Of a DNA stretch of 64,000 bases, positions 1-64,000 are shown in pieces; the first letter of the stretch is position 1, and each line of letters opens with the position of its first letter. The stretch is from the NCBI GenBank assembly GCA_037379345.1, contig CM074512.1:59169597-59233596 (forward strand). Direction: 5' to 3'. The stretch is from Perna viridis. Taxonomy: Eukaryota. The translations under genes and the position numbers were made by a program. Below the pieces are notes generated by a model. The model worked only from the letters and a program-made list of their open reading frames with translations, was not told the DNA's origin and searched no databases.

Positions 1-1960
1 TTTTTTTTATAAATGTGACTAAGGACATTGGAAAGAACTCTGTCAAGGTGGATGAAAAACACCCAAGCATTTTGAAAATTAATGAAATTTGTATACAGAC
101 AAGAATGCTGATGATATTTGTTTTAACCTATAGATAATTTTGTAGAAAAGCAAAAATATAAATTAGGTATTAAAAACGCCACTGGCTATGATCAAGTGTT
201 ACCAAAGATTTTGAAATTGGCAGAACCAGTTGTTATACAGCCAATTACAAATATGATAAATAAGAATTTATATACTTCTGTTTTTTTTTTCAGATAAGTT
301 AAAGGTTGCAAAAGTTGTACCAGTACATAAAAAGAATAGTGTACTTACAAAAAGTAATTATAGACCTGTCAGTGTTTTACCATTACCATCAATCTTAATT
401 TTTTTTTGAAAGGGCAATTTATATACAAATTATTGGTTTCTTTGAAAATTTCTACAATGATTATTTATCAGATTTTAGAGACGGATATAATTGTCAGGAC
501 ACTTTAATAAAAATATTAGAAGATTGGAGAATAGAGCTGGATAAAAATAAATTTGTTGCTGCAATTTTAATGAACTTATCGAAGAGCGTTTACCTAATAA
601 TCTTTTATTACATGAAATTAAATCATACGGTGTTTCTGATAGTACCCTATCTCTTTTTGATAGTTATTTAAGTAATAGGAAACAATTCGTAAAAAATGGA
701 TCTGATCATAGTACTTTTTATCACTATATAAAGGTGTACCTCAAGGATCAACTCTTGGTCCTTTGCGTTTAAACATGTTCATTAATGACATTTTTAACCA
801 TATTGATGATAGCAACATGTTCAATTGTGTGGATGACAATACCTTGTGTTGCTGAACCTGTAGACAGCCTATTAAATTTTCTTGAAAATGACAGCAAAGT
901 ACTTATCAAATAATTCTGTGACAATCAAATGCAAGCTTATCCAGATAAGTTCCAAGCAATAGCGATTGGCAAAAGACTTTCGATGAAAACATCATTTGAC
1001 CTAGATGGTAACATCATTGAATGTGATGAAGAAGTAAAGCTGTTGGGGGTAACTTTTGATTTTTGTCTAAATTTCAAATCTCAGGTATCAAAAATATGTG
1101 AAAATGCATCTCAACAGCTAAATGTTCTAAAAAGGATTGGAACTCACCAGAACAAGCTTGGCAGATTAATAATATGTCATTCTTTTATCTTATCAAACTT
1201 TACCTACTGTCCACTAGTATAGCATTTTTGTAGTTAGACAAGTACGAAGAGGTTGAATACATTCAGGAAAAAGCACTAAGATTATTTATAATGACCATGT
1301 CAACATATGAACAACTGTTACTTAAGTAAAATACCCCACAACTGAAAAACAACCTTTTAAGATATCAATGGAAATACTCCGACTTACTTAAAAAACCTAA
1401 TTAAACCTAAGAACTCTTCATATTCTTTCAGATATTATAATACAGTAGAACAATCAAGGGTAAGAACCAACAGATATGGCTTACATTCTTTTCAAGTTTG
1501 CTGCCTCGAAATTAAGGAACAATTTACCACAGGAATTCTGGGAAGGGGTGTCTTTGGAGTACTTTAAGAGACTCATTGGAAAGTGGGAGGAGGATGTATG
1601 TAATTTTCGCCGATAGCACATATCTTTTAGACTCTACGACATACTGGGTAGATCATACATGCCTTTGTTATTTACATGCTTTATTTTAGTTTGTATAAAA
1701 TGTTTTTTTTTAGTTTGCTTGTATTTGCATGGCATGCCTTATAGCTTATGTCTGCTTTACTTACGTACGTCTATGTGTTTTATTTGCTTTAAATGTAACG
1801 TTGATTTTAAAAGCTCATTCGGTCTTGTGTTATTTGTACTTGACTTGACTGTGCCGACATCGCTATGTACAAAACAAAACATTTTTCAACTTTTGTCTGA
1901 AGAATTATGATTGATCCTTGTGTTAACATGTTTAAACATACTGAATTAGCGATAATAAAT
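1..1960 (+). mobile_element. Degraded non-LTR retrotransposon (CR1/L2-type LINE) ORF2 RT and C-terminus, plus probable 3' UTR
   Basis: Manual translation across frameshifts and stops gives typical RT-region motifs: KNATGYDQVLPKILK, AKVVPVHKK..NYRPVSVLP, LIKILEDW...AAILMNLSK, SYLSNRKQFV, KGVPQGSTLGP..FINDI, a YADD-like CVDDNT, and MQAYPDKFQAI..VKLLGVTFD..SQQLNVLKRI..ILSNFTYCPLV (ORF 929-1222). The 3' boundary is approximate. Confidence 0.88.
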
Positions 1961-2044
1961 GAGACCACAATAACATGTTTTGAAAACCCACGGAAACCCA
2001 TTGTGCACTACTCTCAGCCGATCTGTTTCTATATTCGTTTTTTA

Positions 2045-2530
2045 TAAAAGGTATCATGGAAAAAGAGAAACAAGTAGCCTAGACCTTCAACGTGAGTTTC
2101 CGTTGCATAGATGATGTGTAATCGTTGAATAACTCTAATATCAGGGATTGCTTTCATTTGACCTTCATCTTTGATTTCAAATTAAAACAGATATACCCTC
2201 TAATTCATACCTAGATCTTCACCTAAACATAGATGATACATGACATTTAATTTAAAATTGAAACTTTAAGACCACTGTGATGATTTTGACTTTTCAGTTG
2301 TAAACTTTCTCTTTCTTACTAAGCGATTACTAACACTTCCACCCTATTTAGTAAACATTTTACAGTTGATTATTATGGTCATGCATGTGATCTGTATACA
2401 GACTTTTTTAGTAGAGCCAAGATGCTGTCATATCAGTTTTTAAACAGGGTTATGTTCAGCCTTTGTTGTTACTTTACTTAAAAATTTATATGCTGGTCAT
2501 CACTATTTAGTGGACTGATATGATGTTATA
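2045..2530 (+). mobile_element. Degenerate Penelope-like element (PLE) RT/thumb fragment
   Basis: Broken frames give TFNVSFRCIDDV*SLNN, YLDLHLNID, DDFDFSVVNFLF, YTDFFSRAKMLS, QGY and KIYMLVITI-like segments, in the order seen in invertebrate PLE RT C-termini. Confidence 0.7.
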
Positions 2531-3639
2531 ATTGCACAGATGTTACTGAATTGACAATACACCTAACTTGAGACTTACAATATTTTACTTGCTTGCAATG
2601 TGAAAGGTACAGCAACTTCATTGTGTATATAGATTGCCTGTTTCCTGGTTTAGGTCATGTACTTGGTTTTGATGTCTGAAATGTCCTTCCATTTTGATAT
2701 TTTGGTGTATTATTTTGTTGATATTTATATTGCCATTTTTTGTAAATGAGAGTGTTGTCAAATGATTCCTTTCACATTATGAGTGCTGGGAAACTTCCAT
2801 GATCGTTCTAGATGCCTATTATAATACTGTGATCAGAAACAAAACAATTAAGTCCAAGAAGCTACCACATTTATTAATGTATCACAAACTTAACAACAAC
2901 AAAAATATTATGGCAATCACATGATCTTAGGTATGACTACTGTCTATAATCAAGGATTTTGTAGAAATTATAAAATGTACATTAATCATCCTGAATCTCC
3001 TATTTTACAGATTTAAAAAAAAAATCAATTTCTGTACCCCTTAAACAATCTTTCTTTTTGATTTCCATTTTATTTATGTGTACTTGATTTAATCAGCATT
3101 ATCAAGAATTAAAGTTTTATTTAGCAATTCCTAAAACTATTTGTTCTCCTTGACAATTGTAAAAGTACTTTAAGATAAATCTATGCTTGCAAGCCAAATT
3201 TTGCACACAAAATTATCAATGAAAAGAAAGGAGCTGCATTACATTACATACATCTATAAACAAATCATACATTTTAAATGCTTACCAGTATATTAAAAAA
3301 GAAAATTATTAAAAAAAGAAGTAAGGTATATACGTACTGTTTGTTATGGATATAATATGCATCCTTAACTAGATAAACAAACAAAAAGAAAAGAAAATAG
3401 TTAGGCAACAAAGTGTTCACAAAGGCATACTGTGAACTGACTATACCAGATAAATATTGCAGGTAAGATAATAAATTTTATTTTGATTTGTTTGGTCTTT
3501 AAGTTTTATGATTTTATTCCTACTATGCACACCATCACATAATGAAACAAGATTTTCTGTTTGTACTGTTGTTACAATTCCTATGTAAAAATTAACTAAG
3601 TGGCTTATGGACAATCATACTCAAATCAACCTTGTAGTG

Positions 3640-3785
3640 TTTTCCCATTTCTATTTTCTTATTGTTTTCCCCTTTCTGTCTCCCTGTTGTTTTCCCTTTT
3701 CTGTGTCTGTATTATTCCCCTGTCTGTCTCCCTGTTGTCTTCCCCTTTCTGTCTCCTTGTTGTTTTCCCTTTTCTGTCTCCTTAT
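3640..3785. repeat. Low-complexity pyrimidine-rich degenerate tandem repeat (CTGTCTCCCTGTTGTTTTCCC-like)
   Basis: The motif ctgtctcc(c/t)tgttgt(t/c)ttccc recurs several times and explains ORFs 3600-3797 and 3607-3801. Confidence 0.7.
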
Positions 3786-4550
3786 AGTGAAGGATAGATA
3801 GAGAAAATCTCCTTATTCCACAATAATATCAAAATATAGAAAAAAGGTATTAGAGAGTAAGTATTAATTTGTATCATATGATATCATTTTTTTTAATCTG
3901 GATAGGGAGGATTAGAGAAATTGTGTAGAAAATTAAGTTTTTTTACTATTTTATTTTGCAAAACATACATTTCGTCACTTATAGTGCTCATCTAAATGTG
4001 AAACTTCTTTCAGTTATTAATTCAATGATAATTCTCAAGACCCTCCTTCAAAGCACTAGTTTTCAGTCCAAGGTCTTGCCTTGTTCATTCAATCTGAAAT
4101 CCAGCACCTCTAAAAATGAAATGTTTACTCAATATCATGACTTTGAACACAATCAACCTTCAAAATGACAATTTTCTGATTACTACATACACTTTTGTAA
4201 GTGCTAAACCAATGCAAATTAGATATTACAAGAAGTTTACTTTATCAAGCCATATCAAGTTCAATGACAGATTCTTATTGCCATTTGTATTTAAGAAAGT
4301 AACCCTAAGGTAAGGGACACAACTCTTACAAATAATTGGAATGTCTGTATTCAGCATTAGACATCAATCTCATTTAAGCATCAAAGTAACTTGGACTTAT
4401 TTCATTCTGTTTCAAATGAAAGCTTGATAGGCTTTGGTGAAATTGAATTCGATAAAACATATCACTGATTTCAAGAGTTATGTCCCTTACCCTAGGTCCA
4501 CCACCTTAAAAGAAACACATGACCAGAACAATATCCAATCAGAATTTATC

Positions 4551-4888
4551 TTACATATTTGTATCTCTATTATCTTCGATATCACCTACCACACCACTTT
4601 CACAACTTTCTATGCAGGAATTACTACGGTACATTGACTTAGTATGGCTTCCTTCATTTACTTTCCAACAGTCATTAGCATTGGACACTAAATAAATCAT
4701 ACACTTAGGAAGACGACTAGTTTTCACGAGGTAATAAATAGTTATTCTAATGAACATATGACTTATAAGCATAAGACATGCATAAATAAACAAAATATAA
4801 CATGTATTAAACAGAATCTGTCGTAATGTACTGACAAGGGGAACTAACTCTGAGTGAAGATAATGTATGAACAGGCCTTCATCCATTT
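4551..4888 (-). CDS. Terminal coding exon: last TM helix and cytoplasmic tail
   Basis: Acceptor cttctttttcag|AA (phase 1). Encodes EMDEGLFIHYLHSELVPLVSTLRQILFNTCYILFIYACLMLISHMFIRITIYYLV...DNRDTNM*. Confidence 0.88.
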
Positions 4889-7800
4889 CTGAAAAAGAAG
4901 TATTAAAAATTAGAACAATGTAACATGAACTAAAAAGGTCAAGATGTACAAAAATATTCATAACATGGATGTTTTTTAAATTCTCACATTCTAAAAATTA
5001 TCACAATTTGGACTTGTACATGTAATACACATTTTTTCTGTCATAAAGTGAATACTTTTTTTAAAACAGTTTCTAAAAAGTATTCAATTATTACATGCTT
5101 GAGGTGTATGGATATATTGTTAATACTGGAATATAAGAAGTGAAGAATTTCCAAACATACATGTACATGTACATCAAAAAGTCCTTTATCTGTAAGGTTT
5201 TAGTAAAAATTGCACTAAAACATGAAATGGCAGATAACCTATACATATGCTATTACCTCTAAATGGTGAGGTAGACACAGGTAGAAAGTTACATGAGGTA
5301 ACAAGTTCTTGGACCTTCAATGTAAACAATGAACAGGCACTATCATCACTGGCCAGTGTACACACTCCTACAAGTATTTTCTGTAAAACCTCATTCTGCA
5401 AAACAATTAATGTACTTATAATATATCAAACTAGTATGGAGAACATAACTTTTAACTTTGAACATAATCCACAAAATGTTTATACAAAATGTTATACACA
5501 ATTCTTTGATGAAAATTTGAGGCATATTTACAAATTTATATAAAAATTGTATGTTTGATTTAACTTCTCCTGAAATATTATTTAATCTATTCACAACAAA
5601 AACTATATTCACTGGATTTTGAATTTAAGTCTAGGTGCACTTAAATCACTACAGTATACTCGGGAAAATGTCAAAAATTTTAATAGCCTTTTCAACATTA
5701 AATCATTCAACAAATATGAACAAAAATGAACGTGCAATATAATAATACAATTTAATAAATTTGCTAAAAAAAAAAAAAAAACAAAAACCAAGACTAATAT
5801 ATTACCTGTGCAGCAACAGTATTGGTCAGGAAGCTGTTAATTGCTAACACCTCAGAATCAACAATCAATTTGTATTCTTTCAATATACTGTTAAGGTCAG
5901 AGGTCACATCAGTTAACAGTCTATTTGTGATATCAACTTGCCTATGTAACTGTGGAATGATTGATTTTGTGTCTATGAGAAATGTTGCAGTTTTTATAGA
6001 AACCAGGTCTGATGTAGCCTTAGTTACCAAACAAATGACTAATATGAAAGCACCGACTAGAACAAATCTCCATAAAATGGGGGCAATAAGATGCTTGTAA
6101 AGAAATGACAAAGCTTTCAGAGCATTTCTCAACACAGCTGAGTCTGGCTCCTTTTCATTATAAGAGCGTCTCTTTTCCTTCAGTTTCTTAGTCCAAATGT
6201 CACGTAAAATTTCTTGTTTTGACTTTTGAGCGGTGTTGGCATATAACTGAATAGGTTCATTTTTGTTATAAAACACATCATCTTTGTTCTCAGAATAAAA
6301 ATCATATGGATTTTCAAGTGAAGCATTTTCATATTTACGGTTGTTATTCCCTGTTTGCCAAAACTGAATTCTTTCTGCTACATGATCAGTTGGAACTTTT
6401 ATGTCCATTCCATTTTTAGCTTTCTTCAGAGTTTTTGACAGCCAAACAAATCTATATGAAAGCATTAAAACATCCATTGAAATGAAGAAACAAATAAATA
6501 CTGGTAAAAGAATATCTCTCATTCGGTCAATCATTTTCGCTTTTGTATCCATGCTGTCAGCTTGAGGCTCCATAAACTGCTCATTTTCAGTGTCAGAAGA
6601 ATTGGTTGGCAACCAGATTGCCTCCCCTTGTTCTAAAATCTGGAATCCAAATCTATACCCAACTGTTGGTTCCAGTTTTTCCTTTGGTAAAATTACTGAT
6701 TTTTTTGGAGAAGTTTTCATTTCATCTGGTTTCAAGCCAGACATAGAATTCTGAAGCCTGAAAAAAAAAAGAGATTATAATTTCAATACATGTAATAGTA
6801 AATTACTGTCAAACATGAAATATAACATAGAAGGAATACCTCGTCTAACCTTGTTTGGGAGACATGAATAAATTTATATAATCAGACTTGGTCTTATCAT
6901 GATTTTGAAGCTTTGTGAATTGTAAATAATGGAATATTTTCATATACAAGTACCTGTTAACAAATCAGTGAAAATTTATGACAATGAAAATGATTTATTA
7001 TAGTAATTTCTCTTCTTTTCATCGATATACTGGTTAGGTTTGAAAACAAGAACAAGGAGTATATCATTGGCTATACTAAACTTTTTTCTACCAGTAATTG
7101 AAATTACAAATGTAATTGGTTGAAATTGTTTGTATAATGTTTTATCTCCAAATAAGAAGTTATATACATATATATAATATGTTTTGTATCAATATTATAT
7201 ATTTAATAAGACAATTAAGAAGACATGGTCACAGAATTAAAATGAAGACTTTCATTAATCAATTTTTGTAATAATAAGATAATACAAAAATATTGTCCTG
7301 ATGCAAGTAAGGTTACTTGTATAGATACATATAACACACCACATACCTGTTCATTATATTATGTTTTACATTCAAAACCTCCTCCACGCCATCTATTTCC
7401 AACCACTTCATAAAATCTTTCAAGCCTTCAAATGTATGTTCGGAGTCCTCGACAACTTGTTGATCAATAAATTTATCTTTTGGAAATTTTAGCCAAGCAT
7501 TGTCTCTAAAGTTCTTTAAGAGCTCAATATAGTTCTGTTGTACATGGCTAAAGTGACCAACAAGAACTTCTGATGTTTCCTTATAGAACTTTTCTAATTT
7601 TGATGAAATCAAATTGTATTTTTCTGATAGGCTATTATTGACCACCTTGTCTAAAATTCCTTCCTTCTGGTACAGACTCAGTAATATCTTTTTAATGTCT
7701 TGTTGAACAGCATGTTTAATCTTATCAATGTTCTCTTTCATATGTTCAGAACATGCTCTCAAGCGACGAAAGGTTTGATTAAATGCAGTGTTCAGTTCAG

Positions 7801-10800
7801 TTTCTTCATACTTGTTAATTTTTGACATGTGATTTCCAACTGATTCATGAATTTTTGCACTAGTGTTAGATACTATTGTCAAGTTTCCAACAAGAGGTCC
7901 CTGAACTATGTAGAACACAGCCAGCATCATTGAAAATGTAAAGAAAATAGCATAAACTACATACAAAGTACACAAGGTACAAAATACACTTTTTGACACC
8001 GGTTTTGAAAATAAGGTCAAGGTCAAAGGTTGGTTGACATTTCTTTCATCATCCTTGGCACCAATATATGTTGTAGTGTCTGGACTGATGGTCTTTTTTA
8101 CCTCTGAACTCCTGACAGGTTTCATCCTGTAGATGACCAAAAGAGCCACAATAAATGCAGCAAATATTACACAAGTGAAAATAAAGGTGACAATAATTGG
8201 TATCCATGGATACTGGTATATGTTGCTTTTAGTTTCAGTCAGTGCATACTCTGTAGGTGGATAAAACGGGGGATGAAGAATGGACAGCAAAACATGGTGA
8301 CTGACATAAGAATCGTTAATACAGGCCACAAATACATTTGGTAGATCTGTATAAGGTGTTTTGAAGTCAAAAGTCAAATGAAAATCTTCAGGACATTTGA
8401 CAAAGATATCATATGTTCCTAATTTACTCTCCATGAATTGATCAAATACATCCACTGTGAAATATCCTGGGCAAATCTCTAGTTTTCCTGAAATAAAATT
8501 ATAACACATAGTGGAAATAGCTTATTTCATTTAAAGTTATTCCAATAAGGGTTTAACATATTTGTAATAGCCTTTCTGTTTTAAATCTACTGGTATAAGT
8601 TTTCTGAGATGATTTGCTCGAGCAAAACACAAGGATACAGATACTAAACTATTCTACAAAGTAACAAACTTTGACTTCAAAAGATATAGATAAAGGGAAA
8701 GAAAAGTATGACAAATTTTACATTTTACAGATTGTGAGTTGTTTTGTCATACAAGAGTTTAAAATATACCCTGAAGTTGGATTGTCCATTTCTCTGATTT
8801 GTAATTCCATGTAACAGTACCAGAAAGGGACCTCCCTAACACAGATGTTTTATGTATATCATCTTGGAAATATTTCAGGATGGAGGAGTTGGCTGAAATT
8901 TAAAAAAAAAATTCATATCACTTAAAAGCTTTAACTTCAGTAAATGAAAGTACACGTATAACAAATGAACAGTGTGATTTATCTGGAAATTTATGATATG
9001 ATGTATTAAGAGGAAATCAGATCTTAATGGAAAAAAAAAAAAATCATCATCTTTAGGCTATACAATTATACATCCAACTAGACCGATTTGCATACAGTTC
9101 TAAAACATGATCATGCAAACCATTTCAATACATTACTTACAGACAGACACTCTAACATAAGCTGGCACATCAGCATTAGCAGTTTGGTACTCAAATCCAG
9201 CTCCAGTTGGTGTGATGGAGGGCTCCACCTTGATTCTGGATGGTAAATACAATGGCTGAGGTGGGTAAATGGTGGAAAAATTCTTCTCTAAGCATCCACC
9301 TTTATTAAAACTTTTTGTACTGTACAACAATGGCCTTTCAACCTGAACATGAGTTGAATAAATGTTTATATCACTGTCCATAGATCTGTGTTGTCTGATG
9401 TTGAACTTCTTCCTCATGTTGAACTGGGTTGGCTGTTTAATTCCATGTATTGTATATTTAGTTGCCAACTTGTCTCTGTAATTAGTCCCCATTAAAATGA
9501 TCTCATCATTGATCTCTGGAAAGGCATTATGGGTTGTTTTGATAAATTCAGAGTGAAACTCTCCTCTCTCATTAAATGATTTGTCTCCTTTTGCAAATTT
9601 TGTCCTTTCCTTAAATGTGTATCCGATTTTAGGCATGCTAACAGTGTAGTCTATCTGGTATAAGTGTGGAGGAGCTTGGTATTTCATATGACACAGAAAT
9701 CTGTCTTCTATTGTAGAGAAAACTGGCACAATTTCAAAAATGTGCAAATCACCTGAAATATCAGAAGATTTCAATAAAAAATACTTTTCAACTGGTTTTC
9801 AAAGATACTTGAGAAGTATCAAAATAGTACCAAAAGGTTTCTGGTAACAAAATGATCTGTATTTTACCAATACTTTACTAACTATTCTGTTTCTGTTTAA
9901 ATTTGAAGAGACAACACAAAAACAAAACATAACTAGGACAAAGATAAAACTTTAGAAGGAATCTCAGTGAGTTTTTTTTTACAATATGATAAATATGATA
10001 TGAAAAATGCACAATTTGTTGACAATGATTTTATTTACAACCATCAGAATAAACAGATAGAAACAAAGTCATATTCTAATTTTGATCCCTTGATTTAGCA
10101 TTTGTTGCATCTTTCTTTATGCCTATATCAAAATCGTTCCATAGAAAAATGTAGACAGCAAATAATTCCAAAGAAATGTAAACCTCTCTTATCACCTTTA
10201 GATAGAAAGTCATTTTTCAAAACATACAATTTTGTGTCTTCCTAAGGTGATGCTATATAACCTATCAGGAAAATGTCAAAATAAACTGATTAGAGTACAC
10301 AACAAATACATCTTGGTGCAAGTATTCTTATTTGCATCAACAAAAATTAACTAAACATTGAGGGACTAATAACCCCAACAGCCTTTTGTTGCCATTTCTA
10401 AAACACTCAATTCCAAACCAAAATCACAACACATCAGACAAAGTTTTGCTGCAAAAATGCATAATTTCAATGAGCCTGTCACTTCTACATTTTTTGCCAA
10501 AGCATAACTTCCTGACAATGTACACATTATGATAATCTAACACCCCATTAAGTTTCATAAGAATTCTGCAAGTTGGTGTAGAAAAGCTGCAGACAACACA
10601 TTAAACCAAGTTTTGATGAAAAATACCTAAGTTCAACAGCCTTCATTTCTACATTTTTTTTCCAAACATAAATTCCCAAGAGTATGTATATCTCCATGTA
10701 GTTATATGGCATCCAATAAAGTTTCATGACAATGCAGCAAGCTGCTAAAAAATAGTATGAACAGACAGACTGACAGAGTTAAACCTATAAATCCCCCAAA

Positions 10801-13800
10801 CTTTGTTTACAGGGGGTATAAAAATGGTGTTTATATTTGGTTTCTATGATTTCTAATTTAAAACTTTTAGTAGCATCATTTGGTTAAATGCAGAATATGA
10901 CAAAAATGAACAATGACCTTATCTCAATTTGGCAAATTGTATGAAGTTACACCACTCCACTTACCTGTAGCACATTCCACCTGTTTTATTGGGCAGGCAT
11001 CACTGAAGGCAACCTGACAACTTTTTTCTGTGTAGCAGTTTATATCACAACACTGACCTGGATCAGGTAAATGATAATGCAGAGGGATGAACATAACTTT
11101 GGTCAACAAGTCTAACTAATCATAAATATAATTTCTGATATTCTTTAAACTTAGACCAAAATCTAAATATATTTATTTTAAAAATATAACATCAAGTTGA
11201 ATATGGTTACAATTTTGTCCACTTCACTGCGCTGGCACATTTAATTCCTTCTCATATAATTTATAAAGAAAAAAGTCAGCTTTATTATGTAAAGGTTGGC
11301 ACTTGACAACTTAGTTTAAGTAAAATACAAATTAAATGAAATATACTGGTACATCTAATAATAACTTGTAATATATATGCAATCTCTTAATCAACATTTT
11401 TATTCCTTGTATTAAAACTATAAATCTATATGTTACTAAAAAACAAACCAACCTTCGTAATTCTTACACTTAGGATACTTCAAACAGCGCTGACATGCTT
11501 CAACATTAGTCCTACAATGGTCCGAGGGGAAGGTCTGAGTGCTGATATCATCCAGTGACATACCAAATGTTTTGGTAAATAATTTGGTGCTATGTGGACA
11601 TATAATAAAATTGTTTTTAGTTGACCCAGCAAATCTATTGAGAGACTGTTGCTGAAAAAGAATAAACACTTTTCAGGTGTCATCCTGTATAAGGATATTT
11701 CTTTTTATTACTTTTCAAGGAATATCTATACATTTGCTATGACAATCAACAATATACAATAATCATGTTTCACAAATGTAGTTAAGAAAAAGAACATAGA
11801 AAATACCAATAATTCTAATATAAGTAAAATAAAGGGTTATATATTTTTATATTGATGTAAACTCCATACATCTTCAAGATAACACATGTTTAATTGTTGT
11901 ATAATGGGGGAAGCTTCTATTCAATAGGAGATATTCTTACTTTTATCTTCATACTTCAATGCAGTTGGATTCATTTAAATAGTCGCCTGAATATAGCTGA
12001 AATATTGCTGCTTGGGCATTAACCCCAACAATCAATCAATAAATCATTTAAATAGCATATATATTTCACAGAATAAAGCCCATGCCTTGTAGATTTTTTC
12101 ATATCCTGTATAGCAGAGCCTGTAAGCTGAGTGAATAAAAAGTGAATGAGGAAAAGGCTATAGGTCTGTGGACGAGATTGGATATTTCAAAGCTCTTGAA
12201 AAATTGGCAGACATTAAAAAGCTTTCTTAGCAGAATATAAACAGTATTCAAATTTACAAAAAAGTATTTTCATGTAAATTTTTGTCAAAACTAAAGCTTT
12301 AAACTAAATTTGTAGAGATTATGACTCACTTTGGATCTATCATTAGTATGAGGACATTCCTGCTCAATGGACCGATGCAGAAATATCTCACCATCTTTAA
12401 ACCAGGATGGGCATTGTGGGATACTGGGGTCATTAGAATTACATTTGACCTCTGCAGCAGCAGATGAGTGGTTTCTAATGATAAATAAAGTTATCTTGTA
12501 TTTGTCTGGTATTTGATTCCTGAAAGAAAGATAAAAACAAATATTTGTTTGATGTCAATTATCTTATTTGGTTGAAGGTTAGAATTTTCTAGCAAGCCTA
12601 TCTACTAGTTTTTTTACACACAAGTTCCAACATTTTTATCATAATGAAGATTTATACATCATGGTTTTGAAAAAAAAAAAAAAAAAATTTAATGTTTATT
12701 ACGGTAGGTTTTAGTGCATAATCAGTGATGTTAATTACAACAGAGGCAGTGATAACATATTGTGAAGTTTTGATTCAATAATAACCGGTAGATCAATTAT
12801 CAAACTGCTGAAAATGTTTGGTGAGACCTGACATATTAATGCTAAATACATTTTAAATCACACTTCTTATGGTATTTACAAGAAGGCATAAACCTCTAAA
12901 CCTCAAAAGAAATGATAAAAATAATCATCATGACTTACCTGCAAAAATCTTTCCTGATAGCCCCGTAGAAATCTTTACTACTCTGGTTTTGGAAGTTATC
13001 CTTCATTAAGAAGTCTAATTCATCCTCATGGTCCAGATCTATATACGTAGGTATCAAGTATAGATTGGACACTTGTACTTTAACATTCAGACCAGCTCGA
13101 TCAAACTGAAATGACTGGATCTGTGCATTGTTAGGAATATACATTCCCTGTTGCATTACTTTCAGTTTTCCAAGTTTTTCATGGAACACATTATCTGATG
13201 CTGTCAAACTTACATTAGAGTTATCTGAAAAGAAATAAAAAAACATTTTAAAGTACTATACATGATTTGGTTTCAATTTATATGTACAAAGTACATTGAT
13301 CCGCTTTTTGCCAATATTTTGTTGTAGTTTAAAGTGAACTTTTCCATATCTGTTCGTTTGTGATAAGTTTTCCATTTTTTTTGGTTTCTTTTTTCATGTT
13401 TTTAAAATATTTTTAGCAATAATGCAAACAATAATGAAAACCATAATACATATAAATGAAAACTGCCCATTCCAAAACAAAAGAATATTACCAGATTGTG
13501 TGATCTGCCTATTCCAATTTACACTGTTAACTGGAAATGCAGCTCCAATACAGATTGTATCTTGAGTACTGCTACATGCTGCTACTTCATAAGAGGACCC
13601 TGAACATGTAGAACATGGACGACAAATCACATCACTGTAGGCTGTACAGGCTCGTGACATGTAGTAACCTTCTTTACAGGATGTGGAACAAGCTACAAAA
13701 AATATTAAAATTAATAACAGACAGAACTATTTGTTCCATGTATCAGTAATATTCATATTCAAGTCCCCCTCATTAAATTATTTATCATCAGCTATGATTT

Positions 13801-15693
13801 TTGTAAAAGACAAGTAAATAAGTAATTCAAGTAAAACTGTTCTCGATGTGTGTTATATTTTCCCTTTAATGAAAGACCATTTCGGATGGACAAATACAGC
13901 CCTCCATTGCTTTGGTCTTTTCTTCTAATTCTTCAATTAACTGTTAGAAAAAAATTAAATTTAAGTTGTAGATGACACACAATTTGTTAATACATTTCAA
14001 CAAACCTCTGCATTTCCTGTCTGTGTAATAAAAGCCTCGCTTGCATCTACAGGTCATGTGACCTAACTCAGTATCACACAAAGCATACGTCTCACATTGA
14101 GACTTGTCCACCAGACAGGAAGTCTGTAGTAATTGTACCCTGGTCACAAGTGACATACTGCTGCTGTTAAGGGAAATAGCTGATAGCTCAGGGTTTACCG
14201 AATATGAGCGGATCTTCCCTAAAAAATTGTAAAAAGAAATGTTTAATTTACCAATGCTACCTATTTATTCATTTACATAAACAACTACATATTTATTTTA
14301 CTATAATACTGTGATTTATTTACATTACTTATTTCAATCAAAGCCTAGGTATACATGTTTATTTTGATAATCTCTGTAACAAGGAAAAAAAAAACCACAC
14401 ACAATATACCAGTAAATATACAACATTTTTCTATTGACACTTTGAATATAATGGTATGGGTTTCAGTCTCCAAAATCTGTTTCATGTCTTTATAATCTAT
14501 TTCCATGCTATGAAATAATACCTATGGATCTATAATTTATAAAATGAAGAACCTAGGTGAGCATGCTCATATACCCCAGGTGCCCACATATTGGACACAA
14601 ATCTAATGTATTACAGGGCTCTTGAATTTTAGGACTGAGTTGCTAATACAGGAAGTCTGAACCCTGCCTTCGTAGCCCTTATTATCGGGTAATTTTTTTT
14701 TTTTTTGGCAAAATGTTATTTGCAGACAAAATTGCATATTTGCATGGATGAATGGATTTCATTTATGACAATTCATTTACACTTGAAAAATTAGGGAAGT
14801 CAAGATTTATGAAAGGATTTCTACCTTTAACTTTGACATAATAAACTGCTGAATACAGTCTATGTCCCATTACTCCTACAAAATTTGTCAAATCATAATG
14901 GCAGTATTAGCATGCACACCTTAAGATACATCGTACCAAATATGGAAGGAATTTGTCAAGGGGTTTCAAGGGAGTTACGCTCACAAGGTAGTGATGATGG
15001 AGAGAAGAAAAGACAGAATGACAAACATACGGACTAGTCAAAAACATATACCCTCAGCAACTTCACTGTGTGGGAATAAAAATGACAAACTTTATCAAGG
15101 GATGTCGGTGAATACTTGGACACTGAGTAGCATATGTAGTCTGATTATCAAAAAAAACCAATTTGTCACTTAAATATTTGGTCATTTTAACACCTGTATT
15201 TGTACTATTAGCATAGGGAATTCATAGTTATGTAACAAACAAAATATCATTTATAATGAATTGAAAAACATATGCTTCCACCTTCATTTACAGTTATGTG
15301 AATTGGCTTTCACTTGTTTAATCAATCTATGATCAAATAGGCAGTGATCTTAGTTGTTCTTCAATAATTTACTGCTGTTTGCTCATCGGGTTTCTAAATT
15401 GTTTACTACTTAGGCACATTTGGGTTGTTTCACAGATTGACCTTCCCAATTCTTAGCAACTTACTTATTATTGCACCTTCTGGAAAAGCAACATTTAAAA
15501 CATGTTTCTGTCTGTAGTTTGAAAAAGCCAAGACTGATGCTATGGTAACCAGAAATGCAATTCCGATGCACCATGTTAGCTTCAGTTTGTCTTTCTGACC
15601 AATGGATGACATTCTCTGGTTAGGACAACTACACAATTCACATTTTGGTTTTGTACTTGAATTCAGATGTTGTCTGTATCTGTTCTGTAAAAC
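4551..15693 (-). CDS. Spliced gene (13 core coding exons, 1571 aa): uncharacterised multi-pass membrane protein with EGF-like and TNFR-type Cys-rich domains, a large ectodomain and a C-terminal 5-TM module
   Basis: join(15693-15465, 14218-14006, 13692-13492, 13224-12939, 12519-12330, 11651-11453, 11057-10965, 9752-9141, 8892-8770, 8487-7347, 6757-5806, 5395-5257, 4888-4551). All 12 introns are GT-AG with pyrimidine tracts, every junction is phase-compatible, and the frame stays open to TAA at 4553-4551. First in-frame Met is at 15612. Confidence 0.88.
5257..5395 (-). CDS. Coding exon: Cys-containing part of the last extracellular loop
   Basis: ttgttttgcag|AAT ... AGA G|gtaata, 139 nt, phase 0->1. 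Encodes NEVLQKILVGVCTLASDDSACSLF...SCNFLPVSTSPFR. Confidence 0.87.
5806..6757 (-). CDS. Large coding exon: two TM helices and a Tyr-rich intervening loop
   Basis: poly-T cag|G CTT ... GCA CAG|gtaata, 952 nt, phase 2->0. Matches ORF 5794-6744. TMs are ILLPVFICFFISMDVLML and LWRFVLVGAFILVICLV. Confidence 0.92.
7347..8487 (-). CDS. Large coding exon: end of ectodomain, two TM helices and a long helical loop
   Basis: tttatttcag|GA ... AAC AG|gtatgt, 1141 nt, phase 1->2. Matches ORF 7313-8509. TMs are WIPIIVTFIFTCVIFAAFIVALLVIY and VFCTLCTLYVVYAIFFTFSMMLAVFYIV. Confidence 0.92.
8770..8892 (-). CDS. Coding exon (not in the ORF track)
   Basis: aaatttcag|CC ... CAG G|gtatat, 123 nt, phase 1->1. Encodes SNSSILKYFQDDIHKTSVLGRSLSGTVTWNYKSEKWTIQLQG. 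Confidence 0.85.
9141..9752 (-). CDS. Coding exon: ectodomain, probably beta-rich
   Basis: gatatttcag|GT ... GTC T|gtaagt, 612 nt, phase 1->1. Matches ORF 9133-9774. Confidence 0.9.
10349..10823 (+). mobile_element. Helentron-associated non-autonomous element (HINE/pearl-like)
   Basis: Two ~164-bp degenerate core repeats (ttctacatttttt at 10483 and 10647), a (GACA)n microsatellite, then a ccccc...ggggg hairpin ending in gggggtataaaa. Confidence 0.65.
10965..11057 (-). CDS. Coding exon, Cys-rich
   Basis: gatccag|GT ... ACA G|gtaagt, 93 nt, phase 1->1. Encodes GQCCDINCYTEKSCQVAFSDACPIKQVECAT. Confidence 0.87.
11453..11651 (-). CDS. Coding exon, Cys-rich
   Basis: ttctttttcag|CAA ... GAA G|gttggt, 199 nt, phase 0->1. 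Encodes QQSLNRFAGSTKNNFIICPHS...HCRTNVEACQRCLKYPKCKNYE. Confidence 0.87.
11983..12043 (+). mobile_element. ~61-bp retroposon 3' end (stem-loop plus (CAAT)n tail) with a 12-bp TSD
   Basis: tcgcctgaatatagctgaaatattgctgcttgggcattaaccccaacaatcaatcaat, flanked by tcatttaaatag at 11971-11982 and 12044-12055. Confidence 0.85.
12330..12519 (-). CDS. Coding exon (not in the ORF track)
   Basis: ctttctttcag|G ... TCC AAA|gtgagt, 190 nt, phase 2->0. Encodes NQIPDKYKITLFIIRNHSSAAAEVKCNSNDPSIPQCPSWFKDGEIFLHRSIEQECPHTNDRSK. Confidence 0.87.
12939..13224 (-). CDS. Coding exon, ectodomain
   Basis: tttcttttcag|AT ... TGC AG|gtaagt, 286 nt, phase 1->2. Matches ORF 12935-13246. Confidence 0.88.
13492..13692 (-). 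CDS. Coding exon with a TNFR/NGFR-type cysteine-rich module
   Basis: ttttttgtag|CT ... TCT G|gtaata, 201 nt, phase 1->1. Encodes ACSTSCKEGYYMSRACTAYSDVICRPCSTCSGSSYEVAACSSTQDTIC, with two CxxxxDxxC motifs typical of TNFR CRDs. Confidence 0.9.
14006..14218 (-). CDS. Coding exon with an EGF-like domain
   Basis: aattttttag|GG ... AGA G|gtttgt, 213 nt, phase 1->1. Encodes CLVDKSQCETYALCDTELGHMTCRCKRGFYYTDRKC (six Cys, CxCxxGF). Confidence 0.9.
14550..15082 (+). mobile_element. HINE/pearl-like non-autonomous element
   Basis: 5' gagcatgctcatatacccc, an internal core (catgcacacct...accaaatatggaagg), a gaca/acgg microsatellite, and 3' aacatataccctc...tgtgggaataaaaa. Confidence 0.55.
15465..15693 (-). 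CDS. Coding exon with N-terminal signal peptide or signal anchor
   Basis: ttttatatttcag|GTT ... ATA A|gtaagt, 229 nt, phase 0->1. Encodes VLQNRYRQ...MSSIGQKDKLKLTWCIGIAFLVTIASVLAFSNY. Confidence 0.87.
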
Positions 15694-18245
15694 CTGAAAT
15701 ATAAAAACCACAGTTAATGAGTTGTGAAATGTATAAAAGAAACATTTCTATCATCAATGGTCTCTGGATCCCTAATAAAATATCATGTATCTTGTTCAAT
15801 TTATACCCACAGTAAGCCACAGTGTATTGTCAGATGATTTCTCCATTAAACCCATGGATATAAAGGTTAGTTACAATTTTTGTTGCAGTAACATTGTTTG
15901 GTTTTCTTTTTAAAGCCAACACTATTTTCAACTCCTTTATCTAGTTATATTTTGTGACAAAATAAAATGCATGAATACTCAAAAATAATCATTCAATGGA
16001 TTAGATTATACCAGTGCAAATTAGATAAAAGTTTTATTATTCTTTAACATGAATAATTTTTCTCAAACCTTAGAAATGAAAGTCTTATGCCTCAAATTCC
16101 TCTAAGCTTAAGCAAATACATAAAAAATGAAATCTTATATTTATTATTTATATGGCATCCATTCCATGTTTATCAAAACCTTACAAATTTTACTGCCTTT
16201 CCAGTATAAAACTTTAATGTTCGCCCTATATATATTTAATATATTTACCTAAAATTCTTCGGCTTAGATTTTATATATTTGTACTAGTAAGAATTATGTT
16301 ATGACCATTTTATAATATCACAGAAAGGAATGAAATATAAAGAATTTTAGAAATAAATGTATTCATTTTCAGGTCAAGTGATTAATTTGATTAATTTGAT
16401 TAATCAAATCATCAATGAAGCAGTTTATTTCCGGTTCTCAAATTGTGGGTAAGGTGATCATGCTAACAAAAACTATATACCCAATCACTTGGACTTAATT
16501 CAAGTAAACCCATAGTCTGAACTTCATCCCTTGCACCACTGAAATATTAATATGATAATTAATTGGAAAGAATGAATAACAAAATTATGACCACAAATGC
16601 GTGTGTGAAACTTGTTCCACATGTGAGTTAAATCTCAAAGGTTCTTGGCATGAGTGGTAATATTTTGGTTAATATTTACAACTGATTATCCTGTTTCTTA
16701 TATAGATTTTTCCATAATTTATTTTCGATATAAATTTGAAATGTTGCAAACGGCGGATTGATATTCAGGCTGTGATGTTTTGGCAGGAGAAACCATTCTA
16801 TTGCATTTTTAGAAGGAGCTGTAACTACAAGATACAATCAGAGGCTAAGAAGGGATTGCCCTTATAAAATATATGGACAGATGGTGATTCCTATATACAC
16901 CTCTACTGCAGTTTGTTTGGTATATGTAATACCTCACACAGATGACATAGTAGTACATGTTAAAATAACACACATGGGAACTAGAAAATTTATCATTTGA
17001 ACAAATTAATGAATAAAAAAATCAATCCTCAAAATGGAAGGCTCTTCAAAAGTCAATGATACATCTGCCCTCTGATAGCATTTATAGAACAATAAATCAA
17101 TACTCACAAAAATGATAGAATTACAAGTATTTAAATCATTAGATCATTGAAGTTGTCATTTAACCTGAGAAAAACAAATGAATACAATGGGTAAAGATAT
17201 GTATTACAATGATACCCTTCTCTACTCTTGCATTGTATAAATTTTCTAATCAACCTGAAAGAAACCTAACATCTTGGTGGTTAAACTAACAAAACAAAAA
17301 CAGAAAACTTCCTGGATATGACATTTTCCATTAAGAAAAACGATTTTGATGTAATCTCAACATGACATCATAAAATAGCATTTCCCTTCCCCCAAATATG
17401 TGATTGCATGTGTAATTTGTAGCCTATTCTACATTTCTATTTTAAAAAAAATCTTAATAGGTTTTTATCATTTTTAAGTAAATTTCTAGTGGTTTCTTTT
17501 TTCTTCATTTTTTTAAGACAGAATAACATGATGAATATTATCTTGTATACCCTTCATGTGTGATTGTTCATCTATTTCTATCTTTGAACATGAACTTATT
17601 CTCGTTCTCCTTTCCAGACAATGGTAGATAAGGCAGCCACACAGAGGAGAACATTTTTAGGAGACTAGAATACATTTTCCTTTAGGAGATTGATGGATGA
17701 ATATTTTCACTCATGTCTCTCCACATAATGGAGCATGACTCCTAATCCATTAGGCACTAGAACAGCATACACCAGACAAGAAAATTAGGGATGCGTCAAA
17801 CATCATTTTATTTTTAGTTCAGTAATTTCAAAACAAATGTCTTTAACACCAGTTACAAACAGACCAATGTAAAAAACAAATGTCACGTTAATGTTTTGTC
17901 AAACAAATTCCATAAAATCCCAGTTACAAAACATTAACAGAAATCTAATGTAAAATTGAATACTGACACTGCAATTTATATTCATAACTTTTACAACTTG
18001 TCAGAAAATTAAAGCTTTTAAATTGTAAAGGGTTTACTGTATGTGTAAACAAGAATAGCCTTGGGGTATCTCTTAATGGCATCCATAATATCAACCTGTT
18101 ACATTTTTTGTAGCTTCTGTAATACCCACGCTTAAAAAACTGCAATCTATCTAGTATGAATAAATATCTTGTAAAGCAGAGATTAATTTCAGGTGGTATC
18201 CTTCATCAGGTATTACAACTGATACTCAAGTGTATCATATTTTAC

Positions 18246-18435
18246 TGTAACGGGAAAGCATGATTTGACTCACAAAATTATACTCTGCCACCGAGGATCG
18301 AACCCTAGACCGCTTAGTGACAAGCCAGCAACAAACCGATTTGGCTAAAGAATTAATCCTTTAGCCAAGTCAATTAACTGGCCGTTCAAATCTCACTACC
18401 TACTATAATGCAGGTAGGCCATCCTGCCACATTAC
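18246..18435 (-). mobile_element. Short tRNA-related interspersed element with Pol III A/B-box-like motifs, an internal hairpin and imperfect inverted termini
   Basis: Minus strand reads tagccaaatcgg (A-box-like) ... cttgtcac ... ggttcgatcc (B box). Perfect 10-bp stem ttggctaaag/ctttagccaa. Ends are tgtaacgggaaagcatg / catcctgccacattac. Confidence 0.6.
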
Positions 18436-18907
18436 TTTATCTTGTAATATTGCCTAAAAAATTAACTTAATGCAAAGTAGGTATTTTTCCATTAGTGGAT
18501 GGCAATACCAATGCGAAATTTCTAAAAGTTAAAAATGACCCAGTCAGACCGACCTTTTACAATTATCAACATTTCTGTTCAATAACAAGAATTAGTAATA
18601 ATGACTATAAACAATGACATTGATGGAGCATTTATTTTCCAAAATGACACCTTATTACAGCTATTTATATGGTCTTTGATCAAGTAAATGTTAGTATCTA
18701 GTTCTATGCAGATAAACAATCCAGCAAAAACCTATCTGTTCAGCAGTTTTGATTTGTTTTCTTTGGTGGCATATCCAATTTGATTTGAAATAACATAGCA
18801 GAATATTATATAAACTGATGTAAAACTTGATATCCCTAACATATCAAACCTAACAATCCTTATCAACGTAGAACTACTTCTTACAGTTTGAATGTCTTTG
18901 TTTCATC

Positions 18908-19117
18908 AGAAATGTTCCTATCAGCCGGAATATGTTCAAAGAACTCAGAAATGTTCCTGATGGTTGGAATATATTCAAGGAACTCAGAAGTGTTCCTATC
19001 AGCCAGAATATGTTCAAGGAACTCAAAAGTGTTCCTATCAGCCAGAACAGGTTCAAGGAATTCAAAAGTGTTCCTATTAGCGAGAATATGTTCCAGGAAC
19101 TCAGAAATGTTCTTATC
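18908..19117. repeat. 39-bp minisatellite, about 5.4 copies
   Basis: Unit agaaatgttcctatcagccagaatatgttcaaggaactc. The 13-codon period accounts for the four overlapping ORFs at 18874-19153. Confidence 0.92.
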
Positions 19118-22100
19118 AACCATAATATAATGAAGGAACAATCATGTATCTAACATGTGTACAGGGAAATCTAATAAAAATTGCACAGCCCATGCAGAGG
19201 GACTACAATGTATTAAAGATAGAGTAGTTAGTACTCATTCAACTGGTACAGAAATCTGATAATTGGTAAAATATGAGACCACTAACCCAGTAATTGGTCA
19301 AATTAATCTTAACTCAAGTTGGAAGCCTACACTGTAACATAAAATAAAAAACAAGAATAATTTAACCTTAAATCAATGTCTAACAAAAAGACAAATAGAA
19401 TTGCTTTTTATTTAATTGGCAAAAATTACAGTAGACAGGAAATTGCTTTGTCAACTTGAGATAATCTTATATTTCCTTGTCCAACAATTGTCAACTTTGG
19501 TCTCAAACACTCTTTAAAATAAGAAATCAATAGAATGTTATTATTATAATTGTCAATGGAAGAGAAATGTATTAGACATTTTTGAAGCATTTCTAAAAAG
19601 CTGAGACCGATCTAATCAAGATGAACAAAGTGATGGATAGACTAATCTTCATTATCAAATACTTTATTTTTACAAGTATTCCGGCAAAAGAGAAATGTAT
19701 GACTAAGTATTACAAACAAATACTCATATTCTTTAAAAAAATGTCTGCAAAGCATAATAATTATAACATCAAAATCTCACATTTTTCATCATGAGTATGA
19801 GAGTTTCAGAGGTGGAAAATAATTCAATTCAAGAGGTTATTATAAAAACTACAATATGACTTGTTTAAATGAAGTTTATCCTAGTATTACATGTAAAAAT
19901 GTTTTGTAAAACTGTCCTATTATTGGTAGTCATATAAAGTTACCCTAGAGGGGAAGATTCGGTTTTGTATTTGTCTCATCCAATAAATCCAAATAGAAAA
20001 ATCTTTCCCGGACACCAACATGATCTTTCTTTAAGCCAAAAACCAATAAAAGTAAGATTTTCTATGACATTTATTCACTTAATGTAATTTACTATTACTT
20101 GTTACTTGATAATGTATCAAGTATATTTTACCCAATATGTATTAAGTCTATTCACCCTTAGAGATTAAAATCCCAAATACTGCAAGTTTGGTACAATATA
20201 CTAAACAATTGCATAAATATATTTAGATCACACTTAAAATAGATAAAAAAAAGTTTATAAGAGATATCGACATAAATAAGATTTTCAGTATGTTTTTTCA
20301 TAAGTTTATAAAAAATATTTACATAAATAAGATTTTCAGCATGTTTTTTATATATTCTATCTTAGAAATTCACCCTAACACTTAATTTATTCTGCACAAC
20401 AATATCAGTAATTACTTCAATACCCAATTCATTACCCAAATCATAAAAACTGAATAATCCAGTCTTGATTCACCATCCCAATACATGGTGAATGGCCATG
20501 TCCTCATAAAACTTACCAATTAGCCCTTTACCACATAGTTAATGTAAATGGCCAATAGATTTTATGTTCCCTAGTCTTTATGGCAAGCTCTCATATTATC
20601 CTCAGTACTCTTGGTTCCTTGATATAGGCAATAGAATCACATCATGTTCAATATTCCCACTATAAACTTCAGCCAGACTGGTGGTAATTTACCCAACTCA
20701 TTTCATCAAAAAACCAACGTATAGAGAGTGATTCAATGTAAGTTAATTCAAAATGTGAAAAACAAGGTTGATAAAGTCAACAAGTCTGCTTCAAAGTAAA
20801 CAGTTTATATTATCATGGATCCTCAGCTATAATCTTAAAATTAAAGAAAAAATTATAAGGCACTTTTTAAGAAAAAAAAAGTATCACTTCAAAGTACACT
20901 TAGAGCAAAAGCAGGATACACCTATAATTTATTACAGAAAAGAATCTTAAATATAAAAAAATGAGTTTGGCTATCAAGATATGAAGAGGTAATCAAACAA
21001 TTATCAGAGCACAGTTTAACCCAAGAAGACAAGGCTTGTATTGTAAATATTTCAAAATTTTCATTTACTTAAAAGCTGAGAAGTTCTATATCTATAACAG
21101 CTGAAAAACTATATGATAAATGTATTATTAAAGGGAAACCACTTGTATAAGAATGCTAAATTCCATGTAATATTAATCATAATGTCTGATAAGTACATGC
21201 ACTGGAGCTGGCATATGCAGATGGAAAGAGTTCTGAGATTGGGGACAGGCATTTCAAAATAAAAGGTGGGTTAAACCAGGTTTTAGAGCAGGCTAAACAT
21301 GGTTCATTATTTCTAGTATATTTGAACACAAATGTGCAGCATAAATTTGCCACCAGTCAAAATCAGTAAAATCAGTTATCAAAACAGTACAGAAGATATA
21401 AACAGTCAATAAATGAAAACAAACATGTTAAAACTATCATGTGAGAGAAAAGCACCATTATAGAAATATCCTTATAGTGACATGAATCGCCACTCATATA
21501 AATCTCTGTTGTAATTTTAGAATGTTAACATTTCTGAATATTTATCTTTGAATTAAAACATGCTGCAACACAATGTAGTGACCATGGGAAAGGTTTCAGT
21601 TGGAACTGCTATCATGGTTACAAAGTTCTTAAAGGCATTGCCAGGCAGAGGGTACTATACAGTTTAAGCTTATAGAGTATTGTCCTTGTAATTTATTTAT
21701 AGTTGCTGTGTTAAAGTACACAGACAATTCAATTAAGTTAATGAACTAATCTGTAAAAATAGAAAGTACAAAAACTGGGTGGCCTATAATCTGTAAATGA
21801 CTTCCACACCTTAACATAATTCTTTTTATAAACTAAATAAAAGACAGATTAGTATCAGTTTTGTAATAATACCAATGGCACTTGTTGATGTGTTCCATAA
21901 TTACCTCCCTTGATTAGATATCCATCTGTGACAATCCTTTTTTATCTCCAGAGATATAATTAAATGCAGTAATTAAACCTCATGATTTTAGGTAATTCTG
22001 TCTGGAATTACTATTATTTCCAAAAATTAGTGCCAAATGTTTTGTTTATCAATGAGAAATGGTGAAATACTTTCAATCCAATTTCATGAAACAAGGGATG

Positions 22101-22426
22101 TTATTATGCAATATCAATGAGCAAATTTTAAAGTTAAGTCTGTTTCTCACATTAAAATTATGGACTTTGTACTAAGTAATCATTTATCAGTTATTATTTT
22201 ATTTCATACTGATTAAAACATAAAAAAAAAAACAAAAAAAAACAGCAACAGATGATTTCTAAACATGCCACACCTATACCAAGAATCAAAAACCTTACTT
22301 AAAAGTACCTCATATCTTTTTTTACAGGGTCTTAAAAATTCAGGGTTCTATGATGTTGTGATATAAGAACAAAGTATTATTTGAATTTAGAATTTTTTTT
22401 GAAAAGTAGAAATCAAGCACAAATTA

Positions 22427-23771
22427 AAACAGGAGGCTCTCAAAGAGCCTGAATTGCTCACCTTGCAAACCATGCCCGATTAACTAGGTAAGTAAAGGTA
22501 TCATGCTTTGTTACCATGTATGACAAAAAATAGTCGAAAAAGAGCATATCTTGATGACTGCCATAAGTTAAGAAGAGTACCTAAGGCACTGTAAAATGTT
22601 GGAAATGCTTCAAATTGTGTTTTAAAAAAATTGAGCAGGGGTCCCCCTATGCCCTGTTATTCCACAGAGTCTGAAGGGGCATTAGCCCAGTATATATTTG
22701 ATGAACAAGAACACAAAATGAAGTTAAACCACGGCTATCCAACATTTTCATCATCACCGTTCATATCAGGGGACTATTTTACTATATAAACCAATTATCT
22801 TTGAAATCAAAGCAAGTATAAAAGTATGCCAGAAGTGGACACCTAGAACGACCTTTCATCATCACCATTCAACTTAAAACACCTAGTTTCCTAAAGAAAC
22901 AAAATATCATTCAAATCTGAGCAACTGGTGAAAATGATTTCAAAGTGACAGCCATTTCGATTATGGCTGTCAGAATATCATGTTCATGTTGTAAGTAGCT
23001 TTTATTTTTATTATTTTTCTATAGTTAAAGATAAAAATGCAAAAAAAAGCATTCTGACCCCTATATTCTATTTTTAGTAACAATGGCTATGTTTTTTGAC
23101 CCATGAAAAATTTTAAATAAATATGTAAATACAGTAAAAAAGGCAAAAAATCATTTTGAAAATTTTCGCGAAGGTCTGTCTTCTGATGGTGAACAATATT
23201 ACTCTCCATCAGAATTTTGCCAAATTCAACAGTTTTTGAGTTATTTGCAAAAAAAAAAACTGTATTTCGAACCCTATGTTCAATTTTTAGTAATAGCAGC
23301 CATATTTTTTCACCAATCAAAAATCCAAACATTCATTTTGTGCAGTACACCCTAAAAAATAGTAATATCAACTTTCATTAAATTCTCTACAGTAGATTCT
23401 GTGGAGAAGATTTTTGAAAGTAATAACAGCAAAACAGCAAAAAACATCCAAAAAGGGAAATAACTCCAATATGGGTCAACAGATTTTCAAAAAAATTTTG
23501 CAACAGAAAGACCTCATCATGCTGAACACTCACACCACCCCCACCTCAGAATTTGGTAAAACCTAACAGTTTTTGAGATATATGCAAAAATCTGCTGTCT
23601 GACCTCCATGTTCTATTTTTAGTAACGGTGGCCTTGTTTTTATAACCAATCAAAAATCCAAATGGCCATTTTGTGCAGGATACTCTAAGGAACAATCATA
23701 TGACGATTCATCCAAATCCATTCAGTAGTTTCAAAGGAGATGTTTAAAGAATCGTTAACGACAGATGACGG
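22427..23771 (+). mobile_element. Larger HINE-like element with internal core repeats
   Basis: 5' aaacaggaggctctcaaagagcctgaattgctcacc (internal hairpin aggctct/agagcct). The motif ccctatgttctatttttagtaac..gccatgttttt recurs near 23055, 23270 and 23600. Ends in an acgacagatgacgg microsatellite. Confidence 0.65.
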
Positions 23772-23957
23772 AATCCTGAGTTGATTCACCATTACATTGT
23801 AGATTCGGTCATGAGTTGGTCAGACTTTTAGAGTTAACTAATGTATCATGTAATATGTACTGTCTTAGATCTGTCAAGTAGGATATCGCTTTAATACCTA
23901 ATTTATATTACCAAGAAAATCTTTCAGACTCTTTAAATAGTTCTTATGTTAACTTAC

Positions 23958-24008
23958 CACATCTTCTGAACAAACCACTTCTTTTATCACTGCATCATTC
24001 ACTTGTTT
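23958..24008 (-). CDS. Candidate upstream 51-nt symmetric (0-0) exon of the same gene
   Basis: tttttattttgtag|AAA...GAT GTG|gtaagt. Encodes KQVNDAVIKEVVCSEDV, in frame with the exon at 15693. Confidence 0.55.
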
Positions 24009-24360
24009 CTACAAAATAAAAATTTCAAACAATAATAAAATATTCTTTAGGAAGAAAAACACGGCAACTAGAGGTTCTGACATATAACAGTCTAAAATAA
24101 TCACCTGAAAAATGATTGAGTGGTAGTAGCCAACTGCTAATAAAACTAGGCCACAAATAAAGTGGATAAATTGTAGAACACTGAGGTCTACAACCAAATA
24201 AAGTTTCAAAACATTACAATGGTGGTTTTGTAGTAGCTTATCATTAATTATTGGCCAATCACAAGCTCAGATAGCCTGTGGTCCCCACTATGTTTGATCA
24301 AACAGAATTGAAAGTAGATTTGTTTCTGAATGGTACAAGTTTATGGACAATGGAAAGTTG

Positions 24361-24724
24361 ACACAAAGTGATGGCATAAGCTTACTTGAACCTTTGGTCC
24401 AAGAGAGCTACAGAAAGGCTTTCTGTGAATATACACAAAGTGATGGCATAAGCTTACTCAAATCTTTGGTCCAAGAGAGCCACACAAAGGTTTTCTGTGA
24501 ACATACACAAAGTGATGGCATAAGCTTACTCAAATCTTTGGTCCAGGAGAGCCACAGAAAGGCTTCCTGTGAACATACACAAAGTGATGGCATAAGCTTA
24601 CTCAAATCTTTGGTCCAGGAGAGCCACAGAAAGGCTTTCTGTGAACATACACAAAGTGATGGCATAAGCTTACTCGAATCTTTGGTCCAGGAGAGCTACG
24701 GAAAGGCTTTCTGTGAACATACAC
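24361..24724 (+). repeat. 72-bp tandem repeat, 5 copies, built from a HINE-like 3' end plus a hairpin
   Basis: Units start at 24361, 24433, 24505, 24577 and 24649. Unit acacaaagtgatggcataagcttactcaaatctttggtccaggagagccacagaaaggctttctgtgaacat. Explains ORFs 24343-24891 and 24408-24665. Confidence 0.92.
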
Positions 24725-26171
24725 TCTTCATTCCTAAAACTCTCTGTCTTTCTTACATCTATATAATGTTTTACTTGATTCTCAAATTTTATTTCGTTAT
24801 TTTCAGTAATTGTCACCATAAATACAGCATTAAATATGTCAGGATTATTCCTCTTACAAGTTCAATCACCACACCCCAAAATTTTCCATAAATAGCATTG
24901 AAATTGTCAATTTGCAATCTGCAATTCAAACCAAGTTTTTTTTGCATTTAAAAACACAAAAAAGGGAATAATACAACAAAACAAAATAATCTAGGTGAAC
25001 TTTAAAGAGAGAGTGTCTCATTTATTTTTTGCTAAGATGTCAGACTGCGCAATTATAGTTAATAATGATTGATCATCAAACAATTGGCTGAAGATCTCGG
25101 TTTGGTATTCAATCTTTCAAATTTTTGTTTTATGGTCTGTGTTTGTGAATAAATTGAACAGATCTAAATCAAGGTTCTTTTATAAGATTATTTTGTGCAT
25201 TATCTATTTAGATCCTTTGTACTATGTTGTACTTTAAGATCTAACACTTATCTTCAGTGCACTTTTGGCTCTCTATTATTGCCCAAGTACTGAGATCACT
25301 TTGAAAACAATTTCATCTTTTTGAAAATTTGAAAATAATTCAAATTTCTTCGAATAAATCAAGTTTATACTACATTACACTTATGAACATGTGTTAGCAA
25401 ATATTCTGAAATGGTTTCAAAATATTCATTACTTTTGAAATGGTATTTAAAGAGGAAGAAATAATATTGCTGATATACTGCTGAGAACTCCCTAGAGATA
25501 GTTTGCCAAGTTACCACAGTATCAATATACAGATATGATATGTCAAGAGCAATCACTAAAGTCACAATACAACCTATAACAAAGAAATCTTCCCAGTTTA
25601 TATCATGGTTCTGTGATATATATATCTGGAAGTAAACTGCTTATCTATTCATAACAGCAAAAGGAAATTACAAGGAAAGACAATTAAAAAAATAGTACAA
25701 TTGTTACAGAACATGAAATGTTTCTCGATCATTTCTGAAATGTCATTGATTTCATATAACCATGCTCGAAAAACAGCCCTGATAAAGTTTTTTCAGTCTT
25801 GATATAGAATTCCCTAAAAAGATTTAAATGGCATGCAATGACTTACAACCTATACTCAAGATAGTATCTATGTAGTGCTTCAGACAAAATGAATGTACTT
25901 GTCTAGGAAAGAATATTCAAGCTTCAAAAAGATTTGTTCTATAAAGTAAAGCCAAAATTGACAATGCTATAAAAGTGTGTCCGTTTCTATAGAAGATTTC
26001 AGAATGAAAACTCTGTAAAATTGTTTGGGACCTGTTAAATTCCTAACTAACTACATCATATGACTTCAGTTTTAGAATTACACTTAGTAGGTACCTCCTT
26101 AGCATGTTGGATGGAGAGACAAATGAAGTAAAGTGGCTACTTGACCTGATTTCACTGATGATGAAACTGGT

Positions 26172-27081
26172 AACTAAAGGCTCTATAGCTCACTAACTTG
26201 GTAAGCTACATTCTAATATTTGTCAAAGCAGCAATGTTTTTTTTTTTGAATAAAAAGTCTAAACTCATACTTAAGAAACATATCAACTTTCATAGAATTC
26301 TGTCCAGTAGTTCCTATTGAAAAAAATTTCAAAAGCAATAACAAAATGTAAAAGGGTAATAACTCCAACGTGGCTCAACAGATTCACATGAAAATTGACC
26401 CAAGCAAAGATCTCACCATGCTGACCACTTTAACCCAAGTCAGAATCAGGCTAATTCTAATGATTTAGGAAATATACGTGAAAAACTGTTATTTAATTTA
26501 CCCATTCCACATCACATGACCACCCCTCTATGTAGTAAAAAAACTCACAAAACCTATGCATGGTAATTGAGAATGTGTACTATATAATTATATTTGTAAT
26601 TAACAACAAAAGTATATGAAGTTTACATGTGTGGGTAATTTGCCTCCATGCAGTAGGTTAGCAGAAAAGGTAAAAATGTTGATTTTCAGTATCATGATTA
26701 TCTATTCAGTATTCAAGTCAATTTTATGAAAAATTTCTAAAAACATACCAATTACATAATGATTTTGAGAGCCTTATTTCCAGGCTTCACAATGGTATGC
26801 AACTTTAAGATGCCATTTGTCCTGGGAATTCACAGTAAACTTCAAAAATGTTAACATGTAAAATAATGGAAACATTATTAGTAGTTAGTGAGACTGTAAG
26901 CTTACTTATCAAATGTTTCATAGAAATGGATATTTTGATGAAAACGGCCTTCCATGGTCATAATTTCAAATTCTACCATAAAATCAGAGTAGTGATATTG
27001 TTAACTATGACAACTGACAACACCACTAGATGCCAGAGGTCAAGTGATGGCAATAGCTCTTTGGGGCCAGGTGAGCTGAAA
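26172..27081 (+). mobile_element. HINE-like element related to 22427-23771
   Basis: 5' aactaaaggctctatagctcac. Segment 26352-26425 (aagggtaataactccaac..caacagatt..catgctga) matches 23453-23527. 3' end gtgatggcaatagctctttggggccaggtgagctgaaaa. Confidence 0.6.
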
Positions 27082-30000
27082 ATGACAATGGGTTCTGTTT
27101 GTTTCATGAACATTCTCATGAAATAACAATAATAAGTAAATTTTAAGAAACTCAGATAAGAGATTCTCAAGTTATGATGGGATATGTTAATGCAGAGAGT
27201 AAGACAGATGGTAACAGACAGACAGACATTCCTATAATATGTCTGTATGTAAAATACTCTGAATACAGCATAACCATGACAAGAAATAGTTAAGAGTGCA
27301 CTAAGGGTTATTAAACAGTTGTCTGTTGTAAGACATTACTGATTCAGTTGCTAAATGCTCCATTTCTACAGTAATAGATGTATTTTAGAACATCAGAGAC
27401 CACATATGGTGAATATATCAAACACAATCTTAATTCTATAAGACACCATCAGTTTATTATAAGTACTCTAGCACAAGCTCTAACCATTCTTCTAAGTACC
27501 ATCATTTGTTCGTGTCTATCAAGTGTCAATAATGTAAAGAAACTTGCCACTTAAAACAAGAAGTATTTATAAAAATATCTAGACAAGAAGCTCCTGATTA
27601 TTCTTAGTCCATGCTAATCAGCTAAGGAGGAGCATTACAGACAACTCCTTTGATTTTTTACATTCAGGGATATTAACATCCAAACTTCTATCAATCAAAT
27701 TATAATTTCAGAATCTATTACCACATAATTCAATCTTTGATTCGATAGGTTAAATAAACATTACCCTCAGAATGACTTCATTCACATCTTGGACAATAGT
27801 ACAGAGTTCAAGTTCAACAAGTGTATTGTATCCTTGAACTCTGACAGATTGTTGATAACAACTTTATTCTTTAACTCAAGATTCAAAATGATTTTTCTAC
27901 TATCATCCTTCATCTAATAGTATAAATTTCATTTTATTTCATAGGTACCCTTCCTACTTCTGAAATATCATGCATTTCTCTTCTACCTAGTGTTTGGTAT
28001 GTGAAGTTAATAAGACTCCTTGTTGATGTTACACCAAATCTAAATCTAAAGAATTATGAATTCAATGCTAGTAGTCAGACCACAGACAGAAAGATAAATG
28101 TCCAATAAAGAGGATTAATTAATGATTAATGAAACACAATGTAATCAATAATTAACCAAAGTAATAACAGATTCCATCAGAAATGATAAATCACTTCAGA
28201 TTTATTGTACTATAGGGTAAAATACTTCTCCATTTACTGAAATGTAGAATTATAGATATTGTACTATGGGGTACTTACTCACTTTAAAGGAACCATTGAG
28301 TTAATGCTCCTTTTTCATCAACTCAATTGTACTATTTCAGATATTATGCCATTGGGTACATTATCACTTCAGTTACTCAACAGAAGACTTACATTTATTG
28401 TATAGCTGGGTACAGAATCCCATGATGAACTGGAATAAGCATTAGTGATACAATACTTTAGTGGATACATACTGAAGCATGGTATCAATCTACATAATTG
28501 GTACTTTGGAGAATAGAAACTGAACAAAATTAGTCCTAATATGCTTTTGTCATGAAGTCACTGGGACATTTTAGTTTCCCTTAGAAACCTGCACAAACCA
28601 AAGAAATTAAGGATCAACTTTCATACCATGGAAAGATGTTTTATCCACATACGTTTGATGTACCGGTAAATATGGTATTAAAAACATTGGTTTTCTTTCT
28701 GATTTTTTTAGTTTTTGAATACATGAATAGAATGAGTAAATAAGATTTTTTCCCACACAAAAACAATCTACTGAGTGTGTTGTTCATCAGTAAAATTATT
28801 GAAGTTTTACAAAATTTGCTAATGCAGAATTTGAAACCCACACAACCATTATGATGTAAGCCCTCATCTGCTGTGACAGTTATTAGAATATGGATAACCA
28901 CCTTGTTTTTTTTCAAATAAATAGTACTTATCTATTCTGTGATATCATTGTTACTTTAAATTATGCACTTCATATTTCTTATTAGTGCTGAATACACCCT
29001 ATAACATTCCAATAATTATGTCTTTAACCTATAATGTAAAGTACACGTCTATAATTGAAAATTACTAACTACCATCACAATAACTAATGTAGGTTAAATG
29101 CTATATCAACTCCGTAACTACCATAGATTGATTTGAACGTTTTCTCATTTCTTTGGGGAAAAAAAGAGATTTTATTCTTGACTATATTGGACAAATGGCT
29201 ATTATTGAGCAATGACAGATTATGTCGCCATATCCAATGTTCACCTTACCTGTAATTCAGGAACATCAAAGACACGTGTGAGGATCCAATTAATTACAGG
29301 TACAACAATCAAAGCATCTTAATGTCCTATCGATTTCCAAATAAGTACCACAGTCAAGGTGCCTCATACATCTCATGTTCAGTAGATTGACATCAAACAT
29401 TAACAGAGTTGGAACTTGATCTTGAAAAGTTGTAAACCCACATGTACCTTTGCAATTTTATAATAAACAACAGAATGACAAAAATTCTTTTGAAACAGTC
29501 TTATCAGCTTAAGTTAAATGAGCTGAAACATGCCTAACAAAATCGTAAAAATATTATTTTTAAAATTCATTTATACCTGGCACATGTCTAAAATGATTTA
29601 ATCTGTGATGAACTGATATATCAAATTGGAAAGAAATATTAGAGGATGGAAATGTAGACAACTACTATATATTATACACACATTTAATATTTTTTAAAAT
29701 TTGAATATCACTTGTACTGAAAGCCACAAATTAGATAACAACCAAAACTGCTTACAACTTATGCCCTATCAATTATATAAGGGGAGAGAAAGAGAGAATA
29801 AACTATGGCCGCCATAGCAATGAGCTGGGTGGCTCATGAGTAATGGAAACAATTCAAAGTTTAACCCAATATAGAACTGTTGGTTCCATTTAGGTCCTCA
29901 CTACAATGTGGTCCTGCAGTTGACAACATTAGAACAAAACCTACTTATTTAATGTCATTTTTGTTCAATTGAATACATTAACATTTGGACCTACTGCTGT

Positions 30001-33000
30001 TGCCTTGTTATTTCTATCTAGTGGATAGTTCTGTAGAATCAACAACATGTTACTCAAAACTTTATCATGTACTGGTAATAAAACATTTTTCATCTCTAAA
30101 ATTAAAAATATTAAACAATATCAATAAAGAGACAGAGAAAGACACGAGCAACAGAATTAACATCCAGAATAAAATATATAGTGACTGTCATAATTATAGA
30201 ACTAGATCAGGATTTGTTTGTCTTGTCCCAACAAAAACATCTGTCAAAATTTCACCAAATGAACCTTTCATTTCAGTGCTAAATTTAGCATAGAATGTTT
30301 TCCCCCCAATTAATCCAACCATTTCTATCAGAATAAAGTTATTAATTGTTAAACCAGACATTTTAAACATCAATTCCTCTACAATGCAAAAAAAATTCTG
30401 GCACCATTTCTTAGACTCAACACTTTTACAATGAATATTCTTGGATTTTTCGTTCAACAACTTTGGCATTAAATGAGGCTACACTGAATAGGTTCTGCTC
30501 ATCAAAAAGTTAGTCAGTCAGTGTTTGAAGAAAAACAAACTTCAGAATTGGTTATTTTTAATTAAACTTAGATCATGCTTCAATGAAACCAACAAAAAAA
30601 AAGTAATTTAGAAATTTTCTGAGGCTTTGAGAAGATAAATGAAGTGTTAAAAGATTACAACTTATTTGTTTTCTTCTATTATGATAAATAAATTACAAAA
30701 ATGAGAAAACATTTCACACATGGTATTTCTACAATAATTCATATCATTTGAAGTATTTTGGTAATAAAAATGGGTAAAAAAAGTTATCCATATTGCAAAC
30801 TATAGGTGAAGTATAGATTTTAGCTTCATGTACATCTACTGCCCAACCTTTATACAAAGTTTCATTAAAATCCATTGACTGTTATAACTTACATGTACAG
30901 ACAGACAGGGTAATTTCAGTATTTTTGCTTTGGTAATATAAAAAACTTATAAAGCAGAAATTATTGCAATTTCCCCCCCCCCCACAAACAATGGAATGGA
31001 ATCAAAGTCTAGATTTTTTATTTATGACTTGTAAAATGGACATAAAACTACATTAGACATCAAACATCACTTAAAACACTAGAAATAACAAACAAAATTT
31101 CCATTGGTTCATTAGGTAACAATAAAAAAATACATAACAGCAAAAACTGTCTAATGGAGATTTCTAATTGAATATCAGGAATTAAGATTAAAGGCAGTAA
31201 TACGGTGTCATGATTTTCATTGCTAATATCCAAATTTTATTAAATTTGGAAATTATTTAATAACCTATTACAAGAAAGTTATGCTTCTGTAGATCAATGC
31301 AGAGCTATTTAATACAAATAATTCTATGGTGAGGACTAAGTTGTGGAAATTTGATTTGTCAGAAAGACTCTTTACTTATGGCCTCTCGGGAAATCATCAG
31401 AATGGAACAATATCTTCATGTACAGGAAAATTACTTTACATAGAATTTATGTGCAAAAACTTCTAGTTGGATGATGCCAAAAAAAACCTACTAATTCAAA
31501 TTCAGGTGCTAAATTGTCTGATGATTCAGTGTTTTACAGAGAACTTTTCCGAGACTTACACAAATCAAAATTCATTAATCACTGTTGTTTGCATAAACAT
31601 ATTTTTGTCCTTCAATTTAACTTTTAGCTAGAATATTGCTCCAAAGCATTCTTAAATGCAACCTCCCAAAATGCACTAGTTTTTACAAGAATATGCACAA
31701 AACTGACAATAACTCAGTGCAGGGTGGATCTATTCTACCAATTAACCCACAGAATAGTGAGAAAACCACAAAGTTAGTCTTCCATAAACCATCAATTTTC
31801 AATGAAGCATGTGCATGCAACAAGAGAATGCTGCTAATTTCATTTTAAACATTTGATGATCCACCCTCAGTGTATCCTTCTCTTTCATCATCAAATTTAC
31901 TGCTAAGTTAACCTGAGTTATACCATCATTAGGTCAATGAAGAGGGAACACGTATAGAAATCAATTATTCTGGTTATAGAGACTTATCTCAAAACTTTTC
32001 AAATAAAAGGTCATTGACATTTCAAATGAATAATATTATATTTATATGAGATTTTTTAATTCATAAATGAAACAATTATTAATTAATAGTACCGTAGCTT
32101 CAGGGAAGGAAGGTTACAGAAACTCGGGATACAGACAACTTAGGTTGGTGCAATAAAATGTATGAATATTGAAACAACAGTGATAATTAGATGAGAGAAA
32201 GTAAAACAACTTCATTTAGAAGATAACCAATTGATACCATGTAGTTTTTTTTTCTCATTTTAATTTAAAATATAAGATCACCATCCCTAAGTAAGCTTTT
32301 CTTGTTCATGGCTCCCAAAAACAATGTAAACAAAAGGCAGATGAGAGGAGCATGCATGCTAGGTGATGGATTAGCCACTATAATGGCAAGAATTTTTTCT
32401 TCTTCTATTTTTATCAAGCTCCTAAAATTTGGAATACTTTAAATAATATCCACTTTACATGCAAATATTCTTCAATTTGTTGATGTTATTTAAACAAGTT
32501 AAAGCATCCAGTACTGTAAAGTGATTTGAAATATAACAAAATGTACAATTACACAAGTATTCTATCTTGTGACATTTAATCATTGCTTTCTAATAAGTGA
32601 TGTCTTCAAGTACTCTGAAATGCCTCTGTGCTGAATACAATAGTGTAGTTATGCATTGTAAGAACCCACTGAGGTTAGTTTGAACCTATTACCACCCAAT
32701 GGGAAGAAACTAAAATACTATACATTAGGATTACTTCTTTTGTTTGACAAGCCATTACTTCAACAGCTGAAATTTGTAACATGATGCAAACATTGTCATT
32801 ATTAATGGTGCATATATTTCAAACTTATTCTCCATGTATCATTAGCAAGACAGTGAGCAAAACATGTAGTGGGCAAGTGGAATTGATTTCTTCATATCTT
32901 ACAAAACTTTTGATCATTCTCAATTCTAAGTTACCTTGCTCCCCTAACCTGTTCACTGAACCTACTTCCGAACTATTTACTTCTTCCATTCCAAAATCCC

Positions 33001-34530
33001 AATCAAAGGCACATGTACATACTTAATACTTTGCCATATAAAAGCTAAGCATTAGAAAAACAAAACTGGAAATAACATTTTGATGTGTAAATTCTTATTT
33101 TGAATCAAGTATGTGTTTTCATGTTTCTTTTGGCAGAAAGAGAATTTGGTAGCATAATTCATGAAATCCCCAGCACTCCAAGAGGTTGATTGATGAATAT
33201 AAACCTTATAATGAAATGTTTCAACCACACAATATTTGTACAAAGCATGATCATTAAGGACCAAAGAAACTTTTTCAATCAATTATAACCTGCATAGCAG
33301 AAAAATGCATATTTCAACAGAATCTGATACAGGAAGGTATTACAAATATTACAAATTTTGCAGAAGTATTCATTTTTCTGAGACTTCTGGTAAGATATGC
33401 TAAGAATAATTCATTTACTTCTTTGACAAAGTAATATGACTATTAGGAATTGTGACTGCTACAATAAAGTCAATATAACCAGTTCTCCTTGGAAAACTAA
33501 CAGCATTCTCACAAAGGACTTGATAGATAAGGGGAATTAGTATTCTGCACAGACCTGTGTACAAATATTTACTATGACCAGTAAATCAAACGCAACCTAA
33601 TTGACCATCAGCGTTAAGACAGAAACTTCCATCAAAAAGTCATTCATTCGGACAGTCTATAGTCAGTTCTTTATATAATAAATCAGTTTTGTCAGAAGTG
33701 GTCTAAATAAATGTTTCTTGCCCATTTTACTGTTGTGTAAATGGAGTTTTGCCTCACTTTGTCTGAGGGCTGCTTTTGATTATTATTGCTGTCTAATGCA
33801 TTATGATAGAAATAACTTTTTTTCAGGAATTGTTAGATTGATAAATCATTTGTACATTTTTTGCATGTATCAATACTGGTATTAATAACATGATCACTTT
33901 CAACAGAAGCCTCAACAAATTACTTCCTGAAATTAGTTTGCTACAAATCATTTTGCAATATTTCAACAGAAGCCATAAAATTTTTCCTGGAAAAGCTGAT
34001 GCTTGAAATTAACTGCAACTTAATATCCAAAGCATAACAAGAAGACATATTATTGAAACTGAGTAATTAATACTCATGTTGACATTCAACACTGACAGAT
34101 TCCAGAAAAGATTTGAGAAAAAAAATCAGTACAAACATGAATTTCCCTGTTTTTAATCCACATTTTTTGCAAAACAATTTCTGTATGGTAGTTATAGGTA
34201 TGAAACACAAAATCCAAGATGATAACCACACATTGCAGTAAAGAAACAGTGGCCAGGTGACTGTTGCTTACATGTATTTGTCATGGTTAGATTTACAAGG
34301 TATGGTAGTCACCACTGAAGTTTCCATATAAAGGATTGATAGCCGTCTATCAGACACTGATCTAGTAAGATTAATTGTACCACTTGGTTTGGTTTTATTG
34401 CTTCACACATCAGAAAACTATGCTCTGTAAATAAAAACCCAGCAGGGTAAGAAGGTAGGCATGTAAATGTACTTTAAGAAGATGACTGCTAACTTAAGTT
34501 TGAAGGAATCCCCTTTCAAGTTAAGTGTTA

Positions 34531-34731
34531 CTGAGAAGGTACTTTAATTTGTGGATACCAATTTTTGTGGATCAGGAAAGAAACACAAGTTCGTGGGGCT
34601 CTTGAATTCCTGAAGTTTACAGTATACCCATCAACAGGAATCTCTTATTCGTTGGCAACAAAATTTCATGGTTTAGTCTACCAACAAAAACCACGAAAAT
34701 TAGTACCCCACGAACAACAGTACTTTCACAG
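34531..34731. mobile_element. MITE with TA target-site duplication (Tc1/mariner-type termini)
   Basis: ta|ctgagaaggtact...agtactttcacag|ta, TIR 11/13 identical, with internal gtgg / ccacgaa subterminal repeats. Confidence 0.75.
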
Positions 34732-37711
34732 TAACAAAAGTCACTGTCCAATTGGAATCGAAGTTGATACTTTACAAATATTTTAGTTTTCCAAAATGCC
34801 TACAAAATCTGACTTGTTATGCATGAATTTATCAAACATTCACAACAACAAAAAAGTAACAAAAATGTAAAGTCAATTTTAGCCACAATTTTATATTAAC
34901 ATTTGCACCTGGGAAGTTTTGTACATATATTATTTCCAATCACAATATTCTAAGTCTTGCAAAATAAATCAAGCTGTTGCAAAATTATTTATCAAATTTT
35001 GACCAGAATTAATCTTAAAGTGGTACTTAGTAATTGTACATTGCAGTTGTGCCTTTTTTTTTTTTTTTTTTAATTTTTTACACACAAAAACTTGGGGGCA
35101 GATGGACAGACAGGAGGTAGCACTGCGGAATTGTAGGGTACACAAATTAATGATGCAGGACTGTTTGTATTGTAACCTCTGTAACAATCTACAAGTCTAG
35201 CAAGGCTCTTACTAATAAAAAACTTTAACAACTACTGTGTGTGATATCTTACAAAAATATGAGTATGAATTTCATGACAGCTAATGCCATTAAATCATCA
35301 AACACTATCCCAAGCTTTAGTTGACTTAGTTACTATCACAGATCAGGTATATACACCTTATTCTTCTTATTTATAACCACAACTTACCTGCACAATATAA
35401 AAATTACTATGTAAAGATTTCAATTTAAAATTGAAGATGAAAGGTCAGAGATATTAGCTTAGGGATAAAATGATTTGGGTGGGAAATAAATTAATTTTCT
35501 GTAAGTCTTTCTTTGAATTTCTATAGAAAGTTAAACATTTTTGACACTTATTCCCAGTGGCTTATATAAAATTCACACAATACAATTAGATTATAACAAA
35601 CACCTCCCCTACTGGCTTCTTAAGAAAATACATATTACTTTAAAACAATGAAATTAATATCAGATCAAAATAAGTATAAAGTTGCAGGAATTGTTATTCT
35701 ATGCATACACTGAACATCTATAGAAAGTTTCAGTTAATATCATGTTCAGTTAATACAGCAACCAAATTTTGTTACAAACAAAATCTGGAAATACAATATA
35801 AATCATTCCCATCAGAAGGACCCAATATTTTTGTGAGATAATTTTGACAATCATTATTCAACATTTGTCTAACAGGAAGTTATATCTGTCAGCAACAAAA
35901 TTGTTCACAATGGACAGCTCACTGAATTGGAACAACAAACCACCATGGAAAGTAAAACTTTTTGTAATGAAATTTACACTATAATTTACATGCATAACAC
36001 AAAACAACCAGAACTTGCTTGTAAAGCAGTATATAATAATTTCATATAAGTAAAGCTGCAAACCAAATTTGAAATCATTCCAACAATGGGCAAACTGAGA
36101 TTTTTGCTTACAACCTAAGACATACTAATACCAAGCTACATATAAATTTATATGTTACAACTGTAATAAAATGATAGTTCATCATAAGCCTCTAAAGACT
36201 GGTTAGTGAAAAAACATAGATATGTTTAGTGTCATGACTATGTATGAATGTGATGTTATGTTTATAATATATGCCAAGCTGCACATAAAAATAAAATATC
36301 TATCTATCATAGCAATTTTGAAATTAATATGATCAGTGGTAGGCAAGGTAATGGAGGAGGAGTTGGAATGGAAGGAATGGAGGATGGACAAGACTATTCC
36401 AATTTACCACCAAATCACTGAGTGGGGTGAAATTAACAACAGCCAAAAAAAAAAACAGTAATGAAAAATCCTTACAATATTATAATGACCATGTGACTTG
36501 ACTGCTATAGAAGACATTTTCAGCATTGAACTGATATTAAGACATTACTCAGAAAATTAATTTCATTATCAATAAAAATTTCCACATTTGGCAGAAAACA
36601 TCAGTAGCATTGATGACATGTTTTACCACCAATATTTATCCTACTTCTGTTCAAGTGGATGAATGTATTGTAACACTTCAAAAACAAAACCTTAATCTAA
36701 ATGATAGTGGTCTCCCATGGATTTTAATCATTTTTCAAATAAAGATGTCAAGTATTTAAGACTAAGATTTATGTCCTACACCCCCTATTTTTATCATGGT
36801 TTCATTCTTTTCCCCTTTTGTAGCATTCAAAGCCATGCTTAACACAATACATTTGTCATTATTTAAACCAGCAGTTGAAACTTCAGAAGACAAAAAAATC
36901 AGCATGTTAAGTACACACTCCTCTTAAGCACTAATCCCTATAATCAAGCCTTCGTTAGAAATTCTTCACTTTTCTTTGAACTGAAGTGTTCCATTCATAA
37001 CATAGTTTTGAATCTATGTAACATTTCTAATTCTAAAATCACAAGTAAAATTATTGGCAACCTGCAAGGTACATGCAAACTGCCTCTCCTGTACAAAATG
37101 TTAGATTCTAGACTATTCATACTTCCTCACTCTTGTTCAATAGTCAATAGAAAAGCAGGACCTAAACAAAAGCCACTGTAAATCACTTTATATATGGCAC
37201 ATATCTGTACATGTACCAGAAAAAAAACAATATAATACATTTAACATTTGACCACCTTGGAAGATAAAACTAATCATGACAGCAGACATACAGCAAAGAA
37301 AAATGTAGGTTTGCTCAGTGTAATTGTCACAACATATCAGATCACTACCCACCCAATAACATTCTTTACACCTTGTCAGTACAATGTCTGTACTACTGTA
37401 ATATTTACACAGCACATTTCAAATATCACAGTAGTTTATGTAATATAGCATAACTTAACACTAACACATATAACTTAGGTAGGAACTCATAAATAAGACT
37501 GTTAATTTGAGTGGGGCTCTAACATATGTTTGTAGAACTGTTTTAACCTTGTAAGGCAATGAATGCTTACTGCAATGAATAAATAAGCCCCTAATTTTGG
37601 CCCAATAAAAAGTGATGTGAAGCATAGAAGTATTTGTCTAGCTAGGCTATGAATGTCAAAGAAGTTGTAAGATCTAGTAATACATTTAAAATAAATTCTT
37701 TCCAGTCTCAA

Positions 37712-37789
37712 GGGGATTACAAGATATCTCCACTCGAGATAGTTAATAAAAAAATTAACTATCAGGAGTGGAGATATCGTGTAATCCTC
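37712..37789. repeat. Long near-perfect palindrome (~36-bp arms), probably the core of a non-autonomous DNA element
   Basis: ggggattacaagatatctccactcgagatagttaat-aaaaaa-attaactatcaggagtggagatatcgtgtaatcctc. Confidence 0.8.
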
Positions 37790-40495
37790 GAGAACATTGG
37801 AGGAGAACCTGTTTCTCCCATGAAATCTGTAGAAACTCCGATATGTAAAATGGTGGGTAAAACTCTTGTAGAAATTTAATCACCACCCAGTTGTTAGAAA
37901 GTCACATGCATTTTTAATCACCATCTTTGATTGGGAGAAAACCCTGTAATCCATGAACAGTTTTACTTCAATTTCTGACATGCAAAACCCAGATGTGTGA
38001 AAATTAACACAAACTAAAAGTCTAAAAGAGATTTGCCTCCCAGACTGTGCATCATATAATTTGTTGCATCTTGAATGTAAAATCAATGACAAAAAGCACT
38101 TCATTTAAATAGCAATAAACTGGCAGTGAATCCTTACTATATTTCTTTTCTAGATTGCTTTTAATTGGTTATGAGAAAATGATGAGCAATAATTATACTA
38201 AACAGGAAAGTAGGCCCACTGAAAACTGAATTATTCAAGCCAGGTAGAATACAAGTACTATATATTTCAATGAAATTCATGCCAGGAAATGAACAAATGG
38301 GCAAAAAACAATCCTTTAAATGATCTAACATGATCTGCACAATGTAATCTATCTTGAAAATGATCTGGAAAAAAAAATAAAATAAAATAAACAGAAAACT
38401 TTTATTTCAAATAAAATGAACAAGCTCATATAGCAAATGAACAATGGAGGTGTTTTCTTCTTATCAGTATGATGCAACATTAAACTGTGGGAGAATAACC
38501 AATAGTCTTTACAACTGCAAAACAGCAAAGTAAACCATGTACAAATGTATTCTGCTCTATATAGACAAAGAAATGTATAAAAACAAAACTTAAAAGGAGC
38601 AAAAAACAAAAAAATCATACCTCATTGCAAAGTTCATTTGAGACACAAAGGGGCCAAGTGGTTCCCTAAAAGTGTCCAGCTTTCTAGGAAAGCTAAAAGA
38701 ATTCAATTTTCTAACATGAAACTTCCTGGTGACAGGAATAAGCCTAAATTGTCCAAACAATGCCATTTTTCTGACATCTAAAAACTTAAATTGTTTCAAT
38801 GATTACTTTTCCAGTCAAACTATTAATCCCAAAGGTGTAGGTTCTGACGGAGTTTGAACTTTTCCCTAGAAAACTAGGATATATATATATATACATTGTT
38901 CTGAGTTTGGTAGATTCCCAGAAGTAGATATTATAGAAGAAAAATATCAATGCAGACATTTCGTAATGTATAACTTGCCACATTTTGTCAGCTTGTTTGT
39001 CGATTAGCAGCTATTTATGCATCAGAATAATTTGTCTTAAAATAAACAACACTTTGAAAAATAGATCTCTGTGTAAAAAGATAAGCAGACCATCAATATG
39101 CTTAGTTGACCAAGTATTCAATAGTTTTTTTGCAAGTAGAAAGAAATCTAAAACAGAACATAATTTTCGAGTCTCCAACATCACCACAGTAGCTAAATAT
39201 ATAATGATCTATCTCTTCTACAAACATATTGTTGACAAGTGAACCAGTAAATTGCTAAATTTCCTATATATTTCAGAATGTATGGATAAAAGGTGTAAAA
39301 TCATTGAAATGAAAATGAAGCAATTTTGTACCTGATGCAACACAATAGCAAAAAGTACTCAAGTTCAATGGCTACCTATTTCATCAGTTAGAAATTCAGG
39401 AAACTCAAAAGACTTAATCTCTGATAGCAATCAACAACCACTTTACAGCTAGGAGTGTATCATTAGAAACTCTTGTTCCCTGCATGTCCCATTCAATATG
39501 ACATAATGTTCACAAAAACTGTGATAATTACCTATCTCTTGATTGGAAACCTGTGAATGTCAAAGGAAGAGATCTAAAGCCTACCCAGGAAACTTGTAAC
39601 AATGCTGATTACTAATGAACAAGTAATAATGGATAATTTAGATCAAAGTACAGATACAATCTGCATTTGGTTTTTATTTAAAAACTTGTAAAATTCTATC
39701 TTCAAAGTTCGTCTTCTTCACTTTATAATTCATTTGAGCAATTTACTCCTTTAAACTTTGATACTCTCTCAAAGAAATCTCATAAGAATTAACAGGAATC
39801 TCAATTACAGCATACTTTCTTACTACTGACAAAGTCTAAATATACACAAGAGGTGAAACAGATGTAGGTTAAAACTTAACTCTCTGGTTTTTCTAATATT
39901 AAGACTTTTAATAAATAAAAATTATTATAAATAAGCCTTAGATTAAACAAATACTATCTATAAAAAAAGATGGCCGACACAGTAAAATTTTATTCTTTTT
40001 ATTTCTAAGTTTCTACATTTCTTTCAAGAAAATAACATATGGCACGCAATTACAAAGTTTCGATACTTTTTTTTTTAACGCCACTAAATCATCAGTATTT
40101 GGCCAATCAGGAAACAGAATTGTGATCAGGTGACTTGCATTTCCATAGAAGAGCGTCCTTAAGGTCAAAGGGTAAAAAGCGAAACTATACCAACTGTGTC
40201 GGGAAAAAAAATCTACATAAGCATTAATAAAATTTGCCACATGAAAATACACTTAAGTGTTTCTTCATCATAGTCTTTGACCTAAAAAGTAAAGCACATC
40301 CCAAAAAATTAATTCTTTGCAGGGCGCATTTCAATAAGATACTCTGAAAAATTGGACAATTATAGACACAGCATAAGATACTGACTAAAAAAAGGTGATC
40401 GATTAACTTTTTAATTAGCAATTACATATTTATCCTATATGATTAATCTGTAAATATATGGGAATAAACATGTCAATTCACCAATCTTACAATAC

Positions 40496-40680
40496 CGGTG
40501 CACCTGGTCCATGTTCCCAGTTTTTAGTGGAGTCTGAGTTGCTCATTTGCTTTTGTTACTTTGTATGTATGATTTTAGTTACTTTATGTTCTTTATGTCT
40601 GTTTTCCATGTCTGGTCTTTGTCCCTGGATTACATTCTTTTGGTTACCGCTATAACCTTGGTTCCCTTGATTATTCTTTC
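40496..40680 (+). mobile_element. Probable Penelope-associated terminal-repeat/3' UTR fragment
   Basis: ccggtgcacctggtccatgttcccagtttttagtggagtctgagttgctca followed by a T-rich tract, resembling a common bivalve PLE-derived repeat (recognised from memory, not searched). Confidence 0.5.
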
Positions 40681-41800
40681 AAATAGTACCAGTACTTAAT
40701 TTTTGTAGGCTTTTTAAACAAATTAGTCCAAATCATTTTTTTTTTTTTAATAAAAAATCGAACCTTTTTTGGATCTTCAAAACAAATCCAATAGATTTCA
40801 TTGAGAACACACCAATACATGTACTTAATACTCGAGTTACTGCATGTGAATTAAATGTTTACATGGATGGTTACAATACAATGACATTACAGGTATGAAC
40901 ATTTTTATGGTTGTTTAAAAAAAGTTATCTCTACAATAACAGGTTTGTCAGTTCTTATTTTGGAAAAAAATTCTTTTTTTTTCAAAAGAAATTCCAATGC
41001 ATGCATAGGTCATCAAACTAAATAACAGCTTACCTACTTATAACAGTGAAAGAATAATAAACAGAAAATCCAAGTTAAGGTGCTAACACTACAGGGGTCT
41101 AAATGGCATCACCAATCTAGAGTCAACAATTTTATTTGTTTGATTTAGCATTAATCTGGCATGTTGATATGATATAAGTAAACACCTTGACCAGATAATA
41201 ACAAGTTGTTCTGTACCTTGTCAAACCTGATTTACACAGTAATCTGAGAAAGATTATTCCTTACTTATAAAAGGGGGATGTAGGTCCTTATGTAAACTAT
41301 CCTGGAACTCAACTCTATTGGTACAAACAATCTAAAATGCTCAATTTCCAAAAATATTACATGAAAAATATTCTTTTGGTTGAACTCTCACTGCAACTTT
41401 GCTATGGACATATCACTTTATTTTACATATATAAATTTTCTGTGATAGTGTTTGGTATGTTAACAGTAAGATCATTCAGGTTATATTAAAAATGTATTCA
41501 CTACAATGTAATAGTAAACTTCAATGGTACAACATAAACTAGTCATTTCATGTCAAACTTAGATCACTCAGCAAACCAAGGAGTTACTGAGAATTATAAA
41601 TTTTCCAAATTCAACAGTGACATACTCTTTTATGAGTCACCATGTTTTTTTTTCCATCAGAAAAATTAACAGTTTTCAGGCTATTTCGTTTTGATATTGG
41701 TAAAACACTTGTATCAAACAAATCTGAAATAAAACCCGAGATTGAAACAAACCTCTGGCTGTGTTGTTTTAAGGAGGATTACATACTTTGTAGATATCAT

Positions 41801-42045
41801 CAGGTGCATAGCTGAGGCCAAATTGAAGTGTAGGCAAAATTATGGCAGGGGGCCTGGGGCCGCTTAAGGCTCCCAGCAGGTCCAGGGGGGCAACCCCCCC
41901 CCCCCCCCCCGAAGCTCCGCGGAGATAGCGTTTTAAAGCATCATTTATGCCTCTCCTGGATGTATTTTATCTCAAAAAAAAAAAAAAAATTGGCAAAATT
42001 AAGTGCAGGCAAAAGCTTTTTTGCCTAAAGGCAGCTACGTGCCTG
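41801..42045. mobile_element. GC-rich MITE with 14-bp TIRs and a 5-bp TSD
   Basis: atcat|caggtgcatagctg ... cagctacgtgcctg|atcat, with an internal ggggcctggggccgcttaaggctcccag and poly-C. Confidence 0.8.
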
Positions 42046-43820
42046 ATCATAGCCTTTAAGATTCTAATAACATATAACAGAAAACCTATTTTTTTATGAA
42101 TACATTAAGGCCTTTGGTCCAGTATTACAGTTCAATAATATACTAATCAAAATCATACATGCACAATCATTACATCCCTTTGATGGTAGCTCAAATAGTG
42201 CCAGGGGTCGTCTACATAATACTCCATGAGATACATTGGTATGGTGTACTATCCAATGTTATAAATACATTATCATCCAATCAAATCAGGATAATATTTC
42301 ACCAAAATGTCATTCTTTTTGTTCCTATCCACATTGATATTTATCTGCTGAAGAAAATAACAAAGAAAGGCACCCCCATAGAAGGCTTGTTTGAAATGTG
42401 TGGCATCCACAAATCACCGTTAATTTTTTGACTGATATTTAGTACAAACATATTAACATTTAAAACATCCCTTCAGATCTTTTTCATGCATAATTGAGTT
42501 TAAAAATTGACGTGCAGCTTTTAAAGGTCCTTCTAGATTAATATGACTGCTTTGCAGACACATATATAAATATCACATAAAGTTTTTGTACATAAAGATT
42601 GTGATCAAATAAAATGTATAAAGACATGAATTCAATATAAAAAGGATAGAAGTTACATGTAAAACTCAGAAATATAAAATAAACCATTATCTCATAGCCT
42701 AACCTTTGGTCTCCTTTTTACTATAATAAAAGAGTAAAGAATTGTTTAGATGTATAACCTAAACTTTCCTTGATAAAAGTCAATGACAAAAATACGGATT
42801 GACAAAAACAGGGACATTTTTTTCCTGCTTTACTCTTTCTTTTCTTTCTACATGTGCTTTTGCTTTGAATGGCTTTGTCAGTTCATATTCAATGGTGGAT
42901 TACTGATTTCTTCAACAACTTATTTGTCATATCTATCTACTTACAATTGTAAAGCTCATGCTAATATATTCCACAGAAGAAAGTGAAACAAATATGTCTA
43001 AGACATGCTCCAGATGTCATTCCATATCCCCATGTATTTAATTCATACTCTCACATGTTCATTCCTTTCTTTACAATTTCATTCTATTTTTTTTCCCTTA
43101 TTTACTGATCCACCCTCGCATTATTTCTAGTATGTTACCACAATAAAATTACATTTTATTATGATATCGATAATCATATAAGTTTTATGATTAGGTCTTG
43201 TTTTTAGCTAATATGTATATAGATGAACAGAAAATTCAAATTGTCTGAACTCATTACTGAATCATTCATGCTGAAAAATAGTCTAGTTCTTTCACATTCC
43301 TGAATATTTGTACCATCATTCAGTGAAGCATTTTATATTTTCCTGACAACATTTATAATATTTATCACTTCCTTTAAAATAAATTCTGTTGAAATGAAAA
43401 CCATCCTTTAAAATTAACAGGATCCTATACCTTTAACCAACATTTTTTAAGATTAAAAAAAAAAACATAATGTATCTAATTTTTTCTATAATGAAAGCAA
43501 AAACATAACAAACGAGAAATTAGAGAAGTTTTCCTGTAAATACGGTTAACACTCCATTCATAAAATTAGTCATGTTCACACTCCTTAAAAATTTTATTTA
43601 AATCATGAACCCATGTGAATGGATTGATCTTGACATATATTAACTCCTTAAAAAAAAATCATGAATAAAAATTTACACTTAAATGCATTTTTAATCATAC
43701 ATGCAATAATATACATTCATTAAATTAGACATACATACACATGAAGTGATTTACAACTATTTTAATATATCATATTTAAAAGTACAACTTGTCAACAGAA
43801 AACATTGTCTAATGGCTTAC

Positions 43821-43900
43821 CTGTACACTTCTCTCTCCTTTATTCCAGAAAAATTCCACCAAAATTCCAGACTTCCTCATTAATCCTGTAGGTCCTTCAT
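43821..43900 (-). CDS. Candidate upstream 80-nt exon with an in-frame ATG (43880)
   Basis: tgtattttag|ATGAAGG...GTA CAG|gtaagc, purine-rich. Encodes (D)EGPTGLMRKSGILVEFFWNKGERSVQ and ends in phase 0, compatible with the downstream exons. Confidence 0.5.
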
Positions 43901-46900
43901 CTAAAATACAGAGAACTTAGAACTATTGACTAAGTTTAGATAATCCATGTAAACAAGACTGATAAAGAGGCAGTCAGCCTATCATAATCATTGAACTATG
44001 GGATATGATGTTATCAAATCAATGGGATTCTCCTGCAATATTTTCGTAGGTTTTGACAGGTGGCATTGTTAATTGAGTGAACTTGTGGAAACAGGACATT
44101 ATAGAACTTAATATTATAGAAAAGGTAAGTTATGTTAGTTAGATAGTAGCTTCCCTATCATAGAGAAACATCTTGTATAATGTAATTAAAACAGAGCATA
44201 GATGTAGGAGTTATACAGAGACACACTGAGGTACTTTTCGTTTATTATAAGCATAGTATATACACTAAATTTTACATTGATAAAGCAGGAACAAGGTGAA
44301 AAGATATTTTTCTTAAAATTTAATACAATGAGGTCTTAAAAGTTGTATATTAGTGGATCCCTAAGAAATGTATAGAAAAGTGAAAATTTTGACAGAATTT
44401 CTGACTCCTGACTCTCCCTCTAGCCCAAGAAAATAATAATTGATGTTCAGAATAAACATGATAAATTAAAAGATGATATATGCATTGTAATGGATGTGCT
44501 CTAGTTTAATACAGCTGTCACAATCAAATATTTTCTATTGTTTCTCAATATCAAAACATCAGTTTATTGAAAGGACTATATTTATACATTCTTAGTCTGT
44601 TGAAAAATCTTTGGACAAGACACATCAATTATCATTAACCCATTTCTGGTCAACAAAAGGAATATAAAATATCAATCTAAGTAAGACTTGACCAGTTAAT
44701 ACTGTTGGTAGATATGATTGTAGCTTACATGTAGGCAATATTTTTCATACTTCCAAGAAAATTGTTTTGAGTTACTGAAAATAAGTACTTCCCACAAAGG
44801 ATGATAAAATTGCTTAACACCGAGCATCAAATGACTGAACCATAAAAAAAATATTGAACCAGTATACCTGCCTACCATTGTAACATTTACAACAATTAAC
44901 ATATCTGAGCAAGATGGCTTGAAATGCTTCCATAAAAAATCCTGTTATAATGATAAAGAGAAATTACAGTAACAATTATCCTAGTTATGTAAAATCCTCT
45001 CTTTAGAGTTGAATAGTAAAAAAGAAAGTTATATGTAACAGTGGTGAGGAATCTCAGCAACCTGCCAATAAACACTGTACTCTTACCACTCAGATGTTTC
45101 CATCATTGAGGTTATTATTTTACTATACTCTTGTTTTATTCAACTGTGATTGACTAGGCAATATTTCTTAACCTGTCTAAAACACATCACCTTCCTTTTC
45201 AATGATGTTGTTTGAGAGCACATAATTAGGCAATAAAAACCCCAGAAACAAAACACTGATGATAAGAAAGCTTTAATACCTGTGAAATCAGCTGATATGA
45301 TATCAACAACTACCTGAAGTTTGAGTGATGGGGAATTAAAAGTAACAGGAAAGGAGAAAGTTAAATGATCCAAGATGGTAATCTACTTAGTAGTTGGAAT
45401 ATAGAAGTCATCAGTATATAGAGAACATGTCTATTGTGCTACATAACAGTGATGGACAGGAATTTTGTATCGCATGGTGCCTTACAACAAAACTTATTAC
45501 TGATAAACATCAATTAACAATGAAAATCAAGAAAAATAAAAACAAACTAAAACAAACAAAAACAAATAATTGTATATGGAAAGGTAACTAAGACACGCAC
45601 TGACCAAGATTTCTGATGGTCACGTCTCTCTTCTAAAGGTCACAAATTACCTATTAGCAAATTTTTGATTTTGAAATAATGATTCAGTCACACTAGTGAA
45701 AACTTAGGCGGATTTGAATTGTGATTTTGAAAATATATGATGGCTGAGTTAATAGTAGAGAGTTTTGTTTATTATGATACAGTATTATAGGAACCTAATA
45801 TTTCTCTCTAATACAACAACCAAAGCATTACACTTTCATTTAAATATCGTAAGATCTTTTGTGAAGCAATAAATCTTTTATAAATGGAAAAGTTTCAACA
45901 ATATCTTACAAAATAAATCTTGTGCAGCACTTAATGTATTCCAAAAAATAGAAACTGCACTTGGCTGACAAGATATAGTTAAATGCCTACTCAATATTCT
46001 TCCATACTTAGACATTTTCTCACTAAATATCAACATGATTTTATGACTTATGGAGTGACAAAATAGTAAGTGTTGAATCTATTTTTAACAGAGCTACCAT
46101 ATTTTTCTTTATCATTGATGACACTTCCAGATTCAGTTTGATAAAAGATATACCTAAATAGAGACAGGTACTAAGCTATGTGATATCTGAACAATTCTCA
46201 TATAAGATTTTTAAAAGCATCTAGACCCAAGATAGAAATACAGCATAACAGACTGTGTGTGCTCTTTTGCTTGACAAAAATTTTCTCCCCTAGGTGTTGG
46301 CTGATGAAACTGCCAAGTTTTGATAAGGACCAACAGATATCTAAGAACAATTGTTTCAGGTGACTACATTACACATTTTACTGTAAGAACTAATACAAGG
46401 AATGTTTAATCCAATGAGATCTTTTACTCTTAGACATTTTTTTCTTTTTTTTTTGACAAATGACTTATAATGACAAAAACCTACGGTTATTATCTAAAAG
46501 ATAGAATTTCTCCCAAGAGTAACACTGACTAATTCTTTCACATAATGATGATTGAAAACTCAAAGATTATTAGCAATTATCTGGAAAATTGACATAAATC
46601 AGACATATTAACTTTATCAATGAAATGACACAATTCATCAAGAACTAGTATATTAACTTTATCATCATCAGAAAAACAATGCAGGTATTAAAGCTGGAGT
46701 AAGAATGACTCATTAAAGTGGTTATGGCCATTATCTTACACCTGATTTCACTGACTTCCGACTATAGTAGCATGAACATTTGTCAAAGTTGCTATAAATG
46801 GTAAAAATGATCCTGTCTGTTCTTGCAATTGTTCCATTTATGTCATGTAATGAAGCTTTTCATGCCATTTTCTCTTTTTTTCTTCTTTCTTTGTCAATAT

Positions 46901-47016
46901 ATTCTATAGTAGTTGTTATATGATATTCCAAGTTCTGTTTGCCTGACAACATGTGCTAAAACAGCTCAAATCTCTTAGAAAATATAAATGGTTTTACTAT
47001 GTTTCCTATAGAGTTT

Positions 47017-47364
47017 CCCAAATGCTACCATCAACAATATATAATCCCAAACTCTACCATCAACAATATATAATCCCAAACGCTACCATCAACAATATAT
47101 AATCCCAAACGCTACCATCAACAATATATAATCCCAAACACAACCATCAACAATATATAATCCCAAACGCTACCATCAACAATATATAATCCCAAACTCT
47201 ACCATCAACAATATATAATCCCAAACGCAACCATCAACAATATATAATCCCAAACTCTATCATCAACAATATATAATCCCAAACGCAACCATCAACAATA
47301 TATAATCCCAAACGCTACCATCAACAATATATAATCCCAAACTCTACCATCAACAATATATAAT
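47017..47364. repeat. 29-bp minisatellite, about 12 copies
   Basis: Unit ctaccatcaacaatatataatcccaaac(g/t), head-to-tail with no spacers. Confidence 0.95.
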
Positions 47365-47930
47365 CTTTAAACAATTAAAAAACAAGTTCTGACATGAAAA
47401 AAACTTGTATTATGACAGTCATTAAACCTTTCACATTTACAAAATCAATCATGTTACTTATTGCTAGCAAGAGGTACATGTAGCTTTTCACATTTGAACT
47501 CATCATGCTATCATTATTAGCAAGCCACGTGCCAAGGTGTTATAGATGTCAGAAAATTTCCATATAAGTCTCTAACCACAATAATTCATACAATGACATA
47601 CTGTAAGCTCCTGTGCCAGTTTTGGAATGTGGTATTTACTGTTCACCAGTCAAATCATGTTTTAATTCATACTATTTTTGTCAATCAGCTGTCATAATTT
47701 CTTCTGTATTATATCATTGAAAATCATTATTCCACTTCTACAGATAAATTTGGACAAAAATGGCAGGATGAATGTTACAATACCCGTATTATTAACTAAT
47801 TGCTGGCCATAGTAAAATCATATGTAAATCTGAAAACATGCAGAATTTAGCAAATGAATTGATTCATTGGTATTCAGTTTGTTTGAAACATTATTACATA
47901 TTTATCAGCTTCCAAATAAAATTGTACACT

Positions 47931-48078
47931 AAAGGACAGATCCAGAAATTTTGAAAAGGGGTAGAGGTTCCAAAGGGTTCCAGAAAAAAAGGGTGTTTCC
48001 AGGCCAATATTTGCTCATTTTTGTCCTTATTTGCACCAAATTTAAAAAAATTTCCAATGAAAGGGAATCTGCCACTGA
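47931..48078. mobile_element. Decayed MITE remnant
   Basis: aaggacagatccagaaatttt...gggg at the left and ggaatctgccactg at the right resemble eroded CAGNGGCGGATCC-type TIRs. Confidence 0.4.
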
Positions 48079-50562
48079 CACTTATAAACATTCTTATCCT
48101 TTGTTTCTTTTTCTACTTGTGTTAAAAAAATAAATAGTGGTACTAGGATTTTCTAAAAAAAAAAATACGATGTTAGATCTAAGACCCTATGCTGGCCAGA
48201 TTCAGTCTATATATATTAAAGGACTTATACCATATTTCATTTCATAGGGAAAGAAAATAACAATGGTTATCTGGTTGGGTAAACTTCATCAGTATTAACT
48301 ATATAGCTGTCTATCATTACTATAATCAAACCAAGTTTGGTCACCAATTGTTCCTCTAGAGAGCTTATATTACGTCTACTCTTGTCCAATCTCATTTTGT
48401 CTTGACAAATATTGACCATTAGATTAGAGTACCAGTATAATATTTATCCCAGTCGTGTCTCTACTGTGTCAATAACGACACCACTCTAAGTTATCAAGTG
48501 TCTAATTTCATCACTTTTATTATCTTATAAGACCCACACTTTTCTTATACTGCAAAATTTATTTTGTGAATTTTTCCATATCTAAAATAACTAGTAACAA
48601 TTTTCGAAATTATTTATATGAAATATTCAATGTGAAATAGGAACAATTCAACACCAGAAGTCACTGTATCTTAAAAGTACTTCCTTTAACACTATTTTAG
48701 ATATGATATGAAGTACTCTAAGAAAGAAAAGTTTTACAATGACCATTGCTGCCAACAGATTGCTGACACAACATTATATTTGATAGGAAAAGTAAATAGA
48801 TGTTATTTATCAATCAGTTTCCTGAACTAGACTATCAGCTACCAGACATCCCTGTAGGCCATAACTCAACCTAAATACAACTCAAAGGGACATCATTCCA
48901 TTTCTTTTCTTATTCTACTGTCAGTATTGTTAATTAACTTTCTTTCAAAAACTTTATTGTTCTCAATATTATATAATAGAAAAAAATATGATGCTGGTGA
49001 ATACACTTGTAGGCCTTACAATAAAATACAGACATCTGATACAGAAATGACTGAATTATTTAGCAGAATGAGAAAAGTTCAATTGAACTTGAAAATGAAA
49101 CTATCATCCTTAATGTTAAAGCAGACCTTAAAACCTATTACTTTATTTCTTAGGGCCAATATATGATTTCCCAGAATTAACAGTCAATGATTTCAAATGC
49201 CAGCTAACAATACAAGATAATAAATACAGGAAAATTTGTAAAGGTCACTTTAAAGATCAAACATGTATGTACAAGTTTTTCTTCAAAGTGCAAAATACAA
49301 TCATAATAATATTACAATAAAAACAAAACATGAAGCAATTTGTCTTGTCAACAGCATGGACATCACAGGTTAACTATGATATGCAATAACATGACTTCCT
49401 CTGTGACAGATGTTACTATCCAGGTTACAATATGTTTTAATAAAGTTATACCCAAGTCTCCTTCATGTTTAAAGAACAACAATGAAGATGCTCATGTTGT
49501 CATGCTAAGTAAACTGCCACTCATTCCACAAAGTGAAATATGGGAAAGTCCAACAAAACAAGAAGTTGATATTGGACAGTTGATCCATAAACAACATTTT
49601 TAAATTAATCTGTTAAGTGGCAGCTCAGATTTTTGTGAGGAGAAGTTTTTATTCCATTCCATATGGTGAAAAAATTGGCTAAAAATTTGATACTGGATAG
49701 CAACCAAAATGAATTAAAATGTATGCACCATCTACATAAAACCACATGCCAAATTTAAAATAAATCCATCCATTGGGAGTCGAGGCAATTGTAATGAAAT
49801 TATGACTTCTTAAATGTGTTTTTGCAAGATTGTCAATGCTTTCAATTTTTTTTAATAAGTAACCGTTGTTTTTAATTCTTGAGGTTTAATAAACACCAAA
49901 GTGTTTCACAATTGTTTTTTTTTTTTTTTATAATTTTCAATGAAGTTTTTATGTCACATGCAGCTAGTCTAGATCTACAGTAGAAGTTTTAAGTTTAGTT
50001 TCTTAAAATGCCCCAAAACATGTATTGTCACTTAATTTCATTCTTTTTTTAATCGATGAATAATTCTTTGATGTAATATATTTCAATCTCTGTAAGTTGA
50101 AACCCTACATCAAATCAAGAATTTTTTTTCAATCAGAAAAAAAAATTCCTGAAATAAGTTAATATTTGAATTCTCATAACAAGGTTTCAGAAGTGACTAG
50201 GTTATCTACAACTTAATAACTCAATCATCAGATTCTGATAGCAAATTACAAATTTTATTGTTATTACTTCATGCCCAAAGTCAAAGCATTGGTTTGAACA
50301 AATAAGATAGAATGGATTGAGCTTGTATCCAGTGATCAGGCTGTAAGTCACACTAAAGGCTAAAACCTGATGCTTATAACAATCTGCTTTTATGGCTCTT
50401 TAATCTCAGCAGAAAATTATTTTACACCTTCCCGTAAAGCAGTAAACATGTCTTACATTAAACCAGACATATCTGGAACAATCACATAAACCTTGTTTCC
50501 ACATCATTCCTTCTATTGTCAAACCATGATTCACTTAACTGTATATCTTCACACTCCTGTAT

Positions 50563-50623
50563 CGCCTGAATATAGCTGAAATATTGCTGCTCGGGCAATA
50601 AACCCCAACAATCAATCAATCAA
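50563..50623 (+). mobile_element. ~61-bp retroposon 3' end with (CAAT)n tail and a 14-bp TSD
   Basis: cgcctgaatatagctgaaatattgctgctcgggcaataaaccccaacaatcaatcaatcaa, flanked by tcacactcctgtat at 50549-50562 and 50624-50637. Confidence 0.87.
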
Positions 50624-51496
50624 TCACACTCCTGTATACATCCTACCCATAACCTCTCACTAGGCATAAATTTCTTTGGAGAACTATACACCAATATGAT
50701 GGAAATATCTTTCATATTCTAAACAAGTGCTTATAAATTATGAGATTGGTAATCATTCTTCTAGCTTCAATTGAACTACCCTAATCCTGAGTAAAATGAC
50801 ATGTATAGTATTACATCTGAATATTCCTTGATAGTAATAGGATAATACTGGGTGTTAGTCTATAAGCAAATGAAAAAAATGAATATCACATTTTGCAATG
50901 AAATTTTTTTTAATTAACTAAGCATGGCCAATACATTATACTATTATAACAAAATGTCTGTATTACATAATCTAAGTGGCATTTAATGACAAAATGATAT
51001 CTTTGACTCCAGGAATTTGTGAGACACAAAGTGGTTTCACAACTGATGCAAAGAAACATACATCATCGAATAAATATTACAGACACAAAATAATCTCCAG
51101 AGGGCTAATATTTATTTGTGTATAAATCTTTTCATTATTTACAATTAGAATGAAATTTTCTGTCTACTATCAGTTTTCCATATTTGGAATACAATTTCAA
51201 TTCCCAATATTCCTTCAAGAAGCATTCAAATGCCATTTGGAGCCGAATGTCAAAACCAATAATATTGGATACAGACAGAGTTATCTCCCTTGGTGATTTA
51301 CCAACAGAAGTGATATGAGAAGATTATTGGTATTATCAAGCAAGAATTTTTTTCTGTAAATGAGAAAAGGATGCAGGTCTCTGAGAATAAAATCATGATA
51401 ACAGTATTAATAACCTATCCTTTTTACTGACTAATTTTCCAAAACAATTGTTTCATCAAAAATATTATAAAATGTTAGATTAGTATACCAGAAATA

Positions 51497-52379
51497 TATG
51501 TCTTAACCCTCCCTTTTTTTGCGGAAGTCTCCCATAATTTAACCTTTTGACCTGTAAAAATAAAGTCTCCCGTGCAGGAGGCATCAATCTCTCGTTTTCA
51601 AGAATTCCTCCCATAAAAACCTCCTGTAACTGAATTTATAAAATTTTCGTAAATTTTTGTACGCCATTTTTGTTTATGTCAACAACCGCTTTGTTGTCAA
51701 AATGCTTGAAACAGCTGATCAACATACAAGTCTCTCTAGAATTATCTTCATTCATATCGACAATTGTATGATTTACAAATTCGAATGGATAGTTATGTCA
51801 AGATTTTACAAACTTCGTGGCTGATCATTTTACTGACTTGGTGAAAAAAAAAAATTCCCTGACAATAAAATTGCACAGAAATTTTAATGTAAAAGGACTA
51901 AATGCACCCAAATCATAAAGCAGGTTATCGTACCAAGTCTTGAGGCTACAAACGTAAAGTGATTGAAAACTGTTAACAGAAACCATTCAGTATTTTATGT
52001 GATGAAAGCAATGGTAAGGGTGCCAAAAAGTTCTTTGCTACTCTTGTTCGCAATCTTAAAGATGGAAGCAGGTCCATCAAAACCAGATTCACTGACACGC
52101 CAGTGATGAACTTTGGAACAGGGCAAAATCTGTTTTATGACATACCAAGCATCACTTCTGTTAATACATGTATAATTCATTTTGTTGATTCATTTGTATA
52201 TATCATGTATTTATGGTTTTGAAAAAAAAAAAATATTTGAAACCCTCTGTTTTATTTAATTTATAACATTACAAAATATGTTGATAATGTTGTCACGCAA
52301 AATCTCCCGCAATTTTATGATGAATTGCAAGAGATCTCCCACAATTAAGTTTGACTAGGTTAACAGGTTAACAGGTATG
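51497..52379. mobile_element. Non-autonomous DNA transposon of the CATACCTG-TIR type (left end eroded)
   Basis: Right end ggttaacaggtatg. Repeated tctccc subterminal motifs at both ends, and left end ttaaccctccc. Confidence 0.55.
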
Positions 52380-54422
52380 ACCAGCAATCAAAGTCACCCT
52401 TTTTTCCATACTGTTTCTAAATTCCGTTTCTAAGTTTTTCTTCGACTTTCAATTTAATACTGTATATAGAGCTATTAGCATGAATAGAAATAAGAACAAA
52501 GAATATTTAATATGATATGAAAGGAAATATGAATGCAAGAAACTATTATAATAATTCCACAGAAGTAAAAAAAAAAGGGGGGAAAGATATAGAAGACCAA
52601 AGGGCTTTGAAAAAATTATGGAAAAAAACATAAGAAACAATTTCCTTTCTTCAAATGGCAACCAGAGGGAGCAGATATTTTTTTTCCAAAACTGGCAAAT
52701 GGCAAATGGATGAGATAAGCATGCATATGCCAGGTATTTATGAGTCAATTTGTCACTTCAATTCTATAGAATAAAATTTCCTTCATTTGAGAGCCCAAAA
52801 CTTCTCCCATCATGTGATTATATACATTAACTACAAAACCACATTATATGTACTGAGCTTTACTAAACAGACAGTAAACTGCTCTTTTCATGCAACATTC
52901 AATTATTTGGTGCATTACAAAGTTCATCAAATTAATATTTATGGTAATATAACTTCTAATGATGGAAATAGATTTCCACTTTTTACATCCAATTATAACA
53001 TAAATATCATGCTGTAAAATGCAAAAACACTGTCTTGATTTCATGAACGTATTGACTGAATTTATTAAAAAAAGAAGCTAAATTTCCAATCCAAGGCTGC
53101 ATATCCCAACATGTTTGCTTCATCCTCAGCTGAGCAGATTATTCTAATTGTTGTATTCATTAAAAAAATTCCACCAAACCTTTTATTCCCACAATTTCCA
53201 AATTGAAGTTGTTGCTATAACACGAAATATTCTACATGAATTAACAAGGACAACAAGTGTCAATATGCTCTTACTCAATGACAATTCACTCCCTGACACT
53301 CTAACCCTCTCCTGAGAGATTTTCATCAGCTAAGGTAGAAAATGGTGAAACTTGTGTATTAAATAACTGACCATTTAGTGCAGTTCTATAAAAATCTCAT
53401 GTAATCTGTCTAAATATTTGCTAATTTTGATCCAATTTGATCTCATGAGAGCTTTGAATTGAATTTGAATCATGACAATAGGAGAAGCTAAATGCATTAG
53501 CAACAAATTACAGGATTGATTGCATGTCTAATCATAATAATCAAGCATTTATCTGCAATATAAAATTGCATGTGACTCACTGATGTCAACTACAAACTGT
53601 GTCAAGCAAATTTGGTTAATGCAAAAGTCATTTTTGTGTTTATTGTTTTTGTATATATGGAATGTAAAAACCCATAGAGAGAATTTGTCACAGAGCAAAA
53701 CTGCACTCAAAGAAGGAAATAGATGTGCACTTAATCAAACCCTGATTCATGACACTATCTATGTGTTGGTTCAGTTCAGTAAATGAAAAATTCTAATATA
53801 CATCTCTATATAATCAACAGACTGCTACAACATTTTTATGGTGGATTCATATTATAAGTTTGTTTTTTTACATCAAAATTCTACAGAGGTCATTAGCTAC
53901 CAACTCTCTACTGAACCGACATTGCAAAAGACTTGTACCATTATAACAGGCCATTTTCCATCTCTCATTACATTGAGATTCGTGGTCAATACATTTGTAG
54001 TCATATGTGGTAAATGTGGCATGTTTATTGACAAAACTAAACAATCTACCCCATAGCAAGAACACAGTATTATCAAGTGTTTTTTTGTTAAGCCAGTAAA
54101 TGAACCCATCATTTCCTGCTAGTACAACAGTAAGGCCTTTAGACAACTGTATCTACCACCATAATTCAAGTACTTATAACAAAATAAACCTATTATTATT
54201 GTTGATGGATCAATTAACACCAAATGAATAAAAATATTTTGTTAAACTTTTCCAATATGGTGTTTACCAAATTCCTCTCAGTTTTTTCAGTGAACCATGT
54301 AACAAGGAGGTGGAGAAGAAAACATATAACTACTCAAACAAAGGTACTGTAAGTCCATATATCATTTCCTACCACCTTTTAGGACGTCTTATGAATCCCA
54401 AGTTCTATTGAATATGATTCTA

Positions 54423-54463
54423 ATGCTCCTGATGAGAGGTTACTCAAAACACGTGTACAGCAT
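54423..54463 (+). ncRNA. Minimal type I hammerhead ribozyme relic (Penelope-type), probably inactive
   Basis: atgct-c-CTGATGA-gag(gtta)ctc-AAAA-c-acgt-g-TA-c-agcat. Stems I, II and III are present with a palindromic loop 3, but the core GAAA reads AAAA. Confidence 0.6.
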
Positions 54464-55055
54464 ACTGAAATATGCAATATTAATATGATATCTGAAACAA
54501 GTAACCATTCAGTTTAAACATTTAGTTCTGTGTCAAAATTTCTACAAGCCATTCACAAAGTTAAAACCAAAAATCTCCAGCAAAGTCAAGAATGATTTTG
54601 AAAGCTTTGAAAACTCATATTGTCAATTGGTTTATAGAAAATAACAGTTCCTACAGTACTAAACACCTTCCTTGTCATACTGGTGTGATAATTCTTTACA
54701 TCAGATAAAATTTCATTGCATGATAAATTTGGTTAGTGAACAGACAAGCATGACAAGTGCATGCTGAGAAATTTGGCATCTATAAGTACCCCAAACAGTG
54801 ATCCAATATTAGTCATCTCTATATGTGTCCTAATAAATAGAACAATTTCACTTTTTGTCTAAGTCTTGTTCATTCCTAGTACAAGTTATAAGTACAGGAG
54901 TTAAACTATGATTTTTTTCCATTGTAATACTCATTTCAAGGAATAGAATCTTCCTTCTTAAAAACTGGACAATTGACAAAGATATTCAAATTTTTTATCA
55001 AACTCAGAAGTACCCATGAAATAATAAAAATAAAGAGCTGTGCAATAGTCATATG

Positions 55056-55308
55056 CATACCTGCCAACTGTCACTATTTGTGGGGTTTCTCCCACTTCAG
55101 GGATCTAAAATTTAAATAATGAGTAATATTGACCACAGTTTACAATTCAAGATTAAAAAAAGTAGTGCTTAAGATTTGTTTTGTAATGAAAAAAAACTAG
55201 AATACAACACCTTCATGAATTGAAGGACCCTGAAAGGATACTCTTGGTTGTTTCAGATTATTTCATGCACAAAACCTCCATGGACAATTTCCAAAGTTGT
55301 CAGGTATG
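55056..55308. mobile_element. MITE with CATACCTGCCAACT TIRs
   Basis: catacctgccaact ... agttgtcaggtatg (13/14). Flanks catatg/cgcatg may be a degenerate 6-bp TSD. Confidence 0.75.
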
Positions 55309-55469
55309 CGCATGATACGTATGTCGGCTGATATACAAAACAACATTAAGCATTTCTAAGTCCCTTAATATTGTTCATTCTGGGACAATATTTGCTAGAC
55401 CTACAAAGCCATAAATATTTGGAACTTCAAAACTTTTTCAATACTTTTATGATTTATAGACGACTGATA

Positions 55470-55990
55470 GAGCAGGAAAACAGAAAACCACCCCTGCATT
55501 ATAAAAAAGTGCCAAAAATTGAAAACATGAAATCAAAATTTTATTGAAAACAAAAAGGAAACTGTGACCATGCATACAAAGAATATTTCAAAGATTTGTG
55601 GTCTTGGTTGAAAGCATTAGAGGGTAAAAATGGATAAACACACCTCTCTTTTATATGAAAAAGTGCCAAAAAATTGACAACTTAAAATATGACTTTTATA
55701 GAAAATGAATAAGTGTGTATGACAATGGATACTATGACGATCTCAAAGTTTCAAAGCATTTGCTAATGTCTTTTTTTAGTTAGATCTTGAAAATGGGAAA
55801 ACCATCCTCTTTTTTTATGAAAGTGCCAAAAATTGAAAACTTGAAACCGAAATTTTATAGAAAATAAAAGCGAGTCCAAAACTATGTACACAAAGAATAC
55901 TCTTAAGTTTCTTGGTATTTTTCAGTTAAAGCGTGAAAACAGAAAAGTCTACCCTCTTTTTTAAAAAGCAAAAATTCCTATATCTTAAAA
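55470..55990. repeat. Degenerate ~155-160-bp satellite-like tandem array (about 3 units)
   Basis: aaagtgccaaaaattgaaaac...ttttatagaaaa recurs near 55506, 55660 and 55820. Confidence 0.7.
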
Positions 55991-56064
55991 ACTAAATGAT
56001 CAAAGTAAATGTAAAATTAATATGATAAAGCTGCTTCAAGTTCATTCTTTCACCATCTTCCGCC

Positions 56065-56415
56065 ATCTAGATATTCATTACAAGCTCATTTTTCAATTAT
56101 CTATCCACTCTCGTGAAGTACCCACTACAAGCTCATTCTTTCAACATCTTCCTACCTTCTATATACTAACTACAAGCCCTCTTTTTTATTGTATACCCAT
56201 TCTCCTGAAGTACCCACTACAAGCTCATTTTCTCATCATATTCCCACTCTCTAGATACCCATTACAAGCTCAGTCTTAAATTTTTTACCCTTCTGCCTGA
56301 TGTACCCACTACAAGCTTGTTCTTTCATTATCTTCCCTTTCTCTAGACACCCATTAAAAGCTTGTTTTTAATTGTATACCCACCCTCCTAATGTACCCAT
56401 TACAAGCTTATTCTA
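56065..56415. repeat. Degenerate ~40-50-bp minisatellite
   Basis: taccca(c/t)tacaagct recurs about 8 times. Confidence 0.8.
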
Positions 56416-58053
56416 AAATTGTAACAGCTGTAAATCTATGAACAACAAATAAAAATGATATGATAAAAATTTTATTTGGAATCCATAATGAAATGCTTTT
56501 ATTTGAAATTAGATGCAGAAAATATTTCTTAGATCAATAAATAATGCTATTAATAGACTATATAATGATATTCTTTATAAGTTATCTGCTTCACTGGTTA
56601 CAACTTAATCTAGTTTTAATGAAACTGATTCAGTGAGAATTGTGTCAACAACTGAATTTCATCTTCCAATGATCAATCTTTGAAAATATTATTCAGTGAT
56701 AAATCCTTTTGGTCAAAAATAAACATTACAGCAATGAAACAACTTGCAAATTTGCAATGGCATGGTAGAGTTGCTTCCCTTATTACATAAACGTGTATTC
56801 TTATGTTTTTCTAATCAGAAGTATTGGTGTTTACAATATATCACAAAATATAACCTTGCTAATTACATCAATAAAAAACAACTTCTATTTTATGTATTTT
56901 CTCATACTGTTTGATACTGGTGGTAGTACAACTGTAAAGCAGATTCAATTCCTTATTCTATTGTTTAACATCAAATTCTTAATCTGCCATCTTCACCTTA
57001 AATCACTTATAAAGATATATTTTTTTTTTACAGTGATTGGGATTAGAGGGGCCATGTGCTATTTGTCAAATTCCAGCTGAAAATATCCTCTTAAAATCAG
57101 AAATTATTACAAAGGATATGTTATAGCATGGCCTATTTAAATTCTGTAGATAATAAAACATGGCCCATTCTCAGAATTTTAATCTACATTGCTCTTTTTC
57201 AAAATTATTAATAAAGTATAATAAAACTAAAACAACAAACACACATAAACAAAATAATGACAGAGATTTGAAAGAAAAAGATAGGCATTGTCTTCCGTAA
57301 ATGGACACAACCAGTGAAAGACAAAGTCACATACTCTTGTCTTTACTCACTAACCAATCATAACAACATTGGCAATGTCACAGGCCATTTGTGTTTTGGC
57401 AAGGTGACATTAAAATGACAGTTATCAGAAATGATTGAGGTAGTAGCCTTGACTATAGGTTGATTGCTTATAAAATACAGCAAGTTTTTTTTCGAAAGAA
57501 ATACACTTTTCCTTAAAGCAATGAAACTGAGATTTCTTTCACTTGTGTGAAAAATTCATTGTCTTATTACAGAAATAACGATTTGTAACATTGTGTTGTG
57601 ACACAAAGGTTTTTCTTAAAAAAAACTGCAAGAGTTTAATTCCAGTTTTGATATTTTAAAGAAGACCAAAAGAATAACCTAAGTTCATAAAAAAAGGCAG
57701 GTAAAGAAACCATTTATTCAATAAAAAGTCATGAAAAAAAGAATTTTAAAAGCAAAGATAAGAGGATTAGTATAAATTGTTTTATACACACCCAGCTAAA
57801 TATCAGCAATGAAGGGAAGAGTAACAGAATTACCTCCCCTATATCAGTCATCCCATCTCCCCAGAAGACAAAAATAAATGGTATTAATTTTTCCACTAAA
57901 TAAACAGTAGAAACAAAAACACAAATAATTTGATATAACAATCATATGAATCATAAAGGTTCACTATGGAGTTAAGAACTAACCTTTATTTTGCTGACCT
58001 TTGAACTTTGACTTGTAGTTCATTAGTTTCATGAGCATTACAATTAGACATAC

Positions 58054-58104
58054 TGCTAACACTGTTGTCATGTAGTAATCATCACTGCCATCAGGTTCTT
58101 CACC
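58054..58104 (-). CDS. Candidate upstream 51-nt symmetric (0-0) exon
   Basis: ctattttacctccag|GGT...TTA GCA|gtatgt. Only frame 0 is open and gives GEEPDGSDDYYMTTVLA. Confidence 0.4.
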
Positions 58105-61100
58105 CTGGAGGTAAAATAGATAACAGTTGATAACACTTTAAAAAATAAAAACAATTGCCCTTTCTTTAAACAGCACATATACACAATAAATTACATTCAT
58201 GTAGCTACACTAAATTAATGAAAAATATAAGATTCTGTTTTAACTGACATTACAATTTATAGTTACGAGTATAAGCTTACAGTAATAAAATATGTAATAA
58301 TATATGTTTTGAGTTTCCAACAAAAGTATTATCACACTATGTGTCATATAAGTATTTAGCTAGGTTACAAAGTTATTGTGATGGAAAATTCATAAAATAA
58401 AATTTTTTTTTTATATTTTGTTCTTTTGATTTTTTCTAGTATGCAGCTGTTTAGTATATTTAAGAAACCTAACATTACTCCTTTAAACAAATAATCCAAT
58501 TTAATGGATTATACATTTCAGAATCAACTTTGAATCAGATCTTACAACTTCCACTTTGATGTAGATATCATTTCCTGTCTGTACAAAGCTGGATTTCAGA
58601 AGGCCTGTTGGCTGCTGAATATAATAGCCTGATATGGTCTGAAGATCTAAGCTAAGAAAAGATCTGTCAGAAGTTCCCAGGACTACATCAGTCTGAAAAA
58701 GGTAAGCATTAAGAAATTTATGCTAAGAGTTGGATCATATAAGGAAGGCACTACAAGTGAAGGATTATGGGCAGTGTTTGAATTGTGTTAAAATTGGAAT
58801 GTGGCAAGTTCTCCACTTATGGTCATGTACCCAACAAGAATATGAGTGATTTTCCTTCGGTCTGTTAGGTAATGTTACAGACTGAAAGTTTATTATCAGC
58901 ACCTGGTATACCAAATTTGATATCTTTACCATATTTGCCAGGTTTAACACAACAATGTACCATATTATACAAGGAGATCACTTGTGGGAGGAGGGAGCTA
59001 ATTTTCAAGCAGTTCACTAACATTCATAGAAATATTTGCCATCTGAATTATTAAACACTATGTTAGCCTAATGATGTTTCGAACAACTGGGCCCAAGTGA
59101 TTTACTAATTTGTTAATGAAGGAGGCAAAAATATTCAAATTAAGAATTTTCACAGTAGTAAAGACAATCCTTGATTTAAAAAAAATCCTCCAAATCAAAG
59201 GTTTAGGTTACATAAATATAAGTTAACTGGTACACTATCCCATGAATTCACGTCATTACATACTATGTTCAGTAAAACAGGAAAGTTAGATTGACAGGTT
59301 GGTATTTACAATACATAAAATGCATGTGGTAAGTATGAACTTTGCCCTCCTGATGCATTTCACATTTACATTCTAGCATGCACAAACACATCAACAATGG
59401 TGGGAAAATCTTTATTAAAATAAACTTTTAGAAACACTTGTTTGAATTCACTCCTGGTACACTATCATCAAATTAGCTCAACTTTTTATACCTGTCTGGC
59501 TGTCCTATTATATTACTTTAAAAGTTGCTTGATTATGTAATTGATTGTCTATAGGGTTAAAGTAAGTACATTCTATACTAATGTACAGACGCCTATAGAA
59601 TATACTGTACAAACCAAGTACCAAGGACAGTGTATTAAATTAGCATATTATACTACTTAATGATGTTTTAAAGGAAAAAAATTATACATAAATGGGGTTC
59701 TTATCACTTAAATAACCCCACTTATAAACATTTTTTATTTGGACACTTAGACCAAAGAAAAGTGCTTAGTATTTGTACATAATGGACTATCAAATTGTGT
59801 TCTGTGGAAATATCTCTGTGTAATAGCTATACAGCTGTTTCAAGTTAATATACAGAACAATAACTCTCAATAAAGTCACAATACAGTTTTAATATAACAC
59901 CATAGAAATGAATGAATATGAGCAATTTGAGGACATTCATTCATATACATGTATTTTCTATATATTTTCATTCAGTATAAAAATTCAACCTTCATTTGCA
60001 TTTTGCACAAACATTAAAACCACAATTTTTACCCTATGACGTATTTATTTCAACACAGAGACAAGGAAAAAACATATTTTGACAAATACACTTCTGTGTA
60101 AAGAATACATCAATTTCACACCTCAGTTCCCAGCAATACAAGACAACTACCATAAAAACACTATGAATAAGGACAGACAGATATGCACAGTCATCTTTTA
60201 CAGATACAACATTCCATGGTTCATTTCCCCCCATTCATAGACTGAACATCGTTACTACATCATAGTGATCAATCAACAGTATAACACTTAGTCCAAACCT
60301 CAGCAAGGAAATGTGTCAAAGATCACATTACCAATACTCCAGTCAACAGCTATAGACAGAATCTTCTTTGTCCCAGTTAGTCAAAAGACAAAATTTCTAA
60401 TTAAAATGATAGCAATCAAGTTAAATGTGTCTACAGTTCATACTATAGACAGATTAAGTAATATTGTTGATGTTCCTATGATGTACCATAGTCTTCTTAT
60501 GTCTTTATTGTTTTATATTGACATAAGTTTTCAGTATAAAACCATTACTTTGTTTTATAATACATATACTTTGATAAAATCTTTCTTTAATATTGTTTTT
60601 CAATATTGTTATTGGATTACATCACAGAAAAGAAATATCAAAGCAACTGAGACTATTGTTACGAGCTTTAATTTTTACCTAGGCCTCTCCATTTATGTTA
60701 ATTTTGACTACCTTACTAAGTAGTTCATCATTTTATCATTTATCAATGCTTTATAAATGAAAATTTTACTATCTTTATAGATCTCCACTGCTAGTTTCAG
60801 ATTTATAACCATTCTGAAGTACAATAAATATTTTTTTCTCTGACAGATGTCAGACAACATTAAAAGACTTATCAACTACTAACAGGATATAGTTCTTTTC
60901 TACCAGTATAAAACTAGACCTACATTTTGAATCAATGGAAAAACATTAAAACAGAAAGACACCAATAAATCAAATGTATTTGAACTCGTTTATTACATAA
61001 TATAAGACAGTCCATAAGTAATAAAAGACTCCTTGTAACCATAATAAATGTGTAAGAAGACAGGATGTTACTGAGACCATACAAGATATATCTCCACCTA

Positions 61101-61517
61101 CACAACAACTTCTATTCACATCTCTTAAGGAATTTCTATTTTCAATTGATAATTCAGAAAACTTCTGACAATTCATTCTGAGAAACATCAGAAAATGTTA
61201 AAGTAGCAATAACAAATTTTAAAGTTTTTGATCATCCAAAAACACAAAATTCCCAAGATTACTCAGAGCTGTAATTTGGGTTCAGTTATAGAATACTGCT
61301 TTTTTTGTTTTGTTAATTTTTTTCCCAGAAATAAATTGATGTCAAAGAGAATGATATCATGACATCTAGTCAATGACTTAATCATGGCATCAATAAATCA
61401 TGATATCTAGACAATGATTTAATCATGGTATCAACATATCAGAGTCGGATACAAAATGTTTAAGACTGAAAAACTTGCAAGACTTCATATTATACACTAC
61501 AAGTGGTTAATCATTAG

Positions 61518-61879
61518 ACATTGTTATACACATATAATGTTGCATGACACTGTGATACACATGTAAAGCTGCAAGACATTGTTATACACATGTAATGTTG
61601 CATGACACTGATGGTTATACACATGTAATATTGCATGACACTGTGATACACATGTAATGCTGCAAAACATTGTTATACACATGTAATGTTGCATGACACT
61701 GTGATGGTTATACACATGTAATATTGCATGACACTGTGATACACATGTAATGCTGCAAAACATTGTTATACACATGTAATGTTGCATGACACTGTGATGG
61801 TTATACACATATAATGTTGCATGACACTGTGATATACATGTAATGCCACAAGACATTGTGATACACATGTAAGGCTGCA
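61518..61879. repeat. 29-bp minisatellite with a 93-bp higher-order structure
   Basis: Unit atacacatgtaatgttgcatgacactgtg with variants arranged 29+29+35. Explains the C/H-rich ORF 61524-61880. Confidence 0.9.
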
Positions 61880-63254
61880 CAAAATACAGTTACGACATCA
61901 TACCTTACCCAGACAATAATAACACCATAGTTAAGTATTTGTTCAGAACTACAGTAAGTAGTCACAGGTGTATAACTACAAATAGTGACAATAATTATAC
62001 TATACACTGACATATCTTTGCACTTCCTATGTCTTAGTAGGGGGCAAACTCTACAAGGAAAATGTTTACCATAGATTTATGATTATATGGCTGACTTTTA
62101 AAAACCATTCACGTTTATTCAAATCATGATAAGAGCAAAACTATCACAATTCTAAAGTGGGACAACAAAAATCTTTTTGGCATTGAATACAGGTGTAATC
62201 CTTCCAAAACAGCATAAAACCCCACAAAATGTCTATGATTATCTCTTATTCAGGCCAGTGCCAATCAAGTCTCTATACTGGCTCTCCAATTGTGTTCGAA
62301 AGATAAAAAAAGACAGCTTTTCATGATTATAAGTGCTCTTTCATTTAAAGAAATAAGTGTAGACAGAAAATCTACATAATAAGGTAAACTGCATGTAGTT
62401 AAATGAAATATAAACCCATGGCTCATGAAATGTAAGAGCAAGAGTATTGAAACCAAATAGGGTATAATTAAGGTATTCAAGAAACCAAGATAGGACTATA
62501 AACCACCATTAATTCCCTGTATGGCTCATATGATTTTGCATACTTCAACAGATTTGCTAACAAGATTTTTGTAAATTTTGGTATAAGCTCACAAATCCTA
62601 ATACTTTAAAATATTTATTCCTCTGGGTATAAAATGTAGCCCATTTTCTTTGTTTCATTTGCTAAGCAGATTAAAGATGATTTTTTTACAAGTAGTTACT
62701 TTCCTTGGGCAAAAAGTTAACAAGTCAAACATCAAAGAAAAGCCAACAATTGATTGTGTTTAAAATATATGATAATCTTTAACTGTAATGATTTTACTCA
62801 TTAAAAGGAATTAAGTGTATTAAGGTGTAGATATCTAATAAAAATTCTGGAGACCCTTTGTTTACCAAACTGACTAGAAATGTGTTGTAGAATGATAGAA
62901 CTTATACTTGTTCTGCAAGTCATAGATTTTATTACATGTAAGTTTCTGAAACTTTGGATGTTATGGAACAGTTGAAACACATTTTTCATATTGAAATTCA
63001 CTCTTGCATTTTAATCATTTGCATAAAAACTGTGTTAACTTCAAGCATCCACAAAAGGAAAATATGTAACACAAAACTCAATAAGCATTTTGAAATTTTA
63101 TATTTGAATGAATAAAAATGTGTAAGTGTCAACAAAGAGTTTTCAATTATTGTTAAACATACATTCTATATATCTAGAGAAAGCAAATGTAAACACACAA
63201 ATGAGCAAGAAAATAAAAGAGCTGGTGACGGCTGTTTGGTGTTTGTTATTGTGT

Positions 63255-64000
63255 TTTAGTTTAAACATATTTTATTGCAAATAAAGCAGTAAGATTGGAC
63301 ACAAGTGAAATTCCACTTATAAAGTCCTCTCCAGCTAGATACAATTGACAAATGGTAGTTAGAGCATGATTTCATAATATACATGATTCGATATTATAGT
63401 ATGTGCATGTAAGGCAAAAAATATATAAAACAAAAAAATTTAAATAAAGGGTGGAGTATGTATATAAAGGGAGGAAAAGAAGAGGAAGATGAAAATTTTG
63501 ATGGAATTGAGAACACTATAACTCAACCACTTAAAAGTCTAGAAATCTGTCAGATCCTTTAATAAAGTTAAGGACATATTTGAATATTTTTGTCATCAGA
63601 CAGTTAAGAACTTCCACAAATGAGTATTCTTACGTCTATTTCCTGTCCTTCTGGAAGCCAATTAATTTTATATCATATCAGTATTAAATCTGCATATCTA
63701 ATTGTTAAATCAAATTTGTTCCACTCACCAATTGTGGAGGGGATGCATGACTCTGGGGTCAATGAAAGATGACAAAATAGAACTATAACGTCACTGTTCC
63801 GTAAGAGATATTGACTAATGTTTTGGATGGAAGGGGGACCAGTTTGGTAAGATATTCAGGGGCATATCATAAAACTTATGCAATCACCGTTTTCTTCATC
63901 ATTCATGCAAGGCTTCCCATCTTACCTCTCTATACAAAATCTCTTTACTTATGAATGTTGGTAGACCAGTTACAATTCTAGCTGCTTCAAGTTGTAAGCT
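63255..64000 (-). mobile_element. 3' part of a decayed CR1-type LINE (ORF2 C-terminus and 3' UTR), continuing beyond the window
   Basis: Minus strand from 64000 reads LQLEAARIVTGLPTFISKEILYREVRWEALHE*...APEYLTKLVP../SIQNISQYLLRN..CIPSTI, and ends in caataaaaatatgtttaaactaaaac. Confidence 0.8.

Follow-up and report, generated by a model that had tools for sequence, protein, structure and literature searches.

The 64-kb stretch of Perna viridis DNA analysed here (the window) carries a minus-strand coding region with five predicted transmembrane segments, and the question it raises is to what kind of protein such a region belongs. The first-pass annotation had read it as a possible remote member of the prominin, Tweety or DC-STAMP folds, with a link to membrane fusion. 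The five-TM stretch, encoded by four minus-strand exons (8487-7347, 6757-5806, 5395-5257 and 4888-4551), is the C-terminal module of a seven-TM protein, not of a five-TM protein, and the full spliced product comprises ≈ 1,800 residues. Inside the window the gene has 17 coding exons (4551..58692, minus strand) joined into a single open frame of 1704 aa; all introns are GT-AG, the one stop lies at the end of the frame, and the product is 59% identical to that of P0002 over 1719 columns. The exons are as follows.

58692-58546, 58104-57984, 43900-43821, 24008-23958, 15693-15465, 14218-14006, minus strand: exons 1-6 in the window
13692-13492, 13224-12939, 12519-12330, 11651-11453, 11057-10965, 9752-9141, minus strand: exons 7-12 in the window
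8892-8770, 8487-7347, 6757-5806, 5395-5257, 4888-4551, minus strand: exons 13-17 in the window

The 5' end of the gene lies beyond the window; the next exon upstream is located at G000:C2:59,252,509-59,252,352, ≈ 19 kb past the window edge, and no signal-peptide exon of this gene was pinned down. In the span encoding the five TMs, three of four junctions appeared as CT..AC joints in all three RNA-like contig sets and were absent from the DNA-like run X15, with the 5395/5806 junction represented by consecutive pieces within contigs; for the upstream exons, CT..AC joints were present in 4/4 RNA-like runs (the runs come from five studies and are called RNA-like here, none being recorded as RNA). 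The 5' introns are very long, ≈ 8, 20 and 14 kb (including 24008-43821 and 43900-57984) plus ≈ 24 kb past the window end, in contrast to the remaining introns of less than 1.3 kb each. Intronic open frames resembling tandem repeats, with repeated peptide units, occur at 18840-19153, 24298-24891 and 61524-62076. Downstream of the stop, an element of ≈ 190 bp (4304-4496) is bounded by 24-bp terminal inverted repeats with two mismatches; a depth of more than 80,000 among contigs of the DNA-like run points to a high-copy MITE, which likely sits in the 3' UTR because RNA-like contigs extend to ≈ 2853-3015.

Comparison with the full-length orthologues P0002 and P0004 gave the complete layout: signal peptide, small ectodomain, TM0a, cytosolic region, TM0b, EGF-like domain, TNFR repeat, a β-rich region of ≈ 570 aa, and TM1-5. 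The segments preceding the β-rich region are listed below.

58021..58077, minus strand: TM0a, Kyte-Doolittle peak 1.9, after the small N-terminal ectodomain
15523..15579, minus strand: TM0b, Kyte-Doolittle peak 2.3, ending V-L-A
14006..14114, minus strand: EGF-like domain (Pfam EGF_3 in 13 of 27 members)
13546..13690, minus strand: TNFR cysteine-rich repeat (Pfam TNFR_c6 in 21 of 27 members)

The TM0a peak recurs in P0002, P0004, P0058, P0115 and P0132. At the end of TM0b, a V/A-x-A/S motif, picked post hoc from the sequences themselves and in keeping with the (-3,-1) rule of signal peptidase, was present in 11 of 16 members, compared with 1 of 34 for each of TM2 and TM4. TM0b is likely an internal signal sequence, and the enrichment suggests a signal-peptidase cut that would free the EGF end; viral glycoprotein precursors are cut by signal peptidase in a comparable way. 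Apart from the EGF and TNFR domains, Pfam searches of four window exons, seven orthologues, 27 long homologues and 27 alignment members returned nothing above the curated cut-offs.

The C-terminal module itself is composed of the following parts.

8197-8141, minus strand: TM1, running from out to in, preceded by Trp in 24 of 26 rows
7960-7904, minus strand: TM2, continuing into a predicted helix of ≈ 90 residues
6514..7903, minus strand: ecto-loop 1 (loop 2-3), 267 aa, with sequons, a predicted long amphipathic helical hairpin and a disordered end
6513-6457, minus strand: TM3, with invariant Asp and Arg in D-x-L-L-L-x-Y-R
6078-6022, minus strand: TM4
4818..6021, minus strand: ecto-loop 2 (loop 4-5), 143 aa, a predicted 70-residue helix, a Cys-linked extended return and a helix entering TM5
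4817-4761, minus strand: TM5, followed by the cytosolic tail and the stop at 4551

Each of the five is a Kyte-Doolittle peak (2.1-3.0), as many TMs as the first-pass annotation had counted, and the loops of 47, 267, 125 and 143 aa agree with its estimates of ≈ 45, ≈ 250 and ≈ 125 aa for the first three; its tail of ≈ 55 aa becomes 65 aa with the TM5 border used here. The NLT, NTS, NQT and NNS sequons it had listed all fall within loop 2-3 of the translation, and its three cysteines within loop 4-5. The amphipathic character it had ascribed to the large loop was confirmed for the loop 2-3 helices (z 4.1, with 0 of 500 shuffles as high; loop 4-5 helix, z 2.8, 6 of 500), which the module model places at residues 101-189, 194-259 and 290-305. 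The first module alignment (A3) contained misaligned fragments, and 22 of its 104 rows were removed before folding. Conservation is pronounced in TM2 (Y in 32/34, F in 26/34 and F in 29/34 rows), in TM3 (D and R, 35/35 each, with a downstream G in 35/35), in ecto-loop 1 (an invariant Cys, 34/34, and an N-x-W motif, W 35/35) and at the cysteines of ecto-loop 2 (29/29, 20/29 and 29/29). Over 26 family members, sequons per 100 aa amount to 1.56 in loop 2-3 and 0.77 in loop 4-5, compared with 0.40 in loop 1-2, 0.51 in loop 3-4 and 0.08 in the tail, and K/R counts are low after TM2 (1.2) and TM4 (0.65) and high after TM1, TM3 and TM5 (3.1-3.5). Sequon density and charged flanks thus support an N-out orientation, which would make loops 2-3 and 4-5 extracellular and leave loops 1-2 and 3-4, like the tail, on the cytosolic side. 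The cnidarian-type members P0045, P0048, P0050, P0054 and P0058 carry one to three furin-like R-x-K/R-R sites within an ecto-loop 1 of greater length; the module of bivalve clade A members has no such site.

Of the kinship proposed by the first-pass annotation, the five-TM topology and the helical ecto-loops stand; for homology to prominin, Tweety or DC-STAMP, Pfam, hhalign and the fold search gave no sign. A Pfam comparison gave no match to PF05478, PF04906 or PF07782, and in the fold search it had suggested, the module model (769 residues, pTM 0.57) had no Foldseek match at E ≤ 0.001 (88 at E ≤ 10), the best Z, 7.4, being to small helical bundles; TTYH was not among the listed matches, with TTYH2/3 present in the PDB copy searched. 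For prominin, queried with one of its exons, and for DC-STAMP, the sequences of that copy yielded no chain. A PDB sequence search with module profiles yielded only apolipoprotein-type noise. That the module is a remote prominin or Tweety member, bending membrane or moving lipid, appears improbable. It shares with both families the N-out five-TM order and two helical ecto-loops, and ESM Atlas feature matches of 0.89 (a cluster 14% Prominin) and 0.87 (26% Tweety) pointed the same way, both below the 0.9 lead threshold; with the distant homologue P0054, however, the lead was not repeated, and no usable named match was obtained. Unlike these families, the module has long cytosolic loops and unequal ecto-loops, no sequence similarity was found, hhalign against 19 mollusc prominins gave 0.16-0.24% compared with 1.2% for the reversed control, and TTYH as well as three prominin loci are present elsewhere in the genome. 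According to the accessible text of PMC11405016, prominins have five TMs and two extracellular loops, which fits the module, with intracellular loops below 25 aa and extracellular loops above 300 aa; the module, with 47/125 aa inside and 267/143 aa outside, departs from both of these lengths. No Trp comparable to W795 of human PROM1 was present near TM5 among the columns with at least 55% conservation over 36 rows.

A further comparison concerns the DCST proteins. DCST1 and DCST2 are an interacting head-to-head pair with five to six TMs (PMC8989947, in the part available), for which the available part of PMC13192892 gives a predicted stalk-like ectodomain, and the module resembles DCST1/DCST2, DC-STAMP and OC-STAMP in its multi-pass topology, predicted helical stalk and head-to-head paralog pair. 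Its large first ecto-loop with the invariant mid-helix Cys, its long cytosolic loop and the C-x-x-x-P end of its second ecto-loop recall the DC-STAMP exons of the genome, a likeness judged by eye. The window protein nevertheless lacks PF07782, a RING and profile similarity: neither Pfam nor hhalign revealed PF07782 or DC-STAMP homology, the hhalign probabilities, from shallow DC-STAMP profiles (Neff 1.6-1.8), being 0.08 for the C-terminal half and 0.6 for the N-terminal half, against 0.12-0.97 for 12 shuffles, and of 852 ORFs from DC-STAMP loci the best-matching one was antisense. The C-terminal non-canonical RING of DCST has six invariant Cys (PMC8989947, in the part available), and the family alignment has no conserved Cys in the module tail, so that a DCST-type RING is missing. 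It is therefore rather unlikely that the module is a very remote DCST relative fused to a fusexin, a reading which would unite in a single chain the two fusion systems known from animals and is compatible with the fusogen explanation developed below. Five DC-STAMP-domain genes lie in two clusters, at G000:C8:0.68-0.72 Mb and 2.03-2.04 Mb (L001-L005, L035-L039); three have basic KKRKRR-type sites and one a long Thr-rich repeat frame. In the three with basic sites, the N-terminal stretch before the first TM is presumably SH3-like.

The link to membrane fusion found support on another ground, namely the predicted class II fold of the ectodomain, and not through the family of the module. The regions concerned are these.

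8869..13213, minus strand: predicted class II fusion domains I-II (exons 13224-8770)
12368-11603, minus strand: variable loop between two conserved Cys, within the DI-DII region
11585-10983, minus strand: Cys-rich helical insertion, within the DI-DII region
8275..8854, minus strand: predicted seven-stranded Ig-like domain III, directly before TM1

Fold comparison was made with a predicted model of an orthologue, built on a shallow alignment of 27 rows, in which a β-rich DI, an elongated DII and an Ig-like DIII follow in co-linear order, with no rigid whole-chain fit. The DIII strands span residues 638-725 and TM1 begins ≈ 20 residues later, corresponding to a short stem and TM anchor. The top Foldseek matches are viral class II glycoproteins, and EFF-1/AFF-1 (4OJD, 4OJE) are matched at E 4.7e-8; a PDB sequence search with the full-length profile brought up EGF/TNFR proteins. 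An artefact of an elongated β-rich model plus an Ig domain could be suspected from the low TM-scores and high rmsd, a Z for VIA within the range reached by unrelated folds, and the shallow alignment; yet the matches are specific (46/46 rows) and co-linear over 174-726, and DI-DII alone superimposes at an rmsd of 4.8, and we regard such an artefact as hardly probable. The fold predicted for the ectodomain is that of class II fusion proteins (fusexins). Because this outer part is modelled to fold like HAP2, EFF-1 and viral E/Gc, the protein is likely a member of an overlooked animal cell-fusion family, and its design likely that of a previously undescribed polytopic fusexin.

Among known fusexins, HAP2/GCS1 (Arabidopsis 5OW3, Chlamydomonas 6DBS) has one C-terminal TM and a disulfide between DIII strands C and F (PMC9259645, as far as accessible), whereas the window protein lacks the PF10699 signature, has five TMs with two large ecto-loops and, in front, EGF plus TNFR and two extra TMs; its conserved DIII cysteines are C661 and C687, the strand-F Cys not being conserved. 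The ectodomain profile reached only E ≥ 0.17 against the HAP2 exon ORFs of the genome. Two exons above the Pfam HAP2-GCS1 cut-off, at G000:C2:7,019,433-7,022,574 (minus strand; L017-L018), imply that the animal has a separate HAP2 gene. EFF-1/AFF-1 resemble the protein in the Foldseek match and, as far as its tip appears not strongly hydrophobic, in that feature too; the window protein differs in lacking an EFF-AFF Pfam match, in being polytopic and in its other domain additions (an EFF-AFF search of the genome was blank, the control being equally silent). Archaeal Fusexin1 (7P4L), a precedent for multi-pass fusexins in the accessible part of PMC9259645, has three TMs and a domain IV and lacks a stalk module of helical ecto-loops. 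Viral class II glycoproteins (hantavirus Gc, alphavirus E1, flavivirus E) share the fold matches and possibly an internal signal sequence before the ectodomain. The window gene, in contrast, is a host gene rich in introns and retained in cnidarians and lophotrochozoans, and 77 pattern matches in viral contigs gave 0 confirmed relatives in a search able to show close ones only.

Word-based searches found bivalve orthologues (7 and 6 matches), and the module profile retrieved 144 representatives at E ≤ 0.001. Named hosts among the 20 examined are Haliotis, Patella, Nucella, Bulinus, Plakobranchus, Batillaria, Sinanodonta, Owenia, Tubulanus, Lingula, Nematostella and Sanderia, so that the family is conserved from cnidarians to molluscs; without exception, these representatives are annotated as uncharacterized, hypothetical or unnamed. 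A maximum-likelihood tree of 23 long members separated clade A (the window gene), clade B, and a clade of two named cnidarians with three other rows. A clade B paralog lies just past the window (G000:C2:59,257,700-59,298,928, plus strand; L029-L033), with its own signal-peptide-like exon, EGF/TNFR, ectodomain and five-TM exons; it is arranged head-to-head with the window gene, ≈ 5.2 kb separating its first coding exon from the farthest upstream A exon identified. When one window exon was used to search the genome, only the gene itself was returned; the paralog required a clade B query. Clade A and B members lie on scaffolds of equal length in Sinanodonta and likewise in Tubulanus. No description of the family was found in the openly accessible literature searched; the accessible part of PMC8784728 asks whether divergent fusexins have been overlooked in animals.

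Because of the predicted class II fold, the protein may be, or form part of, a membrane fusogen at the cell surface, with the module as its anchor and companion stalk, a proposal we hold to be evenly balanced. Signal peptidase would cut after TM0b, as in viral glycoprotein precursors, and the freed EGF/TNFR end would bind a partner or receptor for recognition. The class II rod would be anchored by TM1 via DIII, and the long helical stalk of loops 2-3 and 4-5 would rise beside it. E2, Gn and prM hold their partner fusion protein before triggering; the stalk may be a built-in companion that likewise keeps the fusexin rod in the prefusion state. A heterodimer with the clade B paralog is suggested by the gene arrangement and the DCST1/2 analogy. 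On triggering, trimer formation and fold-back of DIII would pull two membranes together.

On the other hand, the class II fold may have been kept and fusion lost, the protein being an adhesion or signalling receptor whose EGF/TNFR part binds a ligand and whose five-TM module, with the invariant Asp and Arg of TM3, passes the signal or serves as a transporter or channel. We consider this doubtful, with more in its favour than the artefact. The long cytosolic regions, the invariant polar residues of TM3, the large Cys-rich insertion in DII and the separate HAP2 kept by the genome all fit a receptor, as does the apparent lack of a conserved hydrophobic tip: the loops at the tip vary and show no clear hydrophobic character, the C306-C330 loop, the putative cd loop of the predicted DII tip, having variable length and two to seven large hydrophobic residues (flanking strands counted). 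The last point is weakened because EFF-1 also has no hydrophobic loop and yet fuses (PMC8784728, in the part accessible). Against a receptor, every clade retains DI, DII and DIII in the same order, DIII adjoining the membrane, and the cellular class II proteins named in the accessible parts of PMC8784728 and PMC9259645 (HAP2, EFF-1/AFF-1 and archaeal Fsx1) are fusogens.

Taken to its full extent, the fusogen reading would make this a third cellular fusexin family in cnidarians and lophotrochozoans, distinct from HAP2 and EFF/AFF: a precursor cut in the manner of a viral polyprotein, joining an EGF-TNFR-class II fusogen to a five-TM helical companion stalk of its own and working as a heterodimer encoded by a head-to-head gene pair. 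We put this forward tentatively, as somewhat less than evenly balanced. A family kept from sea anemones to oysters and not seen by Pfam offers a candidate for those gamete or somatic fusions of these animals that still lack an explanation. It bears on how fusexins passed between cells and viruses, and on a possible origin of DCST-type stalks as partners of fusexins; if the stalk were a remote DCST relative, HAP2-type and DCST-type fusion would be linked in one chain. Even without fusion, the protein would represent a class II fold put to another use.
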